From a virus (taxonomy: Duplodnaviria > Heunggongvirae > Uroviricota > Caudoviricetes), in the IMG/VR virus record IMGVR_UViG_3300036885_000228, positions 30,368 through 94,367 of that record: a stretch of 64,000 bases of DNA; one strand, given 5' to 3'. The translations under genes and the position numbers were made by a program. The notes below the pieces were generated by a model. That model did not search any database. It was not told the origin of the DNA and worked only from the letters and a program-made list of their open reading frames with translations. Each line of letters opens with the position of its first letter. Within the stretch, counting starts at the first letter, position 1. Shown here piece after piece: positions 1-64,000 of the stretch.

Positions 1-1
1 A

Positions 2-3000
2 AATGATGGTTATATTCCACCGCCAAATGATGCATCTATTACTAATGATGCTGATATTAAATCTTTAAATTCAGAAAAAACCTTTACTGAAGATGGTAAT
101 ATTGTAGAACTCGTTGGTGATAAACCATTTTCTAATGATGGATTAGTTCTTCCTGCTAATAGTTCAAGTATAACAATTACTGAAGGAATTCAATATACGA
201 TATATCAGAGACATACTGGTAATGTTAGAGATATTACAATTGCTGGAACTTATACTGGCTCACCAACCACTATTGAAGCTAGAGTTTTAAAAGATGATTT
301 AAGTTCAGTTATAGTCGATTGGACTACAATAGTTGCATCACCAACTGGTGGTGTATATTCTGGTGTTTTAACAGCAGTTCCTCAAGGTGGATGGTATAGA
401 ACTCAAGTTCGTTTTTCAAATGATGTATCAAAGATGTCCATCACTCTTAATATTTGGGGAATTGGTGCTATTATTGGTATTACTGGTCAGTCCAATGCTC
501 AAGTTTTGGGCAATGACATAAACGGTGTACAAACCCAAAACTTAACAAGAAAATATACAAACAGAAATTATCCGTCTCCTGGTTATTATGATAATACTGC
601 TACGGGAACAGTAGCACTTGCTAATCAGTTGATGGATTCGTTGAACATTCCAGTTTTGATACTTTCACAAGGAATAAATAGTACTCCTATTACAGATTGG
701 AATTCTGCTGGAGGGTATGCATATTCACAATTTAAAACTGCAGTTACTACTGTTGGTGGTGAACTTGAAGCAATTTGTTATCTACAAGGAGAATATGAAG
801 CAGACCCTGCTCATCCAATGGATACTGCTACATACACTACTAATCTTAATACTTTAATCTCTTTATTTAGAAGTGATATTACGTGGGCAAGAAGTGATAA
901 GCCTATTGTTATTACTCAGTTAGACAGACATGATATTGGAACTGATTCAAATTGGGAAGCAATCAAAACGGCACAGAAAAACATAGTTAATGAAGGAAAT
1001 TATATTTATGGATTTATGTGCGGTGATGTTGAGGTCGTTGATGGAATTCATTATCAATGGGCAACTTGGCCAATTGGTGCGGCTAGAGTTGGTGAAAGAC
1101 TGGGTTTAGCTTTATTGTATCATTTTGGTTTAGTAGGTTATTATAAAGGACCGACAATTTTACATTATAGTCAGCATTCATCGACTGAGATTGATATTGT
1201 AATACAGAATAATGGTGGAACAGATTTTGTTCCAATTTCTGGAATTACAGGATTTGAGGTATTTGATAATAGTAGCCCAAAAACAATTTCTTCTACTGTT
1301 AGAATAAATTCAACCACTATTAGATTGACTGTTAGTAGTCCAATAGTAAATATTACAAATGTCAGGTATATGTATGGCACATATCCACCTGACCAATTAT
1401 ATTGGTTGACTGGTCCAGTTAGAGATAATACTTCTCATAATTTACCGTTACAAGATACGAGTAATATTTTAGGTTATATAGAAGAAACTTTTACAAATGA
1501 TGGAATATTAAAGACTTTAGATAATTCAAAAACGTTTACTGAAGATGCAATAATTAGAGATGTTTCTGGTGATAAAAGTATAACTGAAGATGCTATTGTA
1601 CAGTCTTTGAATAATGAGATTTTCACCACTGACGCAATGGTTACAGTTAACACTTTAGTTATTGATGTTTTAGCAGTTGGTGGTGGAGCTGGTGGTGGTG
1701 GTGGTACTAGCGGAAATGGAGGTTCTGGTGGTGGAGGAGCTGGAGGATATCAATATATTACTGGTCATAATGTTTCTGTAGGTAGTTATGCGGTAACTGT
1801 TGGTAATGGTGGAACTGGAGGAAATCCTTATTCTTCTGGAGATTCTGGTGGAGATTCAGTTTTTGACACAATCACTGCTAATGGTGGTGGTTCTGGTGGT
1901 AATGCTAATGGTGGAGGTACTGGAGGTAATGGAGGCTGTGGTGGTGGTGGTGGTGCATATTGTGCAGGAGGAACAGGTTCTCAAGGAGGTAATGGTGGTA
2001 GTAGTTCTTTGCCTCCTCTTGGAGGTGGAGGTGGTGGAGGTGCTAACGGAAATGGTAGTAATAATAGAGGAGCTGGAGGAGATGGATTGGCTAATTCGAT
2101 ATCAGGTGTATCAGTGACTTATGCTGGTGGTGGTGGAGGAGGTTATGGAATTGGAGCTGGAGGAACTGGTCTTGGTGGGGCTGGTGGAGGTGGCAATGGT
2201 GGAGCTGACCAGCAAAATGGAAGTAATGGAACTGACGGACTTGGAGGTGGAGGTGGTGGAGGTGCTCATAGTAGTCCAGGTTCGACTAGTGGTGGAAATG
2301 GTGGTTCGGGTGTCGTCATAATTAGATATTTGACTTCTGATTTTGGGGTTTGTACTGGAGGAATTAAAACAGTAGATGGAAGTTATACTGTTCATACTTT
2401 TACAAGTAATGGAACGATGATTTTTACTGCACCTCCATTAGTTTCTTTTACAAATGATGGTATATTAAAAGAAATTTATGATAAAGATTTTACTACTGAT
2501 GGTTATGTAAAATTTGTTATAGATAAGACCTTCACTGTAGATGCAGTAGTAAAAAGTTTAAATGACAATACTTTTACTAATGATGGAGTATTAAAAAGTT
2601 TGAATAATACTCATAGTTTTTTTGAAGATGGAATATTAAAAATATTAAATATAGACAAAACATTTACTGAAGATGGAGTATTACAAGTTTTTGATAATGA
2701 TATAAATTTTACTGTAGACGGTTTGGTTTATTTCTTTAATTATCATTTTTTAGGTCAAGATGGAATTATTTTTTCTGAAGTAGATAAAATGTTCACTGAA
2801 GATGGATATGTTGTAATACGAGTGACTCACGAAGAAACTTTTACAAATGATGGAATTGTCAAAATTAAAAATAATGATTTAAGTCTTACTGAGGATGCTG
2901 AAATTAAAGAAATAAATGAGTTATCTTTTTCAGAGGATGGTGATATTAAAAGTTTTGATATAAATAAAACATTTACCAATGATGGAATTAGTAAAGTTTT

Positions 3001-3979
3001 AAATAATACTAAAGACTTTACTGAAGATGGAATTTTAAAAGTAAAAGACAATGAAATTATTTTCACTGAGGATGCTTCGGTTAAATCATTTAATAATGTT
3101 TCTTTTACTAATGATGCAGATGTTGAAGCACATACTGATAAAATTTTTACAACTGATGGAATTGTATTGAAAAATACAATTGAGTTTACTAATGATGCGA
3201 TTATTATTTCTCAAGGAACAAGTGTCATTTTTAATGGTTTAAATATCAATGGAGTTACGTATATTACTGAAAATACATCACATGATAGTGATCCAGTCAG
3301 AGTTTTAGCTTCTTATAAGATTGCTAGAAGAGATGGAGAAAAGCTAGTCAGTGCTTATTGGGGTAAAAAAGAAATAACAATTAATGGATATATTCAAGAT
3401 GATAATCAGCAAGAGTTTGAATTAGATGTTGATATTTTTAAAAAGATTACTTCACAAAAATCTGGTAGTCTTGAGATTATGTACAATAATCAGTTTAGAA
3501 GATACATTGCTACAGTTGAAGAACTTAAAATTAGTCGTGATTCATATAACATTGATTGGTCACCCTTTAGTATTAAATTTTTAGTTCCAGATGGAAAAGG
3601 ATATGATACTAGCTCTACTATTGAGACGTATTCAGTCGTGATAACTTCTGGAAGTGTCTTTGCTGGAACATTTTACAATGATGGAACAGCAGATGCATTT
3701 CCAACTATCAGAATTCAAATAAATAGTCTTTCTTCAGTTAATTCATTTTATTTGTCTGATGGAATACGAATATTAACTATAACAAATACATTTCATAATG
3801 GAGATATTATTACAATTGATTTCCTGAATTTTATAATCAAATTGAATATTGCTCAGATTAATTCTTCTGGAGCTTTCCCATTATTTCCAGTCGGTGGAAC
3901 AAATTTTAGATTATACACAGATGGCACTAGTTCTGCTAATTTAACAGTTTCGTTTATTTACGATAAAGCCTACTTATAA
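2..3979 (+). CDS. Fibre-like structural protein, 5' partial, with SGNH/sialate-O-acetylesterase-like motif, 16-aa FTEDG repeat arrays and a poly-Gly tract
   Basis: The frame of ORF 434..3979 stays open back to nt 2, and the upstream peptide (..KTFTEDGNIVELVGDKPFSNDG..) continues the same repeat, so the gene starts left of the window. A GQSN motif (IGITGQSNAQ, ~nt 480-530) is typical of SGNH/SASA esterases. FTEDG/FTNDG 16-aa repeats at 1480-1640 and 2440-3200. GGxGG low-complexity tract at 1680-2340. Confidence 0.75.
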   Translation, partial: NDGYIPPPNDASITNDADIKSLNSEKTFTEDGNIVELVGDKPFSNDGLVLPANSSSITITEGIQYTIYQRHTGNVRDITIAGTYTGSPTTIEARVLKDDLSSVIVDWTTIVASPTGGVYSGVLTAVPQGGWYRTQVRFSNDVSKMSITLNIWGIGAIIGITGQSNAQVLGNDINGVQTQNLTRKYTNRNYPSPGYYDNTATGTVALANQLMDSLNIPVLILSQGINSTPITDWNSAGGYAYSQFKTAVTTVGGELEAICYLQGEYEADPAHPMDTATYTTNLNTLISLFRSDITWARSDKPIVITQLDRHDIGTDSNWEAIKTAQKNIVNEGNYIYGFMCGDVEVVDGIHYQWATWPIGAARVGERLGLALLYHFGLVGYYKGPTILHYSQHSSTEIDIVIQNNGGTDFVPISGITGFEVFDNSSPKTISSTVRINSTTIRLTVSSPIVNITNVRYMYGTYPPDQLYWLTGPVRDNTSHNLPLQDTSNILGYIEETFTNDGILKTLDNSKTFTEDAIIRDVSGDKSITEDAIVQSLNNEIFTTDAMVTVNTLVIDVLAVGGGAGGGGGTSGNGGSGGGGAGGYQYITGHNVSVGSYAVTVGNGGTGGNPYSSGDSGGDSVFDTITANGGGSGGNANGGGTGGNGGCGGGGGAYCAGGTGSQGGNGGSSSLPPLGGGGGGGANGNGSNNRGAGGDGLANSISGVSVTYAGGGGGGYGIGAGGTGLGGAGGGGNGGADQQNGSNGTDGLGGGGGGGAHSSPGSTSGGNGGSGVVIIRYLTSDFGVCTGGIKTVDGSYTVHTFTSNGTMIFTAPPLVSFTNDGILKEIYDKDFTTDGYVKFVIDKTFTVDAVVKSLNDNTFTNDGVLKSLNNTHSFFEDGILKILNIDKTFTEDGVLQVFDNDINFTVDGLVYFFNYHFLGQDGIIFSEVDKMFTEDGYVVIRVTHEETFTNDGIVKIKNNDLSLTEDAEIKEINELSFSEDGDIKSFDINKTFTNDGISKVLNNTKDFTEDGILKVKDNEIIFTEDASVKSFNNVSFTNDADVEAHTDKIFTTDGIVLKNTIEFTNDAIIISQGTSVIFNGLNINGVTYITENTSHDSDPVRVLASYKIARRDGEKLVSAYWGKKEITINGYIQDDNQQEFELDVDIFKKITSQKSGSLEIMYNNQFRRYIATVEELKISRDSYNIDWSPFSIKFLVPDGKGYDTSSTIETYSVVITSGSVFAGTFYNDGTADAFPTIRIQINSLSSVNSFYLSDGIRILTITNTFHNGDIITIDFLNFIIKLNIAQINSSGAFPLFPVGGTNFRLYTDGTSSANLTVSFIYDKAYL

Positions 3980-3982
3980 AAT

Positions 3983-5608
3983 ATGTTAATAGCTTTTGAT
4001 GCATATACTGCTGGTGGTGATAATGGCGGTTCAAGTAATAGTTTGACTTACTCCCATACTTGTACAGGAAGTAATGGAATACTTTTTGTGGGTGTTCGTG
4101 GTGATGTGTTAAATGATTACGTTACTAGTGCGACTTATAATGGTGTAGCAATGAGTCTTGCTGGAAAACAGATATGTAATGGTGATAGATATGTATATTT
4201 GTTTTATTTGAAAGGTCCAGCAACTGGAACTCATAATGTTGTTGTAACTGCTAGTCAAACAATTTTAATTTCAGCAGATTCTACATCGTATACTGGTGCA
4301 TCACAAGGTGTGGGGTTAGATGCAACATCAGTCCAACAAGATGGAGGTTCTTCACCGTCTAATTTTTCAATAACAACTGTAGCTGATAATTGTTGGGTTA
4401 TTGAATGTATGCATTCTCAGTCAAATGTAACAGCTGGAGTGGGAACGACATTAAGGTCTGATGGAACAATACAACGTCCTCATCTGTGTGATACGAATGG
4501 ACCAAAAACACCAGCTGGTTCTGTTACATTGTCTTTGAATATTACTCCAGATTATAAAAATACAACAGCAATTTTAGCTTCATTTGAACCCTTTGGAATG
4601 GTTACTGAAGATGAAACATTTACAGAAGATGCTAGTATTTTACAGATTACGAATAAGACAATTGATAATGATGGAAATATTAAGATTTTAAATTCTGATA
4701 ATATTTTTACTGAAGATTGTCTTGTTCTTAATACACTTAATCGACTTTTTACTGAAGAAGGAATAGTACAAAATACGAGTAATACTGGTTTAACTGAAGA
4801 TGGTCTTACTCGTGATACATTTGGTAAGATTTTTTCTGACGATGGTATAGTCCGTGATACATTTATAGAAAGTATTATTGAAGATGGAATTATACATGTT
4901 ACTTTCACTAAGGATATTACTGAAAATGGTTTAATTAGAGATACTTTCAATAAAACTTTTTCTGACGATAGTATAATCCGTGATACATTTGATGTAAATA
5001 TTACTAATAATGGAATTGTTAAATATTCTAATAATAGAACATTTACTAGTGATGCAATAATAGTTAAAGCTAACCAAATTTTAAATTTTACTAATAATGG
5101 AAATGTTCTTATTGCTAATATTGATAAGAATTTTACTGACGATGCGATTATTCATAATGCTTATACGTTTAAATCATTGTCTAATGATGGATATGTTTCA
5201 GTCGTATCTCCAGGAATTTCTGGGCCGATGTGGGCTTTATTTACTCATAAATGCAATGTGAAAAGAAGAGCAACATATCCAATAAAAGATGCATTAAATG
5301 CTCCGAGTTATGGTACAGTCAATACGTGGATGAATGTATATGTAAATTTACCTTGTCGATTAGAAATAAGTAGTTCAGACATTCAATTCAAACCTACTGG
5401 TGAAAGAGTTGCACCAACAAATATTCTTTATGTTGATGTCTCGACACCTCTTAAAATTGAAGATCGAGTTTTTATGGTTTTTGATTCAAAAAATGATGTT
5501 GCTGGACTTGGATATCAACAAGAATTTATAGTTCAAGGTACTGTGCCAGCTTTGACGATGTTAGGACAGACTGGACATCATTCAGAATATATTTTAGTAA
5601 TGCCATGA
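3983..5608 (+). CDS. Fibre-like protein 2 (FTEDG 16-aa repeat array, 4600-5200)
   Basis: 541-aa ORF starting 4 nt after the previous stop. Central block of ..TFTEDG/FSDDG.. repeats related to those in 2..3979 and 12849..16598. Confidence 0.7.
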   Translation: MLIAFDAYTAGGDNGGSSNSLTYSHTCTGSNGILFVGVRGDVLNDYVTSATYNGVAMSLAGKQICNGDRYVYLFYLKGPATGTHNVVVTASQTILISADSTSYTGASQGVGLDATSVQQDGGSSPSNFSITTVADNCWVIECMHSQSNVTAGVGTTLRSDGTIQRPHLCDTNGPKTPAGSVTLSLNITPDYKNTTAILASFEPFGMVTEDETFTEDASILQITNKTIDNDGNIKILNSDNIFTEDCLVLNTLNRLFTEEGIVQNTSNTGLTEDGLTRDTFGKIFSDDGIVRDTFIESIIEDGIIHVTFTKDITENGLIRDTFNKTFSDDSIIRDTFDVNITNNGIVKYSNNRTFTSDAIIVKANQILNFTNNGNVLIANIDKNFTDDAIIHNAYTFKSLSNDGYVSVVSPGISGPMWALFTHKCNVKRRATYPIKDALNAPSYGTVNTWMNVYVNLPCRLEISSSDIQFKPTGERVAPTNILYVDVSTPLKIEDRVFMVFDSKNDVAGLGYQQEFIVQGTVPALTMLGQTGHHSEYILVMP

Positions 5609-5611
5609 TAT

Positions 5612-6013
5612 ATGCAGATAGGAATAAATTTTACTGGATTAACCCAATTTCAGAATAAAATTAAAACAAGACCACAATTTGCAGAAAGTGCTGCACTATT
5701 AGCAATGAAAGCTGTTATTAAGAAAATTGAGACAGATATCAAAAAAGATATAAATATACGAGGAACAATTCCAAGTTTGCCAGGAGAACCACCACATAAA
5801 GTTACTGGAAATTTATATAGTAATGTTTATAGTCGAGCAGAAAAGACTGGAAATATGACAATTACAGGAATTATAGGAGACACTGCTGAATATGCTGCAT
5901 ATCTTGAATATGGGACTTCACGAATGGCTCCTCGCCCATATTTTAGAATAAATATTGATAGAAATACTCAAATGTTTGAAAATCTAATGAAAGGGATATT
6001 AGGTAAAATATAA
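5612..6013 (+). CDS. HK97 gp10-family head-tail joining/tail component
   Basis: 133 aa. C-terminal ..TGNLYSNVY.. and AEYAAYLEYGTSRMAPRPYF match the HK97 gp10 family signature (GxLRxS ... YAxxVEfGT). Confidence 0.65.
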   Translation: MQIGINFTGLTQFQNKIKTRPQFAESAALLAMKAVIKKIETDIKKDINIRGTIPSLPGEPPHKVTGNLYSNVYSRAEKTGNMTITGIIGDTAEYAAYLEYGTSRMAPRPYFRINIDRNTQMFENLMKGILGKI

Positions 6014-6019
6014 TCTTAT

Positions 6020-6415
6020 ATGCTTGCAGTCTACGAAAATGTAATTAATACAATCAAAAATGATTCAATAATACAATCATTTGTTAGTGATAGAGTTTAT
6101 CCAGAAGGAGTTGACATTAATCCAGAAGTTTTACCGATGGTGACTGTTCATCATATCAGTGAGATAGTTCATACAGTCCCAAGAAATGACCGAATGATAC
6201 AAATGCAAGTTAGTATTTGGTCAAAACTAAGTGAATTGGAAGTTGAGCAAATTGCTGAGAGAGTTGAAGACTTGTTAAATTTTCAGACATTTGATACCGG
6301 TTATGGTTCGGCAATACAAAGATGGCAAAGAATGGATACTGGTGCAGATTTGTTTGAATCAGATAGAAGAATTTGGCACAAAGCTTTAACATTTAGAATT
6401 TGGGCAAGACCCTAA
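6020..6415 (+). CDS. Hypothetical neck/tail completion protein
   Basis: 131-aa ORF packed between the gp10-like and putative major tail genes. No recognisable motif. Confidence 0.45.
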   Translation: MLAVYENVINTIKNDSIIQSFVSDRVYPEGVDINPEVLPMVTVHHISEIVHTVPRNDRMIQMQVSIWSKLSELEVEQIAERVEDLLNFQTFDTGYGSAIQRWQRMDTGADLFESDRRIWHKALTFRIWARP

Positions 6416-6538
6416 ATTATTTATTTTTCAAATATGAGAGTATCGACTCATAAATGAAAATTAATATAGGATGAAAATCCATTGCAGTAAAAAAGGTCGA
6501 ACTGCAAAAATTAATTAACAAAGATAGTACAAAACATT

Positions 6539-7015
6539 ATGCCGTTAATTCCAGGTGGTGCTCCATTAGCTACAAGAGTAACATTTAATTCAGGCTATGT
6601 AGATTTTGGCAGTAACCGAATAGTTCAACTTGATAATGTAAAGATTGAAACTACAGTTACTGATGCTCAATTAAGACAGTTAAATTCAATAAAAATGGCT
6701 GCTCTTAAAAGAAAATCTTTAACTATTAAGATGACTGGTAAAGTAAAATCGTTTAACAGAGAAATGTTTGAGACCTATTTTGGTGCAAGTTCTACCGATG
6801 GAAGTGGAACTTTGATATCATTTTTCGATGGTCAGCAAACTACTTTGAATCCGAATTTTACGTCTTATGTTGATGATGACAATGCTAAACCTTTTCAATG
6901 TCAATTGATTAATGCTGTAATTTTATCAATGCCTGTAACAGCAAGTATTGAAAATTACGGAGAAGTTGACTTTGATATGGTTGCTACCGACATCAAGATT
7001 TACGATGTAGAATAA
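6539..7015 (+). CDS. Putative major tail (tube) protein
   Basis: 158 aa. Lies immediately upstream of the chaperone/frameshift/tape-measure trio, as in siphovirus tail modules. Assigned by position only. Confidence 0.4.
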   Translation: MPLIPGGAPLATRVTFNSGYVDFGSNRIVQLDNVKIETTVTDAQLRQLNSIKMAALKRKSLTIKMTGKVKSFNREMFETYFGASSTDGSGTLISFFDGQQTTLNPNFTSYVDDDNAKPFQCQLINAVILSMPVTASIENYGEVDFDMVATDIKIYDVE

Positions 7016-7060
7016 TTAATTAATGTCTCAACGGAAGAACCGTGAGATAAAATTAAAAGT

Positions 7061-7393
7061 ATGTTACAAGAAATAATAAACACTCCATTTGAAATACAAT
7101 TGGGTGAAAACAAAGTAAAAGTCAAAAGAGCATCACTTAAAGATTTTGCGATGCTTCAAGAGTATTCAAGAGTCGCAAAAGACGATCCAGATGTGATTAT
7201 CAAACAAATGGCTTATGCAATTCGTCTTTGCATTTTGAAAGCAATTGATAATGAAGAAGATAAATCAAAAATTACAGATGATTATGTAATGGAGTTGATT
7301 CCATTGTCAGAGGTTAGAAATTCTCAAAATATTCTAACTCAATTAGGTTTTATGTTGCCCACGGAGACGAAGATCGGAGAAGTAAAGAAGTAG
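7061..7393 (+). CDS. Tail assembly chaperone (G-like)
   Basis: 110-aa ORF directly upstream of the tape measure. Its -1 frame stays open across its stop codon (see 7318..7587). Confidence 0.6.
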   Translation: MLQEIINTPFEIQLGENKVKVKRASLKDFAMLQEYSRVAKDDPDVIIKQMAYAIRLCILKAIDNEEDKSKITDDYVMELIPLSEVRNSQNILTQLGFMLPTETKIGEVKK

Positions 7394-7587
7394 AGGATAG
7401 TGCTTCGTGGGAAGAAATTTTTGCATTTTTTATCGAAAAGACTGGTTGGACTATTGATGATATTTCAGATTTGACATTTGAGCAATTAAAAGTGTATCTA
7501 GACATTTGGACAAGGACGAAAAAAGAGAAAGCATCGTCGAAAAGTGAAATTGAAATGTTTAAACAACAGATGAAAAGAATAAAATAA
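7318..7587 (+). CDS. -1 frame extension (T part) of the tail assembly chaperone; putative programmed frameshift product GT
   Basis: The frame -1 relative to 7061..7393 is open from 7318 to TAA 7585-7587. It has no ATG and encodes EDSASWEEIFAFFIEKTGWTIDDISDLTFEQLKVYLDIWTRTKKEKASSKSEIEMFKQQMKRIK. It ends 1 nt before the tape measure ATG (7589). Confidence 0.55.
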   Translation, partial: KFSKYSNSIRFYVAHGDEDRRSKEVEDSASWEEIFAFFIEKTGWTIDDISDLTFEQLKVYLDIWTRTKKEKASSKSEIEMFKQQMKRIK

Positions 7588-7588
7588 T

Positions 7589-9862
7589 ATGGCTGAAGTT
7601 AATAATATAGAAGCAAAATTTACTGCTGACATTAGTGATATCAAAGGGAAATTAGACATTCTAAATGGCTCACTTTTGAAGACTCAAACATCAGTTGGGA
7701 CTGTTGCTAAGGGAGTAGCTTTAGGAACTGCAGCGTGGTCACTGTTTAAGCAGGGAGTTGGTGAAACTACAGAGTTTCTCAAATCTTGTATTTCGGAATT
7801 TGAAAAAGATGAAGAAGTCAATGCTAAATTTTATGAAGCTGTTTCACATACTAAAGAAGGAATGGAGTCGTGGTCAAAAGTATTAAATACTTCAGTAAAT
7901 AATGCATTAAAGAATACTACTTTCTCGATGGAAGAGGTTACGACTGCATTGACAGGCATGGCTCATTATGGTATCGATAGTTCAAAGGCTGCCAAAATGT
8001 TAGCTGTCGCTGAAGATGCTTCTGCTGGTTCTGGAATGAGTCTGTCAACTATAATGACATCACTTCAAAGAGCTTCACAGGGAATGGTTGGTAAGGGTTT
8101 AGTACCATTAGGTGTGAATCTTGCTGAGGTCAAAAAATCATCTGACAAATTAGGTGATACGATGAAACAGTTAAGTGATAGATTTGGGGGTGATGCTGCT
8201 ATACAAGCACAGACATTAGCTGGTCAAATAAAAAGATTAAACAACAATATAGATGAAGCAAAATCAAGTATTGCTGCTCAATTTGTACCAGCATTGAATG
8301 CAATATTAGGTAAGATATTAGGTCTTAATGATGCATTAGGAGATAATAGTGATGCAATGGTGAAAGTTCAGGCTGCTACATATCGAGTTGTTGAAGCATT
8401 GAAAATGTTTTATGATTCTTTGAAATTTACTTTTGAACTTATTCAAGAAGGTCTTGTATTATTGATTGATGGGGTTGCAGAACTTCCTGCAATGTTTGTT
8501 GCCGCGGTTGTAGATTGTATAAAAAATTTGAGTAAGATTGGTGAAGCATTTAAAACACTAGGAACTAATATAATTGGTGAAATGAAGTCATGGATACCAG
8601 GTTCTAAAAAAGCAGTTTGGGACCCAATGCCACAGATTGCATTTACTGCAACTGCTGCAACAAAAAAAGTTTTTGACGATATGACCACTCATTTTACACA
8701 AAATCTAGGAAAAACCGCTAGTGATATAAAAAATGATTTCATGGGAATGACAACTGGGGCTGGATTTGCATTTAAAACAATCGGTGAAAATGCAAAAGCT
8801 GGTAGTGATGTTGCTGGTGATGTTGTTGATACTTTAACTAACAAATTAAAAAGTGCTAAAGATGCGGTAACTTCTTTTGCTTCTGGAATTGATGATGCGA
8901 TGTCAAAACATGCTGATGCAATGTCTAAAATTCAAGATGATATTGCAACAACTACTTCTGACTATCAAAAAAGTCAAGTTGATGCTGCTAGTAGTGAAAA
9001 AGATAGCATTGCAGCAATAATTAAAACTCATCAAGATAAAGCAAAAACATTGAAAGAACAATTAAGACAAGAAACTGAATTAGGTCAAGAACAAGACGAA
9101 GGAAAAATTGCTCAGACTAAGTCAGAATTACAAACTGAATTAGATTTTTTAAATAAACACTCATCCGATGTTGCTTCTGTTCAAGACGTTTTAAATGCAG
9201 ATGAAATTGATAAAGAAAAGAATAAGTATGCTAAACAACGAACTGATGCTGAAGATGCTTACAATAAGAAATTAACAGACTTAAAAAGTCAATTGGAGAA
9301 AGAAAATCAAGCATACGATGACAGTTTAGCAAAACAAGCAATTGATTTCAAGGGAAATTGGGATGAAATTTTAACATACATTAAAAGTAATGCAACTCCA
9401 GCAATTGTTGCTGCATTTCAAGTAATGGCTGACCAGGCAAATATTGCATTAGCAAAAATAGGATTGCCAGCTTTAAATTTATCTTCTGCTACTTCTTCTA
9501 CTTCTACACCAGGAAAGACATTTTATCGTGTTGGAAAAGATATTTTTAATGCAGATACTGGAGTAAGGATTGGTGCAACTGACTGGGCTAATAATTGGAG
9601 TGGTCAAGCTACAGAAGTCCCTGGTAAAAATCAATATGCTATGGGAGGAATAATTGGAGAAACAGGTCTTCAATTATTACACGCTGGTGAAATGGTTGTT
9701 CCTAGAAGTCAAGTTAGTGGTATTTCGAGTGCATCAAATATTAATGTAAATTTTTATGGTGGTATGACTTTAACTAAAGAAGCAGATGAAGATCGATTAG
9801 TTTCAAAAATAAGAACTACGTTATTACACGATTTCGAAATGGCGCAACGTGGCCTTTACTAG
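7589..9862 (+). CDS. Tail tape measure protein
   Basis: 757 aa, Ala/Lys/Gln-rich and largely helical-looking. Sits directly after the G/GT chaperone pair. Confidence 0.7.
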   Translation: MAEVNNIEAKFTADISDIKGKLDILNGSLLKTQTSVGTVAKGVALGTAAWSLFKQGVGETTEFLKSCISEFEKDEEVNAKFYEAVSHTKEGMESWSKVLNTSVNNALKNTTFSMEEVTTALTGMAHYGIDSSKAAKMLAVAEDASAGSGMSLSTIMTSLQRASQGMVGKGLVPLGVNLAEVKKSSDKLGDTMKQLSDRFGGDAAIQAQTLAGQIKRLNNNIDEAKSSIAAQFVPALNAILGKILGLNDALGDNSDAMVKVQAATYRVVEALKMFYDSLKFTFELIQEGLVLLIDGVAELPAMFVAAVVDCIKNLSKIGEAFKTLGTNIIGEMKSWIPGSKKAVWDPMPQIAFTATAATKKVFDDMTTHFTQNLGKTASDIKNDFMGMTTGAGFAFKTIGENAKAGSDVAGDVVDTLTNKLKSAKDAVTSFASGIDDAMSKHADAMSKIQDDIATTTSDYQKSQVDAASSEKDSIAAIIKTHQDKAKTLKEQLRQETELGQEQDEGKIAQTKSELQTELDFLNKHSSDVASVQDVLNADEIDKEKNKYAKQRTDAEDAYNKKLTDLKSQLEKENQAYDDSLAKQAIDFKGNWDEILTYIKSNATPAIVAAFQVMADQANIALAKIGLPALNLSSATSSTSTPGKTFYRVGKDIFNADTGVRIGATDWANNWSGQATEVPGKNQYAMGGIIGETGLQLLHAGEMVVPRSQVSGISSASNINVNFYGGMTLTKEADEDRLVSKIRTTLLHDFEMAQRGLY

Positions 9863-10040
9863 AAGTTTGTATTGAAAGACATATATTCTATCATATTAAT
9901 CATAAAGATTCATCTGACATCATTCAGATGACATCATTTATATACAGAATTGGGCTATTGTCCATTGCTTGTAGTCGAGAAGCATAAACTAATTAATGTC
10001 AATCATTTAAATCAAAATACATAATGATTTAAGTACAAAG

Positions 10041-10544
10041 ATGAGTGCTACAGTAAGCGTCAAACAAGTTGTTGGAGGTGGAGCTGGAACAGCTACCACT
10101 ATCACAAACTTGAGACACAATACCGATGACACAATCAATCCAGGAACAACCAATCCTTTGGTTAAACCGGCTGCAGGAACGAATTATGGTTATTGGAAGA
10201 CAGTCTATCTGAATGCAGATACTGCTCCTTCTAATGTGATCAATAATGTACGTTTCTTCTCTGATGGAACCGTTGGTTGGACTGGCGTAACTCTTTATTC
10301 GGGTACAACCACTGCTTATACTCAAGCAACTGGAACTGCTGGAACTACTGGTGATGTTTCTAGTGTTGCTACAACCAACATTGAAACTTATACTTCGGGT
10401 TCTCCGTTGTCAGTTAGTGGTTCGATTACCGCTGCGACTGGTGTTATTTCAGCGAATGTTATTTTGCAAGCGAGAGTTTCTACTTCCGCAGTTGCAGGAA
10501 CATTGGCTCAGGAAACGACTACTTTCAGATATGACGAAACTTAG
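10041..10544 (+). CDS. Thr/Gly/Ser-rich putative structural protein
   Basis: 167-aa ORF after a 180-bp spacer that contains TGACATC direct repeats. Composition (TTAYTQATGTAGTTG..) suggests a structural or fibre-like protein. Confidence 0.45.
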   Translation: MSATVSVKQVVGGGAGTATTITNLRHNTDDTINPGTTNPLVKPAAGTNYGYWKTVYLNADTAPSNVINNVRFFSDGTVGWTGVTLYSGTTTAYTQATGTAGTTGDVSSVATTNIETYTSGSPLSVSGSITAATGVISANVILQARVSTSAVAGTLAQETTTFRYDET

Positions 10545-10620
10545 AGAGTAGATAATTATTTAGGGTTGTTTAATACAATAAACTCTCTTACTAATTATTA
10601 ATTAAATTAAATTCAAAAAT

Positions 10621-10989
10621 ATGAACGAGTATAATTGGGTGGTTTATTATGCTGATGGTAGTAAACTAACTGAAAAAAAAGAAGATGGGACATTAAGAAG
10701 TACACAAGATATTGATAGGTCTAAACTTAAAATCTTTCAGCTTTTTGATGGAGAGGTATTAAAATATTCTTTATTTTTGAAAGAAGGACAAAGATTTATT
10801 TTTAGAAGAAGAAAGACTATTAATTGTGCAAGCCAAGTATTAGATATTGTGTATTTGATTGGTTATCAATTTAATGACACAACAGGAAAGAATTATAAAG
10901 TCTTAAATTATGTCCATATAGATGGACTAATAGAAATGGATGATGACCGTAGTGATTTAGTTTTATTACAAGAAGAAGAAATTAAATAA
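10621..10989 (+). CDS. Hypothetical protein
   Basis: 122-aa ORF with no recognisable motif. Confidence 0.4.
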   Translation: MNEYNWVVYYADGSKLTEKKEDGTLRSTQDIDRSKLKIFQLFDGEVLKYSLFLKEGQRFIFRRRKTINCASQVLDIVYLIGYQFNDTTGKNYKVLNYVHIDGLIEMDDDRSDLVLLQEEEIK

Positions 10990-11004
10990 TTAATAAACAA
11001 ATTT

Positions 11005-12825
11005 ATGCGTGGTGGTAAGCTTAAAATTTTGTGGAGTTCTGTTTCACCTCAAGTTGAAACGGGATATGGAAGAGTTTCAAAAGAAATAGTTACAAGATTA
11101 AAAAAAGCAGGATTCGATATTATATATCACGGATATCAGCATCAGTTCAACCAGGATTGGGATGGTATCCAGATTTTAAAAACAGGAGAAAAAGAGCAAT
11201 TTGGTGAAGATGTTCTTACAAAATATTTTAATAAATATGAAAGAGATGTGGTAATTACTCTTTTCGACTTGTGGAAATTAAATTTTATGCCTAAGTTAGG
11301 TATTCGATGGATTCCATATTTTCCAATTGATGCAGCACCACTGACTGAACCTTTAATTGAACCTGCTAAATCTGCGTATAAGAGAATTTGTTTTAGTGAT
11401 TTTGCAAAAGAATTACTTGATAATGCAGGTATAGAAAATTCAATGATACCTCACGGTATTGATACAAAAGTCTTTAAGCCTCTGACTAATCGAGACGAAT
11501 TAAGAAAGAATTCAGGAATTGATAAAGATGATTTTATCATAGGTACAGTTGGAATGAATATTTTCGACAGAAAAGACTTTCCAAGAATGATTCGGATATT
11601 TAGTGAATTTGTTCATAAGAATAAATTAGAAAATGCTTATCTATATTTACATACTAATCCAGACATTGAACCGCCATTTGGTTTTAATATCAAAGTTTTA
11701 GCAAAACAATATAGAGTTGAGAAATTTGTAAGATGTTTTCAAAAGAATCCATTTGTTGAACCTTTACAGAATACAGGTTTAGCAAAAATGTATAACACCT
11801 TTGATGTGACAATGATAACGAGTCGTGCAGAAGGTTGTTGTTTACCAGTTTTAGAATCTCAAGCCTGTGGAGTTCCTTGCATTGTTTCTGATTATTCGGC
11901 AACTCCAGAATGGGTTAGAGGTCATGGTTGGACAGTTAAAGCGGATGACTATATTCACGCTTTAACAACTACAATGATGAACCATTGGCATTTGATGGAT
12001 ATTAATGAAGGAGTTAAAGCATTAGAAGATGCATATTTTAATAGAGGAAAAATCAAAAAATATGGAAAAATTGCAAGAGAAGAAATGCTAAAATATGATT
12101 GGGATAAGATTGTTGAAGAGAAATGGGTACCATATTTGAATGCTTTAGAAAAAGAAATATATTCTGAAACAAGAAAAATTAAAGTCAATGGTAAAGAAAT
12201 GATTGTCAGAAATGATACCATTGATGAACTTGTAGTGAATTCAGTAATAGGTCAAGGTGAGTATCGAAAAATGATTGAACTGACTAAAAAAGATAGATGG
12301 TTAGACATTGGTGGACATATTGGTTCATTTACGGTCGATATATCAAATGAAGTTGAAAATGTTTATATTTTTGAACCTGTTAAAGATAATTGGAAATTAT
12401 TGTTAAAAAACACAGAAAGTTTTACTAATGTAGGGACATATAATTACGCAATAATTGGTACTGATGATAAGACCAGAAAACTGAATCTTTTTTTACAAGG
12501 TGAACAAAATACTGGAGGGCATTCCTTAATTGGTGAAGGAGACGGAGAAGAAATCAAATGCAAAAATATAAATAATGTACTTGATGAATTCGGAATCAAT
12601 AAAATTAAATTAGATTGTGAAGGTAGTGAATATGAGATATTGAAAGCAATCACAGAGGATAATTTAAAGAAGATGAAAGAGATTATTCTTGAATACCATT
12701 TTAATCTTTTGGGTTTATCAAAATTTGAAGAACTGGTTAAATATCTTGAACCGAATTTTAAAGTTAATATTTCTAGATATATTGACATTGCTGGACAAAC
12801 TATTATTCATTGTAAAAGATTATAA
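11005..12825 (+). CDS. Glycosyltransferase (GT1/GT4-like) fused to an FkbM-family methyltransferase domain
   Basis: The N-terminal ~370 aa have the GT-B C-terminal signature (..ESQACGVPCIVSDYSATPEWV.., EX7E-like). The C-terminal ~200 aa match FkbM methyltransferases (..WLDIGGHIGSFTVD.., ..KIKLDCEGSEYEILKAI..). Confidence 0.7.
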   Translation: MRGGKLKILWSSVSPQVETGYGRVSKEIVTRLKKAGFDIIYHGYQHQFNQDWDGIQILKTGEKEQFGEDVLTKYFNKYERDVVITLFDLWKLNFMPKLGIRWIPYFPIDAAPLTEPLIEPAKSAYKRICFSDFAKELLDNAGIENSMIPHGIDTKVFKPLTNRDELRKNSGIDKDDFIIGTVGMNIFDRKDFPRMIRIFSEFVHKNKLENAYLYLHTNPDIEPPFGFNIKVLAKQYRVEKFVRCFQKNPFVEPLQNTGLAKMYNTFDVTMITSRAEGCCLPVLESQACGVPCIVSDYSATPEWVRGHGWTVKADDYIHALTTTMMNHWHLMDINEGVKALEDAYFNRGKIKKYGKIAREEMLKYDWDKIVEEKWVPYLNALEKEIYSETRKIKVNGKEMIVRNDTIDELVVNSVIGQGEYRKMIELTKKDRWLDIGGHIGSFTVDISNEVENVYIFEPVKDNWKLLLKNTESFTNVGTYNYAIIGTDDKTRKLNLFLQGEQNTGGHSLIGEGDGEEIKCKNINNVLDEFGINKIKLDCEGSEYEILKAITEDNLKKMKEIILEYHFNLLGLSKFEELVKYLEPNFKVNISRYIDIAGQTIIHCKRL

Positions 12826-12848
12826 GTTTGACATAACTTCAGAACACG

Positions 12849-15800
12849 ATGATATATGATGCTCTAATACAATATGATGCGTCAAATACCACTTATGATG
12901 GTAAGACGTTAAATATAGATAAAACTTTTACTAATGATGGGATTGTCAAAGTTTTAAATAATGACAAAGCATTTATTGAAGATGCTATTGTTAAAGTTTT
13001 AGACAACTCAAAAACTTTTACTACTGATGCAATTGTTAAGGTACTAAATAGTGTTCAGACTTTTACAAATGATGGAGTACTTAAGACATTAAATATTGAT
13101 AAAACTTTCACGGAAGATGGAGTTATTAAAGTTTTCAATAATGATAAAGACTTTATTAATGATGGGGTTGTTAAAATACTAGACAATGAGTCAACTTTTA
13201 CAGAAGATGGACTTGTCCGTGAAACGTTTGACGGAATATTCACAAATGATGGAATAGTTCGAGATACATTCATACAAATATTTACTGAAGATGGAATCAT
13301 TGAAGTTTTTAATACTGATAAAAATTTCACTAATGATGGAGTCATTAAAGTTCTCGATAATCTCACTATTTTTACAGAAGATGGTTTAATCCGTGAAACT
13401 TTCGTTAAAACATTCACGAATGATGCTATTGTCAAAATTTTAAATATAGTCAAGACATTCACTAATAATGGATATGTTCAAGAAATTGGTGATTCAGCAA
13501 TTGATACTGATGGGTTAATTCGAGAAACTTTTGATATAACAATTGATGAAGACGGCTTAGTCAGAGAAACTCTTGATAAGAATTTCATTGAAGATGGTTT
13601 AGTTCGTGATACTCTTATTGAAACTTTCATTGAAGATGGTCTTATTCGTGATACGTTCATTACAACTTTTACTCAAGACTGTCTTGTTCGTGATACTTTT
13701 GAATTAGATTTAACGGAAGATGGTGTAATCAAAACTCTTGATAATAATAGTAGTTTTACAAATGGAGGTCTCATTCAAGATACTTTTGATAATTTTTTTA
13801 CGGACGATGGTTTAGTTAGTGGACTTATTGAGTTTACAATTGATGGTATTATATTTGGTACTCTCGATTTAGATTTCACTAATGATGGTAGAGTTAAAGA
13901 AATTCAATCTCAAATTTTTGGTAATGATGGAATTGTTAAGACTTTTGATAATAATTCAGACTTTACTGAAGACGGAGTAGTTAAAGTTTTTGACAATAAT
14001 TTAACCTTTACAGAAAATGCATTACTTAAAATTGTAAATATTGATGAAACTTTTACTACTGATGCAATTGTTAAAGCTACTTCAACTATCAACTTTTTCA
14101 ATAATGGAATTGTTTTTGATGCAAATGTAATTACTGGATCTTTTCATAATAAAAGTTTTTATTATAAAATTTTAAAATCGAATGGTACATATATTACGAC
14201 CTGGTCGTCTGAAGTAGTTAATGATCCAACTTTTAAGTCTGTCATCAATGGGGGTTTGTCAGAATTAATAATTAAACTTGCTAGAGAATTCAATTCAATT
14301 GATGAAGATGATTCAAATCGAGATATAAATTTTAGAAATGAAATTCAATTATGGATTCAAGATCTTGAAGAACCAAATGGTCTATTAATTTATGATGGAT
14401 TTATTTCGGATTATAGTCCATACCTTGATGGAAATGATGAATATATTAATGTAACATGCCTTGGTTATGTTGACGATTTAAGTTCATCTGAGTTAATTGA
14501 TTCAAATCATAATACTGCTATCACGTATCCATCATCACTTCATCCACAGACTGATCCAGGGGATATCATTAAAAATATTCTAATTCTAAGTGCTGGTAAA
14601 ATTACTGGAACTTCAACAGTTTTTAATACTGGAACATCTGTCAATTATACATTTAATAATTCGACAGTAAAAGACGCAATTGATAAAGCAAAAGATATGT
14701 CTTTAGCTGATTGGTATTGGTTTGTCGGTGTTGACAATAAATTGCATTTTCAGGAATCTAATGTTACAGTTGATCATACTTTATTTATTGAACGAGACAT
14801 TTTGAAGATTGACACATATAAGACTATTCGTGATTTAAAGAATGAAGTTCGGTTCATCGGTGGATATACGAATCCACTTGATCCTACTGATACGACTCAA
14901 TTATACAAGGTTTATCAAGATTCTGCATCAATAGCATTGTATGGAAAAAGAAGTCATACAATTGTCGACACAAAAGTCATAGTTGAAACAACTGCTAATG
15001 CTCAAGCAAATAAATTTTTAGAAGAACATAAAGACCCATTTGTTCGTTCAACTATTGAAGTTATTGATAGTAATGGAGACCAGACAAGGGGTTATGATAT
15101 TGAAAGTTTAAAGCCAGGAGATACAGTTCAAATCATTGATCCAAGAATGCCATCAGATTCACAAGTTTATTCTTTTTCTCAGCCTTTTATAATTCAAACA
15201 GTAACTTATGAATTTGATAAAGCTACTATTGAGCTTTCGGTAAGACCGCCCTGGATTGCTCTTGCACTTCAGAGACAAATTAATGCTTTATCACAGGATC
15301 AGAATTCAAATATCCCAACTCATCCGATTGGAACTGGTGTTGATGATCTTTCGACTATTGTTAATACTCAGGTTTATGGTGCTGATAATCAGCCAGGACA
15401 ATTAGTTGTTCTCAATGGAAAGTTAACAGTTACAGATTCTGGAGGAACTACAACAATTTCTGGTGGAAAAGTTACAACTTCTGGAGTCGACTTCGTAGTT
15501 GTTGGTTCAAATAATATTGTCGCAACTATAAATGCTTCAATAGAAGGTATAACAATTGCAGCTAATAAAATAACAATTAGTGGTTCGACTACTTTTACAT
15601 CTGGATATGACCCGTCAACAAAAGTCGCAGCTCTTGCTGGAACGTATTCTAGTGCGACGATAGGTCCTAAAGTTCAGATATTTCCAGATGCAAATACTGG
15701 TATTGTAATAAATAATGGGACAAATGATGTATTTGTTTCAAAAGTTGGAGGAGTAGATGTTGGTGATGTGATTATTGGAAATTATTCTACTGGTCAGGGA

Positions 15801-16598
15801 ATAAAATATGATAGTTCTGCTAATACTACAACTTTTCAAGGTGCGATTGCTGCTGCAACAGTTTCTAGTGGTTCAATAGTTATTGATACAAATGGAAATA
15901 TCAGAAGTGGTCAAACTGCTTATAATACAGGAACAGGTTTTTGGTTTGGTAGTGTCAGTAGCATCCCAAAGTTTTCAATTGGAAATTCTGCTGGAAATCG
16001 AATTACTTGGGATGGTTCAACTCTTAATGTTGTTGGTTATATTGCAACAAATGGTGCTTTAGTTGATGTTCAAAACAATGCATCTGATTTATCGACTATT
16101 AGGCCAGGTCTTGGAAATATTACTTCTGGAACATTTAAAGTTAGTACAAGTATTGCAATTCAAAAAAGTACTTCTGTAGCTGTTGGGTATATTGGACAAG
16201 ACCCAGGAGCTACTGGAATTTGGGGGTTTATTGCTGAAAGAGGATATGGTTTAATGTGCAGATATTCTGGAAATAATTACTTTCGTATTTTTGTAGATTC
16301 GGGAGGTAGCAATGATGCAATTATTGATTTGCCAAGTCCGAATATGTTAAAGATTCAGGATAATGATGGTAGTGCTATTGCTAGATTTTATGGAAGTAAT
16401 GCTGGATTTACGAATCAAGGAGGATTAGACATGATAGGTTCTCTCCGTTTATTTACTACAAATACTCCACCGACTGGAGCTTCAAATGGCATATTGTTTT
16501 ATCATACTACATGGAATGAAGTTTGGGCTTATCTAAATGGTGCTTGGCATGCTTTTGCAGATAAAGATTGGGTTACTGCTAATTTTGTTCATAAATAA
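12849..16598 (+). CDS. Giant fibre/host-specificity protein (N-terminal FTEDG repeat array, C-terminal beta-rich domain)
   Basis: 1249 aa. About 25 tandem 16-aa repeats (12900-14100). Downstream are Gly/Thr/Ser-rich beta-strand-like segments (..TVTDSGGTTTISGGKVTTSGVDFVVVGS..). Confidence 0.7.
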   Translation: MIYDALIQYDASNTTYDGKTLNIDKTFTNDGIVKVLNNDKAFIEDAIVKVLDNSKTFTTDAIVKVLNSVQTFTNDGVLKTLNIDKTFTEDGVIKVFNNDKDFINDGVVKILDNESTFTEDGLVRETFDGIFTNDGIVRDTFIQIFTEDGIIEVFNTDKNFTNDGVIKVLDNLTIFTEDGLIRETFVKTFTNDAIVKILNIVKTFTNNGYVQEIGDSAIDTDGLIRETFDITIDEDGLVRETLDKNFIEDGLVRDTLIETFIEDGLIRDTFITTFTQDCLVRDTFELDLTEDGVIKTLDNNSSFTNGGLIQDTFDNFFTDDGLVSGLIEFTIDGIIFGTLDLDFTNDGRVKEIQSQIFGNDGIVKTFDNNSDFTEDGVVKVFDNNLTFTENALLKIVNIDETFTTDAIVKATSTINFFNNGIVFDANVITGSFHNKSFYYKILKSNGTYITTWSSEVVNDPTFKSVINGGLSELIIKLAREFNSIDEDDSNRDINFRNEIQLWIQDLEEPNGLLIYDGFISDYSPYLDGNDEYINVTCLGYVDDLSSSELIDSNHNTAITYPSSLHPQTDPGDIIKNILILSAGKITGTSTVFNTGTSVNYTFNNSTVKDAIDKAKDMSLADWYWFVGVDNKLHFQESNVTVDHTLFIERDILKIDTYKTIRDLKNEVRFIGGYTNPLDPTDTTQLYKVYQDSASIALYGKRSHTIVDTKVIVETTANAQANKFLEEHKDPFVRSTIEVIDSNGDQTRGYDIESLKPGDTVQIIDPRMPSDSQVYSFSQPFIIQTVTYEFDKATIELSVRPPWIALALQRQINALSQDQNSNIPTHPIGTGVDDLSTIVNTQVYGADNQPGQLVVLNGKLTVTDSGGTTTISGGKVTTSGVDFVVVGSNNIVATINASIEGITIAANKITISGSTTFTSGYDPSTKVAALAGTYSSATIGPKVQIFPDANTGIVINNGTNDVFVSKVGGVDVGDVIIGNYSTGQGIKYDSSANTTTFQGAIAAATVSSGSIVIDTNGNIRSGQTAYNTGTGFWFGSVSSIPKFSIGNSAGNRITWDGSTLNVVGYIATNGALVDVQNNASDLSTIRPGLGNITSGTFKVSTSIAIQKSTSVAVGYIGQDPGATGIWGFIAERGYGLMCRYSGNNYFRIFVDSGGSNDAIIDLPSPNMLKIQDNDGSAIARFYGSNAGFTNQGGLDMIGSLRLFTTNTPPTGASNGILFYHTTWNEVWAYLNGAWHAFADKDWVTANFVHK

Positions 16599-16647
16599 AA
16601 TCAAAATATTAAAGGTCGAATTTATAAAATAGTTAATAATCAAATTT

Positions 16648-16824
16648 ATGGAAATTGAGAAAAAAATAGTTGAAGTAGAGGAAAAGTTAAAAAAAGACAT
16701 TGAATTGTATCAACAATTTCAAAAACAGATGCAAGAACTTGGAAATGAAATTCTTGCAGAGCAGGGTGCTGTTAAGGCATTGAAAGAAGTAGTTGAGTCT
16801 GGTAAAAATAAACTTGCAAATTAA
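16648..16824 (+). CDS. Small coiled-coil protein (58 aa, below ORF-track cutoff)
   Basis: ATG 16648 to TAA 16822-16824: MEIEKKIVEVEEKLKKDIELYQQFQKQMQELGNEILAEQGAVKALKEVVESGKNKLAN. Confidence 0.3.
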   Translation: MEIEKKIVEVEEKLKKDIELYQQFQKQMQELGNEILAEQGAVKALKEVVESGKNKLAN

Positions 16825-16896
16825 TTCAAATAGCCTCATCCTTCTGGTAAGTATTAGCAATATTGAACCACCGCATGTTGCTAATCACTTATCAGA

Positions 16897-17838
16897 GTGA
16901 TGGGGCTATTCAAAAGTATGATAAAGACTTCTTATACAAAAAACTGGTTACCCTACAAATCGGCACTAAAATTACAATTTATCAATGCAGGATTGACAAA
17001 AGCATTTGATACAAATTTTTGCATTACTTTTTCTACTCTTTTTAGTATTGAAAATTTGATGAATTATAAAATTGCAAAAGGATTGTATTCTGTAGATGAT
17101 GTCAAATGGCTTAATGACAATGGGTACATGAAAAATGGATTAGTTGATTTTTCTCCAAGATTTACTGGAACTCTTGGCAATACTACAATTTATGGAAATA
17201 CTCAGTGGAACATCAGCAATTCAATTTATGCTTATGGTTTGATTCCAGAAAAAATGCATCCTAACATAGCAGATAATTGGGGTGAGTATTCTGACCATAT
17301 GTTAATAACTCAAGAAATGAAAGATTTAGGGCAAGAATTTTTGAAAAGATTTCAAATTGATATTGAACCTGCTACTGATCTTTCCAATTTAATTTATTCT
17401 CCACTCCAATGTATTGTAAAATTTGCAGATGGTGATGGAATACTCTCACCAAGTGGAAAGACAAATCATGGTGTTGAGATTATAGATGATGGAGACAGTT
17501 TAACTTATTGTGAAATTAAAGATTCATACTGGCAGGAAATTAAGAAATATGACCGAAGTAAAGTGTTCTATTTGCAAAATATTTTTATTAATTCAAAACA
17601 TACAACTATGGACACTCAAAATTTCATAGCAACTCATGAAAAGAAGATCATTTTTGAAGGTACTCCTGGTTCAAAGGGTAGATTTGGAATTATAATCAAT
17701 GGTCAAAATAGAGAAATAACTTCTGACAGAGCAGCTCAAGCATGTTTGTATGCCTTTGTAAATGCCAGGACTCTACCATTTGGTATAACAATCCAGACTG
17801 ATTTATTTGACTCAATTCCAAAGGGTAAAAACTTTTAG
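16897..17838 (+). CDS. Papain-like (C1-like) cysteine peptidase
   Basis: 313 aa. ..DTNFCITFSTLFSIEN.. resembles the papain CGSCWAFS nucleophile region. A later ..TNHGVEIIDDGD.. and ..KDSYWQE.. resemble the His and Asn/Trp segments. Confidence 0.5.
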   Translation: MMGLFKSMIKTSYTKNWLPYKSALKLQFINAGLTKAFDTNFCITFSTLFSIENLMNYKIAKGLYSVDDVKWLNDNGYMKNGLVDFSPRFTGTLGNTTIYGNTQWNISNSIYAYGLIPEKMHPNIADNWGEYSDHMLITQEMKDLGQEFLKRFQIDIEPATDLSNLIYSPLQCIVKFADGDGILSPSGKTNHGVEIIDDGDSLTYCEIKDSYWQEIKKYDRSKVFYLQNIFINSKHTTMDTQNFIATHEKKIIFEGTPGSKGRFGIIINGQNREITSDRAAQACLYAFVNARTLPFGITIQTDLFDSIPKGKNF

Positions 17839-17870
17839 TGAGATATTCATTATTATACAGGTTCTAAAAT

Positions 17871-17898
17871 CCCACCTAAAAATAGGTGGTTTTTTTTG
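17871..17898 (+). terminator. Rho-independent terminator closing the late/structural operon
   Basis: cccacct-aaaaat-aggtggt hairpin followed by an 8-T run. Confidence 0.8.
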
Positions 17899-18053
17899 TG
17901 TAGTTTACAAACTTTAATAAATATGTTATAATCAATTTATGGTTAAAAGATGTTAACTTGTTCAGTATCTTGAATTTTTTATTTATAAATGTTTATAAAA
18001 ATTCATTGTTAATAACTTCTAGATTAACCTAATATTAAACAAAATATCACCTA

Positions 18054-18082
18054 TTTACAAACCTTTACAAATGGTATATAAT
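18054..18082 (+). promoter_or_regulatory. Sigma70-like promoter TTTACA-N17-TATAAT inside 130-bp conserved element, copy A
   Basis: TTTACA 18054-18059, 17-nt spacer, TATAAT 18077-18082. Element A spans about 17949-18083. Confidence 0.6.
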
Positions 18083-18210
18083 GATTATAGGTGGTTGGAA
18101 AGAGGATAGTTCATTACAATTGAATAAACTTACAAACTTAAAAAAAATAACGATTCTTTCAATAGCAGAAAATTAAATTTTCTTCCTCTGAAAGAACAAC
18201 TCTAAAAAAT

Positions 18211-18417
18211 ATGAAACTTTATACTTTTACAGACAAAAATGGAGAAATCATTACACAAGTAAGAGCTAATAATCATGATGAAGCATTAAAAACTTTATCA
18301 ACAACTAAAAAAGTAAATTTCATGACTGATTTTTACTCTGAAAATCTTTGTCCGATTTGTGAAGGAATTGAAGATACAGATGGAAGATGTGGATGTACAA
18401 ATAAGGACTCAAATTAA
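18211..18417 (+). CDS. Small early protein (Cys-rich C-terminus)
   Basis: 68-aa ORF. CPICEG..CGC motif. Confidence 0.4.
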   Translation: MKLYTFTDKNGEIITQVRANNHDEALKTLSTTKKVNFMTDFYSENLCPICEGIEDTDGRCGCTNKDSN

Positions 18418-18483
18418 AACTTTTATAATCATAAATTTCTCTGGTTAACTGGAAACAACTTAACCAGAAGTGAACAGATAAAT

Positions 18484-18888
18484 ATGTACAAAGAACTCAA
18501 AGCAATGTACAATGAAGAATTCAAGAAAGTTTTAGCAAAATATAAATCACAGGGAGAAGGAGTAGTTGATATCGCAGTAGGAAGTGGAGGAGTAGATAAG
18601 GTCTTCCATGAAAAAGAATTTTTCTGGTGCGGATTCAATACTTTCGTCATTGATAGAGATCCAAAAAACAAACCATTAATCAAACAACTTGAAGATGATG
18701 GAGCCACAGTTGAAAGATTTCATAATTGGTTTGGTTATAAAGGAAAATGGACTGGATATGAAGTAAGACTCTCAAACAATAATGATGGAAATGGATATTA
18801 TACAATTGAAGAAGAAGCACTTGGAAATATCTCAAAACATCTTAATTCTCTTGGCTATTCAACTCAAGTTTATAGCCGATTGGACTAA
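18484..18888 (+). CDS. Hypothetical early protein
   Basis: 134-aa ORF. Confidence 0.4.
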   Translation: MYKELKAMYNEEFKKVLAKYKSQGEGVVDIAVGSGGVDKVFHEKEFFWCGFNTFVIDRDPKNKPLIKQLEDDGATVERFHNWFGYKGKWTGYEVRLSNNNDGNGYYTIEEEALGNISKHLNSLGYSTQVYSRLD

Positions 18889-18916
18889 GTATTATAAATT
18901 AAATTAAAATAATTAT

Positions 18917-19135
18917 ATGACAAAAGAATATCATTTTAAGTCAACAAGAGGAAATGATCAAGAATATCTTATACGGAGAGCAATTGAAAATCAAAAGCAT
19001 TTCGTAATTGAAGTCTACAATGGAGGAAAATCGTTTCCAGCAATTATCAGTGGACGTTACTCGTCTCTTAAAAAAGCAAAAGATGCAATGGGGTTACATA
19101 ATACAAATGGAATAATCCCTTGGGGAAACATCTAA
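18917..19135 (+). CDS. Hypothetical early protein
   Basis: 72-aa ORF. Confidence 0.35.
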   Translation: MTKEYHFKSTRGNDQEYLIRRAIENQKHFVIEVYNGGKSFPAIISGRYSSLKKAKDAMGLHNTNGIIPWGNI

Positions 19136-19171
19136 GAATAATCTAATTAAAATAACGTAATCAAAAATTGT

Positions 19172-19486
19172 ATGAAAATGTATAATGCAACAGGAATTGT
19201 TTGGGGCAAATATTGGGGAGGTGGAGAAGGTGGATATGCCGCAACCAAAATTTACGGTGAAACTTCTAAAGAAAAGCTTTTAGCAAAAGCAAATCAAATG
19301 TTAAAAGATGGTTCTTTAGACTCTGGAATGGGATATGAAGAATTGATTGGTGCAAAGTTAGAGATTGAAGAAGTTGACCAAAGGACGTTTGATAAGAAAT
19401 TATTTACTCATAGAGAATTTGAGACCGAATATATCGGTAAACTTTCTAATGAGACAATTGATTTCTTAGAAACGATAGATTTATAA
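19172..19486 (+). CDS. Hypothetical early protein
   Basis: 104-aa ORF. Confidence 0.4.
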   Translation: MKMYNATGIVWGKYWGGGEGGYAATKIYGETSKEKLLAKANQMLKDGSLDSGMGYEELIGAKLEIEEVDQRTFDKKLFTHREFETEYIGKLSNETIDFLETIDL

Positions 19487-19592
19487 TTCAAAATAATAAC
19501 GGTTTGCCAGTGGCGGAGGATGACAAGCAGGTGGACGAGGTTATTCGTTATTTCCTTGTTCATCTCCTCCGCTGGTAGACTACAAAAATGTA

Positions 19593-19723
19593 TGACAATC
19601 AAAAAAGCAGAATTTATGGCCTATGAAGATGTAAGATTAAGTGGAGTCACAAACATGTTTGCAGTTACGACAGTTTGTGCTTTAACAGGATTATCAAAAG
19701 AAAAAGTTCTTGAGATAATGTAA
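19593..19723 (+). CDS. Small putative HTH DNA-binding protein (alternative start 19520 lies inside a GC-rich hairpin)
   Basis: MTIKKAEFMAYEDVRLSGVTNMFAVTTVCALTGLSKEKVLEIM. The C-terminal half looks like a helix-turn-helix. Confidence 0.35.
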
Positions 19724-19763
19724 CGGTATTCAGAATTAGAAACTAATTTTATCAAAAACTAAT

Positions 19764-19979
19764 ATGAAAAGTAAAAATGACATAAATCGAATGATTGAAA
19801 AAATCACGAAAGATAATCAACATGTATTGGATTGTGGTCCAGCGACAGTAGACATTAATGCTCCAAGAGCATTGATGCAATTAGCAACAACGGTGGCACT
19901 TGATAATTTATATTGGGTGTTAGGAAAAATAAAAAGACCAAGGTTCAGATGCGATGATAATAGTAAAATAAATTGTTAA
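19764..19979 (+). CDS. Hypothetical early protein
   Basis: 71-aa ORF. Confidence 0.35.
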   Translation: MKSKNDINRMIEKITKDNQHVLDCGPATVDINAPRALMQLATTVALDNLYWVLGKIKRPRFRCDDNSKINC

Positions 19980-19990
19980 ACTAAATTAAT

Positions 19991-20215
19991 ATGACTATAT
20001 ACGATAAAATTAGAGAGATTTCAGGAATGTCTATTTCTGGAATTGACGAAGATCAAAATATTGAATGGATTGGGACTGATGTTCAAATGAAGAAAGCCGA
20101 AGACATAATAGAAAAATATGATAATGGAGATTTAGATAGTGATGAAATTGAAGAAATTTGGGAAGCATTAGGAGAAGATTTACCTGAAGATAAAATAAAC
20201 TTACCAAATAACTAA
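19991..20215 (+). CDS. Hypothetical acidic early protein
   Basis: 74-aa ORF with a D/E-rich C-terminus. Confidence 0.35.
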   Translation: MTIYDKIREISGMSISGIDEDQNIEWIGTDVQMKKAEDIIEKYDNGDLDSDEIEEIWEALGEDLPEDKINLPNN

Positions 20216-20216
20216 T

Positions 20217-20486
20217 ATGAAACGTTTAGAGATAAGCCAAAAGGCTAGAACTGAAATAAAAGAAAAGTATTCTGAAGTATTAAAGTCAGATGATAAAGAA
20301 GTTTGGAAATCTGCAATTATGAAAATCAAAATTGAACTTGCAGAAATTGATGAAAAGAAAAAGACTCTTGCAATTGAAGATACAAAAATACTTTCTAGTT
20401 TTAGAAGGGGATATATACTTAATAAAGTATTATATATCATACTTGATAAATTTGGAAAAAAATTCATCAAGCCAAAATATTTATGA
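20217..20486 (+). CDS. Hypothetical early protein
   Basis: 89-aa ORF. Its start overlaps the previous stop (TAATATGA). Confidence 0.35.
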   Translation: MKRLEISQKARTEIKEKYSEVLKSDDKEVWKSAIMKIKIELAEIDEKKKTLAIEDTKILSSFRRGYILNKVLYIILDKFGKKFIKPKYL

Positions 20487-20668
20487 AACCAGATTGCTAC
20501 AATTGTAAATTTAGACGAGATATTCCAGGTGATGCACATTCTTGTTGTTCTAATTCAAAAGCAAAGGTCAAAGGTGATAGTTATGGAAAGGGTCAAGGTT
20601 GGTTTTTGTGGCCTTTTAATTTTGATCCTACCTGGCTTGAAAGTTGTAATGGTTTTGAAAAGAAATAA
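20483..20668 (+). CDS. Small Cys-rich protein
   Basis: 61 aa. CYNCKF..HSCC. Confidence 0.35.
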   Translation: MKPDCYNCKFRRDIPGDAHSCCSNSKAKVKGDSYGKGQGWFLWPFNFDPTWLESCNGFEKK

Positions 20669-20686
20669 TTAAGTAATTATATTTGT

Positions 20687-21061
20687 ATGAATATTGTACA
20701 TGTTGAAGAAGTTCTAACTGAACAAGAATTACTTTCATTAGATTCAAAATGCTTAAAAGACAGTGAAGTCATTTGTCTGAATTGTGGTAATAAAGCTGAC
20801 AAAATTCAAGATGATGCTAAAATGAATAAATGGAAATGTAGTTTTTGTGGATCTGGTGGATTGATGAAACATTATCGTTCTGAATTCAAAGAGCAAGTCG
20901 ACAAAGGTAAACTATCATTACGAGTAGGTTCAATCATCCAGAACAATCTGGGAGGTTTAGGGATTATCGACATGATCGTTGGTGAGATGATATATTTTCA
21001 TAATGGTGGTGCATCAGGAATGCATTCAATGTATTTAATTCGTAATGTAATAAAATTTTAA
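20687..21061 (+). CDS. Zinc-ribbon protein
   Basis: 124 aa. CLNCGN..x17..CSFCGSGG. Confidence 0.4.
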   Translation: MNIVHVEEVLTEQELLSLDSKCLKDSEVICLNCGNKADKIQDDAKMNKWKCSFCGSGGLMKHYRSEFKEQVDKGKLSLRVGSIIQNNLGGLGIIDMIVGEMIYFHNGGASGMHSMYLIRNVIKF

Positions 21062-21065
21062 ATTT

Positions 21066-21260
21066 ATGAATTATCAATTACTTTGGTTTGTACCTGCTTT
21101 ACTTATTTATCTTTTTATTTGGTATAAAGTTATTGAATCAGCAATTAAAGATTCTGATACTGATGCACTTAATAGTTGGATATTTCTGAACATTGTAATA
21201 GTGTCAACAACTTGTACACTTATTGGTATATTGAGTATATTCAAAATAATAAAATTTTAA
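21066..21260 (+). CDS. Small membrane protein
   Basis: 64 aa with two hydrophobic helices. Confidence 0.35.
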   Translation: MNYQLLWFVPALLIYLFIWYKVIESAIKDSDTDALNSWIFLNIVIVSTTCTLIGILSIFKIIKF

Positions 21261-21264
21261 AAAT

Positions 21265-21501
21265 ATGCCAAGCAATTATAAAACATCAAAACTAAATCGA
21301 AGAAAGATATATGATTATATTGAAATTCTTCTTAATCGAAAATTAATTGAAACAGAAATTATAACATTATCAAAACTAATCAGAGAAACAATTACGGTTC
21401 AAAGTTTAAATTTATTACATGAGAATAGACTAATAATTAAAAAAGTAACACGCCTTAAAAAATACGTTTATCAACATCTAAAAGGATGGAAAACTAAATA
21501 A
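21265..21501 (+). CDS. Hypothetical basic protein
   Basis: 78-aa ORF. Confidence 0.35.
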   Translation: MPSNYKTSKLNRRKIYDYIEILLNRKLIETEIITLSKLIRETITVQSLNLLHENRLIIKKVTRLKKYVYQHLKGWKTK

Positions 21502-21502
21502 T

Positions 21503-22801
21503 ATGATATCAATTTCAAAAGATGCTAATAAAAATTATCTTGCAAAAATTGTAAGATTAGAAGGACTCAAAAAACATTCAAATGCTGACAAACTTCAAAC
21601 TGTCATTATTGATTTTCAGACAGTTATTACTGACATGAATGCAAAAGATGGAGATCTTTATGTGTTTTTTCCTCTTGAATGTCAGATTAACTTTGAATTT
21701 CTTGCACAAAATAATTCTTTTCGAGATAAAGAATTAAACAAAGATAAAACTCAATCTGGATTCTTTGAGAAGAATTGTCGAGTACGTGCAATGAAACTCA
21801 GAGGTGAAAGATCAATGGGCTATATAGTACCTATATCTGTAGTAGAAAAATTTACTAGAGATCATCTGAGTGACAGGGTTGGTAAAGAATTTGATACAAT
21901 TAATGACATTTTGTTGTTAAAGAAGTATGTTACGGTAGTTTCTCAGTCACAGCAAAGATTTCAAGGTAAGAAACCTCGAATTTCTAGACTTGTAGAAAAC
22001 CAATATCGGTTGCATATTGAAACAGAAAATCTTAAAAAGAATGCTTTTATGATTAAACCACAAGATGAGATAATGTTGAGTTACAAACTTCATGGGACCT
22101 CATTCATTGTCGGTCATGTGTTAGGTAAGAAAAAATTAAATATAATCGAGAAGACATTCAAAATATTAGGCATCAAAATTCTTGATACTGAATATGACTA
22201 TTTTTATGGAAGTAGAAAAGTTGTAAAGAATGAATTCGAGACTAAATTCAAAAATGATTTCTATGATGGAGACCTTTGGTTAGATATCAAAGACGAACTT
22301 AAAGACAAAATACCAAAGGGTTATACCGTCTATGGTGAATGTGTTGGATATACTAAAGGAGGCAAATATATTCAAACTCAATATGATTACGGGTGTGCAA
22401 TGGGACAAAAGAAATGTTATGTTTATAGAATTACTCATACGAATATAGATGGATATGTTGTAGATTTGTCAACTAATCAAATACGTGAATTCTGCATAAA
22501 GTATGGATTGAATTATATTCATGTATTTTTTCAAGGTCAAGCAGGAGAATTATATCCCGAACTCAATCCTGAGGAGTATTGGCATGAAGAGTTCATAAAA
22601 AATCTCGAAAGAGATTATACCGACAAAGATTGTTTCATGTGTAAAAATAAAGTTGCTGAAGAAGGAATTGTTCTACGAAAAGAAGGATTATTCTCTTTTG
22701 AAGCATATAAACTTAAATCGTTTCGTTTTTATGAATGGGAAACTTCTCAATTAGACAAAGAAGTTACTCGTCTTGAAGACGTGACTGGTTTTGACAATTA
22801 G
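21503..22801 (+). CDS. RNA ligase (Rnl2-like KxHG nucleotidyltransferase) with N-terminal tRNA-binding OB domain (Myf/CsaA/EMAP-like)
   Basis: N-terminus ..KKHSNADKLQTVIIDF..NAKDGDLYVFFPLEC..KLRGERSMGYIV matches the tRNA_bind signature (HPxADKL...GD.V..A..G...K.RG..S.GML). Motif I SYKLHGTSF resembles the T4 Rnl2 EKIHGTNF. Later ..YGECVGY.. and ..EEGIVLRKEG.. resemble motifs IV and V. Confidence 0.6.
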   Translation: MISISKDANKNYLAKIVRLEGLKKHSNADKLQTVIIDFQTVITDMNAKDGDLYVFFPLECQINFEFLAQNNSFRDKELNKDKTQSGFFEKNCRVRAMKLRGERSMGYIVPISVVEKFTRDHLSDRVGKEFDTINDILLLKKYVTVVSQSQQRFQGKKPRISRLVENQYRLHIETENLKKNAFMIKPQDEIMLSYKLHGTSFIVGHVLGKKKLNIIEKTFKILGIKILDTEYDYFYGSRKVVKNEFETKFKNDFYDGDLWLDIKDELKDKIPKGYTVYGECVGYTKGGKYIQTQYDYGCAMGQKKCYVYRITHTNIDGYVVDLSTNQIREFCIKYGLNYIHVFFQGQAGELYPELNPEEYWHEEFIKNLERDYTDKDCFMCKNKVAEEGIVLRKEGLFSFEAYKLKSFRFYEWETSQLDKEVTRLEDVTGFDN

Positions 22802-23132
22802 TATGAAATTTACAGTATCAAAGGATCCAGTTGAATTATTAAGAAGATGTGGATATGTACAATATGGTCAAAATACTTATTCATATCAGAAGAAAATAAA
22901 GTTTGGTCAATTTCATGCAGTGATAGAATATAATGCAAGAATTATTCATTTGCATATTGATAAAGAAAATGATAGAGGAACATTTGACCATCATGATACA
23001 ATTCAAAATAATTTAGAAGTAGTCAATGAATCAATAAAGATAAAGAATCAACAGAGAACAGAAAAAGAAATTAGATATGAAGATAAATATAATCTTTCTG
23101 CTTGGAAACGAGCATGGAAACAATCAAAATGA
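22791..23132 (+). CDS. Hypothetical protein
   Basis: 113-aa ORF. Confidence 0.35.
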   Translation: MTISMKFTVSKDPVELLRRCGYVQYGQNTYSYQKKIKFGQFHAVIEYNARIIHLHIDKENDRGTFDHHDTIQNNLEVVNESIKIKNQQRTEKEIRYEDKYNLSAWKRAWKQSK

Positions 23133-23383
23133 AAGGATATTGGATGACACAAAATGGAGATGAAATAAAATATAAACAATTAAAAGATAGTCATCTTTTA
23201 AATATTTTAAAATGGATTAACAGAAGAGCAGATGAAGGAATGATAATTGAATATGGAGGAGGAGGAATTGACATTGAAGATTTATGGTATGATAGTGAAG
23301 AAATAAAAGGACAAAAAGTTTTAGAGTATTATGATTACGAGGATTTATTAAAAGAAGCTAAAAAAAGATTATTAATACACTAA
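23102..23383 (+). CDS. Hypothetical protein
   Basis: 93-aa ORF. Confidence 0.35.
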   Translation: METSMETIKMKGYWMTQNGDEIKYKQLKDSHLLNILKWINRRADEGMIIEYGGGGIDIEDLWYDSEEIKGQKVLEYYDYEDLLKEAKKRLLIH

Positions 23384-23384
23384 T

Positions 23385-23870
23385 ATGAAATATTTTTTTA
23401 CAAGTGATGAACATTTTGGACATATGAGGATAATTGAATATTGTAATCGTCCATTTAAAGATGTGAAAGAGATGGATGATGAGATAATCAAAAGATTTAA
23501 TTCTGTAGTTTCTCAAGAAGACATAACTTATCATCTTGGAGATTTTACTTTTAGAAAGAAAAATGAAGCAGAAAATTATATCAGACGAATGCATGGCCAA
23601 CATATTTTTATAAAGGGGTCTCACGATTATTGGGCAGAAAAAGACAATTTACCATATATAATTGAAACTAAAATTGATGATGTACAATTAGTATTATGTC
23701 ATTATCCACTTAAGTCGTGGCCTGCATCATTTCATGGGAGTGTAAACATATTTGGTCATGAACATGGTGTATTAACGAATTTAGAACCTAGACAACTTGA
23801 TGTTGGAGTTGATACTAATAATTTCTATCCTTATTCACTAGAAGACGTAATCAAAAAATTAAAATTATGA
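23385..23870 (+). CDS. Calcineurin-like metallophosphoesterase
   Basis: Motifs FTSDEHFGH, HLGDF, GSHDYW and FGHEHG. Confidence 0.7.
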   Translation: MKYFFTSDEHFGHMRIIEYCNRPFKDVKEMDDEIIKRFNSVVSQEDITYHLGDFTFRKKNEAENYIRRMHGQHIFIKGSHDYWAEKDNLPYIIETKIDDVQLVLCHYPLKSWPASFHGSVNIFGHEHGVLTNLEPRQLDVGVDTNNFYPYSLEDVIKKLKL

Positions 23871-24187
23871 AAATAGCATTCGATGTTGATGACACGATTT
23901 GGAAAATTGATGTAAAACATAAAAGACAAGTTCCTGATTATGACTTGATACAAGTTCTTAGATGGTTTTCAAATAATGGTGACGAAGTATTTGTCTGGTC
24001 TGCCGGGGGTCTTGATTATGCTCAGATGATTGTTGACAAACTAGGTTTGACTGATTCAGTTAAAGTTATACCAAAGGGAAAATTTGGAGATAAACAATTA
24101 GACATTGATTTGACTTTTGATGATGATGAATTTGAACAAATTGGGAAAGTGAATGTAATTGTAAAACGACCTAAATATAATGAGTAA
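23867..24187 (+). CDS. Small HAD-superfamily phosphatase-like protein
   Basis: AFDVDDTIW (DxDxT motif I), then ..VWSAGG.. and ..KGKFGDK..DIDLTFDDD. Confidence 0.5.
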   Translation: MKIAFDVDDTIWKIDVKHKRQVPDYDLIQVLRWFSNNGDEVFVWSAGGLDYAQMIVDKLGLTDSVKVIPKGKFGDKQLDIDLTFDDDEFEQIGKVNVIVKRPKYNE

Positions 24188-24194
24188 TGTTATG

Positions 24195-24350
24195 ATAAAA
24201 AATCAAATATGCAATAGAATTGGTTGTAATAAAGAAATTGAAGGAGAAGGAATCATAACTTCAGTCGGTATTTTTTGTTCTGAAGAATGTAGAAAAGAAA
24301 TAGAGAAAAAGCTAATTAAATTATTTATAGATTTTCCAATTAATTTATGA
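24195..24350 (+). CDS. Small zinc-ribbon protein (51 aa, below cutoff)
   Basis: MIKNQICNRIGCNKEIEGEGIITSVGIFCSEECRKEIEKKLIKLFIDFPINL. Its stop overlaps the Pnk start (ATGA). Confidence 0.35.
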   Translation: MKNQICNRIGCNKEIEGEGIITSVGIFCSEECRKEIEKKLIKLFIDFPINL

Positions 24351-25213
24351 AACAGAAAATAATAATGACAAAAGGATTAATTGCATCAGGAAAAACGACT
24401 TGGGCAAAAGAGCAAGTAAAGAAAAGTAATGGAAAAATTAAAAGAATAAATAAGGATGATTTAAGACAGATGTTGCATAATTCTGAATATCCTATTTGGA
24501 AAGAAGACAAAGATAGATTTATCTTAGATGCTAGAGATGCATTAATCAAACAGTCAATACTTTCAGGATTTTCTATTATCGTCGATGATACAAATTTCAA
24601 TCCATTTCATGAAAAACGATTAAAAGTACTTGCTATAGAACTTAATGCCGATTTCGAGATCAATGATAGTTTTTTGAATGTACCATTGAGTGTATGTATT
24701 GAACGAGATTTTAAAAGAGAAAAACCTGTAGGAAATAAAGTCATTTCTGAAATGTATAACAAATATGTCAAAGGTCGAGAATATATTCAAAAAGATGAAT
24801 CATTACCTAAAGCAATAATTTGTGACATTGATGGAACACTAGCACTTTCAACTGGAAGAAATATTTTTGACTGGTCAAAAGTACACACAGATGAAGTGAA
24901 TCACATGGTTGCTAGAGTAATTAATCTATTCAAAAAAGAAGGATATAAAATTCTTATCACTACTGGAAGAGATGGTGAATGTGAAGAACAAACTAAAAAA
25001 TGGTTGAAAGATAATCTAATTGATTTTGATGAATATTATACTCGTCCTGCTGGAAATAATGAAAAAGATTGCATAATCAAAGAGAGAATTTATCGTCAAG
25101 AAATTTTACTAAAGTACAATGTGATATTGTGTCTTGATGACAGGAACCAGGTAGTTGAGACTTGGCGTAAATTAGGTTTAGAATGCTGGCAGGTTCAGGA
25201 CGGGTCATTTTAA
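24347..25213 (+). CDS. pseT: Polynucleotide 5'-kinase/3'-phosphatase (T4 Pnk-like)
   Basis: P-loop GLIASGKTTWA. HAD motif ICDIDGTLA. The C-terminus ..LCLDDRNQVVETWRKLGLECWQVQDGSF closely parallels the T4 Pnk C-terminus ..[25 protein letters not shown]. Confidence 0.85.
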   Translation: MKQKIIMTKGLIASGKTTWAKEQVKKSNGKIKRINKDDLRQMLHNSEYPIWKEDKDRFILDARDALIKQSILSGFSIIVDDTNFNPFHEKRLKVLAIELNADFEINDSFLNVPLSVCIERDFKREKPVGNKVISEMYNKYVKGREYIQKDESLPKAIICDIDGTLALSTGRNIFDWSKVHTDEVNHMVARVINLFKKEGYKILITTGRDGECEEQTKKWLKDNLIDFDEYYTRPAGNNEKDCIIKERIYRQEILLKYNVILCLDDRNQVVETWRKLGLECWQVQDGSF

Positions 25214-25495
25214 TTTGTAAATGTTAGAAAGAATGACATCTGGATGACATCTAGAAAGGAAAACTAGACAAAATATAGGAATATATGACTGACATATAGA
25301 CCAATATCTGACATCAATCTGATGACAACAGAATAATACTGAATCTTAACTTATAGAATATATGATACTAGAATCCGTTAAACTAGAAAGTTATTAACTT
25401 TTCATGAACACTTGAATTTTTTTTATTTATAAATGTTTGTAAGATTCACTGTTAATAACTTCTAGACTTGTTTAATATTAAACAAAAATTCACCT

Positions 25496-25524
25496 ATTTA
25501 CAAACACTTATAAATTTGTTATAA
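25496..25524 (+). promoter_or_regulatory. Promoter TTTACA-N17-TATAAT inside conserved element copy B
   Basis: TTTACA 25496-25501, TATAAT 25519-25524. Element B spans about 25387-25527. It points into an ORF-free region. Confidence 0.6.
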
Positions 25525-25530
25525 TGAATC

Positions 25531-26360
25531 TATACAGTTAAATAAGTTCATTGATACTTTCTACTGGTCAAACCTTTCTAGGGTGATTGGTAAAAGTTTT
25601 GAAAATACAGAGAGTACAACATAGAGATAGAAACCATTTTTCGGCTTAGTCCGAAAACCAGTCTCATAGTTGTACTTTCCACTCTTTTCAGAACATTACA
25701 ATATTAGTCTATTAATTGTCATTCTTAATTGCTGGAGATTATGTCAAAAGCTCCCTGGTAAGTCCTGCAGGACTGAACGGGCAAGGGTATGACATCATGC
25801 ATATCATTTAAGAATGTCAACTAGTAGATTAAGTACTTTTCAAATGTGGGATTTTGAGGCGTTGTTGATAGGTTGCTTATGCGTAAAAGACTGTTAAGTT
25901 CAAACTCAAACTTATCAGTTGCCTATCTGTAAAAAGGAGAAAGTAAGAATAGGGGATACCTTATTTTTATATAGCTCCACCGCAAAAGGATTTAGCGACA
26001 AAGAGTTTGAGTCGCCAGTAGGGGCACCCGAGAAAATCTCTCAAACCCTCACATTTGCAAGGTACAGGTAAGTTCTTTAATGGAAGAAAAAATACAGTGA
26101 AACCCAACTCAAGATGAGCGGTTCTCGCTAATCAAAGTTGCAACTAAGATTAGTAAACTGTACATAAAAAATCTAACTCCCCGTCAAAGGAGAGAGATGA
26201 TACACCTTCCTGAAATGCCTTTAAAATAATCCTGCTTTTTTTAGCAATAGGTTTGGCTGTCAATTGGGACCTATCATCTATGTGGAACGTTAAGGCGGTC
26301 GGCATGGTTTTGAAAAATTAAATCAACGACTTAGCTGTTCTATTCTTCCATTAAAGAATT
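25531..26360 (+). ncRNA. Candidate large structured noncoding RNA (unclassified)
   Basis: ~0.85 kb with no ORF of 60 aa or more on either strand, in a genome that is otherwise about 95% coding. Visibly GC-richer than its flanks. Many local hairpins (e.g. gtcctgcaggac, agcgacaaagagtttgagtcgc, tgacat..atgtca, gtttgc/gcaaac-like). A strong promoter lies immediately upstream. Confidence 0.4.
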
Positions 26361-26382
26361 TATCAAAATCAAAACAAAAATT

Positions 26383-26868
26383 ATGAAAAAGAGTATTACA
26401 ATTGAACTTATCATTTTAGGAGTTCTATTATTTCCAGTTTTTACATCATTTGCTGATGAGTCAGACAATTATTACAGAGCACATTTACCAATGAATCGAA
26501 GTATTCTCCCAAGATCACATGACAAACCTTATCGTATTAGTGATAAGAAATTAGTTACTGAATTTCCAGCAATAATTACAGCATACAATCTTGGAGACGT
26601 AAATCAAAATGATAGTACTCCTTGCACCGGTGCTTTTAATGAAGATCTCTGTAATTCAATAAATAATGGAGAACTCTTGGTTGCTAATAATTATTATTTA
26701 CCAGGTACATTAGTCTGTATTGACAAAGTTGGCTGCGGACGTATTGCAGATCGAATGAATTCACGTTATGACAAAGATCATTTTGATATTGCAATGTCAA
26801 AAGATGATTATCTAAAAGCTATCAAATTTGGTGCACCGAAATTAATTGTTAGAATTTATAAAAAATAA
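26383..26868 (+). CDS. Secreted 3D-domain protein (MltA/YuiC-like)
   Basis: N-terminal signal peptide. C-terminus ..YYLPGTLVCIDKVGCGRIADRMNSRYDKDHFDIAMSKDDYLKAIKFG fits the conserved-Asp 3D domain pattern. Confidence 0.55.
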   Translation: MKKSITIELIILGVLLFPVFTSFADESDNYYRAHLPMNRSILPRSHDKPYRISDKKLVTEFPAIITAYNLGDVNQNDSTPCTGAFNEDLCNSINNGELLVANNYYLPGTLVCIDKVGCGRIADRMNSRYDKDHFDIAMSKDDYLKAIKFGAPKLIVRIYKK

Positions 26869-27166
26869 TACGTCAAAACTATATTATACTCCTCCTGATT
26901 CTAAATTGTTTGATGAATTAAAGTCAAAAGCAATGGAGTTATGGAAAATTGTAGATACAGATAATGACAAATATGGTTATGCAACTGAAAAAATTAGTCA
27001 GATAAAAGACCTTCAGAATGTTGGAGATAATTTTATGTATATTGTAGCAATGTTCGATTCTGGGAATCAAAGATTGTTAGCAGGTTTAATTGATGATGAA
27101 ACAAAATTATCAGTCAGAAAAAGAATGATTGATGGAGGAATGCTAGAAGAATTAATTTACTTTTAA
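26846..27166 (+). CDS. Hypothetical protein
   Basis: 106-aa ORF. Confidence 0.35.
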   Translation: MLEFIKNNTSKLYYTPPDSKLFDELKSKAMELWKIVDTDNDKYGYATEKISQIKDLQNVGDNFMYIVAMFDSGNQRLLAGLIDDETKLSVRKRMIDGGMLEELIYF

Positions 27167-27170
27167 TTAT

Positions 27171-27359
27171 ATGTCAATAGTTCAAATTGTAATGATATCT
27201 CTCATTGTAAGTTGTATGATTTTTGTGTCATACGACTTAGGTTGTTTATGGGGTTTAAAACGAGAAAAAAAAGTAATCGAAATACTGGGAGAAACAATTA
27301 ATGAATGGAAAAAAAGTACTGACTATTTTATTAAAGTCATTAATGATTTAACAAAATAA
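27171..27359 (+). CDS. Small single-TM membrane protein
   Basis: 62 aa with an N-terminal hydrophobic helix. Confidence 0.35.
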   Translation: MSIVQIVMISLIVSCMIFVSYDLGCLWGLKREKKVIEILGETINEWKKSTDYFIKVINDLTK

Positions 27360-27363
27360 TTTT

Positions 27364-27543
27364 ATGTCACAACCAATTAAAGATTTATCAAAAGAAGAAT
27401 TAGCAACATTATTTGAGATGTTAGATTATTTATGTTCAAAGATTGATTTTAGTAAAACTTTTTTAGATAATACTGCAATTATATCAATGAATGTATTATT
27501 TCGAGAACTTAGAAAGGATGAACGTAAATTCAACATTGAATAA
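27364..27543 (+). CDS. Small protein (59 aa, below cutoff)
   Basis: ATG 27364 to TAA 27541-27543. Confidence 0.25.
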   Translation: MSQPIKDLSKEELATLFEMLDYLCSKIDFSKTFLDNTAIISMNVLFRELRKDERKFNIE

Positions 27544-27712
27544 TATGGATATTTTTAGAACAAGAATTCTTTGATAAATTAGCAGGAAAATTAGAAGAAC
27601 TATTCCCAAAACATCAATGTAAAGAGAGAAGTCAAGCTTTAGTTTTGAATGCATTTGCTAATTTATTTTTTAGAGAATTAATCAAAAAATAAATGACAAA
27701 AAGTTATAGGTA

Positions 27713-27741
27713 TTTACAAATATTTATAAATATGTTATAAT
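27713..27741 (+). promoter_or_regulatory. Promoter TTTACA-N17-TATAAT
   Basis: TTTACA 27713-27718, TATAAT 27736-27741. Upstream of the ParB-like gene. Confidence 0.55.
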
Positions 27742-27804
27742 GTAAATATAATTAAATAATTGATTGCATTTGATGATTAAATCAAACAATCAAAACTAAA
27801 AACT

Positions 27805-28689
27805 ATGTGTGCAAAACTCGTGTATGAAAACAGTATCAAGATTGTACCATTGGAAAAACTTTTTCCAGACCCAAAACAACCAAGAAAAGAGTTCTTTGAG
27901 AAAGAAATGAAGAAATTACAAATGTCAATCAAAGACAGAGGAATCATGACTCCAATAGTTGTGGAGAAAATGAAAGATGGAAAGTATCTAATTGTCGATG
28001 GTGAAAGACGTTATCGGAGTGCTAAATTTCTTGGAATGAAAGAAGTTCCAATAAATATTATCACTGAGGACTTGGATGATGTAGACAGAAACATTGTCAG
28101 ATTTCAATTGCAGGAAACACATTCGCAATGGACTGTAATGGAAAAAGCTCAAGCAATTCTATTGCTTAAACAAGCATTAGATTTAACTACAAAAGATTTA
28201 GCAAAAGCTATTGGTATTCCAGAAGCAACTGTTTCACAGTATTTAATGCTTTTAGATTTTTCACCAAGAGTTAAAAGTATTCTCATTGAAATGAATATGA
28301 GAATGTCGTATATTCTTGCTTTATCTTCAATGCATAAAGTTTTTCCGGTTGAAATTTCAAAGAAATATCCAGATTACGTTGAATTAGCAATTGACAAGTT
28401 CAAAAATGGTTATATCAAAACTTACAAAGACTACATTGATATCCGTCGGTTGATTTTAGCAGGTGAATATAAATACGTCGAAAAATGGTTAACTAATAAG
28501 ACGTATACTTCTGATCAGGCAATGAATGATTCGACTTTCAATTTAAGTGTAAGAGTTGAGAAAGCAATACATAAAGCAAAAGGTGTAATTCGTGAACTTT
28601 CTGTTATTCATAAGAATAAATTGAAAATTTCTGAATTTGACATTTTAGTTTTGACGAAATTAAGAGACGAAATAAACCAACTAATTTAG
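27805..28689 (+). CDS. ParB/Sulfiredoxin-domain protein (ParB-like nuclease/partition)
   Basis: ..MTPIVVEKMKDGKYLIVDGERRYRSAKFLG.. carries the classic ParB N-terminal GERR motif. Confidence 0.7.
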   Translation: MCAKLVYENSIKIVPLEKLFPDPKQPRKEFFEKEMKKLQMSIKDRGIMTPIVVEKMKDGKYLIVDGERRYRSAKFLGMKEVPINIITEDLDDVDRNIVRFQLQETHSQWTVMEKAQAILLLKQALDLTTKDLAKAIGIPEATVSQYLMLLDFSPRVKSILIEMNMRMSYILALSSMHKVFPVEISKKYPDYVELAIDKFKNGYIKTYKDYIDIRRLILAGEYKYVEKWLTNKTYTSDQAMNDSTFNLSVRVEKAIHKAKGVIRELSVIHKNKLKISEFDILVLTKLRDEINQLI

Positions 28690-28699
28690 GAGGTGACGA

Positions 28700-28963
28700 A
28701 TGGAGTTCAATTTCCCAAGGATCAAAGATTTGCAATCGTCAAAAGTGCAAATCAGTAAGATTGTTGATGAATTGAATGAATTACGGGTCGAACTTGACAA
28801 AAGAGATATTGACAAGTCGACAATTGAATTAATCGATGTATTACATGCCACTGAATCATTAGTTCGAATTTTTATGGAACAATTCAGTATACCATTGTCT
28901 CAAATCGATTTATTCATTCAACGTGTGAAAAGTAAAAATCAAAATAGGGGGTATTACTCTTGA
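28700..28963 (+). CDS. Hypothetical protein
   Basis: 87-aa ORF with an RBS-like GGAGGTG upstream. Confidence 0.4.
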   Translation: MEFNFPRIKDLQSSKVQISKIVDELNELRVELDKRDIDKSTIELIDVLHATESLVRIFMEQFSIPLSQIDLFIQRVKSKNQNRGYYS

Positions 28964-29112
28964 TACCCCTTTTCAATTTATGAGTAACATTATTGAAGAT
29001 TCATTATCACATATTCAAAAATGTAAAGAAGACAGTAATTGTTCGTCATGTGGACAAAAAGTGACGTATGATAGTTTTAAAGATAATTTGTCAAGAAAAG
29101 AATACACATTGA

Positions 29113-29784
29113 GTGGACTGTGTCAGCAGTGCATGGATTCGATATTTGATTAATATGATATTCAAAGATAAAGAAAAATGGAGAAAGAATCTTAGTATAT
29201 CATTGAAAGGCAAACCGAATAAAATGAAAGGTAAGAAATTGAATTTGTCTGATGATCAAAGAAAAAATAGAAGTGAAAAAGCTAAAATTTCAGCAAGTCT
29301 TCCTAAAAATAGAAAAATTTTTCTAGAATCAATACAAAAAGTATTATTAGATCCAATCCGTCGAGAAAATAGAAAGAAAAAAATTCAACAAACAATTAAA
29401 CGAAAATTAGAAGATGGGACATGGTACATTTGGAAAACTAGAAACATTCGAAGTTTTCCAGAATTATTTGTTGAAAAATTTCTATCTAAACATAATATCA
29501 AATTTGAATCAGAAAAATATATTTCAAGAAAAGAATTAGGAATAGATAAAAAACAAGGTGGATATTTTCTTGACTTTTATTTACCTGACAATATGATTGA
29601 TTTAGAAATAGATGGAAGCCAACATGAACAACCTGAAAGAAAATTAAGTGATACTAAAAGAGATAAATTATTAACAAATGCAGGATTTAAAGTCGTAAGA
29701 ATTAAATGGACGACAATCAAAAATGATACTGGTTCAAAATACATCTTTGATCAATTAAATTCTGTAATAAAATGTCAAAAATAA
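29113..29784 (+). CDS. Homing-endonuclease-like protein (NUMOD3-like repeats plus DUF559/Vsr-like PD-(D/E)xK domain)
   Basis: N-terminal repeats (..SISLKGKPNKMKGKKL.., ..SEKAKISASL..). The C-terminus ..YFLDFYLPDNMIDLEIDGSQHEQPERKLSDTKRDKLLTNAGFKVVRIKW matches the DUF559 endonuclease pattern. Confidence 0.5.
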   Translation: MDCVSSAWIRYLINMIFKDKEKWRKNLSISLKGKPNKMKGKKLNLSDDQRKNRSEKAKISASLPKNRKIFLESIQKVLLDPIRRENRKKKIQQTIKRKLEDGTWYIWKTRNIRSFPELFVEKFLSKHNIKFESEKYISRKELGIDKKQGGYFLDFYLPDNMIDLEIDGSQHEQPERKLSDTKRDKLLTNAGFKVVRIKWTTIKNDTGSKYIFDQLNSVIKCQK

Positions 29785-29811
29785 GATTCTATTTTTGACT
29801 AATGTATAATT

Positions 29812-30180
29812 ATGGAAAATCAAAAATTAGTAAAAGTCGAACTAACTTACGTTGGTCGACAAAACAAAATTAGCAAGAAAACTGGAAAACCATACATTTC
29901 ATTAGGTATTAAGACAAAAGAATATGGTGAAGAATGGATTAATGGATTTGGTGGGAAAGAAAATCAATATTGGGCACAAGGTGATATTGTCGATATTGAA
30001 ATTTATGAAGATGAGTGGAATGGTAAAAAGACTCTGAAATTTAATACTCCAAAGGTTGATCCAAATATTGAAATTTCAGCAATTAAGACTAGACTTGATA
30101 ATGTTGAATCGAGATTAACGAGAATTGAAAAGGGGACTGCTATGCCGGAAAACTTCCCCTTTAATCCTCAAGCTAAATAG
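29812..30180 (+). CDS. DUF3127-like OB-fold protein
   Basis: ..KISKKTGKPYISLGIKTKEYGEEWINGFGGKENQYWAQGDIVDIEIYEDEWNGKKTLKF.. resembles DUF3127 proteins, which are common in Bacteroidetes and their phages. Confidence 0.45.
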   Translation: MENQKLVKVELTYVGRQNKISKKTGKPYISLGIKTKEYGEEWINGFGGKENQYWAQGDIVDIEIYEDEWNGKKTLKFNTPKVDPNIEISAIKTRLDNVESRLTRIEKGTAMPENFPFNPQAK

Positions 30181-30181
30181 T

Positions 30182-30418
30182 ATGAATGAGAAAATGTACA
30201 CGATGTACGAACTTTTTAAATCTGGAAAGATTTATTGGATTAAATCTTTTCCGACTTTACGTAAGTGGATTTTACGAGATATGTCATCTCAGAATTTGTT
30301 AGGCACGAAAGTCATTTCTGCAAATGCAGGAAAAACAGGTATTAGATACTTCATACCCGAAGACAATATTGTCAAATTCGTAAATGCATTTAATGATAAA
30401 AGTTTGTATGCAAAATAA
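30182..30418 (+). CDS. Hypothetical protein (start trimmed to first ATG after the upstream stop)
   Basis: The ORF-track start 30125 overlaps the previous gene. ATG 30182 gives a 78-aa product. Confidence 0.35.
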   Translation: MNEKMYTMYELFKSGKIYWIKSFPTLRKWILRDMSSQNLLGTKVISANAGKTGIRYFIPEDNIVKFVNAFNDKSLYAK

Positions 30419-30947
30419 TCTTCAAACTGACTCGATGGAATCAACATTTCAAAAATATGAAATTGAATTTTTTGAAAGTCAAGTTTCATCGACTCAATTA
30501 GAATTAATCAAAAAGATTGATGAATTAGTCAATCTTAATGACTTGAATGGGTTGTCTATTGATGACTTAATTGATTTACGTTGGAGACTTTCAAGATACT
30601 CAGAATCTTTGGGAGAGTGTATTAGTTATCATGAATCAAGATCAGATTTTGCTTATATCTGGAGAAAATTTCAAATTGCTTCAGATTGGATTCCAACGAA
30701 GAAAGAATTGAATTCAACTCTTGAAAAATCAAAAACGACTAATAGTGAAATTGATTCAGTCCTCACAACTAAATATATCGGTGAACAATTCTATTCGATG
30801 TTTCACCGAAGACGTGCTGATTTTCTAATGATTAAGATGGAAGCATTGACACGTCATATTCGTACAATTGACCATAGATTGTATGAACTTCAAAGACAAT
30901 TTCGGTTACCTCAAACTGATTCAATGAATGTTGACATGAACAAGTAA
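30408..30947 (+). CDS. Hypothetical protein
   Basis: ORF 30384..30947. ATG 30408 (MQNNLQ..) overlaps the upstream stop by ATG/TAA coupling. Confidence 0.4.
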   Translation: MQNNLQTDSMESTFQKYEIEFFESQVSSTQLELIKKIDELVNLNDLNGLSIDDLIDLRWRLSRYSESLGECISYHESRSDFAYIWRKFQIASDWIPTKKELNSTLEKSKTTNSEIDSVLTTKYIGEQFYSMFHRRRADFLMIKMEALTRHIRTIDHRLYELQRQFRLPQTDSMNVDMNK

Positions 30948-30978
30948 AGTTATTAACTTTTCATGAACAGTTTATCAG

Positions 30979-31007
30979 TTTACATCAATTCAAAAGTTTG
31001 TTATAAT
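30979..31007 (+). promoter_or_regulatory. Promoter TTTACA-N17-TATAAT
   Basis: TTTACA 30979-30984, TATAAT 31002-31007. Preceded by the GTTATTAACTTTTCATGAAC box. Confidence 0.55.
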
Positions 31008-31323
31008 GAATTTATGGTAAATTAATTTTGACAAATAAATATTCTAGAGAGGTCTCAGAAGTGATGAAATCGGTTGAATTATAGAATATATGTCTTTTAC
31101 TTGTACTATTCAACAGGGTCATTCTGAGGTCATCAGTATAATTATACTTTAATACCAATGAAATGAATATGCTCAAAATCACAAACATTATCGAAAACAC
31201 CATTCGTCTTGGAAGGGAGAAGGTTAAATCTTTCGTGTCTGTTTGTGGACATTGAGCCTCTTCTAAGACGAGTGGTTTTTTTGATTTTAAGAAAGTATTG
31301 AAGAATGTATTATTAATGTAAGA

Positions 31324-32298
31324 ATGTTGTATTTTTATTCAAAAGTAAACATTAATAATATGCGATGCAAAATTAAGATGCAATTCGATCCAGAAATTGC
31401 AAAAGATATTGGAGTAGAAGAAGCAATAATGTATTCAAATGTTGAATTCTGGTGTGAACATAATAAAGCAAACAATACAAATTTTTATGATGGACGTTAT
31501 TGGATGTATAACACAATTGATGCTTTTGTTCAATTATTTCCATTTTGGACAGTAAAACAAATTCGACGTATTTTAAATAACTTAGAGAATAAGAAGTACA
31601 TCAAAACTGGTAATTACAACACTGTGAAATTTGATCAAACGATCTGGTATTCAATTGATATCCCTGATTTGTCAGTTCCGACAAATGCAACTGCCCAAAT
31701 CGGTACGCTGCAACTGCCCAAATGGGCAAATGGAACTGCCCAAATGGACAATGCTATACCAGATAATAAACCATATGTTAATCTTATGATTGGCGAAGAC
31801 AAGCTTCACCGTATAGATTTAAAATTAGAAAGTACCAAAATTGACAAGAAAACTAAACCTAATGGTAGTAAATCTGACAAAAACAAGATTCTTGGAACTC
31901 AGGCAGATGAAGTTCTAACATACTTTTTTGATGAATATTTGCAAATTTTCAAAATTAAACCAACAATTACCAACTTTGGTAGATTTAATAAAGCAACTCA
32001 AAAATACCTCAAACTTTATAATCTAGAGAAAATGAAAGAATTTGTGGATGCATATTTCAGTTTAACTGAGAAATATTACAAAGACAATGGTTATTCGGTT
32101 AATATTTTTTTAACAGATAACGTGATTACTCGACTGAATTCTAATTATTCAAAAAAATTGACATCAGAAGAAGAAAATCGACTAATGCAGATTGATAATG
32201 ATCGACAATTTAGACGGTATATTCGAACTAATCCAACTAGTGAGACAGCAAGGAGATATTTAGAAGAACATAATGGTTTATTACCAAATATTGATTAA
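31324..32298 (+). CDS. Putative replication initiation / replisome organiser protein
   Basis: 324-aa ORF directly upstream of the primase-helicase. Its direct repeats GCAACTGCCCAAATCGG / ACTGCCCAAATGG at 31690-31745 lie inside the gene and are iteron-like. Confidence 0.4.
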   Translation: MLYFYSKVNINNMRCKIKMQFDPEIAKDIGVEEAIMYSNVEFWCEHNKANNTNFYDGRYWMYNTIDAFVQLFPFWTVKQIRRILNNLENKKYIKTGNYNTVKFDQTIWYSIDIPDLSVPTNATAQIGTLQLPKWANGTAQMDNAIPDNKPYVNLMIGEDKLHRIDLKLESTKIDKKTKPNGSKSDKNKILGTQADEVLTYFFDEYLQIFKIKPTITNFGRFNKATQKYLKLYNLEKMKEFVDAYFSLTEKYYKDNGYSVNIFLTDNVITRLNSNYSKKLTSEEENRLMQIDNDRQFRRYIRTNPTSETARRYLEEHNGLLPNID

Positions 32299-33894
32299 AT
32301 GCAAGACTATCAAAATTCTCCAATTTATACAACAGCAAAGACATATTTAGAAAAAAAGATGTCAATAATTCCAGTGGGTAAAGACAAAAGGCCACTGGTT
32401 GCTTGGGCCGAATATCAGAACCGAATAGCAACAATACAGGAACTCGACAAATGGTTTACTGATTTTGAATATATCAATATTGCTATTGTGACTGGAAAAA
32501 TTTCAGGATACACAGTAGTAGATGTTGAAAATGGTGGGAAATATGACGATTTACCTCCGACCTTGACATCAAAAACTGGAGGTGGAGGAGTTCATCTGTT
32601 TTACAAATATTGCGAAGGAATCAAAAATCTGGTAAGAGTTAGAGAGTTTATGGATATCCGAAATGATGGAGGTTATGTAATTGTCCCGCCAAGTACGACT
32701 GACAAAGGTACATATGAGTGGAAATCATTTATATCAATTGCAGATTTTCCAAAAGACAAGTTTGAGATTAAAGAAAAATCAAAACCATTTGTCAGGACTC
32801 AAGATTTGCCAGAATATCTAGGTTCTTCAGAAGGAGGACGAAATGATTCAATTACGAAATATGCAGGTTCATTATTGCCACTAATACACCCTCTTGACTG
32901 GGAGAATCTTGCTTGGCCAATGTTGAAATCAGCAAATCAAAAGAATAAGCCACCATTACTGGAAGGGGAATTACGGACAATCTTTCTAAGTATTTCAACT
33001 AGAGAGAAACTCAATCCAAGTTTTAGGAAACAATTAGATGTACACCCAATTGTAGAAATTCCAACGACTGATGATGAAATTATGTTAATGTCAGAAGTTG
33101 CTGCAAGACAAGTTGTTAGAGAACTAGAAACATTCCCAACAGGATTTGAAGCATTTGATAAAAATATGTTAGGAGGATTTAAAGAAGGAGATTTGGTCGT
33201 AATTACTGCACCAACGGGTCATGGTAAAACTACATTCGCTCAATCATTAACTTGTAATATTGCAAAAACAAATGTACCAGTTTTGTTTTTCTCATTTGAA
33301 GTTATGATTGGAAATATTTGGAAGAGATTTGAAGAGATGGGAATGAGTAAGAAGTCAGTAGTTTATTCACCATTGAAAATTAGCAACGGAACAATTGAAT
33401 GGATTGAAAAAAGAATTTTAGAAGGAATCAAAAAATACAATGTTAGAATGGTAGTGATCGATCATTTAGGATTCTTATTACCAAAAAAACAAGGATATGA
33501 CAATCAAATGAGTTCAAATTATTCTGCATTCTTAGGTGGGATTTGTAGAGACTTAAAAACTTTAGCAATCAAAAACAATTTAGTTATTTTGCTTTTAGCT
33601 CACGTAAAGAAGACAGACAAACCAACTATTAATGATATTAGAGATTCTTCTGGAATTGCGCAGGAATCTGATTATGTTTTTATTCTTGAAAGACAATTAA
33701 TGACTCAGAAAAAAGGAGGAGATATGATTGACATGCAATATTCAGATGATACAGTAATTACATTAGCAAAAAATAGATTGACTGGAATTACACCTAAAAT
33801 CAAATGTCATATTGTACAAGCAAAATTTGTAGAATTATATTCGACAAGTGCAATGGCTGAAACAAGAGCAAATAAAGATGGGAAATTATTATGA
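32299..33894 (+). CDS. Primase-helicase (bifunctional Prim-Pol N-terminal domain plus DnaB/RecA-like P-loop helicase)
   Basis: The N-terminus ..SIIPVGKDKRPLVAWAEYQNRIATIQELDKW..IAIVTG.. fits the Prim-Pol family. Walker A VITAPTGHGKTTFA. ..VVIDHLGFL.. and ..LLAHVKK.. are helicase motifs. Confidence 0.75.
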   Translation: MQDYQNSPIYTTAKTYLEKKMSIIPVGKDKRPLVAWAEYQNRIATIQELDKWFTDFEYINIAIVTGKISGYTVVDVENGGKYDDLPPTLTSKTGGGGVHLFYKYCEGIKNLVRVREFMDIRNDGGYVIVPPSTTDKGTYEWKSFISIADFPKDKFEIKEKSKPFVRTQDLPEYLGSSEGGRNDSITKYAGSLLPLIHPLDWENLAWPMLKSANQKNKPPLLEGELRTIFLSISTREKLNPSFRKQLDVHPIVEIPTTDDEIMLMSEVAARQVVRELETFPTGFEAFDKNMLGGFKEGDLVVITAPTGHGKTTFAQSLTCNIAKTNVPVLFFSFEVMIGNIWKRFEEMGMSKKSVVYSPLKISNGTIEWIEKRILEGIKKYNVRMVVIDHLGFLLPKKQGYDNQMSSNYSAFLGGICRDLKTLAIKNNLVILLLAHVKKTDKPTINDIRDSSGIAQESDYVFILERQLMTQKKGGDMIDMQYSDDTVITLAKNRLTGITPKIKCHIVQAKFVELYSTSAMAETRANKDGKLL

Positions 33895-33927
33895 GAAGTT
33901 GTTAACTTTTCATTAACAAGTAGATAG

Positions 33928-33956
33928 TTTACAAATGTTGACAAATATGATAAGAT
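33928..33956 (+). promoter_or_regulatory. Promoter TTTACA-N17-TAAGAT
   Basis: TTTACA 33928-33933. The -10 is the TAAGAT variant at 33951-33956. Preceded by the GTTGTTAACTTTTCATTAACAAG box. Confidence 0.45.
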
Positions 33957-33994
33957 GATATTATCAAATAATTAATTAACATAACGACAAAAAA

Positions 33995-34237
33995 ATGTTT
34001 GAAGTACTCAAAAATCTTGTCGCCAATCTTGACGAGATTGACACATCAAAGTACAAAGACGTGGTTGTTGCAAGAAAATCATTGCAAGCAATCAAAATTG
34101 AAGCTCAAAAGGTAAGGAAAGAAATTGCTGAAGCAGGAAAGGAAGCAAGAAAAACAGCAAAAGCAGAAAAAGTGGCAAAAAAGAAAGTGAAGAAAGAAGT
34201 AGTAAAGGAAGAACCGACTCTTGGGGATGTAGAATAA
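33995..34237 (+). CDS. Lys-rich small protein
   Basis: 80 aa with KEIAEAGKEARKTAKAEKVAKKKVKKEVVKEE. Confidence 0.4.
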   Translation: MFEVLKNLVANLDEIDTSKYKDVVVARKSLQAIKIEAQKVRKEIAEAGKEARKTAKAEKVAKKKVKKEVVKEEPTLGDVE

Positions 34238-34355
34238 AGAGATATTTGGCAAGGTTTTTTTCTTGCCATTTTCTCTACCTGGGTGATGTACAGACTTGAT
34301 GTCCCTTTTAAGTCTTTGGCCACATCATCTAGGTTGAGAAGATTATCAAATTAAT

Positions 34356-35273
34356 TTGAAATATATGGATTTAAAAATTCAGGTTCGAAATTATTTGTTG
34401 AAAGAAAGAGAAGCAAGATCGAAAAAGAAAGATGCATTTTGGCCATCTGAAACTGAAGGAAATATTTTTGACATCTATCATGGATTCAAAGGTACTCTAC
34501 CAACTAACCCAATGACTGTTGAAACTCAGTTTGCATTAGGAATGAGAAAGAAACTTGAAGAAGCGGTTGTTGAAATTTTTGGAAAGATGAACATTTTAGT
34601 CTCTCCAGCATCTTATACAAATAGAGAAGGTGTATTGATTGAGAAACCGGATCAACATAGAGTTGAGATAACGAGAATGGGAATCAAGATCAACGGTTAT
34701 ATGGATGCAATAGTTCGAGATGATGGAAAGGAAGTACCAGTAGAGATTAAGACGAGTTACGGTTCATATTCAAAAAATGATTTACTTGCAGGACATCCAA
34801 AGGTTGCATATCTAAAACAACTTGCAATTTATATGGATTCATTGGGAGTCAATCTTGGATATTTATTTGTCGTAAATTTTGAAAGGGACTTGATTATCGA
34901 TGACGTTTATCAATTTCCATTAGTTAAAATAGGTGACATTTTCAAATGTGGTGATATTGAATTCAATTTAGAGAAAGATGTCTATGCTAGATGGAAGATG
35001 ATTTGGGACACATACATTGTTCCAGATATTGAACCAGTTTCTGAATACAGGTATAAATATGATGTCAAAACAATTGACTGGAAAAGATTACCAGCTTCAA
35101 GAATTGCTAATGCAAGAAACAACAAAGCAGTAATTGGTGATTGGCAAATTTTATATTCATCATATAAAGACCTTTTAATTCAAAAAGAAGGAACTGAACC
35201 TGGATATGACGAAAATGAATTGGAATACATTAAAAAATGTACAAGTGGATACACTACTTGGAACCGAAAGTAA
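34356..35273 (+). CDS. PD-(D/E)xK exonuclease (YqaJ/lambda-Exo-like)
   Basis: ..GYMDAIVRDDGKEVPVEIKTSYG.. matches the D..D..E-x-K catalytic pattern of YqaJ-type viral recombination exonucleases. Confidence 0.55.
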   Translation: MKYMDLKIQVRNYLLKEREARSKKKDAFWPSETEGNIFDIYHGFKGTLPTNPMTVETQFALGMRKKLEEAVVEIFGKMNILVSPASYTNREGVLIEKPDQHRVEITRMGIKINGYMDAIVRDDGKEVPVEIKTSYGSYSKNDLLAGHPKVAYLKQLAIYMDSLGVNLGYLFVVNFERDLIIDDVYQFPLVKIGDIFKCGDIEFNLEKDVYARWKMIWDTYIVPDIEPVSEYRYKYDVKTIDWKRLPASRIANARNNKAVIGDWQILYSSYKDLLIQKEGTEPGYDENELEYIKKCTSGYTTWNRK

Positions 35274-35274
35274 T

Positions 35275-36177
35275 ATGCATAAAACAATTCACCCAATGCT
35301 TGCAGGAAGTTTACCTCCAGAAAAATTGAAGGAATTATGGAATAATCCGGATTGGATTTGTGAAGAAAAGATTGATGGGAGTCGATACGTATTACAATAT
35401 GATAGTCATGGAATTCCCTTATTGACAAGTAGAAAAAGATCAGTTAAGACAAATGAGATGGTTGATAAGACTCAGAATTTGATGGGTTATGTATGTGAGA
35501 AAAATCTAAAATTCAAAAACACAATTATTGATGGAGAAATACAAGGAGGTAATTCATTCGGTGATACAGTATCTCTAATGGGTTCGACTCCGGAGAGAGC
35601 TCAGCAAATGCTTAAAGATGGATTTAAAGTCAAATATATTGTATACGACATTTTAGAATACCAAGGAACTGATTTACGTAATCGACCATTTAATATTAGA
35701 CGATTAAAGCTTCAAAATTTTCTATTGAATTATCATAATCCGTACATTGAATTGATTCGAGTATTACCAAATGAACCGTCTAGTTTTGATCAGATTGTTA
35801 GTGAGGGTGGAGAAGGTGTTATACTAAAACATAAAATGAGTCAATATCAAGAAGACAAACGTGGAAAGGACTGGATAAAAGTAAAGAAGACCGATACGTT
35901 CGATGGTATAATCATTGGGATGACAGAAGGAACCGGTAAATATAAAAAATCAATGGGTGCATTACGAATAGGTCAATATGTCGGAGATGAAATTGTAGAA
36001 GTTGCAACTATTTCTGGAATGACAGATGACCAAAGAGATTATTTTAGTCAGAATATTCAAAAGTTGAATGGTCAAGTAATTGAATTTGAAGCACAGGAAA
36101 AAACAAAGAAGAGATATCGACATCCAAGATTTGTAAGACTTAGAAATGATAAATCACCAACAGAATGTAAATTTTAA
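35275..36177 (+). CDS. ATP-dependent DNA ligase
   Basis: Motif I CEEKIDGSRY (KxDGxR). The ORF-track start 35206 overlaps the upstream gene, so ATG 35275 (MHKTIHPMLAG..) is more likely. Confidence 0.8.
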   Translation: MHKTIHPMLAGSLPPEKLKELWNNPDWICEEKIDGSRYVLQYDSHGIPLLTSRKRSVKTNEMVDKTQNLMGYVCEKNLKFKNTIIDGEIQGGNSFGDTVSLMGSTPERAQQMLKDGFKVKYIVYDILEYQGTDLRNRPFNIRRLKLQNFLLNYHNPYIELIRVLPNEPSSFDQIVSEGGEGVILKHKMSQYQEDKRGKDWIKVKKTDTFDGIIIGMTEGTGKYKKSMGALRIGQYVGDEIVEVATISGMTDDQRDYFSQNIQKLNGQVIEFEAQEKTKKRYRHPRFVRLRNDKSPTECKF

Positions 36178-36325
36178 TATTGCAATATGAAAGCACCACA
36201 ATTTAAAATTGAAACATGGAAAGATTGGATTATACTATCAATTGAACTTTTTATTTGTATTATGATTGGTAATTTGATTGGTAATTTTTTATTCGTACTA
36301 ATAAAATCCTTTTAAAAATTGAATT

Positions 36326-37408
36326 ATGAAAATTGCACTCTTGCATCTATATTCAAATGTTCCTACAGGTGGAGAATATACTTATGCAATACATCTACAG
36401 TCAGGATTAAAGAAACTTGGACATGAATGTGATATTGTTGTGGAATCTAAGTCAGGGAGAACTTGTAAGAATCAAAAAGATAAGGGATTTCGAGTAGTAA
36501 AAAAAGACATGATGAAATCTGAATTAGAGAACTATGATTATGTGATTGTAATTTCAGGATATCTGAATGGTGGAGATTATAGCGTATTAGAATCGAACAA
36601 GTTTAAGATTGCATATATTGAACACAATTATAATCGATCATATAAAAGATATTTATATAATGATTTAATCAAAATTAGACCAGATGTCAAGATTTTTAGT
36701 GCAGGAAAACCAAGTGTTCGAATATACAAAACTTTTACAGACATTCCAGTTCATTTTGTACGTTTACCATTTGATATTGATTTGATGAAACTTAAGATTC
36801 AAAAGAAAGAGATTACTGCATTGAAGGCAGTTTTTCCTCACCGTATGAGTAGTGTTAAAAAGCCAGAATTCACATATAGATTTTTTGATAGTATTGGAGA
36901 CATTATTGAATGGTCATTAGATTTTTACGGTTCATACACTGAAAGTATAATTTTGTGGAGTATGTCAGATATGGTAGTTGATAATTTTTTCGATAAGACT
37001 TTCACTAAAGCAAATGTAGCCCCTTATATTTTTAAAAATAAAAATATTCGAATTTTACCGGCATACAATCCTCAGAGTGATTTGCCTGAAGTCTATTCAA
37101 ATTATAATCTCACTGTTCATTCGACTAAATGTCGTAATGATGGTGCAAGAATGGAATATGTATTGCTTGAATCAATATATTACGATACACCAATTATGTC
37201 AATGAAGAAGAATTGGGTAGACAATGTCCCGTATGATGATAGAGATGAATTATGGGTTGAGAATGAAGCGTATATTGATATGACAATAGAAAACATTCAA
37301 AAGTTTGCAAATGATATGAAGTTTAGAGAAGAAGTATTGGATAGACAGAAACAGATACTTAAATTATATGATGCAACAGAAATTGCTAGAAAATTCATTG
37401 AACTTTAA
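36326..37408 (+). CDS. Glycosyltransferase-like protein (GT-B/GT4-like N-terminus)
   Basis: MKIALLHLYSNVPTGGEYTYAIHLQSGLKKLGHECDIVV resembles GT4 N-terminal domains. Confidence 0.45.
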   Translation: MKIALLHLYSNVPTGGEYTYAIHLQSGLKKLGHECDIVVESKSGRTCKNQKDKGFRVVKKDMMKSELENYDYVIVISGYLNGGDYSVLESNKFKIAYIEHNYNRSYKRYLYNDLIKIRPDVKIFSAGKPSVRIYKTFTDIPVHFVRLPFDIDLMKLKIQKKEITALKAVFPHRMSSVKKPEFTYRFFDSIGDIIEWSLDFYGSYTESIILWSMSDMVVDNFFDKTFTKANVAPYIFKNKNIRILPAYNPQSDLPEVYSNYNLTVHSTKCRNDGARMEYVLLESIYYDTPIMSMKKNWVDNVPYDDRDELWVENEAYIDMTIENIQKFANDMKFREEVLDRQKQILKLYDATEIARKFIEL

Positions 37409-37859
37409 AGTTGAGCAATTCAAAAAGTTAAGGAAAGAAATGATTAGAAAAGGATGGTATGATAGTCCACCTTCTGGAAATTTGTTAGCTAAATACATGA
37501 TTATTGGAATTCGACCAGGGAGGACGATGAAAAAAGTAACAAAATCAAATACTGTTCTTGAACCGATTTTAGATAAATACATACCTGGGGATTATTATTT
37601 CACAAACATTGTCAAATATCCACATTCAGATAACAATCTACCAGATGTTAATGATATACTATTATCAATGGATCTTTTGATCTCTGAAATCAGATTAGTC
37701 AATCCGAAAGCCATCATTTCATTAGGCAATTGGGTATATCAGACACTTAAAGACAATGGTATTGATTCAGTAAAGATTTTCCACCCAAGTTATGTCTCAA
37801 GGACTAATAACCTTTTAAACTATGAGCAACAAATCAAGACGTCAATTTTTAAAACATGA
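37368..37859 (+). CDS. Uracil-DNA-glycosylase-superfamily (family-4-like) protein
   Basis: ..MIIGIRPG.. (GEAPG-like), ..FTNIVKY.., ..ISLGNWVYQTL.. and the C-terminal HPSYVSR (HPSPLN-like). Confidence 0.5.
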   Translation: MMQQKLLENSLNFKVEQFKKLRKEMIRKGWYDSPPSGNLLAKYMIIGIRPGRTMKKVTKSNTVLEPILDKYIPGDYYFTNIVKYPHSDNNLPDVNDILLSMDLLISEIRLVNPKAIISLGNWVYQTLKDNGIDSVKIFHPSYVSRTNNLLNYEQQIKTSIFKT

Positions 37860-38211
37860 AATAAGATATTATGATATTGTCGAATTATTTGATAGACAGA
37901 AGGAATTTCAGAGACTTGTCAAATCTGGAATTAAGTCAGGATTAACTAATTCTAAACGAAATTTATTGTATCGTGAAAATTGCCTTTTTACAATTGAAGA
38001 AATCATTGAGGGTTTACGATTTATCAATCATAAACCTTGGAAAAAAACTTCAGAAAAGGATGACATCAATAAATTGAAAGATGAATTGGTTGACGAATTT
38101 AGATTTTTCATCAACCGTTGCATATTGGTTGGTATGGATGAGAAGGAATTATTTTCTCGTTTGGGTAAATCATTTAACAAGACAAGTAAACGATTAAAAA
38201 ATAATTATTAG
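37822..38211 (+). CDS. Hypothetical basic protein
   Basis: 129-aa ORF. Confidence 0.35.
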   Translation: MSNKSRRQFLKHEIRYYDIVELFDRQKEFQRLVKSGIKSGLTNSKRNLLYRENCLFTIEEIIEGLRFINHKPWKKTSEKDDINKLKDELVDEFRFFINRCILVGMDEKELFSRLGKSFNKTSKRLKNNY

Positions 38212-38217
38212 TATATG

Positions 38218-38376
38218 AAAGATAAGAAACATTTAGCTAGAACATTGATGTCTAAAGAAGAGATAAGAAAACATGTTTCACCATTTTTATCAAAAAATTG
38301 GACATTGCGAGTTGAATCAATTCAGAAGAGAATACAGGATCATATTGACAAAATCAAAAAATCAAGACTAGAAAAA
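38218..38376 (+). CDS. Small protein (53 aa, below cutoff)
   Basis: ATG 38218 (MKDKKHLARTLMSKEEIRKH...). Confidence 0.25.
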
Positions 38377-38449
38377 TAAGAAAATTAAAATTATAACTCT
38401 TAATAGGTCGAAAGAGTTTTTACATAATTAAAAACGTAATAATCAAATT

Positions 38450-38818
38450 ATGAAAGACATTTTACAGAAAGTAGCATCTCTCTGCAAAGATAATGAGAGA
38501 ACACTTTTAGAGAAGTACGATTTAATTGACAAGGATTCTCCAAGAGGAAAAGATTGTAATGGATTATTCATGGAGAAGACGACTTGTGAAGGAGATAAGT
38601 TGTTGGCTTTGCTATTATGGAATGAAAAGAGACCAGAAATTATTGAAATGTTGAAGAAGATGTCAGCCAAAGATGCATCTAAAGCTAGAAAGAGAATCAA
38701 GGAAGCATTCCTTGACAATCTTAAAGTAAAAGATGACGAGGAAATTCTTGGAATGGATGACGAATTGAAAGCAGAACAAGAACTTACATCAGAGGGAGAA
38801 GTCAAAGATGAGGAGTAA
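38450..38818 (+). CDS. Acidic protein (possible DNA-mimic-like; speculative)
   Basis: 122 aa with a strongly acidic C-terminal third (..DDEEILGMDDELKAEQELTSEGEVKDEE). Confidence 0.4.
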   Translation: MKDILQKVASLCKDNERTLLEKYDLIDKDSPRGKDCNGLFMEKTTCEGDKLLALLLWNEKRPEIIEMLKKMSAKDASKARKRIKEAFLDNLKVKDDEEILGMDDELKAEQELTSEGEVKDEE

Positions 38819-38836
38819 TAACTAAACAATATATTT

Positions 38837-39133
38837 ATGACATTATTTAAGAAAGGTTCCTCATCTGAAGAAGACAAACCATCTGAGTCAGAAGAGGAGA
38901 TTAAGAAAATCAAAATCAGTATAGGTCGGTTGGGAGTTGGAGTGGATGTAAAATATGTCAATCCTGATTCAACAATCAAAAAGATATTAGATGATAATGG
39001 TTACGAATTAGGAAAGAACGAAAAAGTTCATCTGAATGGTACAAAGTTGACTGATGATGAAGTAAAGAAGACTATACCAACAAAGAATTCAGTTATTGCA
39101 ATAGTAGGAGCAAAAGAAGGTGGTATTAAATAA
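38837..39133 (+). CDS. Ubiquitin-like beta-grasp protein (ThiS/MoaD-like) with GG followed by a 2-residue C-terminal extension
   Basis: ..KVHLNGTKLTDDEVKKTIPTKNSVIAIVGAKEGG-IK* fits the ThiS/MoaD pattern (..vNG..v......l.dgD.v.i.p.vsGG) with two extra residues after GG. Confidence 0.55.
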   Translation: MTLFKKGSSSEEDKPSESEEEIKKIKISIGRLGVGVDVKYVNPDSTIKKILDDNGYELGKNEKVHLNGTKLTDDEVKKTIPTKNSVIAIVGAKEGGIK

Positions 39134-39154
39134 TACTTCAAGGGAAATCAAAAG

Positions 39155-40876
39155 TTGATTTTCCTGAAAGTGATATTTAATTTTATGGTCACAACTGGAG
39201 ACACCTCAATATTTCGTCGATCTACAACTTTAGATGGTTGGACGACTGCAATGACTACATCCGGTTCAGTTACGAGTGATCAATATTCACTATATACTAG
39301 TTATGCAGTTGCTCAAGGAGTTTTTTCTAATACAATATTAGACCCGGTAAGTACAGAATCATCAAAACGAGAACATAAAGTCAATGTATTAAAGCAAAAG
39401 ATGATTGACTTTTATTCAAATCAATTTGTAAATATAGGATTTGATGACATTAAACCTGACATGATAGCAATGAAGAAATGGTTTTTGTTATACGTCTCAA
39501 ATAAAAAATTAGATAAAAAGAGGGAAGTGAAATTATATCAGACAATATTAAAGTCATTTGATTCAGAATATCGGAAGTATAAAAAAGCAAAGAATAGAAA
39601 AGTTAAAGCAGTTTGTAGAGATGAGATATTGAAACTTTTCGATTTTACAACTAGACTACCAAGTGGAATATTTATTAAAGAAGTAAAGAAAAGAGTTGTA
39701 GAGATAAAAAAGAAAATCAAAATACTTGAAACCGAGATTAGTTGCAATACAAATTTTTATGAAACGATTCTTTCATTGACCGGAAACCGACTAATTGAAT
39801 CATTCGGTCATGCAAAGAATGATGAGTTTGGGTTTTATTTTATTACTAAACCACTTGAATTAGTATATACCAATACGAAATTCGTAGAATCGAATGGTAA
39901 GTTAGGTCGATTTTTAATCCGTCTATCCTGCTATGGTGGTCGACATGATATTAAAATTATAAATTTGACACGAAAGCATATTACGGGAGGACATGAACAT
40001 TTTTGCATAATCGAGAATGTATGTTGGGGAGAGAATGGAGAGTATATTAGTAAAATTTTAGATTCGGGTAATTTGAATACTTTAATTATTTCAATTATTT
40101 CATTTTTAGAAACTCCAGCATATAAAAGCCCATACATGAACCCAATTGAAAGGTGGTTTAATGAAGCATCTACAATTCACTATACAAAATTATCTGACAT
40201 AATCAAAATAAATAGAATAGTCAAAAAAGATATAATTACATTTTACAATGGGGGTGAAAGACCGACAAGTACAAATTCGGGGCAATGTGTCGAAATGATT
40301 CAAGGGGCAAGAGATCTCATTGGGTCAACAATAACATCAGAAGGGCGAGTTTATCGAGAAATTTTCTATGAACAATATCGAGTAGTATTACGAGAAGGTC
40401 CGGAAATGTTTAACCACGCATTACAATCAATTTTTTCAAATATCATAAATATTGAGGCACCTCGTAGATTTTCAAGATTAAGAGAATTTGCAACCCCCGA
40501 TTCAGAACATTTACGAGTTGTTGATTATTTTATTTCAGTAATTGAGTCAATTGTTAGACAAATTTCAAATTTTTATCCAGATACTGATTATACATTTGTC
40601 TTTTCTGAGATACATCATTCATTTAGTGATTGGGCTTCCCGCGGATATCAATATATTACATTTGGGAATCTCGACCAAATAGGATTGACAACTGATGCAT
40701 ATGTAATTATATCGATGATACCGAGAGATGAATTCATTTCAATGTTTGGACACCAACTTGGACGATTAGGTCGTCAATTTATAAATCGACAACAGATGAA
40801 TACATCACCAGCAACTTTTCATCCAATGTATGACCAACAATTGCATGGAAGATTAAGAGGTGTCACAACAAATTAG
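39155..40876 (+). CDS. Large protein of unknown function between the Ubl and JAB genes (candidate E2-like/target/effector)
   Basis: 573-aa ORF with no recognised motif. A conserved-looking Cys/His segment ..HITGGHEHFCIIENVCWGENG... Its stop overlaps the JAB gene start. Confidence 0.45.
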   Translation: MIFLKVIFNFMVTTGDTSIFRRSTTLDGWTTAMTTSGSVTSDQYSLYTSYAVAQGVFSNTILDPVSTESSKREHKVNVLKQKMIDFYSNQFVNIGFDDIKPDMIAMKKWFLLYVSNKKLDKKREVKLYQTILKSFDSEYRKYKKAKNRKVKAVCRDEILKLFDFTTRLPSGIFIKEVKKRVVEIKKKIKILETEISCNTNFYETILSLTGNRLIESFGHAKNDEFGFYFITKPLELVYTNTKFVESNGKLGRFLIRLSCYGGRHDIKIINLTRKHITGGHEHFCIIENVCWGENGEYISKILDSGNLNTLIISIISFLETPAYKSPYMNPIERWFNEASTIHYTKLSDIIKINRIVKKDIITFYNGGERPTSTNSGQCVEMIQGARDLIGSTITSEGRVYREIFYEQYRVVLREGPEMFNHALQSIFSNIINIEAPRRFSRLREFATPDSEHLRVVDYFISVIESIVRQISNFYPDTDYTFVFSEIHHSFSDWASRGYQYITFGNLDQIGLTTDAYVIISMIPRDEFISMFGHQLGRLGRQFINRQQMNTSPATFHPMYDQQLHGRLRGVTTN

Positions 40877-41639
40877 TATGAATGAAATTCAACCAATTTT
40901 ATTTTTTGAACCGAAGACATTTCAAAAACTGTGGAATTATACGATATTCTGTGATACTGAAATTTCTGGAATGGGATTAGTACGAGAACTTTCACCGAAT
41001 ATTTTTTTATGTTATGATATTAAAATATATCAACAAACATGTTCACCAGTAATGACAAAGATCGAAAGTGAAGAACTAGCAAAATGTTATACACAATTAG
41101 TAAGAAGAGGAAAGGGACAAGAAAAGGACATGAACCTTTGGTGGCATTCACATAACACGATGGGAGTATTTTGGTCACCACGAGACAGAAGTGAAATTAG
41201 TGAATGGTCAAATTCAGGATATGGTATTTCATTAGTAGTAAATAAAAGAATGGAATATTTATGTCGAGTTGATATTTTTAAACCTTTACAAATAATAATT
41301 CCAGATATTAAAATTGAACAGAAGACAATAGAAGAATATGATGAAATATTAGCAGAAAAATGTAAGAAAGAAGTTAAAAATAAAGTAAATTATTTATGGA
41401 AATCAAAGATCAAGACAGATACCTTAGACAAAGTGATGTATTTACCCCACCAGATAGTAAATCAACGCAAATTTCCATTGTTGGATGTGGGGGAATTGGA
41501 AGTTGGACTGGATACGTTTTATCAAAACTTGGGATTGCCAATATCACCTTATTCGACTTTGACATTGTTGAATCAAAAAATCTCGCCTCCCAATTTTTCG
41601 ATACAACCGATATCGGGAAAAACAAAGCCATTGCCTTAG
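40860..41639 (+). CDS. JAB/MPN (JAMM) metallopeptidase
   Basis: ..CDTEISGMGLV.. (upstream Glu), then WWHSHNTMGVFWSPRD, which is an exact H-x-H-x7-S-x2-D JAMM motif. The 3' 244 nt overlap the E1 gene in another frame. Confidence 0.7.
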   Translation: MSQQISMNEIQPILFFEPKTFQKLWNYTIFCDTEISGMGLVRELSPNIFLCYDIKIYQQTCSPVMTKIESEELAKCYTQLVRRGKGQEKDMNLWWHSHNTMGVFWSPRDRSEISEWSNSGYGISLVVNKRMEYLCRVDIFKPLQIIIPDIKIEQKTIEEYDEILAEKCKKEVKNKVNYLWKSKIKTDTLDKVMYLPHQIVNQRKFPLLDVGELEVGLDTFYQNLGLPISPYSTLTLLNQKISPPNFSIQPISGKTKPLP

Positions 41640-42055
41640 GTAAGAAATTAAGAAAGAATGGGACATTTGTAGTTTCAGTTGCTGCAGAATATGACATGAC
41701 TGGAAATGAAGACATTTTAATTGTTGCAGTTGACAGTATAAAAATAAGAAAGAACATAGCAAAGAAGTTAATCAAAAATGATCATTGGCCAAAGTACATC
41801 ATTGATGGTAGAATGGGATTGGAACAAATGGAAATATATACATATAGATCCCCAATGACCTGGTTGAATGATTTACCAGATGAAAATAATGTAGACCATG
41901 AACCTTGTACTGCTAAAGCAATTGCATATAATACATCAGTAATTGGTGGATTGATATCTAGCATCATTAAAAAGATAATAAAAGGTGAGAAATTTCCACA
42001 GAGTATCATATTTGATTTGATTACATATACAGCAATTATTCAGTCTGAATCTTAA
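41396..42055 (+). CDS. E1-like activating enzyme (ThiF/MoeB/HesA family)
   Basis: N-terminal RYLRQ. ..ISIVGCGGIGSWTGYVLSKLGIANITLFDFDIVESKNLASQFF.. fits the Rossmann GxGxxG plus D.D.V..SNL.RQ-like motif. Confidence 0.7.
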   Translation: MEIKDQDRYLRQSDVFTPPDSKSTQISIVGCGGIGSWTGYVLSKLGIANITLFDFDIVESKNLASQFFDTTDIGKNKAIALGKKLRKNGTFVVSVAAEYDMTGNEDILIVAVDSIKIRKNIAKKLIKNDHWPKYIIDGRMGLEQMEIYTYRSPMTWLNDLPDENNVDHEPCTAKAIAYNTSVIGGLISSIIKKIIKGEKFPQSIIFDLITYTAIIQSES

Positions 42056-42128
42056 TATTTATAAATGTTTGTAAAATTGAAGATTTCATTTAGTTGAATT
42101 TGTTTAATATTAGATAAGAACTGGCCTA

Positions 42129-42157
42129 TTTACAAACCTTTACAAATGTGTTATAAT
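42129..42157 (+). promoter_or_regulatory. Promoter TTTACA-N17-TATAAT inside conserved element copy C
   Basis: TTTACA 42129-42134, TATAAT 42152-42157. Element C spans about 42055-42168. Confidence 0.6.
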
Positions 42158-42203
42158 GATTATAGGTAGTTCATTGACAACTGAATAGAGCTTATAAAAA
42201 TGT

Positions 42204-42917
42204 ATGGTCATTAAAAATTCTACACCTTGGTCAACTTCAGACATAAAAGCGGTTTTCCGCAGATGTGTCAAAGAAGTTGAGAAGGTAAGGCGGCCAAAAC
42301 TTCCATTTCATAGGAAGAACAAACATTTCAAACTTGACATTCTAAATGGAACTCATTGGAGTGGTCGAGCAACGGTAAATGGCTATTGGATAATGGCAAG
42401 AATTCCACGAGAATGGAGTATTAAACGAGAGATGCCATCTAAACCAAATGAGATTGATTTAGAAAATAAATACAATGTCTATTGGGTAGATGGAAAGAAC
42501 TCTTCGTCAGCAATGAGAATACCATTTGGTCAGGAGGAAGATATCAAAAATTATCCAAGTTATTGGCCAATTGTTGGAAATGAGAATGAAATTTCTTATG
42601 ATAACAAAGTGCAATTTGCAAGAATTCTCATTCATGAATATTTTCATTCAATTGGGTATGGTTATGAAGATATCGATCATCATAATTATGCGCATGACTT
42701 TACTAATAAATGGAATGTTGATTGGATAAAAGAATATCCAATACGAATCAAAGAAAAACAAAAAGGAAAGACCACTGATGAAAAATTTCAGTTAAAGTAT
42801 GATCGTGCAGTTGTTAATTTTAGGAGATCTGAAACTCGTCTAAAACGAGCAAAGACTATTTTTAACAAATGGCAACGAAAGGTCTCATATTACGAGACAA
42901 AAGTAGGTAAGAAATAA
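42204..42917 (+). CDS. Putative zinc metallopeptidase (HExxH)
   Basis: ..ARILIHEYFHSIGYGYEDIDHH.. has an HEYFH motif with downstream His residues. Confidence 0.45.
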   Translation: MVIKNSTPWSTSDIKAVFRRCVKEVEKVRRPKLPFHRKNKHFKLDILNGTHWSGRATVNGYWIMARIPREWSIKREMPSKPNEIDLENKYNVYWVDGKNSSSAMRIPFGQEEDIKNYPSYWPIVGNENEISYDNKVQFARILIHEYFHSIGYGYEDIDHHNYAHDFTNKWNVDWIKEYPIRIKEKQKGKTTDEKFQLKYDRAVVNFRRSETRLKRAKTIFNKWQRKVSYYETKVGKK

Positions 42918-42977
42918 TTTAATTATTGCTCTATTCAGTTATAAGTGAATTACTTATAATTAATTAATGAAAAATGT

Positions 42978-43625
42978 ATGAAACAAAGTATTAAACGAGA
43001 ATTAATTGCAATAGTAATTGCGATTATAGTTGCTACTATTCTTAGTGGGATTGGATATATAGCAATAAAATTGAGTCTGAACCATTGGGCAGAAAATCAA
43101 AAGTCAGTTGTGAATTATGTCAATGGATTTACTCATATTTATAAAGGTCAAACGTTAAGTCCTGAAAATTATCCTAATGCAATTATTAAACTTTCCCGTA
43201 GAGCATCTTATCTTCACGAAAGTGAATATCTTTCACTTCCTGCTGCAGTAGCAATTGAAACAATGATTAAAGATGCAGAGCAAGATGGAATGTGTTTAGT
43301 TGTAATGTCAGGATATAGAAGTGCTAAAAGTCAAGAAAAATTATATGAAGAAACTGGTGATAAATCAAAAGTAGCTTTACCAGGTCAAAGTGAACATCAA
43401 ACCGGACTTGCAGTTGACTTTGGTGGATGTCCTATGAAGAATGGAGTTCGAAATGATTCAGTTGAAAGACATGAACTTGTAAATGATTTTAGTACTTTAC
43501 CTGAATATAAATGGTTGCAAGACAATGCATCAAAATATGGATTTGAGCAAAGTTTTACTGCTAGTAATACTGCAGAAACCGGTTATGCAAATGAACCTTG
43601 GCATTTTAAATTAATTCTACATTAA
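42978..43625 (+). CDS. Peptidase M15 (VanY/L-Ala-D-Glu peptidase-like) cell-wall hydrolase with N-terminal transmembrane anchor; candidate endolysin
   Basis: N-terminal TM helix (LIAIVIAIIVATILSGIGYIAI). ..VMSGYRS...Q.. then GQSEHQTGLAVDF and EPWHF match M15 motifs (SxHxxGxAxD, EWWH). Confidence 0.65.
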   Translation: MKQSIKRELIAIVIAIIVATILSGIGYIAIKLSLNHWAENQKSVVNYVNGFTHIYKGQTLSPENYPNAIIKLSRRASYLHESEYLSLPAAVAIETMIKDAEQDGMCLVVMSGYRSAKSQEKLYEETGDKSKVALPGQSEHQTGLAVDFGGCPMKNGVRNDSVERHELVNDFSTLPEYKWLQDNASKYGFEQSFTASNTAETGYANEPWHFKLILH

Positions 43626-43626
43626 T

Positions 43627-43854
43627 ATGCACAAATTATTCAGATTGATTGATGCGATGATAAATCCTTATAGTAAGAATAAGCATCTTTTAATTACTAA
43701 AATTTACGAAATGACAGAAAACGAACGAATTTACTTAAGAACATTTCCACATAATTGTCCAGTCAATGAAAAAACTGCAGATGGATTATACGTCGGAAGA
43801 TGTTTGTTTCATTTAAAAGATGGAATTTGTTCACGTCATGGAATATTAAAATAA
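43627..43854 (+). CDS. Hypothetical Cys-containing protein
   Basis: 75-aa ORF. Confidence 0.35.
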   Translation: MHKLFRLIDAMINPYSKNKHLLITKIYEMTENERIYLRTFPHNCPVNEKTADGLYVGRCLFHLKDGICSRHGILK

Positions 43855-43871
43855 ATAATTTGAGAATAGAT

Positions 43872-43973
43872 ATGAAATTCAATAAAGAAGCTACAGATAA
43901 TCAAATACTTTTTGCAATATTATTTGGGTTATTTTGTGTTGCTGTAGTTATTATTGCAATATTAATTAATTAA
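43872..43973 (+). CDS. Small TM peptide (33 aa), holin/antiholin-like candidate
   Basis: MKFNKEATDNQILFAILFGLFCVAVVIIAILIN. Lies between the lysin and the SPFH gene. Confidence 0.25.
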   Translation: MKFNKEATDNQILFAILFGLFCVAVVIIAILIN

Positions 43974-43986
43974 CATAACAAAACTT

Positions 43987-44784
43987 ATGGAGACAAAAAG
44001 TTTAGTTAAGTTGATTATTGGTGGAATTATCGGCATTTTTCTACTGGTAGTCATCTTTAGTTCGTTTGCTATTGTCAATGCTGGCGAAAGAGGTGTCGTC
44101 TTGAATTGGGGAGCAGTTTCTCAAGATGTAAGAGGTGAGGGATTACATTGGTTGATTCCCTTCAAACAGTCGATGAAGATAGTCGATGTCAAGAACATTA
44201 AGATTGAAACGAAGACTCAATCATATTCAAAAGACATTCAGACAGTGGATGTTTCTTTGGCTTTAAATTATAATGTTAAGCCAGATTTAGCAGCAAAGAT
44301 ATATCAAGAAGTTGGTACGACTTATCAATCAACGATTATCGATCCTGCAATTCAAGAAAGTGTTAAAGCTGCAGTTGCATTATTTACTGCTCAGGAACTG
44401 ATTGAACAAAGACCAAAGGTTAAAGATGCGATTACTCTAGAATTGACTAATCGGTTGAGCAATTATTTTGTTGTTAGCCAGTTCTCAATCACTGATTTCT
44501 CATTTTCTAATGAGTATGAAAAAGCAGTAGAAGCTAAACAGGTTGCTCAACAGAAAGCATTGGAACAAGAAAATATTACAAAGCAAGTAGAAGAACAGAA
44601 AAAGCAGACTATTCTTGCAGCTCAAGCTCAAGCAGAAGCAATTAAAATTCAAGCAGAAGCTATCACTCAGCAAGGTGGTGCAGATTATGTCAAATTACAG
44701 GCAATTAATAAGTGGAATGGAATCTTACCGACACAATTCGTTCCTGGAAGTGCTATTCCTTTTCTGGATTTGACTACAAAATAA
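43987..44784 (+). CDS. SPFH/Band-7 (prohibitin/HflC-like) membrane protein
   Basis: N-terminal TM helix, then ..AIVNAGERGVVLNWGAVSQDVRGEGLHWLIPF.. and a C-terminal coiled coil. Typical of the SPFH domain. Confidence 0.65.
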   Translation: METKSLVKLIIGGIIGIFLLVVIFSSFAIVNAGERGVVLNWGAVSQDVRGEGLHWLIPFKQSMKIVDVKNIKIETKTQSYSKDIQTVDVSLALNYNVKPDLAAKIYQEVGTTYQSTIIDPAIQESVKAAVALFTAQELIEQRPKVKDAITLELTNRLSNYFVVSQFSITDFSFSNEYEKAVEAKQVAQQKALEQENITKQVEEQKKQTILAAQAQAEAIKIQAEAITQQGGADYVKLQAINKWNGILPTQFVPGSAIPFLDLTTK

Positions 44785-44839
44785 TTTGAGATTTTACTGG
44801 CAAGTTCTATGACTTGCCTAATAAGCTCTTAAAGACATT

Positions 44840-45364
44840 ATGAATGACGAAATAAAAGAGATTCTCAAATTTAGCAATTGGATTGAGCGTGAATATTCAA
44901 AAGAAGCATTAGAAGATGCTTTACGTGCTTGGAAATATGCTAAAGCAAACATTGACAACATTAGTCTTGATTACATTTTGAAGATACATTATCTATTGAT
45001 GAGACGTATTCGACCAGATATTGCTGGAAAAATACGACACTGTGATGTATGGATCGGTGGACATCCAAAAATATTTGTCTCTGAATATTTGATCAAGACA
45101 GATTTGATGATAAGAGTATGTTATGAGATGTTAGCAAAAGGATGTACAACAATTGAACAGAAAGAAGAAAAAACTAAAGAGATACATAAAGATTTTGAGT
45201 CAGTTCACCCATTCGAAGATGGCAATGGTAGAGTTGGAAGAATACTTTACCAAATCCACCGAATTAAACTTGGACTCAAACCAAAAATGATTACAGGTCC
45301 TGCACAAGGAAAAGAAATGACAAAGGACCAACTTGAATATTACAAATGGTTTTCTAATTTTTGA
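44840..45364 (+). CDS. Fic/Doc-family protein
   Basis: HPFEDGNGRVGRIL matches the canonical Fic motif HPFx(D/E)GNGR. Confidence 0.75.
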   Translation: MNDEIKEILKFSNWIEREYSKEALEDALRAWKYAKANIDNISLDYILKIHYLLMRRIRPDIAGKIRHCDVWIGGHPKIFVSEYLIKTDLMIRVCYEMLAKGCTTIEQKEEKTKEIHKDFESVHPFEDGNGRVGRILYQIHRIKLGLKPKMITGPAQGKEMTKDQLEYYKWFSNF

Positions 45365-45411
45365 TGTTATATTTAAATGAAGTTGTTAACTTTTCATTAA
45401 CATTTTTATAG

Positions 45412-45440
45412 TTTACAATAGTATTCAAATTTGATATAAT
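45412..45440 (+). promoter_or_regulatory. Promoter TTTACA-N17-TATAAT
   Basis: TTTACA 45412-45417, TATAAT 45435-45440. Preceded by the GTTGTTAACTTTTCATTAACA box. Confidence 0.55.
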
Positions 45441-45447
45441 AAATTAT

Positions 45448-45954
45448 ATGATAATATTCATTGAAGGCCCAGACGGGTCAGGAAAAACCGAATTAGTCAA
45501 CCGACTAAATCGAGGAGGATATGGACCAATTGTTCGACTACCTAAATCTCAGGAATTTTTCAAAAAAGGAAATATTGAAGAAGCTTCTTGGATTTTCAAT
45601 AACACAATCGGTCAACTAATTAGTAAATGTAATTTTATTGTTGATAGAGGTTATTTTTCTAGTTTAGTTTATTCAAAAATCTATAAACGAAAGACTGATT
45701 TATCTTATATTTGGGATATACATAAGAAATTAAAACCAATTATTATTTTTTTAGATGCTAAAGATTCAATTTTATTTGAACGCCGGCCAATTGATGCAGT
45801 AATAAAATCGAAGGAACGATTGAGAGTCAGTAATGAATATCGGAAAATGTATAATAAATTGAAAGCTAAAAAATTCAATTGTATTTATCGGATTGATACA
45901 TCAAAGTTGTCACCTCTTGAAGTTTATCAAAAAGCAACTAAATTTATTTGGTAA
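45448..45954 (+). CDS. dNMP/thymidylate-kinase-like P-loop kinase
   Basis: MIIFIEGPDGSGKTELVNRL is the TMK-type P-loop. Confidence 0.6.
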   Translation: MIIFIEGPDGSGKTELVNRLNRGGYGPIVRLPKSQEFFKKGNIEEASWIFNNTIGQLISKCNFIVDRGYFSSLVYSKIYKRKTDLSYIWDIHKKLKPIIIFLDAKDSILFERRPIDAVIKSKERLRVSNEYRKMYNKLKAKKFNCIYRIDTSKLSPLEVYQKATKFIW

Positions 45955-45958
45955 AATT

Positions 45959-46858
45959 ATGTCAAAATTCGTGATCGGTGGTGGTATTTCTGGCCTTATC
46001 TTTTCATATTATAATCCCAATTTTACAATTGTCTCTCCTGACATTGGAGGTCAATTGTCAAATGGTGTTTATAATATGACATGGATGCATCGGACACCTG
46101 AAACAGAAGGATTAGTAAAAGATTTAGGATTTGATTATGAGGTACACAAGACTCAAATAGGTTATTATTCAAATGGAGAAGTCTTTGACATATGTTCTCC
46201 CGAAATGAATTCGAGAATAATCAAAAGGAAAATGTCAGTATGGAATGATCTCGATAATAGATTTCAGATTTCAGATATGACATTGTCAGTTCCAGAAAAT
46301 TTTATTGATACAATTAAAATTGATTTTTCAAAAGTTATTGATGCAATGAAAAACAAAGTAAAGTATATTGAAGATAAGATTATGTCAATTTATCCTGATA
46401 AGATTAGAGGTCAGAATAATGATTACAATTACGATGAATTAATTTCGACTATCCCAGCAAATTTGTTCTGGTTGATATTTGATGGTATAACTATTAAACC
46501 ACTACTTAATTCTATCCCAGTGACATTCGTAGTGACAAAAAATCCTCCAGTCTGGTATAATAGTCGGTTCGAGATGATTTATATTTCAGATTTACAATTT
46601 TATACAAGAGTCTCAAAACGTGACAATGATTTCGTTTATGAATTCACTGGAGTGATGCCGAAAGAGGTATTTGAGAAATTATATCCTGATAGTAAGATTG
46701 ACAAATATTTCATTAACAGAACTGGAAGAATTATCACTTCTGAAAATAAACCACCTCAGGATAATATTCATTTTCTTGGGAGATTTGCCCAATGGTCGCA
46801 CCCGTCAAAAATACAAGATGTAATACGTTTTTCAAAAGATTATAAACTTAATAAATGA
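45959..46858 (+). CDS. UDP-galactopyranose-mutase-like FAD-dependent enzyme
   Basis: MSKFVIGGGISGL (GxGxxG). ..IGGQLSN..YNMTWMHRT.. and the C-terminal ..NIHFLGRFAQWSHPSKIQDVI.. parallel the Glf patterns (..IGGN.., ..NI.F.GR..Y.Y.DMD..I..). The ORF-track start 45893 overlaps the previous gene. Confidence 0.5.
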   Translation: MSKFVIGGGISGLIFSYYNPNFTIVSPDIGGQLSNGVYNMTWMHRTPETEGLVKDLGFDYEVHKTQIGYYSNGEVFDICSPEMNSRIIKRKMSVWNDLDNRFQISDMTLSVPENFIDTIKIDFSKVIDAMKNKVKYIEDKIMSIYPDKIRGQNNDYNYDELISTIPANLFWLIFDGITIKPLLNSIPVTFVVTKNPPVWYNSRFEMIYISDLQFYTRVSKRDNDFVYEFTGVMPKEVFEKLYPDSKIDKYFINRTGRIITSENKPPQDNIHFLGRFAQWSHPSKIQDVIRFSKDYKLNK

Positions 46859-46862
46859 TACT

Positions 46863-47816
46863 ATGTTACTTATTACTGGAGCATCGGGAATGATAGGCAC
46901 TTCATTTTGTGAAAAGTTATTAGAGTTAGGAATTGATTTCATAGGATTAGATAAGGTTCATAATCAATGGAATTCTGATGTAGATTCAAAAACTGCAATT
47001 ATTGATCTACTAAATGACTATCAAGTCAAATATTTTGTTGAAGGATTGAAAACTCAAAAGATTGATTTGATTGTACATTTGGCAGCAAATGCAAGAGTAA
47101 TTCCAGTAGTTCGGGATACTGCATTAGGGGTTCATAATTGCATGATGACAAATCAGGTTTATTGGATTGCTAGAGAATTGGGAATCAGAAGAATCTTTTT
47201 TGCATCTTCAAGAGAAGTATATGGTAATGAATTATTATCGACAAAAGGAGATTTACGTGAAAGTTTTGCTAAACATACTGATTGTTCAAATCAGTATGCT
47301 GCAAGTAAGATTTACGGAGAAGCATTAGCAAATGCATATCATACAACAGATGGAATTGATTCAATTATAGGAAGATTTTCGAATGTCTATGGACAATATG
47401 ATATGTCAGATAGATTTGTACCATTGATGATTAAAAGGTTATTGAAAAATGAAGATATTACAATCTATGGTGGGAAAGAAAAGTCTATGGACTTCACGTA
47501 TATTTCCGACACTGTCAATGGTATGATTATTCTATGTAAAGACTTTGACAAATTCAAAATGCAAGAAAAGGAAACTGGAATCTATAATATTTCATCTGGA
47601 AAAACATCAAGTTTATTTTCTGCAGCAGAATACTTAAAGAAAGAATTAAGGAGTAAATCAAAAATCATATTAGCAGAAAACCGAAAAGGAGAACCTATGT
47701 TCTATTGTGCAAATATTACAAAATCAAAATCAATAGGATATGAACCTAAGATTGAATTACGAGAAGGATTGACTAAATCATTAATTTACTATAGAAAACA
47801 ATATGCCTCACAATGA
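46863..47816 (+). CDS. NAD-dependent epimerase/dehydratase (SDR family)
   Basis: LLITGASGMIGTSFCEKLLELG Rossmann motif. YAASK (YxxxK). Confidence 0.7.
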   Translation: MLLITGASGMIGTSFCEKLLELGIDFIGLDKVHNQWNSDVDSKTAIIDLLNDYQVKYFVEGLKTQKIDLIVHLAANARVIPVVRDTALGVHNCMMTNQVYWIARELGIRRIFFASSREVYGNELLSTKGDLRESFAKHTDCSNQYAASKIYGEALANAYHTTDGIDSIIGRFSNVYGQYDMSDRFVPLMIKRLLKNEDITIYGGKEKSMDFTYISDTVNGMIILCKDFDKFKMQEKETGIYNISSGKTSSLFSAAEYLKKELRSKSKIILAENRKGEPMFYCANITKSKSIGYEPKIELREGLTKSLIYYRKQYASQ

Positions 47817-48849
47817 TTCACTCTCACCAAAAACTCACCCATATCGGATGCTATTTGGTCAAATACCTTTGACTAAATTTCATGATTACCGAAGAGCAAT
47901 TAACGTCGAAATGTTATATGCTCCTGATCGAGAGAAGATTATGCCAGCAGTTTATGATTTTTGTAAAGCCACGTGGAGTGAAGATGGAGAAGAATCTAGA
48001 CGAGCAACTCAAGAGGAAATGTCAGAAACATTTTCGACAATGTTATCAGGTAAGGCAATGAGTTTAGGTATTGAGACAATTGATTTTATTTTTAGAATTG
48101 AAGGAATTACTAGAATTGACACTCATCAAATTGTCAGAAATAGAGTTGGTGTGACTTACAGTCAACAATGTACAGGTGATAGATTTTTGACTCACGGGAA
48201 TGTATTGATTGAGGAATGTATTGCTAAGAATAAGGATGTATTAGATTCAGTCATCAATGCTACATTGGAAACTAAATTGGCTTATGCAAGAATGATTGAT
48301 AGTTTAGACGTATCAATTCAAACTGCAAGAGAAATTACACCACATAATTTTGAGACTTTTATTTTTATGAAGATAAATCTCATGACATTGATTCAATTTT
48401 ATTCAAAACGAATTGATGATGGGAGTCAAACTTGGCCAATAAATATTATTGCTCAACAAATGGCAGATAGAGTTTGTTCAGTTTATCCAGAATTACAAAA
48501 AGTTTTTGATAAAAGTAAAACCTCTTTCAAATTTCAAACTGAAGCATCTAAAGATAGAACAAATACATATTCAACAAGTCTTTACATTCCAAAGAATGGT
48601 GATGAATTTGACTATCATGATAGAGATTTCCTTTATCAAAAGACAAAAGTTGATATGAATTTTACAAATACACCAATTGATGATTTGTATTATTGGGGTT
48701 CAACTCTTATCTCAAAAGAAAAATATGACACAATTACGAAATTGTATCATGAACTTGACATTTTGGTGGATAAGGAACATTACTCAAATGAGAAAATTTT
48801 AGAATTAGCAAAAGAATTAAATAGTCGAATTATAACTGAAATTATATAA
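47803..48849 (+). CDS. Divergent ThyX-like (flavin-dependent thymidylate synthase family) protein
   Basis: ..ITRIDTHQIVRNRVGVTYSQQCTGDRF.. parallels the ThyX signature ..tRqlvRHRxxSxsqxSxRY, with His replaced by Asn and Ser by Cys. A downstream ..QTAREITPHNFETFIFMKINLMTLIQFYSKR.. parallels the ThyX ..ArE.AR..LP..........N.R.L.hF..LR. Confidence 0.55.
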   Translation: MPHNDSLSPKTHPYRMLFGQIPLTKFHDYRRAINVEMLYAPDREKIMPAVYDFCKATWSEDGEESRRATQEEMSETFSTMLSGKAMSLGIETIDFIFRIEGITRIDTHQIVRNRVGVTYSQQCTGDRFLTHGNVLIEECIAKNKDVLDSVINATLETKLAYARMIDSLDVSIQTAREITPHNFETFIFMKINLMTLIQFYSKRIDDGSQTWPINIIAQQMADRVCSVYPELQKVFDKSKTSFKFQTEASKDRTNTYSTSLYIPKNGDEFDYHDRDFLYQKTKVDMNFTNTPIDDLYYWGSTLISKEKYDTITKLYHELDILVDKEHYSNEKILELAKELNSRIITEII

Positions 48850-48851
48850 TT

Positions 48852-49364
48852 ATGACAAAAATTAGACAAAAAATAAAAGATCTTGTACAACAGATTTATG
48901 TCTATGGAACTCCTCGATACATCAAACGTTTGACTCAAGGGACTAAAGAATTGACGAATACAACTCTTGAATTTGAGTCAATTGATATTCTTAACTTGAA
49001 ACTGACAGAGAATGAAAAAGAAGTTCTAGATGATGAAAACCAAATAGTATTACCATTGATACAATCTCAGTTAGATGCAGTTGTCACTCTGTTGATTTCA
49101 GATAAACTTTCACGTAGAGGATTAGTGTATAATCATATTGATGATTTGGCCTCTCCAGTATATCCCTGTTTGTCAGTTTTTCATTTTCTTTGTGATAAAA
49201 CTAGATTGAATTTGACAGTTTTCATTCGGTCTAGCAATGTTGAGAAAATGTTAGCAATTGATTTGGTTTTTTTAAATGACATCTTAATTTCAATTTCAAA
49301 AAAATTAGAATTGGAAGCAGGAAAGGTGTCAATATTTATTTCGTCGGCACATATAATATGTTAG
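48852..49364 (+). CDS. Truncated ThyA-fold protein (thymidylate synthase / dNMP hydroxymethylase-like core)
   Basis: ..VYPCLSVFHFLCDKTRLNLTVFIRSSNV..LEAGKVSIFISSAHII aligns with ThyA ..[43 protein letters not shown]. It is only 170 aa and lacks the ThyA N- and C-terminal segments. Confidence 0.45.
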   Translation: MTKIRQKIKDLVQQIYVYGTPRYIKRLTQGTKELTNTTLEFESIDILNLKLTENEKEVLDDENQIVLPLIQSQLDAVVTLLISDKLSRRGLVYNHIDDLASPVYPCLSVFHFLCDKTRLNLTVFIRSSNVEKMLAIDLVFLNDILISISKKLELEAGKVSIFISSAHIIC

Positions 49365-51589
49365 AAGAAATTAAATCAAAACGCAAGTTTTTTAACTCAT
49401 ATTCCTTTAAAGACACAGTTGTACTTGAATATCAGGAAAATGGGATTAAAATGAAGGAAGTTCACAATAACTTCGATTGGTATTTGGTTGTCACATTGAT
49501 TGATTTTCAAAGAATTGAAAAAGTTATTGAGGATTTAAAATCATCTAGATTATTGAATAGGTATGAGGTCATTGGTGATTACGTAAAATTATTTACTGAA
49601 AATAAAAATACAAAATACGAGATAGATGGAAAGCAATCACTAATTAAATGGTTAAAAGATAATGACATTAAACCATTGGAGTCAGATTTATCTTCAGATA
49701 AGAGATATTGTGTTGATAGAGACATTGAAATTGAAGACCATTATTCAATTTTATATTTTGACATTGAAACAGATGACTCAAAACCAACAATTCAAGTTGG
49801 TTCAGAAAGAATTTTATCATTAGCAGCAATTGATAGAGAAGGTACTACATATTATCTTACAAATCCTCGTAGCGAAAAGAAATTATTAGAAGACATCTTT
49901 GAGTTATTTCAAAAGTATGATATTATTACTGGTTGGAATAGTGGACCATTTGATTTGACGTACATTAAGGAACGGATGAAATTTTGGAAAATTCAAAAGT
50001 TTTGGAAAGGAATTACACATATTGACATGTTAGATAGATTTCGACATATTTTTAGATTTGATAATCATATTGAAAAATTTTCACTTGAATATATTTCACA
50101 GCATTTTTTAGGTCATGGAAAAGTTAAGCATGATGGAATTAAAATAATTGAGCTTTATCGTAAGTATCCAGATAAACTAAAGGAGTATAATATTCAAGAT
50201 GTAGTATTATTAAAAGAATTAGATGCAAAGATTGGATGTTTAGATATGATGATTTTACAATGCCAATGGTGTAAAACTTTTCCAAGTCAATTTTATATTT
50301 CAGAATTATTAGATAATTATATTCTTAGAGTTGCTCATGCAAATGGAGTTTATTGCCCAACTAGAGATTATGATACCGAAGATATTCATTATCAAGGAGC
50401 ATTTGTATTTGAACCAAATCGTGGAGTACATAGAAATGTACATATATTCGATTTCAAAAGTCTATACCCGACATTAATTATGTCGTCGAATATTGGATTT
50501 GATACATTAGATGAAGATGGAAAAATATTAAACCCAGGAACTGGAAAACATTTTCGTGATGATAAAAGTTCAATAATCAAATTGACAATAGAAGGATTAA
50601 TTGGTAAACGAAAAGAATATAAAAAGAAAAAGATTCAAATGATACATGATAAAACGAATTCTGGACCAGAATGGGAAAGAGTTGTTAGTGATGAGATTGT
50701 AGTTAAAGAATTATCAAATTCAGTATATGGGATAATGGGGAAAAGAGATGGACGATGGTATTCGTATGATGTAGCAACATCAATTACGATGTTTGGTCAA
50801 TGGGTGTTAAAATTTGCAAAACAATTTTTTGAAGAGGAAGGATTTAGTGTAATTTATGGTGATACAGATTCGACATTTGTTAAAGATGATGACAAAGAAA
50901 CATTGAAGTTGGAAATGAAAAAAACACTCGATAAATTTCATAAGAAATTACAAACAGTATTGAAAGAACAATACAATATGTCAGATTGCCGAATTGAACT
51001 TGAATATGAGAAAACTTATGGCATGTTATTAATGGTCGACAAAAAAACATATACAGGACGATTATCAATGTTAGAAGGAAAAGAAACAAATGAAATGTAT
51101 ACAAGAGGGATGGATTATATTAAGAAGAACAATATTAGTATTGCTTGTGATAAGCAATTGGAATTAATCAAAAGGGTTCTATATTCTGACAAGTTTACAG
51201 TTGATGAAGCAGAAGATTTTATTCAGGAATTACTTGACTTTACTAGAACTGGACAAATCAAAATGGATGACTTAATAATTCAGGTCAAATTGAGTAGACC
51301 GATTGAGACGTACAAGACTAATTTACCACATGTAAATATTGCAAAGCAAATTATTGCTAAAGAGGGTGTTTTACAGTCAAATGAGATAGAGTATATTGTA
51401 GTAGATTCAAAAACTAAGAAAAATATAATTCCTGAAGAGTATCAAGGTGAATACGATAAACTCTACTATTGGAACAATAAAATTTATCCGATGCTTCAGA
51501 GAGTTCTAGAAGTTGTATTTCCTAATAATAACTGGCAGAAATATCATTTTAAGAAGTTTGTCAGTGAACGACAAATGACATTACTTTAA
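49358..51589 (+). CDS. Family B DNA polymerase
   Basis: Exo I ..LYFDIETDD... Pol motif ..VIYGDTDSTFV.. (YGDTDS). Confidence 0.85.
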   Translation: MLEEIKSKRKFFNSYSFKDTVVLEYQENGIKMKEVHNNFDWYLVVTLIDFQRIEKVIEDLKSSRLLNRYEVIGDYVKLFTENKNTKYEIDGKQSLIKWLKDNDIKPLESDLSSDKRYCVDRDIEIEDHYSILYFDIETDDSKPTIQVGSERILSLAAIDREGTTYYLTNPRSEKKLLEDIFELFQKYDIITGWNSGPFDLTYIKERMKFWKIQKFWKGITHIDMLDRFRHIFRFDNHIEKFSLEYISQHFLGHGKVKHDGIKIIELYRKYPDKLKEYNIQDVVLLKELDAKIGCLDMMILQCQWCKTFPSQFYISELLDNYILRVAHANGVYCPTRDYDTEDIHYQGAFVFEPNRGVHRNVHIFDFKSLYPTLIMSSNIGFDTLDEDGKILNPGTGKHFRDDKSSIIKLTIEGLIGKRKEYKKKKIQMIHDKTNSGPEWERVVSDEIVVKELSNSVYGIMGKRDGRWYSYDVATSITMFGQWVLKFAKQFFEEEGFSVIYGDTDSTFVKDDDKETLKLEMKKTLDKFHKKLQTVLKEQYNMSDCRIELEYEKTYGMLLMVDKKTYTGRLSMLEGKETNEMYTRGMDYIKKNNISIACDKQLELIKRVLYSDKFTVDEAEDFIQELLDFTRTGQIKMDDLIIQVKLSRPIETYKTNLPHVNIAKQIIAKEGVLQSNEIEYIVVDSKTKKNIIPEEYQGEYDKLYYWNNKIYPMLQRVLEVVFPNNNWQKYHFKKFVSERQMTLL

Positions 51590-51591
51590 AT

Positions 51592-51930
51592 ATGCGTGAA
51601 ATAAAATTCAGAGCTTGGAATAAAAAAGAAAAAATAATGGATTATGACCAAGAATTTATTTTTGATTATCTTAAACCATCAAATTTTTTCTTTAAAGAAA
51701 ATTACGAAAGATTTGGCGATGTAATGCAATTTACTGGTCTTAAAGACAAGAACAGAAAAGAAATCTATGAAGGAGATATTATTATGAAGTCTTTAAAAGA
51801 CAATGGAAGAAAGGATGAAAAGATTATTGTCAAATGGGATGAACAAACAGTCGGATTTAATATTTCTGGTAAAAAAGGACACATGTATGAGATTATTGGA
51901 GATATTTATCAAAATCCAGAATTAAACTAA
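51592..51930 (+). CDS. YopX-like protein
   Basis: MREIKFRAWNKKEKIM... and the C-terminal ..IGDIYQNPELN match YopX-family proteins. Confidence 0.55.
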   Translation: MREIKFRAWNKKEKIMDYDQEFIFDYLKPSNFFFKENYERFGDVMQFTGLKDKNRKEIYEGDIIMKSLKDNGRKDEKIIVKWDEQTVGFNISGKKGHMYEIIGDIYQNPELN

Positions 51931-51940
51931 TTTAATAAAT

Positions 51941-52153
51941 ATGAAAATTGATAAGAATGAGTATTATAGTATTTCAAAAATAGTAGAATTAAATTTTCTA
52001 CCAGTTTTTGGAAGAAATAGACAAACAGTTTTAAAGCGACTTTTAGAAGACAAAACTTTTAATGTGATAATCTTCAAAGGAAAGACAAAGAATGGTTGCC
52101 GTTACAAGATAAAAGGTGAGGATATTGTCAAATATTTAACCAAAATCAAATAG
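51941..52153 (+). CDS. Hypothetical protein
   Basis: 70-aa ORF. Confidence 0.35.
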   Translation: MKIDKNEYYSISKIVELNFLPVFGRNRQTVLKRLLEDKTFNVIIFKGKTKNGCRYKIKGEDIVKYLTKIK

Positions 52154-52190
52154 TTGAAAGTTGTTAACAAGTTATGAACAGTTTGACCTA

Positions 52191-52219
52191 TTTACAAATA
52201 TTTATAAATATGATATAAT
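52191..52219 (+). promoter_or_regulatory. Promoter TTTACA-N17-TATAAT
   Basis: TTTACA 52191-52196, TATAAT 52214-52219. Preceded by the GTTGTTAACAAGTTATGAAC box. Confidence 0.55.
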
Positions 52220-52289
52220 AGTTTTAGGCAATTGAACATTGACAATTTGAGATATTAAAATCTGGACTGGTAGCTTTAAAACAATCAGC

Positions 52290-52625
52290 ATGGTGAACAA
52301 GCTAAAAAACTTTTTTGTCAGAACGGCAAAAGTTCAAAGTAAAAGAGAAGAAAAACCCATAGACATATATTACAACAGCTTAGAGGAAGCTTATGGAAAT
52401 CTTCCAGTACCAGCAGATGATTGGGCAGGAGTTGAAGAATTACTCAATGAGTTTTTCAATCAGATAACTCCTGATCAAAAAGAAAAAGTAAAAGAAGAAT
52501 TCGATGATATGCAAACGTGGGATATTACTGAACATCTTCAAGATTTAGAAAGTGCAATTGAATTCATTAGAAAGCATTATTTTCTTATGTCAATTGTACT
52601 TAATAAATCTCAACGTTGGGGTTAA
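52290..52625 (+). CDS. Hypothetical protein
   Basis: 111-aa ORF. Confidence 0.4.
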   Translation: MVNKLKNFFVRTAKVQSKREEKPIDIYYNSLEEAYGNLPVPADDWAGVEELLNEFFNQITPDQKEKVKEEFDDMQTWDITEHLQDLESAIEFIRKHYFLMSIVLNKSQRWG

Positions 52626-52815
52626 TCATAATTCAAAGAAAGCAATTAATTAAATAATTAGCTTTCCAGTTCAGATTTTAGTATTTCAAATTATTATTTT
52701 TGATAGGTTATACGACATAGTATGACCGAAGAGTAAAAAATTTAGACGTTTTATTCGGGAAAACTTAGGTTGTGAATTAACTTTCACAATCTATCAAAGA
52801 CAATAAATCTTTTTT

Positions 52816-53313
52816 ATGATAAGAGGTACTCATCATTCTAAAGTATCGAAATTAAAAATTAGTGTTTATCGTACAGGGAAAAAACATTCAACAGAAACGC
52901 GATTAAAGATATCGGCAAACCATAAAGGAATGTTAGGGAAAACATTTAGTGAAGAATCAAGAAAAAAAATTGGATTAGGAAATAGTGTCTATATAGGAGA
53001 AAAAAATTCAAGATGGATAAAAGACAGAAGTTTTCTAATTTATCCTGATGAATGGAAAGAAGAGTTAAAAGATTCAATTCGGAAGAGAGATAATTACACT
53101 TGTAAAATGCCTGGATGTGTCATTCATCAAAATGAACTTAAAGGAAGATTCAAGAAACTCGATGTTCACCATATTGACTATAATAAGAAAAACCTTAATC
53201 CAAATAATCTTGTTACTCTTTGCAGAAAGCATCACATTAAAACAAATTCAAATAGAAAATATTGGAAAGAATTTTTTTATAAAATAATTAAAAATATAAT
53301 AATCTGGAAGTGA
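52816..53313 (+). CDS. HNH homing-endonuclease-like protein with NUMOD-like repeats
   Basis: ..ETRLKISANHKG.. and ..EESRKKIGLGNS.. repeats. C-terminal ..LDVHHIDYNKKNLNPNNLVTLCRKHH (HNH). Confidence 0.6.
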   Translation: MIRGTHHSKVSKLKISVYRTGKKHSTETRLKISANHKGMLGKTFSEESRKKIGLGNSVYIGEKNSRWIKDRSFLIYPDEWKEELKDSIRKRDNYTCKMPGCVIHQNELKGRFKKLDVHHIDYNKKNLNPNNLVTLCRKHHIKTNSNRKYWKEFFYKIIKNIIIWK

Positions 53314-53392
53314 TAAAAAAGTTACTTCATAAATTCTCGTCAAAAGAATTAAATCAAAATGACTTTTTTAGACTTTCTCCAGATATATTTTT

Positions 53393-54856
53393 ATGAGCAA
53401 GTTTAACAAAAAAAAGTTAGGAACAAAGACAATCAATAAAGCAGGAGGTCAAGCATTTAAGGAGACTACTGAGTTAGAACTCGTTTCTCTTTTACTTACT
53501 TCTTTCTTAAAGGACAAATTTTACGAAAAAGAAGAAGAGCAATTAGAAAGATTGCAGAATTTAGTCGGTGGGTTAAAAGACAAAAAATTTGCTGCTAAAG
53601 CTGCAATTTATGCTCGTACAGTTTTTGGAATGAGATCAATTACTCATGCATTGATTGGAGAAATTTGTAAGATGGTCAAAGGTGAACAATGGGTTAAGAA
53701 TGCAGTAGAAAAAGCAGTTTATCGTCCTGATGACATGCTTGAAATTCTTGCTTATGTTAGAGACGATAAAACTACACCAATTCCAAATTCATTGAAAAAG
53801 GGATTAAGATTAGCAATCAATAAGTTTGACAAGTATTCTTTAGCTAAGTATAAAGGAGGAGGACACGAATTCAAAATGGTCGATTTAATTAATTTAGTAC
53901 ATCCAAAAGGTTCTGGTAAATTGGCTGAAATTTTTAAAGAATTAGTTGAAGGGAAATTGAAGACTGAAAATACTTGGGAAAGAAATTTATCAGATGCTGG
54001 ACAAAAAGTTAAAGATATTGAAGACGAAAATGAGAAAGAGGAAGCATTGAAAGAAGCAAAGGATAATGTCTGGAAAGACATGATTAAGGAAAAGAAAATT
54101 GGAACATTTGCTTTATTGAGAAATCTTCGTAACATTGTTCAGCAATCTCCAGATTCAATTGACGATGCTTGTGAATTACTTGTTGATGAAAAGAAAATTA
54201 AAAATTCATTGATTCTGCCTTTTAGATTCAAAACTGCAATGGACGAATTAGGTAAGGTAGATGGTAGTAGGAAAATTTTAACTGCAATTAGTAAAGCATT
54301 GGATATTTCAGTTTCAAATGTGCCAAAATTTGATGGGAAGACTCTTGTAGTAATTGATAAATCTGGTTCGATGAATGGGAAACCAATAGAAATTGCTTCT
54401 ATCTTTGGTGCAATATTATACAAATCAAATGATGCAGATTTAATGTATTTTTCTGAAGGTACAAAGAATGTCAATCTTAATACCGAGGATAGTACAATGA
54501 CAATTGCTAATGAGATTGAACACGATGGTTGGGGTGGAGGAACTGATTTTACTGTAATTTTTCCAGCACTTACAAAAAAGTATGATAGGATTATAATCTT
54601 AAGTGATATGCAAGGTTGGGTTAATGATTGGAGAGGAGAATCAACACCAATAAGAGGATTTAGAGATTATAAAATAAGACTTGGTATCAATCCGAAGATT
54701 TATTCATTCGATCTAAACGGGTATGGGACACTTGAGTTCCCCGAGAATGATGTATTCTGCATTGCAGGATGGAGTGATAAAATTTTTGATGTAATGAAGA
54801 TTATGGAACAAGATAGAAATGCATTAATTAAAAAGATAAACGAAATTGAACTTTAA
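53393..54856 (+). CDS. rsr: Ro60 orthologue (TROVE domain plus vWA domain)
   Basis: N-terminus MSKFNKKKLGTKTINKAGGQAFKETTELELVSLLLTSFLKDKFYE...AAIYARTVFGMRSITHAL is TROVE-like. C-terminus ..LVVIDKSGSMNG.. is the vWA MIDAS DxSxS motif. Total 487 aa, as expected for Ro60. Confidence 0.75.
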   Translation: MSKFNKKKLGTKTINKAGGQAFKETTELELVSLLLTSFLKDKFYEKEEEQLERLQNLVGGLKDKKFAAKAAIYARTVFGMRSITHALIGEICKMVKGEQWVKNAVEKAVYRPDDMLEILAYVRDDKTTPIPNSLKKGLRLAINKFDKYSLAKYKGGGHEFKMVDLINLVHPKGSGKLAEIFKELVEGKLKTENTWERNLSDAGQKVKDIEDENEKEEALKEAKDNVWKDMIKEKKIGTFALLRNLRNIVQQSPDSIDDACELLVDEKKIKNSLILPFRFKTAMDELGKVDGSRKILTAISKALDISVSNVPKFDGKTLVVIDKSGSMNGKPIEIASIFGAILYKSNDADLMYFSEGTKNVNLNTEDSTMTIANEIEHDGWGGGTDFTVIFPALTKKYDRIIILSDMQGWVNDWRGESTPIRGFRDYKIRLGINPKIYSFDLNGYGTLEFPENDVFCIAGWSDKIFDVMKIMEQDRNALIKKINEIEL

Positions 54857-54869
54857 AAATATATTTGAG

Positions 54870-55200
54870 AAGTGAGAAAACGGGTTCATCTATTGAATTA
54901 ACATTCAATGTATTCTGGTTTGCGTAAGCAAACTCTGAAATTACTGAATAATTGCCAGCGGCAATTGTTTTAACATCACGACATGTAATGGGACGCAACA
55001 TGGTCAGTAAACTACTGATTCAAAGTTTTTAGAGTTATTTTTACTAATTCTAATTCAAAACTTAGTCTAGTAAGGAGACTTAATCCCACCGTTTTCAGTT
55101 TTCTCTCAAATATTATCTGGATTAGAATTTACATAGTTCCGAAAGTGAGAATAAAGTTACTTCTCCTTATGAAAATACTTTATTCACTTTTTCTTCGGGA
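54870..55200 (+). ncRNA. Structured noncoding region downstream of rsr (candidate second Y-RNA-like/ncRNA)
   Basis: No ORF. Several clean hairpins: attgaat-taac-attcaat, gtttgc-gtaa-gcaaac (GNRA loop), aattgcc-agc-ggcaatt, agtct-agtaagg-agact. Confidence 0.3.
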
Positions 55201-55204
55201 CAAT

Positions 55205-55275
55205 GCGACTGTAAGATAATGGCAATCTGACAGTTTTCCAAACTGTAAACGTGGGTCCGATTCCCACTAGTCGCA
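55205..55275 (+). tRNA. tRNA-Gly(UCC)
   Basis: Acceptor gcgactg/tagtcgc. D arm agat-aatggca-atct. Anticodon arm acagt-tttccaa-actgt (anticodon tcc). T arm gtggg-tccgatt-cccac with an unusual C at position 55. Discriminator a. No encoded CCA. Confidence 0.7.
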
Positions 55276-55294
55276 CAAAATTGTTTATTTGTAC

Positions 55295-55431
55295 GTGAAT
55301 AGAAGTGACATCAGAGTTACTTCTCATTGTAAGAGAGTGGTCATTGGTTCGAGTCCAATTTTTAGTCGAAAGGCTAAAATAGCTCAGTTGGTAGAGCACT
55401 TAAATTTCTCTGATAAATTTTCTCTATTCAC
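55295..55431 (+). ncRNA. Y-RNA-like RNA with tRNA-like module (T arm plus GAAA-capped acceptor-like stem plus D arm), closed by long terminal helices
   Basis: T arm attgg-ttcgagt-ccaat (55343-55359). Stem ttttagtc / GAAA loop / ggctaaaa (55360-55379). D arm gctc-agttggta-gagc (55382-55397). No anticodon arm follows. Terminal helix gtgaataga(55295-55303)/tctattcac(55423-55431) and inner helix atcagag(55310-55316)/ctctgat(55408-55414). Lies 440 nt downstream of the Ro60 gene. Confidence 0.55.
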
Positions 55432-55449
55432 TTATAAGTAAATAATCAA

Positions 55450-56280
55450 ATGAAGTATAATCGAGACAAGACATTGAAAACAACAAAATTAGATAATGAT
55501 GCATATTTTACACCTATTGAAATATCAAAAAGATTAATAGATAAGACATTTGAAATTATAGGTATTGATAATATTACAGAGAGTATAGACCCAAGTGCCG
55601 GAAATGGAAGTTTTAGTAAACAAATTAGGAATTGTACTGCTTATGACATTGAGTCTAATGATGAGACAATTATTAAACAGGATTTTTTACAATTACAATT
55701 AGATTATAAAAAGGGAAGATTATTCATTACGAATCCACCATTTGGTCCACAAAATTTTTTATCGGTTAAATTTTATTCAAAATGTTGTGATGAAGGTGAT
55801 TATATTGCATTTATTCAACCAATAAGTCAATATAAAAATTCTTTTCAGTTGTATAAATTTGATTTAATTTATAGTGAAGATTTAGGAATTCAAAACTATT
55901 CAGGAAGAAATATTCATTGTTGTTTTAATATTTATCGTCGCCCATTGTTTGGGATATTAAATAAACAAAAAAGATGGAAATTTGATGATTTTAAGATTTT
56001 TGAAAGACGTAATGTTAAGGGGAATATTATACAATTTAAAAGTGATTACGATTTTAGAATATGTGGTTGGGGTGCTAAATGTGGAAAGATATTAGATGAT
56101 ACTGAACTTTATGCTAAAGAATACGCAGTTACAATATATAATCAAGACGTTAAAGATAAGATATTTAATGCAATAAAAACTATTGACTTAAAGAAAGATT
56201 TCAATATTGTTAGTACTCCAAATCTTTCAATGCAAATGCTATATAGATATTTACAAAATAAGATTCCAGAATTAAAATGA
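55450..56280 (+). CDS. N6-adenine DNA methyltransferase
   Basis: Motif I ..IDPSAGNGSFSK... Motif IV ..LFITNPPFGP.. ((D/N)PP(F/Y)). Confidence 0.7.
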   Translation: MKYNRDKTLKTTKLDNDAYFTPIEISKRLIDKTFEIIGIDNITESIDPSAGNGSFSKQIRNCTAYDIESNDETIIKQDFLQLQLDYKKGRLFITNPPFGPQNFLSVKFYSKCCDEGDYIAFIQPISQYKNSFQLYKFDLIYSEDLGIQNYSGRNIHCCFNIYRRPLFGILNKQKRWKFDDFKIFERRNVKGNIIQFKSDYDFRICGWGAKCGKILDDTELYAKEYAVTIYNQDVKDKIFNAIKTIDLKKDFNIVSTPNLSMQMLYRYLQNKIPELK

Positions 56281-56657
56281 ATCCAATTCCAGGAAAATTG
56301 AAGCAAAAGATGAATGAAGATGAATATTACAAAGTTTGTTGTTTATCAGGAAGGAAAAATTGTGTAATAAATTGGCACCACACATACACATATTCAGGAA
56401 AACAAATTAATGAAGAATGGTGCATAATGCCAATATGGGAAGAATTACATAATTGGGCATTTAGTAAATTAGCAGTTCATAATAATAAAGAGACAATGGA
56501 ATTCGTAAAGTATCTTTCATTATTAAGAGCAAATATTTCTGACTTAATCAAAAGGATGCCGAAAAAAAACTGGATGCAAGAGTTTAAAGTATTAGAGAAA
56601 CGATTTAAAGACAAAAAGGAGGATATGTTAAAAATTTATCAAAATCAAAATGTCTGA
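56277..56657 (+). CDS. Hypothetical Cys/His-rich protein
   Basis: 126 aa with ..YKVCCLSGRKNCVINWHHTY... Start overlaps the upstream stop (ATGA). Confidence 0.4.
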   Translation: MNPIPGKLKQKMNEDEYYKVCCLSGRKNCVINWHHTYTYSGKQINEEWCIMPIWEELHNWAFSKLAVHNNKETMEFVKYLSLLRANISDLIKRMPKKNWMQEFKVLEKRFKDKKEDMLKIYQNQNV

Positions 56658-56982
56658 AACACCAATTGTGTCTAGCATAAAAAAGTATCTAGATATTTTA
56701 GAAAAACAAGGAAAACTTGTCTATCAACGAAACAATTCGGGAGCAATGCCAATACAATCAAAAGGAGGAACGAGATTTATTCGATTCGGGAAGACAGGAA
56801 GCCCTGATTTCTACGTGTTTGTAAAACACGGTATGGTATTATCGGTTGAAGTTAAAGATTCAAAAGGCAAGCAAAGTGAAGGACAGATAGAATTTCAGAA
56901 AAAGTTAGAGGCACTTGATCATAGCTATTTTGTAGTTCGTTCGTTGGACGATATAGTCAAAATTTTAAAGAAATTTATATGA
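56650..56982 (+). CDS. VRR-NUC domain nuclease (PD-(D/E)xK)
   Basis: ..GSPDFYVFVKHGMVLSVEVKDSKGKQSEGQIEFQ.. has the D...E-V-K catalytic arrangement typical of VRR-NUC. Confidence 0.55.
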   Translation: MSETPIVSSIKKYLDILEKQGKLVYQRNNSGAMPIQSKGGTRFIRFGKTGSPDFYVFVKHGMVLSVEVKDSKGKQSEGQIEFQKKLEALDHSYFVVRSLDDIVKILKKFI

Positions 56983-57045
56983 GACCAATTAAAAATTATT
57001 ATTACTGGTGTAATTATTTTAACTGCTTTTTTAGCAGGATTTTTT

Positions 57046-57130
57046 GCATTAGTAGACGACTATGGAAGTCGGCTTGATTGTAGATCAAGCATCCGTAAGG
57101 GTCATAAGAGTTCGATTCTCTTCTAATGCA
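57046..57130 (+). tRNA. tRNA-Tyr(GUA), type II
   Basis: Acceptor gcattag/ctaatgc. Anticodon arm cttga-ttgtaga-tcaag (anticodon gta). Long variable arm atcc-gtaa-gggt. T arm aagag-ttcgatt-ctctt. Confidence 0.75.
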
Positions 57131-57135
57131 CAATT

Positions 57136-57207
57136 GGAAGAGTAGCATAACGGTCAATGCAATGGTTTGAAGCACCATAGAAGAAAGTTCAATTCTTTCC
57201 TCTTCCA
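57136..57207 (+). tRNA. tRNA-Phe(GAA)
   Basis: Acceptor ggaagag/ctcttcc. D arm gcat-aacggtca-atgc. Anticodon arm atggt-ttgaagc-accat. T arm gaaag-ttcaatt-ctttc. Confidence 0.8.
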
Positions 57208-57215
57208 CTATAAAT

Positions 57216-57286
57216 GCTATAGTAGGCAAGAGGCTAGCCACGAGATTGCAAATCTTGAAACATGGGTTCGACTCCCATCTATAGCT
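57216..57286 (+). tRNA. tRNA-Cys(GCA)
   Basis: Acceptor gctatag/ctatagc. Anticodon arm cgaga-ttgcaaa-tcttg (one G-U pair). T arm atggg-ttcgact-cccat. The D stem is only 3 bp. Confidence 0.65.
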
Positions 57287-57291
57287 CAAAT

Positions 57292-57364
57292 GCAGGGGCA
57301 TGTTCCAAGGCTGGCGGTTGCGACTCCAAATCGTGACGGAAGAGTTCGATTCTCTTACCCTGTG
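57292..57364 (+). tRNA. tRNA-like gene with CCA (Trp) anticodon loop; imperfect cloverleaf
   Basis: T arm aagag-ttcgatt-ctctt. Anticodon-like arm tgcga-ctccaaa-tcgtg. Acceptor gcagggg/accctgt has one mismatch. No convincing D stem, so it may be degenerate. Confidence 0.35.
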
Positions 57365-57373
57365 CTATTAGGT

Positions 57374-57446
57374 TGGCAGGTATCATAACTGGTAATGATT
57401 TCGACTGTTAATCGAAAATATACTGGTTCGAATCCAGTCTTGCCAG
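57374..57446 (+). tRNA. tRNA-Asn(GUU)
   Basis: Acceptor tggcagg/cttgcca (U1-A72, as in many bacterial tRNA-Asn). D arm tcat-aactggta-atga. Anticodon arm ttcga-ctgttaa-tcgaa. T arm actgg-ttcgaat-ccagt. Confidence 0.8.
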
Positions 57447-57476
57447 CAAATATTACACTGAGAATTTAACATTATT

Positions 57477-57547
57477 GCCGGTGTAATTCAAAGGTTAGAA
57501 TGGCAGTTCTGTAAACTGCTCATAGGGTTCGAATCCTCTCACCGGCT
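57477..57547 (+). tRNA. tRNA-like gene with UGU (Thr) anticodon; atypical
   Basis: Perfect acceptor gccggtg/caccggc. D arm attc-aaaggtta-gaat. Anticodon arm gcagt-tctgtaa-actgc with C at position 33. The T stem is weak (taggg/cctct). Confidence 0.45.
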
Positions 57548-57554
57548 CACATTA

Positions 57555-57725
57555 TGCAAAATTATCTTAAAAGAGAAATATTTTTAACTCGATTTACTAA
57601 AGATACAACAATCAAATGTCCGAGTTGTCAAAGAGTTCTTGATTATCCAGATTTTGTTTGCGAATCGTGCAAGACGCAAATCGTAATCAAATTCAAACCA
57701 GAAGACAAATTGTGGGAAAGATAAG
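57555..57725 (+). CDS. Small zinc-ribbon protein (57 aa, below cutoff)
   Basis: MQNYLKREIFLTRFTKDTTIKCPSCQRVLDYPDFVCESCKTQIVIKFKPEDKLWER. Confidence 0.3.
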
Positions 57726-57925
57726 ATGTTTCAGATGATCGATTGTATTGGGCATATAAGAATATATGTACATTGACAATTTTATTCACTGAGGTCATTC
57801 TGGTGACAACAGCAAATAAGCAAGATGAGGTGGTATGGGCCTGGGGTCTGGAGTCGGATTAGTAAGACATCGCATTTGCATTGCGAAAATAACGGGTGCA
57901 ATTCCCGTCAGATCCACATCTCATT

Positions 57926-58522
57926 ATGCATTATATAATCTATAAAACTACAAATCTTGTCAATGGAAACTTTTATATTGGATATCATTCAACGAATAAT
58001 TTAGATGATAAGTATTTAGGTTCTGGTAAATTGTTAAGATTAGCAATTAATAAATACAATATTGATAAATTTAAAAAAGAAATATTGTTTATATTTGATA
58101 CAAAAGAAGAAGCATTATTGAAAGAAAGAGAAGTTGTCAATCCTGATTTTATTAAACGTAATGATGTATATAATGTCAAGTACGGTGGAGAGGGTGGTTG
58201 GGAGCATACATGGTATGATAAAAGACGATATGATGCATGGAGAAAAGTAAATAAAGGATGGTCTATGACATTTGAAAAAAGAAGTAAGTTATTTTTAGGA
58301 AAGAATAATGGAATGTATGGAAAAAAACAAAGTTCAGCAATGAAAGAACGGATGAAGTTAAATCAAATACTTGATAAAGGAATTTTAGCACAAAGATTAA
58401 ATGATTATAATACTATCGAAAAGAAATATGGATGGAAAACGAAATTGGCAAGAAAATGGAATATTTCGCATACTCAAGTTTGTCGATTTATTAAGAAATA
58501 TGTCAAGTACGAAAAAACGTAG
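57926..58522 (+). CDS. GIY-YIG homing endonuclease
   Basis: MHYIIYKTTNLVNGNFYIGYHSTNN...YLGSG is a GIY...YIG module. The ORF-track start 57896 adds 10 aa of GC-rich leader. Confidence 0.75.
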   Translation: MHYIIYKTTNLVNGNFYIGYHSTNNLDDKYLGSGKLLRLAINKYNIDKFKKEILFIFDTKEEALLKEREVVNPDFIKRNDVYNVKYGGEGGWEHTWYDKRRYDAWRKVNKGWSMTFEKRSKLFLGKNNGMYGKKQSSAMKERMKLNQILDKGILAQRLNDYNTIEKKYGWKTKLARKWNISHTQVCRFIKKYVKYEKT

Positions 58523-58575
58523 AATTAGAAAGCACACTGAGGAGATAATGCGTTCGAGTCCCATCGAGTCTACAG

Positions 58576-58598
58576 AATAGATTATCAATCTATTTTTT
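58576..58598 (+). terminator. Weak AT-rich hairpin plus T-run
   Basis: aatagat-tatca-atctatt followed by tttt. Confidence 0.3.
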
Positions 58599-58671
58599 AT
58601 TTGTAAATGTTTATAAAAATTCACTGTTAACAACTTCTAGATTTACCTAATATTAAATAAAATATTACCTA

Positions 58672-58700
58672 TTTACAAACATTAACAAATGTGTTATAAT
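58672..58700 (+). promoter_or_regulatory. Promoter TTTACA-N17-TATAAT inside conserved element copy D
   Basis: TTTACA 58672-58677, TATAAT 58695-58700. Element D spans about 58595-58703. Confidence 0.6.
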
Positions 58701-58738
58701 GAATATAATTAAACATATAATTTAATAATCAAGAATGT

Positions 58739-59014
58739 ATGACAAAAAGTAAACAACGTATACATTATGCTACAGGAGGATTCATTCCAGGTGAAGCATT
58801 GCAAAAGAAAGGACAAAACCCAGAATTTCATACCCTATGTGGTAGAACATATGACCACGGTGGAAGTGATTTAATGCAAAGTGGTTATCTTGGTGCACAA
58901 CATGTAACCTGTAAACAATGTAGACAGAAATTAGATATACAGGAAAGAAAAAGAATGCAAAGAGAACAAATAGAAAGAGATGCACAAAAGAAAATAGCAA
59001 ATCTTTATAAATAA
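58739..59014 (+). CDS. Cys-containing small protein (zinc-finger-like)
   Basis: 91 aa with ..HTLCGRTYDHGG...HVTCKQCRQKLD. Confidence 0.4.
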   Translation: MTKSKQRIHYATGGFIPGEALQKKGQNPEFHTLCGRTYDHGGSDLMQSGYLGAQHVTCKQCRQKLDIQERKRMQREQIERDAQKKIANLYK

Positions 59015-59016
59015 TT

Positions 59017-59601
59017 ATGATACAAACAAAAGAACAATTACAACCATTTTCTAAAGGAATACGTTGCATTTTATTACTTCAAAGAAAAAAGGAAGGGGGC
59101 TCGACTAACGAAAATAATCGATGTTGGAGACGGATAATGACTAGAAATAGTGAAGAGTTTTTTGAAGCAATTGATAAATTAGAAATTGAAAAGCAAAGAG
59201 TATTTGATAAGGATGGTAAGCAATTACGAATTTATTCATCTGTCAATGCTAGAAATATTGATAAGTCAATACGACAATTCAAAAAAGACCAAATCGACAA
59301 TGATTATAATCTAGATGAGTTACGTCAGAGTTTTTATTTGGATATCAAAAATAGATTTATTCATTGTTTGATGCAACATACTTGTAAAGCAGAAAGCAAT
59401 TTCATGTTTGATTTAGATGAATGTTGTGAAAGAAGTCTTGCATCTATAGAGAAGGAATTAATCAAACATACTGAAATACTTTTACGATATCCAACTAAGA
59501 GTGGATTTCATATCGTGACTAAACCATTTAATTATACGAAATTAGAAAATGATGGAAGGTTCGAAATCAAAACTGATGGATTGTTATTAATTTCTTTTTA
59601 G
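59017..59601 (+). CDS. Hypothetical protein
   Basis: 194-aa ORF. Confidence 0.4.
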   Translation: MIQTKEQLQPFSKGIRCILLLQRKKEGGSTNENNRCWRRIMTRNSEEFFEAIDKLEIEKQRVFDKDGKQLRIYSSVNARNIDKSIRQFKKDQIDNDYNLDELRQSFYLDIKNRFIHCLMQHTCKAESNFMFDLDECCERSLASIEKELIKHTEILLRYPTKSGFHIVTKPFNYTKLENDGRFEIKTDGLLLISF

Positions 59602-59602
59602 T

Positions 59603-59851
59603 ATGTCAAAAGTCGGTGATTCAATAACATTCAAGAAATTAAAATGGGAGATAGTTAAGATTAAAATTTCAATTGCAGGTATAAAATTTTTCAGATATAG
59701 AGTCTATAGAAAATATTTTGGATTGTGGTTGAATAATACTGATTCATCTTATTTAATTTTTGAAGATCAATGGAAGTTTTATCCAGTTTCTCTTATAGAA
59801 AAAATGAAGAAAAAATTTATTGAAATCACAAGTCTAAAGAGCAACAATTAA
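59603..59851 (+). CDS. Hypothetical protein
   Basis: 82-aa ORF followed by a GC-rich hairpin. Confidence 0.35.
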   Translation: MSKVGDSITFKKLKWEIVKIKISIAGIKFFRYRVYRKYFGLWLNNTDSSYLIFEDQWKFYPVSLIEKMKKKFIEITSLKSNN

Positions 59852-59927
59852 AAAGAAAAAATAATCCCCTTCCTCCGCCCCTAAGTGGGGGTGGCGATAA
59901 GATGATTAATTAAATAACATATAATTT

Positions 59928-60173
59928 ATGACTTGTGGAGGCCCTTGGGAAGAATTTAAACCAGTTAAAAAAAGAACATATAAGTTTTACGGCCACGAAG
60001 ACTTCTGGTGTTTTATAGGATTTCATAAATGGAAGACTAAAAAGGATAGAGTGTATAAGTCAGGGAATGTGGAAACGAATAATTATGTTGAATATTGTAA
60101 GAAGTGCGGAAAGATAAAAGACGAATGGGGTTCAACAAATTTTTCAATGAAATTTATTATTAAGTCTAACTAG
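59928..60173 (+). CDS. Hypothetical Cys-containing protein
   Basis: 81-aa ORF. Confidence 0.35.
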   Translation: MTCGGPWEEFKPVKKRTYKFYGHEDFWCFIGFHKWKTKKDRVYKSGNVETNNYVEYCKKCGKIKDEWGSTNFSMKFIIKSN

Positions 60174-60671
60174 GGCTTAATCCCTTAGTCAGGGAAGGCA
60201 GGACGTTACATTTTGCAGGGTAATTTAACAATCTTAGTTAAATTCAAACTACTGTAAAATAGTAATATAATTATAACTGCCTCCCCTGATTAGATGATTA
60301 ACTAACTTCGCAGCTCACTACTGCGATATAAATAAAACAATATGCTTAAAAAAATAAAGGGTTGTATGACTTTTAGGGATGGCAAGCCGTTGGAATGTTC
60401 AACAGTTTCTTTGTGTAAATATGAAGTTTATGCAGACAAAGCAAAAACTTGGCAGGATGGAGATAAGAGCGTTCCAGTTGTAATTACTTATCATTGTAAA
60501 AAATAACTATGCCAAACCTAACTAAAAAAGAACTTAGAAAAGCCGCCATTGAAGCCGCTATCGCCATTGTTGATAATGAATTTATCCCTATGTGTAAGCA
60601 AGGAAGTCCAGCGCACTATATCAACGAAACGTTATTGAAGATAGTTAAAAATCTTAACTTATTAAAATAAT

Positions 60672-61037
60672 ATGGACTTAAAAAACTATAAAGGACAAAT
60701 ACTCACTACCGATGAATACGCCGAAGGAAAAAATCAGATTATAAAGGATATTCACGATTTAGAGAGTATTGCTTTAAAAACAGGTAAAGATTATTTACTT
60801 TTAAAGTGGGGAACTATTAAAAGTTTTGGATTAAAAAGCGACAACGGAAAGAAACTTTTAGAAAGATATAACAAGATTGGTTCTTGTATTAGTGTTATGC
60901 TCCAAAAAGATACCGATGAGCAGAAGAAAATTCTTTGTGAAATGATAGATGAATGTAATGGATGTATTCAAGAAGATTGGGGAGGAAAATATTTAACCAA
61001 AAAAGGTGCTAAAAAATACGTCTTAGATTATAAATAA
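60672..61037 (+). CDS. Hypothetical protein, paralogue of 61672..61956
   Basis: ..LKWGTIKSFGL..YNKIGSCISVMLQKDTDEQKKILCEMIDE..KYLTKKGAKKYVLDY closely parallels the second copy. Confidence 0.45.
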   Translation: MDLKNYKGQILTTDEYAEGKNQIIKDIHDLESIALKTGKDYLLLKWGTIKSFGLKSDNGKKLLERYNKIGSCISVMLQKDTDEQKKILCEMIDECNGCIQEDWGGKYLTKKGAKKYVLDYK

Positions 61038-61058
61038 ATCTTAATATATGTTAAAAAT

Positions 61059-61259
61059 ATGAAAGTAAAAATCATTTATACCGAAAACAGTCCTTATAAT
61101 TTAAAGGAAGAAAATATTGAATGCACCGAAGTTCATTATTGTTTTGAAAGCGTGATGATTGAAGAAATCGGACAACAGACAGCCTTTGAAAACTTCCGAG
61201 CGGGAACAGGCTTTACAATTCCTAATAAATATATAAAAGAATTTGAAATAAAAGATTAA
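61059..61259 (+). CDS. Hypothetical protein
   Basis: 66-aa ORF. Confidence 0.3.
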   Translation: MKVKIIYTENSPYNLKEENIECTEVHYCFESVMIEEIGQQTAFENFRAGTGFTIPNKYIKEFEIKD

Positions 61260-61671
61260 TATATGCTAAAAATACTTGAAAGAAATTCTTACTAATGCCG
61301 AGAAAGACGGCGTAACGCTAATTAAGTAAAATATAAAATTTATGGACGAAGAAGAAGTTAAATTAGTCCAAAGAAAATTCCTTATTGAAATACTTAGTGA
61401 TTTTAATCGTAGTCAGCTTGAAGGAAAAGGATTTGATTTTTACTTTGTGCTTAGGAATAAATTAGACAAACTTAATAAAGAAAAAATATGATAACAATTA
61501 ACTATGGTAAGGTAATTTGCACAAGAGAAAATCCAATGGTTCTTCTTAACGATATTAAAAAGATGTTAAAAGAAGAAAAAATGACTTGGATAAAAGATAG
61601 TATTGGCTGGAAATCGGTTGAAAGTATAGAAAAAAACCTACCTAATTTAACCCCCTAACTCCCAGACCTTA

Positions 61672-61956
61672 GTGTCTGGTGAAAATAATATGGAAGAAAA
61701 AATTAAAAAAGAGCATTTAACACTGAAATGGGGAACATTAAAAGATTGGGATTTCGGAGATTGGGCAAAACCTTTGTTTGAAGAATATAATCAGATTGGA
61801 AATTCAATGTCAGCAATAATGCAAAAAGATACAGAAAAGCAAAAACAAATTATTTGTGAATTAATTGATAAAGGAAACTTTAAAAAAGTTTATTTAAATT
61901 GGGACGGTAAATATATATCAAAAAAAGCGGCAAAGAAGTATGTTTTAGAAAATTAA
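61672..61956 (+). CDS. Hypothetical protein, paralogue of 60672..61037
   Basis: ..LKWGTLKDWDF..YNQIGNSMSAIMQKDTEKQKQIICELIDK..KYISKKAAKKYVLEN. Confidence 0.45.
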   Translation: MSGENNMEEKIKKEHLTLKWGTLKDWDFGDWAKPLFEEYNQIGNSMSAIMQKDTEKQKQIICELIDKGNFKKVYLNWDGKYISKKAAKKYVLEN

Positions 61957-62307
61957 CAAATAACTTATATGATAAACATTTTACCAGACCTTAAAATCTG
62001 CCAAGAGGCGCAGGGAATTGTGAAAGAGAGTAAGTTTTGGTGGAGAGAAGATGAGTTAAAAAAAAATACCGATTGTTATTGTTAGTAACTGTCAAAAAGA
62101 AGAAGCGGAAAAATATGAATTTAGATTTAAGTATTATCCTGCCCCTATCGCCGAAGAGCTGTTGGAGATATTGCCAAACGAAATCTGTGTTGATAACATT
62201 TATTATCCATTAGTAATAGGAAAGTGTGGAGTTGGATATGGAAACGAATATGAAAGTATTTATTATTGTAATAATAAAAATCTCTCCGATGCTCTTGCCG
62301 AAATGGT

Positions 62308-62547
62308 TTGCAAGCTAAGGGAAGAGGGGATAATATGAAAATCAAGCACCCCTACACGGGCAAGACAATTAAGACTGACGGAGTTTATCCGATTTACGAT
62401 CCTTATTACTCAATCACAATCTGCCCTCAATGCGGGAATGTTTTAAACAAGAGTGAAGATAAAAAAGATAAAGACTGCCACGGACACCCAATTTACAAAG
62501 GCGAGGATTGCGATAAATGCCTTTGGAGAAATACAATAGAAGAATAA
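62308..62547 (+). CDS. Small Cys-rich protein
   Basis: 79 aa with ..ICPQCGN...CHGHPIYKGEDCDKC. Confidence 0.4.
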   Translation: MQAKGRGDNMKIKHPYTGKTIKTDGVYPIYDPYYSITICPQCGNVLNKSEDKKDKDCHGHPIYKGEDCDKCLWRNTIEE

Positions 62548-62647
62548 AATAGAGGAATTAAAAGTTGTTAACATCTCGTTAACACTTTATTTGTATACAA
62601 AGTCAGGAGAATATGATATAATATTAATAAGATAATATGAAAAACGT

Positions 62648-63013
62648 ATGACTCGTCCAGAATTTTCAAATGCTAGAGATTTAACATTTTCGCATTGGAT
62701 AAGAGAGAAATTACCTGATAGTTTTACAGGATTTCTAGTATCTGATTTAGATTTCATTATTGAGAATTACAAGACTAAGAAGATAATGCTAATAGAGACG
62801 AAGACCAATAATGGAGAATTGAGAGAATGGCAAAAAAGGTTATTCAAAAACATAGATAAATGGTTAAAACGTGGAACTGAAGAAGAGGATTGGGAATATC
62901 TAGGTTTTCATGTTATTCAATTTGAGAAAACTGGATTTCATGATGGTAAATGTTATTTTGACAATGTAGAAATACTAGAAACTGAATTAATCAAAAAATT
63001 GAGTATAGTATAA
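62648..63013 (+). CDS. Hypothetical protein
   Basis: 121-aa ORF. Confidence 0.4.
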   Translation: MTRPEFSNARDLTFSHWIREKLPDSFTGFLVSDLDFIIENYKTKKIMLIETKTNNGELREWQKRLFKNIDKWLKRGTEEEDWEYLGFHVIQFEKTGFHDGKCYFDNVEILETELIKKLSIV

Positions 63014-63020
63014 CGGAATT

Positions 63021-63206
63021 ATGAATGATAAAGAAATTTTAGAATATTGCAAAAAATTTAGACGTGATTTAATTCTAAGTGATTTAGAGGGATGTAATAT
63101 TTGTGGTAAACCACTGAAGAAAATTGATACATATACATATAGATGGGATTGTGAATGCGTAAAGAAATATCCAGAATTGAAAGATCTACGTATAAGTTGT
63201 GGATAA
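63021..63206 (+). CDS. Small Cys-rich protein
   Basis: 61 aa with CNICGK...CEC. Confidence 0.35.
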   Translation: MNDKEILEYCKKFRRDLILSDLEGCNICGKPLKKIDTYTYRWDCECVKKYPELKDLRISCG

Positions 63207-63398
63207 TATGTTTAATGAAGTCCAAATGAATAAACCTTATATTGTTCAACCTACACCAGGAGTACAACTTAGTCAATGTTCTAATTGTGGGAAATTTCAG
63301 CTCACATATTTGACAAAGCTTGGAGAAAAGTATGTTGAATTGTGCAAACAATGTAAACAAGTTAAAGAACTTTAAAATAATTTGTAATTTCAAAATAT

Positions 63399-63704
63399 AT
63401 GAGTAATCCTTTAGAAGAATTTTATAATGATGTAGTTTCTGAAGTACATGTAAAGATTATCAGAGAACGAAATGGTTTAGTTGCAATTGCTAGTGCAGTA
63501 ATTAAAACTGCAAAAGGTAATTTTTTTATCAATTCAATAGGTTTATATACAAAAAGAACTGGTGGGTATCGTCTTACATATCCAACAAAGAAGTCAGGAA
63601 ATTCCGAATTACAACTTTTTAATCCTTTGCACGTCGATTTACACAAAGAACTTGAAGATAAAATCATAAAAGAATACGAGGATTTACTTGTAAGCGAAAT
63701 ATGA
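63399..63704 (+). CDS. Hypothetical protein
   Basis: 101-aa ORF. Confidence 0.4.
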   Translation: MSNPLEEFYNDVVSEVHVKIIRERNGLVAIASAVIKTAKGNFFINSIGLYTKRTGGYRLTYPTKKSGNSELQLFNPLHVDLHKELEDKIIKEYEDLLVSEI

Positions 63705-64000
63705 CATTTGACGAAATAAAATTTGAGATTATTTTATGTCTCAAACAATATAACAAATCAAAATCAGTAAAAGAACGACGAGTAATTCGTGAAAAGATCA
63801 ACAATTTATATACTCAACGAGAAGATTTACTTAGCAAACAATATGTCAATTCAACTCCAAAACATTAATAGACAAATTGTATTAGCATATAAAGAATACG
63901 ATGAGAAGGTAGACAAATCAAAGAGAGAACCAATTCGTGAAAGAATCGGTCATTTATTTGAAGACAAAAGAGCTGAACTATGTTTGATTGAACTTGAAAA

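What the first reader, a model, noticed from the sequence alone, without database searches (positions are those of the whole stretch)
25531..26360. ~0.85-kb promoter-driven, ORF-free, GC-richer segment packed with hairpins: candidate large ncRNA
Intergenic gaps elsewhere in this genome are tens of bp. Here about 1.17 kb between Pnk and the next CDS contains no ORF of 60 aa or more on either strand. A full copy of the conserved promoter element (TTTACA-N17-TATAAT at 25496-25524) points into it. The downstream sequence is visibly GC-richer than the flanks and has many short perfect inverted repeats. Examples: gtcctgcaggac; agcgacaaagagtttgagtcgc; tgacatcatgcatatcatttaagaatgtca; ggag..ctcc pairs; cgaaaacc/ggcttagtccg. 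The size and context (next to an RNA repair module in a phage) recall large ornate phage-associated RNAs (GOLLD/ROOL-type), but I cannot match it to any known class from sequence alone. It could also be a decoy or substrate RNA related to the adjacent repair genes.
Basis: partly seen in the sequence, partly recalled or inferred. Interest (0 to 1): 0.7.

Follow-up and report, generated by a model that had tools for sequence, protein, structure and literature searches.

The report
Candidate large structured phage RNA
An uncultivated phage carries, after its RNA-repair genes, a promoter-driven ~0.83-kb gene-free stretch that folds into four tightly base-paired domains and matches no known RNA family, so it is probably a new large non-coding RNA, though only its first domain has comparative support.

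Summary
The 1169 nt between Pnk and the next gene is the largest non-coding gap in the window. It has no ORF above 51 aa, 13-22 stops per frame and no Pfam trace. Its GC is 0.38-0.40 against 0.31 overall. It follows one of nine copies of the phage's own promoter.

On the + strand, 25532-26362 folds into four adjacent closed domains, D1-D4. Each has z of -5 to -7, always stronger than on the - strand. The excess folding energy is the largest of 44 same-size windows.

Only one diverged relative could be found (L020, Pnk 75% identical). It keeps D1 at 84% nt identity, above the 78% of the Pnk coding sequence. D1 shows 3 compensatory and 3 wobble-compatible changes. Such pair-sparing arose in 6 of 100,000 random placements of the substitutions.

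L020 then has a different, shorter structured domain followed by a tRNA. So D1 is not tied to the downstream gene.

Rfam 15 gives nothing, including GOLLD, ROOL, introns, Y RNA, tmRNA and RNase P.

Verdict: probable new multi-domain structured phage RNA. D2 and D4 rest on one sequence alone. Function is unknown. The GOLLD/ROOL membership idea is rejected.

The same phage also encodes a Ro60/Rsr protein with Y-like RNAs.

The parts
25214..25386 (.). Conserved non-coding leader between the Pnk stop and the promoter element. It carries a cluster of four TGACAT motifs (25234-25314) and is not RNA-structured.
   Evidence: 81% nt identity to L020 and 79% to L021, at least as high as the Pnk CDS at 75-78%. 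Fold z=-1.7. TGACAT x4 in 80 nt against 0.8 per kb in the window.
25387..25527 (+). Promoter-upstream element of about 130 nt, repeated in the genome. It includes the promoter.
   Evidence: 76-84% identical copies at 17946-18084, 42056-42159 and 58593-58707.
25497..25525 (+). Sigma-70-type promoter TTTACA-N17-TATAAT with TG-extended -10. The inferred transcription start is about 25532.
   Evidence: 11 of 12 consensus match. It is one of 9 copies of the same extended motif and is conserved in L020. The start site is inferred, not shown.
25532..26362 (+). Candidate structured non-coding RNA of four adjacent closed domains.
   Evidence: MFE -247 kcal/mol, z -7.2 to -7.8, with 267 bp (141 AU, 96 GC, 30 GU) and 64% of bases paired. 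Domain-closing helices have pair probability above 0.96. No Rfam match. No protein trace.
25553..25700 (+). Domain D1, the conserved core. Hairpin P1 is 25562-25592. The long interrupted hairpin P2 is 25596-25694, with helices 25596-25605/25685-25694, 25610-25620/25669-25679, 25624-25628/25661-25665 and 25638-25644/25651-25657.
   Evidence: z=-5.1 (+) against -2.4 (-). 84% identical to L020 2022-2179. 43 consensus pairs with 3 compensatory, 3 one-sided and 0 broken. Permutation test on the window-only fold.
25704..25832 (+). Domain D2, a long imperfect hairpin with the palindromic apex GUCCUGCAGGAC. It is not alignable in L020.
   Evidence: z=-6.9 (+) against -4.2 (-). 43-nt arms, 74% complementary. 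Single-sequence evidence only.
25833..26065 (+). Domain D3, a multibranch domain closed by helices 25833-25839/26059-26065, 25841-25850/26048-26057 and 25853-25859/26039-26045. Its 3' junction is AGUA-GGGGCACCC-GAGAAAAUC.
   Evidence: z=-5.4 (+) against -3.5 (-). Helices. L020 has a shorter multibranch domain in the same position, with similar closing strands and the motifs CUGUAAAAA and AGUA-GGGnnnCCC-GAAAAUC. This rests on reading by eye. MAFFT plus RNAalifold did not reproduce it.
26069..26362 (+). Domain D4, a multibranch domain closed by a 19-bp helix (26069-26087/26344-26362). It contains a hairpin with the palindromic apex GUUGCAAC. In L020 a tRNA gene follows D3 at this position.
   Evidence: z=-5.9 (+) against -3.4 (-). 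20-nt arms, 95% complementary. Closing helix pair probability above 0.98. L020 tRNA.
26383..26868 (+). Downstream 161-aa protein of unknown family. It starts 20 nt after D4 and is probably co-transcribed with the RNA.
   Evidence: ORF. No Pfam or PHROG family. No + strand terminator-like site between the promoter and 27208.
27208..27249 (+). First + strand intrinsic-terminator-like site downstream of the promoter.
   Evidence: 13-bp stem followed by a T-rich tail.

Best explanation
The segment 25532-26362 (+) is most likely a phage non-coding RNA gene.

Proposed steps:
- Host RNA polymerase starts at the phage's consensus promoter (inferred).
- The transcript folds co-transcriptionally into four independently closed domains (predicted).
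- D1, and probably the frame of D3, form the conserved functional core. D2 and D4 are lineage-specific expansions.

The same core sits behind a small ORF and in front of a tRNA in the relative L020. I therefore think it acts as a discrete, stable, probably processed RNA particle working in trans. That is the mode of the large phage-borne RNAs GOLLD and ROOL and of the stable RNAs of the T4 tRNA cluster. I do not think it is a leader that controls the gene behind it.

The molecular target is unknown. The phage invests heavily in RNA repair and quality control: RNA ligase, phosphoesterase and Pnk next door, and Ro60/Rsr plus Y-like RNAs and tRNAs elsewhere. The most plausible role is therefore in RNA-level conflict with the host, as a scaffold or decoy for RNA-acting proteins. 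That last step is speculation.
For: Non-coding:
- No ORF above 51 aa, 13-22 stops per frame and no Pfam match in six frames.
- A 1-nt indel and non-periodic substitutions in the conserved part.

Transcribed in the + direction (inferred):
- A consensus promoter, one of 9 copies, conserved in L020.
- All neighbouring genes are on the + strand.

Structured as RNA:
- z=-7.2 to -7.8 for the whole segment, and -5.1 to -6.9 for each of the four domains.
- The + strand is always stronger than the - strand.
- 30 G-U pairs.
- GC raised to the level of the phage's tRNA genes.
- Largest excess folding energy among 44 windows of 830 nt.

Under selection for pairing (D1 only):
- 84% nt identity to L020, against 78% for the Pnk CDS.
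- On the fold predicted from the window alone, 11 stem substitutions give 3 compensatory doubles (CG>UA, AU>GC, GC>AU), 3 wobble-compatible singles and only 2 broken end pairs.
- Two or fewer broken pairs occurred in 6 of 100,000 random placements. Three or more compensatory changes had P=0.006.

Not tied to the downstream gene:
- In L020 the RNA follows a 54-aa ORF and precedes a tRNA.
- Homologs of the 161-aa protein elsewhere lack the RNA.
- L020's non-alignable second domain is itself strongly structured, z=-6.8.
Against: - Comparative support rests on one diverged sequence and covers only D1 (148 of 830 nt). D2 and D4 have single-sequence evidence only.
- All 13 loci (8-9 distinct contigs) from JGI and Logan samples that cover this phage are 100% identical over the part of the gap they cover, so they are uninformative.
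- There is no expression data.
- There is no terminator between the RNA and the next gene. As sequence alone shows it, this is the 5' 830 nt of an mRNA. Processing is assumed.
- Strong local structure is not unique in this genome.
- D2, D3 and D4 are each bounded by long inverted repeats, which also fits inserted palindromic elements.
- Nothing links the RNA functionally to the repair genes. The three more distant Pnk-encoding phage contigs examined lack it after Pnk.
Confidence: 0.55

Rival explanations
1. It is a long, highly structured 5' leader acting in cis on the promoter-proximal operon (161-aa and 106-aa genes). It might protect the mRNA 5' end from RNases, or set transcription, antitermination or translation levels.
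For: No + strand terminator lies between the promoter and 27208, so the RNA and the two genes are one predicted transcription unit. D4 ends 20 nt before the ATG.
Against: The conserved core (D1) is followed by a tRNA and preceded by an ORF in L020, so it is not coupled to this gene. Homologs of the 161-aa gene in five other contigs have no such leader. 830 nt in four closed domains is far more than known 5' stabilisers need (general knowledge). The 20-nt A-rich spacer before the ATG is left unpaired, like other gene starts of this SD-less phage.
Confidence: 0.2
2. Only D1 (with a small D3 frame) is functional. D2 and D4, and the interior of D3, are inserted palindromic or MITE-like elements or other fast-evolving filler whose hairpins are a by-product.
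For: D2, D3 and D4 are each bounded by long inverted repeats: 43 nt at 74%, 26 nt at 81% and 20 nt at 95%. D4's arms are flanked by TA...TA (read by eye). D2 and D4 are absent or unalignable in L020.
Against: The RNA body has no second copy anywhere in the 64-kb window, nor in the phage, IMG/VR, JGI or GTDB scans that were run. Each domain folds better on the + than on the - strand, which a DNA palindrome does not require. The interiors are multibranched, not simple hairpins.
Confidence: 0.15
3. It is a DNA-level element, such as a replication origin, a partition site or a packaging site. Transcription from the promoter might serve to open or prime the DNA, as in T4 oriF/oriG or ColE1 RNA II.
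For: A promoter fires into an ORF-free region. Repeated motifs lie in the conserved leader. A ParB-family gene lies 1.4 kb downstream.
Against: The body is richer in GC than the genome, not an AT-rich unwinding element. Folding is strand-asymmetric and has 30 G-U pairs. D1 changes include GU<->GC switches that matter only in RNA. The body has no iterons.
Confidence: 0.07
4. The region is tiled by small protein genes or is a decayed pseudogene.
For: Several 27-51-aa ORFs exist. One 51-aa minus-strand ORF was called by automatic annotation in 3 public contigs.
Against: Most of these ORFs start with TTG. None is conserved in L020, where a 1-nt indel and non-periodic changes occur. There are 13-22 stops per frame and no Pfam hit at E<=0.1 in any frame.
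Confidence: 0.03

Closest known systems
GOLLD (RF01998) and ROOL (RF03087) large ornate RNAs
   Same: All are several hundred nt long, multi-domain, phage- or prophage-borne and of unknown function. GOLLD and ROOL are often next to tRNA genes; here this holds in the relative L020. According to PMC12286853 they act as free RNA particles that form homo-oligomers.
   Different: There is no sequence or structure match to either covariance model, even at E<=10. In the window the nearest tRNA is 29 kb away. Oligomerisation is untested. The only hint is two palindromic hairpin apices (CCUGCAGG, GUUGCAAC), which may be chance.
Stable RNAs of the phage T4 tRNA cluster (species 1 and 2, rnaC/rnaD); from my own knowledge
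   Same: These are phage-encoded, structured stable RNAs of unknown function. They are co-transcribed with tRNAs and released by processing, in a phage that also has Pnk and RNA ligase.
   Different: The T4 species are only about 120-140 nt. No homology was tested, because no model was available. The window copy is not in a tRNA cluster.
Bacterial and phage Y RNAs (YrlA, RF02553) bound by Ro60/Rsr
   Same: The same phage encodes a TROVE/Ro60 protein and a YrlA-like RNA. Y RNAs are long-stem RNAs linked to RNA repair operons (PMC4201824, PMC12135203). D1 is likewise a long interrupted stem.
   Different: The YrlA model does not match the finding. D1 lacks the tRNA-like module. It also lacks the internal loop (5' AGUGA / 3' A.UUUUC) shared by this phage's three Y-like stems (by eye). 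It is 28 kb from rsr. At 830 nt it is far longer than the 80-130 nt of Y RNAs.
ColE1 RNA II and T4 oriF/oriG origin transcripts; from my own knowledge
   Same: A promoter-driven, ORF-free, structured transcript.
   Different: There is no adjacent AT-rich unwinding region and no origin evidence. The body is GC-enriched.

Membership tests
GOLLD RNA (RF01998) | Match to the family covariance model (sequence plus consensus structure) | tested here: not met
   cmscan of the whole window at gathering score, and of 25100-26500 at E<=10 with permissive filters. No hit.
GOLLD / ROOL | Typical location next to tRNA genes in phage or prophage DNA | tested here: inconclusive
   In the window the nearest tRNA is at 55205. 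In L020 a tRNA directly follows the RNA.
ROOL RNA (RF03087) | Match to the family covariance model | tested here: not met
   no hit.
GOLLD / ROOL | Homo-oligomeric RNA-only assembly (PMC12286853) | not testable with these tools
   This needs native gels, SEC-MALS or cryo-EM of the transcript.
Group I / group II introns | Match to the Intron_gpI, Intron_gpII or group-II-D1D4 models, and interruption of a host gene | tested here: not met
   No hit at E<=10. Pnk and the downstream ORF are both complete and unrelated.
Y RNA / YrlA (RF02553) | Ro-binding stem plus tRNA-like module, encoded near Ro60/rsr | tested here: not met
   No YrlA hit in 25100-26500. The same model finds 55297-55432 at 41.8 bits next to the TROVE gene. 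D1's internal loops differ from that motif (by eye).
tmRNA, RNase P RNA, 6S, OLE, HEARO, raiA, riboswitches | Match to the respective Rfam model | tested here: not met
   and ARAGORN.
MITE or palindromic repeat element | Multiple dispersed copies with terminal inverted repeats | tested here: not met
   Inverted repeats are present. There is no second copy in the 64-kb window. The host genome is unknown and was not searched.
Structured non-coding RNA (generic) | Base pairing maintained by compensatory substitutions in homologs | tested here: met
   D1 only. It has 3 compensatory and 3 wobble-compatible changes. Two or fewer broken pairs occurred in 6 of 100,000 permutations. D2-D4 were not testable because there is no alignable homolog.
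Structured non-coding RNA (generic) | Detected transcript with defined ends | not testable with these tools
   There is no expression data. The promoter is a consensus match only.

The most novel reading that the evidence does not exclude
This may be the founding member of a new class of large (>0.8 kb), multi-domain 'ornate' phage RNA, unrelated to GOLLD, ROOL, OLE or HEARO. It would be released from a polycistronic transcript and would work together with the phage's unusually rich RNA repair and quality-control set (RNA ligase, Pnk, phosphoesterase, Ro60/Rsr with Y RNAs). Possible roles are an RNA scaffold, or a decoy that absorbs host anticodon nucleases or other RNA-targeting defences.
Probability: 0.25. 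Interest if true: 0.8.

Novelty: new variant of a known kind. Interest (0 to 1): 0.58.

Why it matters
To my knowledge, bacterial and phage non-coding RNAs longer than about 500 nt with complex folds are few, and those with known functions perform sophisticated biochemistry. GOLLD, ROOL and OLE remain functionally unexplained, even though their structures are solved (PMC12286853).

A further, unrelated large RNA in a phage that also carries RNA ligase, Pnk, Ro60/Rsr and Y-like RNAs would add a new case. Here the genomic context points to RNA damage, repair and host-defence conflict, which may make the function easier to approach.

The claim is limited by the rarity of the lineage. Only one informative relative was found, and the host is unknown. 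At present this is a well-supported candidate, not a class.

Tried and rejected
Searches for homologs that found nothing:
- blastn, near and distant, against 50,697 phage records: no match.
- IMG/VR by flanking proteins: nothing.
- IMG/VR by five DNA patterns: two gave only chance hits, three gave nothing.
- JGI metagenome scans: the leader 21-mer gave 0 hits, and the 3-anchor D1 pattern gave 1 chance hit in a bacterial gene. That collection evidently lacks even the samples that hold this phage.
- GTDB genomes: 1 chance hit in Psychromonas.

Protein-guided routes:
- Exact-protein look-ups returned only 100% identical copies of the gap.
- Homologs of the 161-aa protein (L014-L019) carry no related RNA.
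- Pnk relatives at about 50% identity (L029, L032, L033) have no such RNA after Pnk.
- A D1 covariance model found no further copy in 209 kb of fetched DNA.

Failed tricks and tests:
- I queried the protein database with concatenated spurious ORFs of the RNA region, hoping to catch mis-called ORFs in relatives. It returned nothing and used the last protein search.
- MAFFT plus RNAalifold on mini-constructs of the D3 closing helix mis-aligned. The D3 homology therefore remains a hand alignment.

Ideas considered and rejected:
- Pseudogene or small genes.
- A dispersed repeat.
- A Y RNA.
- An intron.
- A first whole-window z-score scan timed out and was redone at coarser settings.

Full report
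**Context.** The window is an AT-rich (31% GC) tailed-phage genome fragment with essentially all genes on the + strand. It has no close relative among cultured phages. No DNA match was found, and its family-B DNA polymerase is at most 26% identical to any INPHARED record. Upstream of the finding lie an RNA ligase (21503-22801), a phosphoesterase (23385-23870) and a bifunctional polynucleotide kinase/phosphatase (24347-25213). Downstream lie a 161-aa protein of no known family (26383-26868), a 106-aa protein and a ParB-family protein (27805-28689).

**Observation check.** The 1169 nt between Pnk and the next gene hold no ORF longer than 51 aa. This is the largest + strand ORF-free stretch of the window; the others are 150-430 nt. 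A TTTACA-N17-TATAAT promoter with a TG-extended -10 lies at 25497-25525. It is one of nine copies of a longer phage-specific motif. It sits inside a roughly 130-nt element repeated at about 17.9, 42.1 and 58.6 kb. GC rises to 0.38-0.405 at 25600-26300 from 0.24-0.30 in the flanks, which matches the phage's tRNA cluster. The quoted inverted repeats are all there.

**Anatomy.**
- Folded as RNA, 25531-26360 gives -246.7 kcal/mol, z=-7.2 on the + strand and z=-4.4 on the - strand.
- The fold resolves into four adjacent, independently closed domains:
  - D1 25553-25700: hairpin P1 plus a long interrupted hairpin P2.
  - D2 25704-25832: a long imperfect hairpin.
  - D3 25833-26065: a multibranch domain closed by 24 bp in three helices.
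  - D4 26069-26362: a multibranch domain closed by a 19-bp helix.
- Each domain has z between -5.1 and -6.9 on the + strand and a weaker z (-2.4 to -4.2) on the - strand. The 317-nt leader upstream is unstructured, z=-1.7.
- The MFE has 267 pairs, 30 of them G-U. The domain-closing helices have ensemble pair probabilities above 0.96.
- Among 44 windows of 830 nt, the target has the largest excess folding energy, -58.7 kcal/mol against a background of -9.1 +/- 13.7. The next is a coding region at 42.0-42.8 kb (-41.6), then the tRNA cluster (-35.5).
- At the 200-nt scale the region is not unique. Several long terminator-like hairpins score as well. The argument therefore rests on the size and modular organisation, not on z alone.

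**Not protein-coding, not a repeat.** Every frame has 13-22 stops in 284 codons. Six-frame translations hit no Pfam family at E<=0.1. The RNA body has no paralog elsewhere in the window; only the promoter element is repeated.

**Homologs.**
- The 13 loci (8-9 distinct contigs) from JGI and Logan samples that carry this phage are 100% identical over the part of the gap they cover, so they add nothing.
- The only informative relatives came from Pnk homologs: L020 (Pnk 75% identical) and L021 (72%; its contig ends at the promoter).
- L020 keeps the leader and the promoter. It then has a 54-aa ORF that the window lacks, then a clear homolog of D1 (L020 2022-2179). After that comes a non-alignable but equally structured multibranch domain of about 170 nt (z=-6.8 for 2020-2350), then a tRNA gene cut by the contig end.
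- Nucleotide identity between the window and L020 is 77.7% for the Pnk CDS, 80.9% for the leader, 78.3% for the promoter element and 83.8% for D1. D1 is thus at least as constrained as coding sequence.

**Covariation in D1.**
- The RNAalifold consensus has 43 pairs. Three have compensatory double changes (CG>UA, AU>GC, GC>AU), three have one-sided wobble-compatible changes, and none is broken.
- To avoid circularity I mapped L020's 27 substitutions onto the fold predicted from the window sequence alone. Eleven fall in stems, and only 2 pairs at helix ends break.
- Random placement of the same substitutions gave two or fewer broken pairs in 6 of 100,000 trials, and three or more compensatory pairs with P=0.006.
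- This is two-sequence evidence, but it is specific to RNA-level pairing, because it includes GU<->GC switches.

**D3 by eye.** L020's second domain has closing strands similar to those of D3: UAUCUUUUGAGAGUUUGGA / CCAACUUCCCAAAAGAU against UACUUUUCAAAUGUGGGA / CUCACAUUUGCAAGGUA. It also shares the motifs CUGUAAAAA and AGUA-GGGnnnCCC-GAAAAUC just before the 3' closing strand. A hand alignment keeps pairing through 4 double changes with 2 breaks. MAFFT plus RNAalifold could not reproduce this, so I treat it as a lead. D2 and D4 have no counterpart in L020.

**Known families.** cmscan against all 4227 Rfam 15 families found only the seven tRNAs of the window at gathering score. In 25100-26500 at E<=10 it found only a meaningless plant miRNA hit. 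GOLLD, ROOL, OLE, HEARO, raiA, group I and II introns, tmRNA, RNase P and YrlA are therefore excluded as far as covariance models can tell. No match exists in INPHARED, IMG/VR, the JGI metagenome collection or GTDB genomes with the patterns tried. A D1 covariance model found no further copy in all fetched DNA.

**Transcription unit.** There is no terminator-like site on the + strand between the promoter and 27208-27249. As far as sequence shows, the RNA is the first 830 nt of a transcript that also carries the 161-aa and 106-aa genes. The phage's genes lack Shine-Dalgarno sequences and start in A-rich unpaired context, as does this one, 20 nt after D4.

Two facts argue against a gene-specific leader. 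Homologs of the 161-aa gene in other contigs have no such RNA. In L020 the conserved core lies between an ORF and a tRNA. A downstream tRNA implies RNase P processing, from established knowledge, which would free the RNA's 3' end there.

**Best explanation.** I conclude that this is a non-coding RNA gene whose conserved core is D1, and probably the D3 frame. D2 and D4 are lineage-specific additions. It most likely acts as a discrete folded RNA in trans. That it is a structured RNA under selection is shown for D1. Transcription, processing and trans action are inferred. Any role with the neighbouring repair enzymes is speculative: Pnk-encoding phage contigs at about 50% Pnk identity lack it.

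**Rivals.**
- A cis-acting stabilising or regulatory leader (0.2).
- A functional D1 plus inserted palindromic filler (0.15).
- A DNA-level origin or partition element (0.07).
- Small genes or a pseudogene (0.03).

**Side finding that colours the context.** The same phage encodes a TROVE-domain Ro60/Rsr protein (53393-54856). It is followed by a 593-nt structured non-coding stretch (z=-7.3). That stretch contains tRNA-Gly and a full-length but sub-threshold YrlA (Y RNA-like) match at 55297-55432 (41.8 bits, E=8e-8), with a permuted tRNA-like module. By eye, two more stems share its internal loop. Phage Ro60 with Y RNAs is a known combination (PMC4201824, PMC12135203). The finding's D1 does not share that motif and is not a Y RNA. 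Even so, the phage clearly invests in RNA repair and quality control.

**Novelty and score.** This is not a member of any described RNA family. In kind it resembles the large phage-borne ornate RNAs of unknown function. With one informative homolog, an unknown host and no expression data, it is a good candidate rather than an established class. Interest is 0.58.

Noticed in passing
window 53393-55449: A Ro60/Rsr-like protein (TROVE + vWA, 487 aa, 53393-54856) is followed by a 593-nt structured non-coding stretch (z=-7.3). The stretch holds tRNA-Gly (55205-55276) and a YrlA/Y RNA-like match (55297-55432, 41.8 bits, E=8e-8, below the gathering score of 69) with a permuted tRNA-like module. By eye, two further Y-like stems (about 54861-55110 and 55138-55203) share the loop 5' AGUGA / 3' A.UUUUC. 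A phage Ro60 plus Y RNA module is known (PMC4201824, PMC12135203). Up to three Y-like RNAs here would be notable.
   Followed up: partly
window 25214-25386: The non-coding leader between Pnk and the promoter element is 79-81% identical in L020 and L021, at least as conserved as the Pnk CDS. It is unstructured as RNA and carries four TGACAT motifs within 80 nt. It may be a regulatory protein-binding region. It remains unexplained.
   Followed up: partly
window 17946-18084, 25387-25527, 42056-42159, 58593-58707: A promoter-upstream element of about 130 nt is repeated at least four times at 76-84% identity. Each copy ends in the consensus promoter, which has nine copies in all. These repeats probably explain why public contigs of this phage break near 25.47-25.55 kb.
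   Followed up: partly
window ~16860-16900, ~19500-19580, ~31195-31245, ~34260-34350: Very long GC-rich hairpins (up to about 35 bp) give 200-nt fold z-scores of -5 to -6.8. Some are followed by T-runs. They are presumably terminators or RNA-stability elements.
   Followed up: partly
window 42001-42830: The region behind the promoter at 42129 has the second-largest excess folding energy of the window (-41.6 kcal/mol, z=-8.1). It overlaps a 237-aa ORF (42204-42917) with no PHROG family match.
   Followed up: no
window, gene starts throughout: None of 32 inspected gene starts has a Shine-Dalgarno sequence. The upstream regions are A/T-rich. This suggests a host lineage with SD-independent initiation. 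The host is unknown.
   Followed up: no
L020 1856-2020 and 2356-2418: The relative has a 54-aa ORF inserted between the promoter and the RNA, with no homolog in the window. A tRNA, cut by the contig end, lies directly after the RNA. By eye its anticodon may be UCA, which reads UGA; this was not verified.
   Followed up: partly
L033 3712-5053: A lambdoid-like phage contig (NinG, N-antiterminator) has a 1.3-kb non-coding gap with one tRNA, just upstream of two small ORFs and its own RNA ligase-Pnk pair. Another large non-coding stretch near an RNA repair module. No sequence similarity to the finding was seen with the D1 model.
   Followed up: no
L014 1579-2306, L019 253-324: Homologs of the 161-aa downstream protein in unrelated phage contigs sit directly beside tRNA genes.
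   Followed up: no
window 29113-29784, 52816-53313, 57896-58522: Probable free-standing nuclease genes of homing-endonuclease type: DUF559/restriction-endonuclease-like, NUMOD3 + HNH, and GIY-YIG. The last two flank the Rsr and tRNA region.
   Followed up: no

Follow-up and report, generated by a model that had tools for sequence, protein, structure and literature searches.

Ubiquitin-like protein (Ubl) conjugation in prokaryotes has so far been known as a weapon of the host against phages, represented by Bil, type II CBASS and probably Bub. The host-encoded Bil defence systems (BilABCD, Types I and II) are composed of a Ubl, an E2, a JAB peptidase and an E1. In their Ubl a conserved C-terminal Gly precedes a short tail of non-conserved sequence, which is cut off by the JAB peptidase: BilC pre-processes BilA, in which up to 9 residues follow that Gly, before E1 and E2 attach it to lysines (10.1101/2023.09.26.559546). 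Bil operates without an E3, and its E2 is thought to select the target. In Bub systems (6E/DUF6527) a minimal homodimeric ThiF/UBA5-like E1 is tightly coupled to a Ubl-maturing JAB peptidase. Bub forms Ser/Tyr oxyesters without catalytic cysteines, the active site of its E2 having Ser and the crossover loop of its E1 being free of Cys, and includes the serine protease BubE (DUF6527) as well as Ubl-E2 and JAB-E1 fusions. Type II CBASS combines an E1-E2 fusion (Cap2) with a JAB peptidase (Cap3), has no Ubl and conjugates the CD-NTase itself.

The archaeal, cellular operon of Caldiarchaeum subterraneum encodes true ubiquitin as a precursor with an extension, which is matured by an Rpn11-type JAMM peptidase before a comparatively large E1 and an HPN-type E2 act; a RING E3 is also present. 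Eukaryotic ufmylation (UBA5-UFC1-UFM1) requires the E3 UFL1, employs an E2 without HPN motif (UFC1) and matures UFM1 by UfSP cysteine proteases, not by a JAMM peptidase. Its E1, UBA5, is a minimal homodimer with the catalytic Cys in the crossover loop (PMC11601596). The SAMP/UbaA/JAMM1, ThiS-ThiF and MoaD-MoeB systems use related Ubls and ThiF-superfamily E1s and have no E2. For phages the only previously described association of a Ubl with a JAB peptidase is that of the lambda/T1 proteins I and K, which are encoded in the tail module, have other domain fusions and lack E1 and E2 (PMC1779556). Our literature searches yielded no description of a complete phage-encoded cascade or of the cassette presented here.

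Within the window (the whole stretch of 64,000 nucleotides of viral DNA that was analyzed) four neighboring genes encode a Ubl, an E2, a JAB peptidase and an E1. A previous sequence-only reading had described a triad of Ubl, JAB and E1 around a 573-aa protein. The four ORFs and the motifs it quoted are real and all lie on the + strand, but since the 573-aa protein holds a UBC/E2 fold the set is a tetrad: a pro-Ubl with Gly-Gly and a 2-residue tail, an E2, a JAMM peptidase and a 219-aa E1. The features are located as follows:

38450..38818, + strand: acidic protein of 122 aa directly 5' of the Ubl gene, a possible accessory, non-core
38837..39133, + strand: pro-Ubl of 98 aa, putative beta-grasp protein with the C-terminus ...GAKEGGIK
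39119-39124, + strand: Gly95-Gly96 of the Ubl
39125-39130, + strand: 2-residue Ubl tail, Ile-Lys
39185..40876, + strand: E2-bearing protein with UBC/E2-like core, 563 aa from the likely ATG at 39185
39998-40000, + strand: candidate active-site His272 of the E2
40022-40024, + strand: candidate active-site Cys280 of the E2, with Gly282 following (Cys280-x-Gly)
40878..41639, + strand: JAMM/MPN+ metallopeptidase, 253 aa from the ATG at 40878 (public gene call)
41145-41186, + strand: H96-S-H98-x7-S106-x2-D109, which with Glu34 makes up the JAB zinc-site motif
41396..41639, + strand: out-of-frame overlap of 244 nt between the JAB 3' and E1 5' ends, two ORFs in different frames
41396..42055, + strand: minimal E1-like adenylyltransferase of 219 aa, single adenylation domain with Pfam ThiF match
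41906-41908, + strand: invariant Cys171 of the E1, in a PC[TG] motif

The 573-aa ORF is open from a TTG at 39155 (39155-40876); the 563-aa start matches that of a 95%-identical homologue (P0001). The JAB ORF is open from a GTG at 40860 (40860-41639), corresponding to 259 aa.

The statement that the 573-aa protein has no recognisable domain is correct as far as database searches are concerned: there was no match in Pfam, PHROGs, PADLOC or NCBIfam, the gathering threshold of Pfam UQ_con was not reached and no Pfam match appeared at E <= 1. Its core (approximately residues 164–324 counted from the ATG at 39185, nt ~39674-40156) nevertheless is a UBC/E2 fold, a possibility already raised in the sequence-only reading, with N-terminal helix, four-stranded antiparallel sheet, active-site loop and C-terminal helices. 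The core aligns with UbcH7, UbcH7-type enzymes being the nearest E2s by sequence, and the Foldseek matches, which include Cap2 and UFC1, agree with this assignment. His272 and Cys280 align with the HPN His and the catalytic Cys of UbcH7. As in eukaryotic E2s the His precedes the Cys by 8 residues, whereas in BilB a His follows the catalytic Cys. Cys280 is shared by all members of the family and His272 by almost all, the motif being HP[HCN][IV]..C[WLF]G; the window protein reads HEHF..VCWG, not HPx. Comparison of the E2 family with BilB of E. aridi gave an hhalign probability of 0.05%, and there was no match to Pfam Prok-E2. An N-terminal coiled-coil region precedes the core, and the C-terminal ~240 aa are without known fold. 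These accessory parts differ among loci, comprising coiled coils, SH3/KOW-like N-termini and Cys-rich C-termini. As in Bil, the cassette contains no E3.

The Ubl consists of an acidic Ser-rich N-terminus of ~25 aa, a putative beta-grasp domain, Gly95-Gly96 and the Ile-Lys tail. UFM1, too, is synthesised with two residues beyond its Gly. As a single sequence the window Ubl has no Pfam match, and only a few family members match TGS, ThiS or Ub-Mut7C weakly. A profile built from 7 family members aligned end-to-end up to the GG with PF1061/SAMP2 of P. furiosus (E 3.7e-4), the next matches being MoaD and ThiS; the protein looks ThiS/SAMP2-like, unlike the true ubiquitin of Caldiarchaeum. Among 34 distinct Ubls, 32 carry a tail after GG or AG that varies in sequence and length (typically 1–3 aa, up to ~45 aa), as known from Bil, and just 2 end in a naked GG. 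Such variable tails call for a processing peptidase. The comparison of Ubl sequences lends support to the predicted C-terminal trimming, a part of the suggested logic of a Ubl trimmed by JAB and then adenylated by E1.

The candidate peptidase has the complete JAMM/MPN+ signature (Glu ... HxH-x7-S-x2-D). The motif had been called perfect, and it is not degenerate: none of its residues E, HxH, S and D varies among 46 distinct homologues. The single sequence gave no Pfam match and, apart from PADLOC JAB at E 0.015, no other; the family profile finds as best PDB match the Rpn11-like 6fjv of Caldiarchaeum (E 6e-10), with Rpn11 at E 3e-6. The conserved part stops near residue 178, and the final 81 codons overlap the E1 gene.

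The assignment of the fourth gene as a ThiF/MoeB/E1 adenylyltransferase was borne out. Pfam ThiF matches residues 22–199 with 69.9 bits (cutoff 28.1, E 2.3e-19), and the protein shows the Rossmann GxGxxG (GCGGIGS), the DxD ribose site (D54/D56) and the catalytic Lys and Asp (K77, D113). Invariant in 46 distinct homologues are R11, D54, D56, N62, K77, D113, R118, D137, R139 and C171, the last of which we take to be the equivalent of the UBA5 catalytic Cys. Where canonical E1s have SNLNRQ the window E1 reads KNLASQ, Ser65 replacing Arg as had been noticed, and position 65 is S, V, N, T or A, never Arg, in the 46 homologues. As the canonical ATP-contacting Arg is absent from the family, the adenylation chemistry could be altered. 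In the PDB the family profile matches human UBA5 best (E 9e-17), then Uba1, MccB and MoeB, with weak matches to BubCD (E 6e-8) and Cap2 (E 2e-7). In PADLOC the Cap2 models scored best, in their E1 part alone (E 1e-12). Among the NCBIfam models ThiF and MoeB score best, and the protein stays under all equivalog cutoffs (ThiF 68 bits vs 159, MoeB 37 vs 377, UbaA also below). With 219 aa, a single ThiF domain and the single-domain UBA5 and MoeB as closest solved relatives, this E1 differs from BilD.

The overlap of the JAB and E1 ORFs had escaped the sequence-only reading. The E1 frame is that of JAB shifted by -1, and the nucleotide-binding loop of the E1 is encoded within the overlap. This layout, with the identical frame shift, is found in L004 (220 nt overlap), L009 (271 nt) and L010 (103 nt) and is absent from L002, L003 and L007. 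In the genes of the window only 1 of 723 runs in the overlap frame was free of stops for at least 80 codons (P ~0.002). A -1 slippery heptamer is not conserved at the overlap. Because the two genes overlap, standard gene callers predict a truncated E1, and this hides the cassette from domain-based annotation.

A search for the four-gene set recovered it with adjacent genes in ~70 further loci, of which 44 are on viral contigs of IMG/VR, 8 on contigs from metagenomes and 18 on MAG contigs. When loci were retrieved by the JAB peptidase only, the tetrad was adjacent in essentially all of them, in three gene orders, of which Ubl, E2, JAB, E1, the order of Bil, is the most common. Recurrence in ~70 independent loci means that the gene set is not due to chance, and adjacency kept despite three gene orders argues for a functional unit, not mere inherited gene order. 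None of the ~70 loci with the full tetrad is from an isolate genome. In cultured crAss-like and FpV4 phages only JAB and E1, the most conserved pair, are detectable; the copies in crAss-like and Flavobacterium phages carry the labels “thiamine biosynthesis protein” and “metalloprotease”. The cassette family is conserved and virus-centred, not a one-off.

The set is phage-encoded, as had been stated: its phage context comprises a VanY-type peptidase and a tail protein besides primase-helicase, PolB, ligase and UDG. The cassette is embedded in a replication and nucleotide-metabolism module, with UDG, a dUTPase-like protein, Tmk and ThyX as neighbors; some 35 kb separate it from the tail genes. 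Genes throughout the window run on the + strand, and no integrase was present among the subset of ORFs scanned. The acidic protein upstream of the Ubl, which had also been pointed out, is present, but homologues in the equivalent place are limited to two close relatives, L001 with 121 aa and L004 with 91 aa. Neighbor clustering placed it in no family present in at least 5 loci and it had no family-database matches; it is outside the core cassette.

The set fits no characterised system, as had been suspected; neither the comparison with BilB nor the NCBIfam cutoffs placed it in one. Components, commonest order and lack of an E3 are shared with Bil, which is host-encoded whereas the cassette is phage-encoded. 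The overlapping JAB and E1 genes recall the tight coupling in Bub; however, Cys is invariant in E1 and E2 here, and the scanned flanking ORFs gave no DUF6527 match. E1, E2 and JAB chemistry would be shared with CBASS, but E1 and E2 are separate genes and neither a CD-NTase nor an effector was found among the scanned neighbors. A JAMM partner is common to the cassette and the SAMP system. By sequence the parts appear closer to the archaeal/eukaryotic lineage (UBA5-like E1, HPN-type UBC E2, Rpn11-like JAMM) than to bacterial Bil, Bub and Cap2.

The data show what the four parts are, that their catalytic residues and their adjacency are conserved, and that the family is centred on viruses; from this we infer all chemical steps, the kind of target and the biological role. 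Most probably the locus encodes a self-contained phage ubiquitin-like protein-conjugation cascade that is expressed with the replication genes. The 98-aa Ubl would be synthesised as a precursor, from which the JAMM peptidase would cut off the two residues beyond Gly-Gly. The minimal ThiF/UBA5-like E1, presumably a homodimer, would adenylate the exposed C-terminal glycine, and Cys171 would then probably accept the Ubl as a thioester. Transfer to Cys280 in the UBC/E2-like core would follow, after which the Ubl would be attached to a target chosen by the variable coiled-coil and C-terminal regions of the E2 protein. The JAMM peptidase could probably undo the conjugation too. Location within the replication and nucleotide-metabolism module suggests a role in the early/middle phase of infection, not in virion building, in which host or phage proteins may be tagged for takeover or counter-defence.

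The sequence-only reading had left the choice between protein conjugation of the Bil/Cap2 kind and sulfur transfer or thio-modification, and the E2 fold in the 573-aa protein decides in favor of the former. In a sulfur-carrier pathway the Ubl would be thiocarboxylated after adenylation and donate its sulfur to the synthesis of a thio-modified nucleotide, tRNA or cofactor; maturing the carrier would be the only task of JAB, as in the QbsD/Mec+ type. The affinity of the Ubl profile to ThiS, MoaD and SAMP2, the best NCBIfam models of the E1 and the neighbors UDG, dUTPase-like protein, Tmk and ThyX are in line with this. We nevertheless consider it quite improbable, because an E2-fold protein with invariant Cys is obligate in ~70 loci while the classical systems have none, the E1 is far under the ThiF and MoeB equivalog cutoffs, and no rhodanese, cysteine desulfurase, PP-loop ATPase or ThiG/MoaE-type acceptor is encoded in the cassette or the scanned flanking ORFs. 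Slightly less credible still is a function in virion assembly, the Ubl acting as chaperone or transient covalent tag: although Ubl and JAB pairs are documented in phage tail-assembly clusters (PMC1779556), the lambda-type pair comes without E1 and E2, its JAB is fused to NlpC/P60, which is absent here, and the cassette sits among replication genes at a distance from the tail genes.

The same biochemistry might also serve defence, excluding superinfecting phages by tagging their structural proteins as host Bil does with the central tail fibre. Matching components and gene order of BilA-B-C-D speak for this, as do E2 accessory domains that vary among loci in the manner typical for conflict systems. 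We regard it as unlikely, though it is the least unlikely of these alternatives: no similarity between the E2 and BilB is detectable, the E1 is not built like BilD, and members of the family concentrate on viral contigs, where they sit within replication modules instead of defence islands. Strand uniformity and the lack of an integrase point the same way, a weak argument given the subset of ORFs scanned. Finally, JAB could be the working part, an anti-defence enzyme removing Bil, CBASS or Bub conjugates of the host, with the other genes as leftovers or as decoys titrating host enzymes; that JAB and E1 are the most conserved parts and the sole ones detectable in cultured phages would agree. Strong family-wide conservation of the E2 Cys and His, the E1 adenylation residues and the Ubl GG does not fit leftovers, and we give this explanation hardly any weight.

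The phage conjugation cascade may extend beyond this virus. Tentatively, tailed phages of several lineages, perhaps with distant versions in gut phages of the crAss-like type and in Flavobacterium phages of the FpV4 type, could carry a complete E1-E2-Ubl-deubiquitinase cascade and use it as an offensive tool, tagging proteins of the host, for example defence or replication factors, in the course of takeover, although we think this broader picture less likely to hold than not. The JAB-E1 core in culturable crAss-like and Flavobacterium phages makes the question accessible to experiment. Being compact, with a 219-aa E1 and an E2 with eukaryote-type His...Cys, the family offers an appealing minimal model of how a Ubl passes from E1 to E2, and it is relevant to the spread of canonical E2 and Rpn11-type machinery. 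If the parts do lie closer to the archaeal/eukaryotic lineage, viruses may have served as a reservoir or vehicle of canonical ubiquitination machinery. If true, a phage-borne cascade would reverse the view of Ubl conjugation as a host weapon and add protein tagging to the tools of phages for takeover and counter-defence.

Re-reading the sequence of the window placed four consecutive ORFs where the sequence-only reading had put them, and every motif quoted there proved correct. The cassette comprises:

38837-39133, + strand: ubiquitin-like protein (Ubl), 98 aa
39185-40876, + strand: protein of 563 aa from its ATG start, or 573 aa from a TTG at 39155
40878-41639, + strand: JAMM peptidase (JAB)
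41396-42055, + strand: E1

The JAMM site of the JAB consists of E34 and HSHNTMGVFWSPRD. All 46 distinct homologues compared keep the Glu, HxH, Ser and Asp of this site. When the family profile was compared with PDB sequences, it matched the Rpn11-like deubiquitinase of Caldiarchaeum (E 6e-10) and proteasomal Rpn11 (E 3e-6). BubCD was absent at E <= 1, although the PDB copy searched contains its structure and the E1 profile hits it there; entries for Cap3 and BilC were likewise missing from the matches. The Ubl ends in GAKEGG-IK as previously read. As a single sequence the 98-aa protein has no match in Pfam, PHROGs, PADLOC or NCBIfam; its family profile matched Pyrococcus PF1061/SAMP2 (E 3.7e-4) in the PDB, then MoaD and ThiS, aligned up to the terminal GG. 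Throughout the family a variable tail almost always follows GG or AG, and only 2 of 34 Ubls end in a naked GG. The tail typically comprises 1–3 residues, sometimes 34–43 acidic residues. Such a variable tail is the signature of a precursor requiring a peptidase.

The E1 belongs to the ThiF family (Pfam E 2.3e-19) and scores well below the equivalog cutoffs of all NCBIfam models for ThiF, MoeB and UbaA. Human UBA5 was the best PDB match of the family profile (E 9e-17), with BubCD (6e-8) and Cap2 (2e-7) much weaker. The adenylation residues and Cys171, located in a PC[TG] motif, are invariant in 46 homologues; Cys171 presumably corresponds to Cys250 of UBA5. Instead of SNLNRQ the window reads KNLASQ, with the Ser in place of Arg that had been pointed out before. 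This residue 65 (nt 41588-41590) is S, V, N, T or A across the 46 homologues and never the canonical Arg, which contacts ATP in E1s. Three other residues, R118, R139 and D137, never vary and are specific to this family; together with the lost Arg they may reflect an active site rearranged in compensation.

The 573-aa protein had been described as lacking any recognisable domain, and we likewise obtained no match in Pfam, PHROGs, PADLOC or NCBIfam. A single-sequence AF2 model of the whole 563-aa protein reached a mean pLDDT of 36, too low to be of use. A word-indexed protein search returned one near-identical protein and no others, and the same type of search with the alignment of the core gave no match. 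Ten distant homologues were retrieved by an exhaustive HMMER search, sharing a common core of only ~130 residues; further copies were gathered from the neighbourhoods of JAB homologues. In the alignment a Cys-x-Gly is invariant and a His eight residues upstream nearly so (Cys280 and His272 in the window, counted from the ATG at 39185), followed by a downstream helix and then FLxxPxYxxPY. This pattern mirrors the HPN...C...LLxxPNPxxP of ubiquitin-conjugating enzymes. All 12 matches of the profile to PDB sequences were E2s, each of them weak (E 0.5-1.4), and the HPN His and the catalytic Cys of UbcH7 fell on the two conserved residues. Aligning the profile to UbcH7 with hhalign gave a probability of 76% (E 2e-5) over 102 columns in the same register, and Foldseek with a medium-confidence model of the core ranked UBE2L3 and Cap2 at the top. 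Whether the protein contains an E2/UBC fold had been raised as a question before; the PDB profile search, hhalign and Foldseek all answer it positively. The 573-aa protein is an E2, with the model of its core at medium confidence. Against E. aridi BilB, hhalign found nothing (probability 0.05%).

In the wider family the E2 motif is HP[HCN][IV]x3-10C[WLF]G, and the window carries the variant HEHF...VCWG. The E2-bearing protein has an N-terminal coiled coil and a C-terminal half of ~240 aa which it has in common only with its 95%-identical homologue (P0001) and one other E2-bearing homologue (P0008). The E2 proteins of several relatives have Cys-rich C-termini, e.g. CENCGWYSCQCPRCGFCGQRDCICD (L002 6189-6932, L003 986-2281, L025 3308-4999); such a stretch is absent from the E2 protein of the window. 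These C-termini resemble zinc ribbons or treble clefs, and may be E3-like or target-binding modules built into the E2 protein.

We searched viral databases for the same gene set and found that it recurs in syntenic form, with its order conserved or rotated. Using a single short peptide pattern from the JAB, we detected 44 loci in IMG/VR, on viral contigs of 6–193 kb. HMM and BLAST clustering identified the JAB at 50 of 50 loci, the E1 at 47, the Ubl at at least 37 and the E2 at at least 38, the latter counting either of two divergent E2 clusters; most of the gaps are contig ends. Gene order in L001, a 95%-related contig, is the same as in the window. Distant relatives reached via the JAB or the E2 share 25–49% JAB identity and 19–25% full-length E2 identity with the window, and are arranged as Ubl-E2-JAB-E1 or as the rotations E1-Ubl-E2-JAB and E2-JAB-E1-Ubl. 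Scanning 185,579 species genomes with the JAB pattern returned just 18 loci, all of them in MAGs and none in isolates. At least E2-JAB-E1 is present in 11 of the 18, and all four parts in 9. Five loci, from Methylomirabilota and related MAGs, have E2-JAB only, one on a short contig has JAB-E1 only and one has the JAB alone. In INPHARED phage records, neither the DNA of the cassette nor the protein sequences of the 573-aa product and the JAB found a match. The cassette is conserved and virus-centred.

Between window positions 39185-42055 and L001 2637-5501 the divergence changes in a sharp step. Identity is ~70–75% for the acidic protein just upstream of the Ubl, for the Ubl itself and for the first ~45 residues of the E2 protein; from about residue 50 of the E2 protein through JAB and E1 both sequences are near-identical (JAB 100%, E1 with 3 substitutions). 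This step suggests that recombination or an exchange of modules took place recently, with a breakpoint within the E2 gene.

JAB and E1 genes overlap out of frame:

41396-41639, + strand: JAB/E1 overlap of 244 nt

Here the JAB ORF is in frame +1 with respect to the E1, and the overlap spans the nucleotide-binding loop of the E1. An open frame of such length is rare by chance (P ~0.002). The same overlap and frame relation were found in a sub-clade of related loci (L004 10098-10317, L009 5507-5777, L010 5435-5537) and are absent from more distant relatives. Since the conserved part of the JAB stops exactly at the E1 start and the frame relation is conserved, we considered a JAB-E1 fusion by programmed -1 frameshifting, similar to BubCD. 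None of the four loci has a canonical slippery heptamer near the junction, and no such heptamer is shared between them; all that occurs is GGGAAAA in the window, 24 nt upstream of the JAB stop, and AAAAAAG in L010. The fusion was rejected as unsupported. Public gene calls deal with the overlap by cutting the E1 to a 119-aa product without a Pfam domain, which makes the ThiF domain invisible and hides the system from annotation.

In cultured phages we found E1 homologues of ~28% identity, annotated "thiamine biosynthesis protein", in Flavobacterium FpV4-type phages, crAss-like Kehishuvirus phages of Bacteroides intestinalis and Xanthomonas jumbo phages. In two of them a JAB-family member is located directly upstream of the E1 (E 2e-16 in FpV4, E 3e-15 in PhiCrAssBcn15), with a UDG nearby:

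NC_041872.1 60019-68546: Flavobacterium phage FpV4 (L053), JAB-E1 pair near UDG
OQ221550.1 47076-57600: Bacteroides phage PhiCrAssBcn15 (L072), JAB-E1 pair near UDG

The pair is annotated as hypothetical or 'metalloprotease' plus 'thiamine biosynthesis protein'. Small proteins of 225–289 aa upstream of the JAB read ...KQVKSGG or ...KIKSGA and continue into long C-terminal extensions; they may be Ubl fusions. By eye an MHSH...C.G, suggestive of an E2, can be read in an upstream protein of 420–444 aa. Neither the E2 nor the Ubl fusion was supported by hhalign and HMM comparisons.

The window, part of a phage genome, has a GC content of ~31%, and its long ORFs are all on the + strand. Besides the cassette, domain searches identified:

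window, + strand: tail protein with RIFT domain
window, + strand: PrimPol-DnaB primase-helicase; family-B DNA polymerase
window, + strand: DNA ligase and RNA ligase; UDG; ThyX; thymidylate kinase
42978-43625, + strand: VanY-type D-Ala-D-Ala carboxypeptidase
43987-44784, + strand: SPFH/Band 7 membrane-scaffold protein (Pfam E 2e-35), adjoining the VanY gene

The VanY-type carboxypeptidase, probably the phage endolysin, is indicative of a bacterial host. An archaeal-virus origin, an idea prompted by the E1-like genes of Asgard viruses, was rejected: the carboxypeptidase and the relatives among Bacteroidota phages favour a bacterial host. Directly downstream of the E1 a 237-aa protein (42204-42917) carries HEYFH, a motif similar to HExxH. 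Searches of Pfam, PHROGs, NCBIfam and PDB sequences gave no match for this protein, and neighbour clustering showed that other loci do not keep it beside the cassette. A 174-aa Fic/DOC-family protein with a canonical HPFEDGNGRVGR motif (44840-45364, Pfam Fic E 4e-11) lies ~3 kb downstream of the cassette and is a second potential protein-modifying (AMPylating) enzyme. The same phage encodes a TROVE (Ro60-like) domain protein (53393-54856) as well as an RNA ligase that carries a PHA02142 OB domain (21503-22801); Y-RNA-like small RNAs are the usual partners of Ro60 homologues. Amid the structural genes, a 606-aa fusion (11005-12825) combines a family-4 glycosyltransferase, whose Pfam matches include a weak one below cutoff to 'GT4 in conflict systems', and an FkbM methyltransferase domain.

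The best-supported reading of the cassette is a self-contained ubiquitin-like protein-conjugation cascade, its chemical steps inferred from homology and conservation. The JAB would trim the pro-Ubl, and the minimal E1 would adenylate Gly96 and probably form a thioester at Cys171. The Ubl would then be handed to Cys280 of the E2 core. Targets would be picked by the E2 protein's own variable domains in a cassette that has no E3, as proposed for Bil; the JAB may also undo conjugation. The proposal that the JAB trims the Ubl and the E1 adenylates it is supported and sharpened by the identity of the E2 and the Ubl tails. A sulfur-carrier role is disfavoured because an E2 with an invariant Cys is obligate in the cassette and a sulfur-transfer partner is absent from the cassette genes and the flanking ORFs scanned. 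An anti-defence role of the JAB alone does not fit, given that the active sites of the other parts are conserved. UDG, primase and ligase lie near the cassette in the window, and UDG, primase or NrdD in its relatives. This constant association with replication genes suggests that the cassette acts inside the infected cell and not in virion assembly. An assembly role like that of lambda TAPI/K is at odds with where the cassette lies and with its having an E1 and an E2. The same chemistry could also serve a defensive role in superinfection exclusion.

Among known bacterial systems, the conjugation cascade proposed here shares its logic and gene order with BilABCD, but two defining features of Bil, the E1 architecture and E2 homology, fail in the cassette. 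Bub uses Ser/Tyr oxyester chemistry and BubE, unlike the cassette, and type II CBASS lacks a Ubl, whereas the cassette has one. Bil, Bub and CBASS each differ in defining features, in line with the earlier statement that the gene set fits no characterised system. Our impression from the ranking of PDB matches is that the parts may be nearer to the eukaryotic and archaeal types, namely UBA5, UBC-type E2s, Rpn11 and SAMP2, a combination reminiscent of the Caldiarchaeum operon and ufmylation. The literature searched, which covered subscription papers incompletely, contained no description of a complete phage-encoded cascade; a paper on Asgard viruses reports E1-like genes only. Moderate to good evidence identifies the cassette as a novel form of the prokaryotic ubiquitin-like conjugation systems, one that is carried by viruses.

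Follow-up and report, generated by a model that had tools for sequence, protein, structure and literature searches.

A polymerase-adjoining phage gene module that most likely replaces DNA cytosine with a 5-hydroxylated (or 5-hydroxymethylated), sugar-decorated form

The window analyzed here, a 64,000-nucleotide (64-kb) stretch of DNA from an uncultivated Caudoviricetes virus with a genome of about 30% GC, contains five consecutive plus-strand open reading frames, located where the original prediction had placed them, together with the DNA polymerase gene that follows and three genes located upstream:

36326..37408, plus strand: GT360, a 360-aa GT-B-like protein, candidate DNA glycosyltransferase (Glycos_transf_1, E 0.058, residues 239-336; PglH, 0.003)
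37368..37859, plus strand: UDG-superfamily protein, family-4-like, with a non-canonical motif A (PF03167, 1.8e-10)
37822..38211, plus strand: all-alpha NTP pyrophosphatase (dUTPase_2 / T4 gp56-like), candidate dCTPase (PF08761, 6e-5; 23.8 bits, cut-off 22.9)
45448..45954, plus strand: Tmk-like P-loop nucleotide kinase (Thymidylate_kin, 4.7e-11; phrog_761, 1e-15)
45959..46858, plus strand: X310, a minimal FAD-binding flavoprotein of the UGM / PPOX / amine-oxidase superfamily, closest to UGM
46863..47816, plus strand: NAD-dependent NDP-sugar epimerase/dehydratase, extended SDR (PF01370, 7.8e-42; phrog_540, 1e-57)
47803..48849, plus strand: Cys-variant ThyX-like flavoprotein, 348 aa, with a 110-aa C-terminal extension (PF02511, 8.9e-20)
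48852..49364, plus strand: mini-ThyA, a 170-aa ThyA-fold protein with a cytosine-type and 5hodCMP-synthase-type signature (PF00303, 6.7e-6)
49358..51589, plus strand: family B DNA polymerase (PF00136, 7e-52), which would have to accept a modified dNTP

These genes were one version of a module conserved beside the DNA polymerase in more than 30 distinct phage lineages. The parts of the module are the all-alpha dCTPase/dUTPase-like NTP pyrophosphatase, the UDG-like protein, the Tmk-like kinase, X310, the Cys-variant ThyX-like protein and a mini-ThyA of 150-180 aa. In essentially all loci related to it, the module abutted the replicative polymerase, which could be PolB, PolA or PolC-type. The kinase, X310, ThyX-like and mini-ThyA genes adjoined the polymerase in contigs of 96 kb, 94 kb and 93 kb and in many others, and a mini-ThyA domain was detected in 23 of the 35 non-redundant ThyX-like loci, the remaining loci being mostly truncated contigs. 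Fusions in relatives joined the kinase to mini-ThyA (L027, L028, L032-L035), X310 to dUTPase_2, the NTP pyrophosphatase to the UDG domain and the UDG domain to PolB. None of the cultured phages in the collection searched was related to the window phage.

The sugar genes are variable inserts inside this nucleotide module. The sugar epimerase/dehydratase call for the SDR was well supported by its PF01370 match; the best NCBIfam matches were dTDP-glucose 4,6-dehydratase and GalE, all under cut-offs. L001, L004, L013 and L014 carried an SDR in the matching position, and a truncated UDP-glucose dehydrogenase, a gene not found in the window, preceded it in L001 and L004. The glycosyltransferase call for GT360 was supported weakly, by the values listed above. 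GT360 gave no relatives in IMG/VR or the metagenome scan and no significant family or structure match. It showed 29% identity (E 8e-49) to a 366-aa protein of L004, which sits directly between a dUTPase_2-like gene and the module kinase, and exactly this slot is occupied in L001 by a PF20691 TET-associated DNA glycosyltransferase (1e-23). The position of the glycosyltransferase homologue and the dUTPase_2-like gene of L004, directly upstream of the kinase, supports the view that the distant glycosyltransferase and UDG genes of the window belong to the same pathway. Decoration of glycans, which the original prediction offered as an alternative, is unlikely for the module genes, but plausible in the case of a GT4-FkbM gene that lies apart from them, in the tail module.

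The mini-ThyA gene starts 3 nt past the ThyX-like stop codon. Its family profile matched ThyA at 1e-25 and PDB 9iqu/9iqc at 1.5e-22 over the full length; 9iqc is about 99% identical to RB69 gp48. Moreover, gp48 was matched by the family HMM at 4e-27 and by hhalign with a probability of 99% (E 3e-18), and Acj9 gp42 was among the tblastn matches. The protein had been described as a ThyA-fold fragment without termini. The PC nucleophile and RS block were kept (C146, R166 and S167 in ThyA numbering) and the C-terminus was missing. However, the N-terminus was present, and the protein belongs to a family whose members have 150-235 aa (41 cluster representatives), which indicates that it is not a fragment. 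The parts missing correspond to ThyA residues ~51-108 and the last ~50 C-terminal residues. Compared with gp48, about 45 aa were absent (gp48 residues ~57-105), a segment which plausibly contributes to cofactor binding. Like gp48, mini-ThyA stops just past H207, and therefore is without the folate-closing C-terminus of ThyA.

The window mini-ThyA has Asn at the position of D169 and Asp at that of N177, and both residues were common to RB69 gp48, Melin_080, Atu_ph04 and PAU gp182. At L143 it has Val, whereas these four proteins have Glu. By its signature, with Asp at N177, mini-ThyA is of the cytosine type. D169N is the signature of flavin/O2-dependent 5-hydroxy-dCMP synthases and was reported to be diagnostic, as 9 of 9 diverse D169N homologues tested made 5hodC (PMC13326640), a rule derived from proteins longer than the 170-aa mini-ThyA (gp48-type homologues aligned, 234-247 aa). 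Because mini-ThyA is cytosine-type and carries D169N, the predicted base is 5-hydroxycytosine rather than a 5-hydroxymethyl pyrimidine. The mini-ThyA of Geobacillus phage GR1, a cultured relative, was also of N169 type and near the polymerase, around which a glycosyltransferase, a P-loop kinase, a nitroreductase-type flavoprotein, a ThyX-like protein and a dUTPase_2 were found. On the other hand, most close module relatives (L001, L003, L004, L009, L010, L012-L014) have D169, and since D169 and N169 alternate among closely related cassettes, the residue may not mean the same here. The D169 relatives would fit a product of 5-hydroxymethylcytosine, as in T4, or 5-methylcytosine, made by the same pathway logic with a one-carbon unit passed from the ThyX-like protein to mini-ThyA, or with the ThyX-like protein acting on dCMP via its Cys. 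Its substrate loop with invariant Cys and Asp, the definition of the L001 glycosyltransferase family by association with 5hmC-forming TET enzymes, and ThyX chemistry, whose exocyclic methylene intermediate can be trapped by water (summary in PMC8989533), point in the same direction. However, the window protein itself has the N169 reported as diagnostic of hydroxylation, H53 is lost in the ThyX-like family, and no ThyX homologue acting on dCMP is known. We consider these products unlikely.

The kinase was called dNMP/TMP-kinase-like, in agreement with its Thymidylate_kin match; the match to TIGR00041 (1.3e-11) was under cut-off. Its family HMM matched the kinases of 5hoC clusters, RB69 gp45 at 6e-13 and Melin_078 (Melin/DLP3 gp78 type) at 8e-15. 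The NTP pyrophosphatase gene was absent from the original prediction. It matched phrog_12184 (1.5e-11) and phrog_173 (7e-9), its family HMM matched the RB69 gp56 dCTPase at 1.5e-13, and the domain was found in nearly every related locus, in some fused to UDG or X310. The UDG-like protein, whose family-4-like assignment holds by PF03167, matched TIGR00758 at 1.7e-7, far under cut-off. It has an HPS motif, and in motif A it has GIRPG in place of the GEAPG typical of family 4 UDGs. In relatives, the UDG domain was fused to the all-alpha NTP pyrophosphatase in proteins of 270-308 aa, and in L045 to the PolB N-terminus.

More than 120 homologues of the ThyX-like protein were found. The AF2 model (pLDDT 89) gave the polyoxin-biosynthesis UMP/dUMP methylase PolB and the atypical C. 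glutamicum ThyX as top Foldseek matches, and the ThyX-fold core is shared with target-normalised TM-scores of 0.56-0.72. Equivalents of R78, R80, R147, R174 and E58 were kept. In contrast to ThyX, H53 was replaced family-wide by L/V/M, Ser88 was Cys followed by an inserted Thr-Gly and Asp (S(Q/A)QC(T/S)GD loop), the R90 equivalent was variable, a 110-aa C-terminal extension was present, and the score against TIGR02170 (44 bits, cut-off 88) was about half the curated cut-off. In ThyX of T. maritima, H53 is the stacking partner of the folate pterin. H79 was N/Q in the subclade of the window, and the predicted change of RNR for RHR and Cys for Ser was recovered as R112-N-R114...C123 and was conserved family-wide. 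The precedent invoked for ThyX paralogues as makers of 5-hydroxymethyl pyrimidines did not hold, because none has been demonstrated. The nearest case is the hypothesis of the SP-15 authors that a ThyX paralogue, gp130, is a hydroxymethyl-dUMP synthase. This hypothesis and the retained dUMP-binding Arg residues favor a thymidine/uracil hypermodification, in which the ThyX-like protein would make 5-hydroxymethyl-dUMP for incorporation and subsequent glycosylation or other decoration, with the UDG-like protein repurposed for the modified base. Genes for a YfbR-like HD 5'-deoxynucleotidase and a nucleoside 2-deoxyribosyltransferase-like protein, directly upstream in the RHR subclade, could deplete canonical dNMP in such a scheme. 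However, gp130 shows no relationship to this family and has a hypothesised role, mini-ThyA, the sole module enzyme with an experimentally characterised close counterpart, is cytosine-type, and the kinase and pyrophosphatase also match the RB69 cytosine pathway, making this scheme very improbable.

The same genes could also form an ordinary module for thymidylate supply and uracil exclusion, with a working ThyX, a dTMP kinase, a dUTPase and a UDG removing uracil, X310 as accessory redox protein, mini-ThyA as relic or regulator, and sugar genes serving virion or host glycans. The best family matches were indeed thymidylate kinase, ThyX, dUTPase_2 and UDG, the ThyX-like protein keeps the residues above, a second glycosyltransferase (GT4-FkbM) lies in the tail module, and the genome is AT-rich with no thymidylate synthase in the 64-kb window other than that of the module. 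However, all four matches were well under NCBIfam equivalog cut-offs, and the ThyX signature is altered family-wide. A canonical ThyX is carried besides the ThyX-like protein by L026. Mini-ThyA is conserved with its catalytic Cys and phosphate-binding Arg/Ser intact and an Asp specifying cytosine over uracil, some phages have it as a fusion with the kinase, and the L001 module includes a TET-associated DNA glycosyltransferase. We regard such a supply module as distinctly unlikely.

X310 had been predicted to be UDP-galactopyranose-mutase-like. It was closest to UGM (Glf/UGM), as predicted, with PPOX and amine oxidases scoring nearly as high and no GLF match in the Pfam search. However, X310 has 299 aa, whereas the bacterial UGMs in the PDB matches have 363-390 aa, and its model is poor in helices in the region that forms the helical uridine-binding domain of UGM. 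Unlike an accessory sugar gene, it behaves as a core member of the nucleotide module, since it is also found where no sugar genes can be recognised, and since in several phages it forms a fusion with a dCTPase-like domain. Of the 62 Pfam families found in 88 neighbor proteins from loci with X310, the 25 most frequent included no glycosyltransferase family.

Taken as a whole, the genes probably represent a phage module for rewiring the deoxypyrimidine pool and hypermodifying virion-DNA cytosine, in which dC gives way before replication to a C5-modified dC, likely 5-hydroxy-dC, that is subsequently glycosylated in DNA. Each step is drawn from homology, signatures and synteny. The all-alpha NTP pyrophosphatase would convert dCTP to dCMP, which mini-ThyA would bind via the Asp replacing N177. 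The conserved Cys would then attack C6, and an oxygen function would be installed at C5. In the window phage, D169N predicts flavin/O2-dependent hydroxylation to 5-hydroxy-dCMP, as by RB69 gp48, whereas the D169 sister phages may make 5-hydroxymethyl-dCMP instead. The modified dCMP would be phosphorylated by the Tmk-like kinase, and the host NDP kinase and the adjacent PolB would bring it into DNA. After replication, GT360 would glycosylate the C5 hydroxyl, using an NDP-sugar donor tailored by the SDR and possibly also by the UGM-like X310. Two flavoproteins show a tight coupling to mini-ThyA, the ThyX-like protein and X310, and their roles appear undescribed. The ThyX-like protein may hold or reduce the flavin for hydroxylation by a ThyA fold lacking the cofactor-binding segment, or may be the phage's own thymidylate synthase; X310 may be a flavin partner or a sugar mutase. 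Counting against this pathway are the length and Val at L143 of mini-ThyA, the D169/N169 alternation, GT360 without a significant match and the lack of a glycosyltransferase family among the 25 most frequent around X310. In addition, the ThyX-like protein may have no function beyond dTMP supply in a genome of 30% GC, and dUTPase, UDG and Tmk are also expected in a plain uracil-exclusion/dTTP-supply module. Thus the recurrent polymerase-side gene set and the L004/L001 slots agree with the original prediction of pyrimidine hypermodification with glycosylation, including two non-canonical thymidylate-synthase-like genes and the distant glycosyltransferase and UDG, but the 5-hydroxymethyl product was revised. 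Three enzyme types of the module are not known to have been characterised.

The closest known system, a pathway to glycosylated 5-hydroxycytosine (Lee et al., Nucleic Acids Res 2026, PMC13326640), is that of Escherichia phage RB69, Acinetobacter phage DLP3 and Rhizobium phage RL38J1. RL38J1 uses a UGM in it, and the RB69 and DLP3 clusters contain a Tmk-like kinase and GT-B transferases. Shared with it are a ThyA homologue with N177D and D169N ending shortly past H207, an in-cluster Tmk-like kinase, an all-alpha dCTPase, glycosyltransferase(s) and NDP-sugar genes, and, as in RB69, an adjoining DNA polymerase. Three components have homologues in RB69/DLP3, namely the dCTPase gp56, the kinase of the cluster (gp45/gp78) and gp48, the 5hodCMP synthase. 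The window synthase differs in its 170 aa compared with 234-247 aa, the missing ~45-aa internal segment, and a Val instead of Glu at L143. It is also translationally coupled to the Cys-variant ThyX-like protein and preceded by the minimal UGM-like flavoprotein, neither of which has a counterpart in the RB69 cluster examined or in the gene table for RB69, DLP3 and RL38J1 (PMC13326640). Moreover, the sugar gene is an SDR rather than part of an arabinose-5-P route, and no similarity was detected between GT360 and the glycosyltransferases of RB69 or of the DLP3 type. With the glucosyl-5-hydroxymethylcytosine pathway of T4 (gp56, gp42, gp1 and alpha/beta-glucosyltransferases), the module shares the order of dCTP depletion, action of a Cys/Asp ThyA fold on dCMP, phosphorylation, polymerisation and glycosylation in DNA. 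In contrast to T4, the window synthase has N169 and is without the ThyA segment carrying the folate-contact residues E58, W80 and W83, and its kinase is Tmk-like, whereas gp1 of T4 represents another type of dNMP kinase.

The window has a low GC content (~30%) and its genes lie almost all on the + strand; they comprise a tail module, RNA-repair genes, replication genes and 7 tRNA genes. No megablast match of the window DNA to cultured phages was found, and the nearest matches of the window PolB in cultured phages showed ~25% identity or less. The original prediction was built on five consecutive ORFs, from a kinase to a small ThyA-like gene, which are present and tightly packed. The other ORFs that it listed are also present; a dUTPase_2-type gene at 37822-38211 had been overlooked. 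The genes of the module in the window are:

45448-45954, + strand, kinase (Thymidylate_kin, 4.7e-11)
45959-46858, + strand, X310, a 299-aa UGM-like flavoprotein (true start the ATG at 45959, judged by the family N-termini)
46863-47816, + strand, SDR (PF01370, 7.8e-42)
47803-48849, + strand, ThyX-like protein (PF02511, 8.9e-20)
48852-49364, + strand, ThyA-like protein of 170 aa, mini-ThyA (PF00303, 6.7e-6)
49358-51589, + strand, PolB (PF00136, 7e-52)
36326-37408, + strand, GT360, a GT-like protein of 360 aa, 8 kb upstream of the main gene group
37368-37859, + strand, UDG-like protein (PF03167, 1.8e-10)
37822-38211, + strand, all-alpha NTP pyrophosphatase, dUTPase_2 family (PF08761, 6e-5; phrog_12184, 1.5e-11), overlapping the UDG gene

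Other genes of the window were also recorded. A T4-like RNA-repair pair consists of an RNA ligase (PF09414, 21503-22801) and a polynucleotide kinase/phosphatase (PNKP, 24347-25213). A DUF559/Vsr-like endonuclease (29113-29784) weakly matched the N-terminal domain of PvuRts1I-like restriction enzymes (5e-4, a score under the cut-off); PvuRts1I targets modified cytosine. A ThiF/E1-like protein (PF00899, 2e-19; 41396-42055) overlaps a 259-aa ORF of no assigned function (40860-41639), and the 573-aa protein upstream of this region (39155-40876) had no database match. A TROVE/Ro60-like protein (PF05731, 3e-17; 53393-54856) is followed by the 7 tRNA genes (Gly, Tyr, Phe, Cys, Asn, Thr and Ala; 55205-57917). 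No Y-RNA family attained the gathering score in Rfam. The related loci L001 and L004 have the TROVE gene too, with Fic and RecA genes close by.

The conservation of the module across phages was examined. More than 120 homologues of the ThyX-like protein (49-92% identity) were found, on contigs of up to 96 kb. The polymerase-adjacent order common to 7 homologue contexts was (NTP pyrophosphatase/UDG), kinase, X310, (sugar genes), ThyX-like, small ThyA-like and polymerase, the last being PolB or PolA. Single-sequence IMG/VR scans with the ThyX-like and ThyA-like proteins gave no match, and an alignment-based scan gave 38 further loci, including a more distant subclade with the cultured Geobacillus phage GR1. 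HMM scans detected the mini-ThyA domain in 23 of 35 non-redundant loci, the rest being mostly truncated contigs, usually directly 3′ of the ThyX-like gene and often overlapping it. X310 was detected in about 15 of the 35, and a dUTPase_2-like domain in nearly every locus scanned.

Domain fusions tie the module parts to one another. The kinase and mini-ThyA form single proteins of 302-319 aa in six loci (L027, L028, L032-L035; e.g. L028:15656-16564), directly followed by the dUTPase_2 gene in L027 and L028; in L030-L032, L034 and L035 the dUTPase_2 gene comes right after the ThyX-like gene. X310 is fused to dUTPase_2 in L015, L036, L038, L040 and L048 and in the database proteins P0142, P0143, P0146 and P0149. 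The NTP pyrophosphatase is fused to the UDG-like domain in 7 loci (270-308 aa). Finally, the UDG-like domain forms the N-terminus of a 962-aa PolB (L045:7748-10636), and this fusion suggests that the UDG-like protein acts together with the polymerase and is not a free-standing repair enzyme. The GT and UDG genes had been assigned to the pathway in spite of the 8-kb gap, and L004 bears this out, placing a GT360 homologue (29% identity, E 8e-49) inside the module, in the order dUTPase_2-like, GT360 homologue, kinase, X310, UGDH, SDR, ThyX-like and mini-ThyA.

In the RHR subclade (L021, L022, L028-L046), genes for a YfbR-like HD 5′-deoxynucleotidase and a nucleoside 2-deoxyribosyltransferase-like protein immediately precede the ThyX-like gene, an arrangement that would fit depletion of a canonical dNMP. 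These two are the widespread upstream genes; a nitroreductase-type flavoprotein had been considered common to many loci at this place, but it is found in the GR1 clade only.

Mini-ThyA had been described as a ThyA-fold fragment. The match to the ThyA fold was upheld, but the protein is no fragment: searching exhaustively with phmmer yielded 41 representatives of clusters, most of them 150-235 aa long, against only 2 proteins from a word-indexed search. Single-sequence PDB searches with the ThyX-like protein, mini-ThyA and X310 gave no match, and family profiles were required. The mini-ThyA profile matched structures of ThyA (1e-25) across residues 109-214 and, weakly, at the N-terminal strand, and its second-best PDB match was the L. 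casei N229D mutant. ThyA residues ~51-108 and the C-terminal ~50 residues are absent; the first of these segments carries the folate contacts E58, W80 and W83 in ThyA. In E. coli ThyA numbering, R126′, R166, S167 and H207 are invariant in the family, and C146 and an Asp at N177 are near-invariant. In the window protein, C106, R88, R126 and S127 are the equivalents of C146, R126′, R166 and S167, and D137 aligns to N177. In thymidylate synthase, replacement of this Asn by Asp switches the specificity to cytosine.

The window mini-ThyA reads R-S-S-N at 166-169 and Asp at 177, so that both N177D and D169N are present. N169 was also found in P0122, P0151, the GR1 clade, L005, L027, L028 and L036, and Asp at 169 in L001, L003, L004, L009, L010 and L012-L014; the two alternate between closely related cassettes. 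ThyA homologues with these residues have been characterised: RB69 gp48, DLP3 gp80 and RL38J1 gp216 were shown to be 5-hydroxy-dCMP synthases that depend on flavin and O2; they carry N177D, and D169N is reported as the diagnostic residue, with 9 of 9 diverse D169N homologues making 5hodC (PMC13326640, 2026). An acidic residue at L143 is seen in gp48, gp80 and MilA and is not claimed to be diagnostic (PMC13326640); this position is Val in the window protein and Glu in RB69 gp48, Melin_080, Atu_ph04 and PAU gp182. From N177D and D169N, flavin/O2-dependent hydroxylation of dCMP by the window mini-ThyA is predicted. A role of mini-ThyA as a dCMP deaminase substitute was rejected, as L005 has both a dCMP deaminase and mini-ThyA. 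In L017-L019 the ThyX-like gene is followed by a 140-aa gene, which was considered and is not a divergent mini-ThyA.

The ThyX-like protein was then compared with canonical ThyX, whose signature is RHRxxSxxxxSxR(Y) plus His53 (T. maritima numbering). The window protein reads RNR, with Cys at the second Ser, an inserted TG plus Asp, and Met at H53. The altered signature had been pointed out in the original prediction, and the alignment showed the signature to be altered family-wide. In both subclades the substrate loop is S(Q/A)QC(T/S)GD, with Cys at the Ser88 position followed by a two-residue insertion and Asp. The H53 equivalent is Leu or Val in the relatives; H79 is kept in the GR1 subclade (RHR) and is Q, N, T, M or A in the window subclade; the R90 equivalent is variable across the family. 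The equivalents of R78, R80, R147 and R174, the arginines that contact dUMP phosphate and O4, and FAD, are invariant in all aligned members. The TIGR02170 score was 44.3 bits against an equivalog cut-off of 87.9. An AF2 model (pLDDT 89) showed a ThyX fold and a 110-aa C-terminal extension without match. Its Foldseek matches were to ThyX and to the UMP/dUMP methylase PolB (E 5e-9 to 4e-7); this methylase and an atypical ThyX, that of C. glutamicum, ranked highest.

No description of the Cys variant was found in the literature. One locus has a canonical ThyX (L026:4841-5530; H53 and RHR...S.RY intact) alongside the Cys variant (L026:10001-10984), and no other thymidylate synthase was found in the 64-kb window. 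The ThyX-like protein may be either the phage thymidylate synthase or a partner of mini-ThyA. SP-15 gp130 was considered and rejected as a precedent for a ThyX-paralogue hydroxymethylase: it is unrelated to the ThyX-like family, and its role is only hypothesised.

X310 had no Pfam, PHROG or NCBIfam match. Its profile reached UGMs in the PDB only at E about 0.05, and it is without most of the would-be UGM helical domain. X310 loci without a sugar dehydrogenase or epimerase were found (L003, L005, L007, L009, L010, L015, L036-L040 and L048), and the 25 commonest Pfam families of the neighbouring proteins there included none of GT type. X310 thus lacks the steady association with NDP-sugar and glycosyltransferase genes expected of a UGM. 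It may act on sugars, as a minimal mutase like that of the RL38J1 pathway, or may be a flavoprotein working at the nucleotide level. In the GR1 clade, a nitroreductase-type flavoprotein directly upstream of the ThyX-like gene takes the slot held in the window clade by X310, or by X310 plus the sugar insert. A cytidylyltransferase-like protein between X310 and the ThyX-like gene was also noted in L009 (L009:7408-7998) and L012; it matched sugar-1-P/heptose adenylyltransferase and FAD synthetase models and could supply the sugar donor, or FAD for the adjoining flavoproteins. Three uncharacterised enzyme families lie at the core of the module, namely a minimal ThyA fold of 150-180 aa, a Cys-loop ThyX fold and a minimal UGM-like flavoprotein.

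These proteins could also be read together, with the ThyX-like protein and mini-ThyA forming a new two-component flavoenzyme. Mini-ThyA would have lost its own cofactor-binding segment and kept the Cys/Asp machinery for activating dCMP at C5. The ThyX-like protein, having lost the folate-stacking His and remodelled its substrate loop, would present its flavin as a hydroperoxide or N5-methylene, and X310, or the nitroreductase in the GR1 clade, would recycle this flavin. An Asn/Asp switch at 169 would then let one scaffold yield either 5-hydroxy-dCMP or 5-hydroxymethyl-dCMP. We regard this scheme as unlikely.

The predicted hydroxylation of dCMP by mini-ThyA leaves the remaining genes to be placed. 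The product of 37822-38211 is assigned by its matches to the all-alpha NTP pyrophosphatase family (dUTPase_2/T4 gp56 dCTPase type), its putative substrate being dCTP or dUTP: PF08761 scored 23.8 bits against a cut-off of 22.9, and the family HMM matched RB69 gp56 dCTPase at 1.5e-13. The UDG-like protein scored 41.5 bits with PF03167 (cut-off 24.3) and 31 bits with TIGR00758 (cut-off 125). The family-4 consensus has motif A GEAPG and motif B HPS; in the window protein motif A is GIRPG, with no acidic residue, and HPS is present.

The SDR gene, joined in L001 and L004 by a truncated UDP-glucose dehydrogenase gene, sits between X310 and the ThyX-like gene, inside the nucleotide module. SDR/UDP-glucose dehydrogenase genes are missing from many relatives, the pattern of a conserved core whose decoration varies. 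In L001, a TET-associated glycosyltransferase of family PF20691 (1e-23) occupies the exact slot of the GT360 homologue of L004, and this shared slot favours DNA, not a glycan, as the sugar acceptor. GT360 itself had no relative in the IMG/VR or metagenome scan, and no significant match by Pfam, PDB profile search, hhalign against two GTs (a short motif only was matched) or blastp against the RB69, PAU and Melin neighbours; it scored E 0.058 with Glycos_transf_1 and 0.003 with PglH. Supported by its position, GT360 is a candidate DNA glycosyltransferase. Decoration of glycans had been offered as an alternative role for the sugar genes. A separate GT4 glycosyltransferase-FkbM methyltransferase fusion (11005-12825) lies in the tail module, near a tail protein of 1181 aa (434-3979) whose domains are an SASA acetylesterase, a glycine-rich and a RIFT domain. 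This second sugar-related set does not belong to the DNA module, is probably directed at glycans and is the better candidate for such a role.

The original prediction was therefore right in kind, as DNA hypermodification with glycosylation that involves non-canonical thymidylate synthase-like genes and includes the GT and UDG; its chemistry needs revision, with cytosine as the predicted target and a 5-hydroxyl as the predicted group, not hydroxymethylation by ThyA/ThyX paralogues. We infer every mechanistic step of the pathway. If this reading is true, 5hoC hypermodification reaches well past T4-like and Pootjes-like phages and spans a large, mostly uncultivated phage set with varied replication machineries, including a thermophilic Geobacillus phage. 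The three families bear directly on a question raised in the literature, how the thymidylate synthase fold moved from folate to flavin chemistry. DNA modified in this way is resistant to restriction enzymes and a possible source of sequencing bias, so recognition of the module aids virome interpretation, and the module enzymes are potential tools for producing modified DNA.

GR1 (L050, OK896991, 24.7-35 kb), which is cultured and thermophilic, encodes an HD protein, a 459-aa GT, a P-loop kinase, the nitroreductase, a ThyX-like protein (RHR...SAQCTGDRW), a 151-aa N169 mini-ThyA, a PHP-domain polymerase and dUTPase_2; its DNA is predicted to carry modified cytosine. The best tblastn matches of the window mini-ThyA in cultured phages were PAU gp182, Atu_ph04 and Acinetobacter T4-like enzymes, and N169, D177 and E143 were found in all three aligned homologues (PAU gp182, Atu_ph04 and Melin_080). 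In Sphingomonas phage PAU (L055, gp180-gp186), gp182 lies beside dTDP-glucose 4,6-dehydratase and dTDP-4-dehydrorhamnose 3,5-epimerase genes and 3 proteins of 385-410 aa that have no annotation; the cluster may be one for rhamnosylated 5hoC.

The proposed link of the module to the characterised 5hoC pathway rests on homology to experimentally characterised proteins. The mini-ThyA family matched gp48 (hhalign probability 99%, E 3e-18; HMM 4e-27), and its profile matched PDB 9iqu/9iqc, about 99% identical to gp48, over the full length (1.5e-22). The window protein is ~65 aa shorter than the aligned gp48-type proteins, whose full architecture is about 235-250 aa, and hhalign placed a single deletion of about 45 aa in the segment equivalent to gp48 57-105. 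The kinase family HMM matched RB69 gp45 (6e-13) and Melin_078, of the DLP3 gp78 type (8e-15). Besides the synthase, the 5hoC clusters encode a nucleotide kinase of Tmk-like type, GT-B DNA glycosyltransferases and enzymes for sugar nucleotides, with the all-alpha dCTPase encoded elsewhere in the genome, and RL38J1 additionally has a UDP-galactopyranose mutase (PMC13326640). Like mini-ThyA, RB69 gp48 ends just past H207, and the RB69 5hoC cluster adjoins its DNA polymerase, as does the module in the window.
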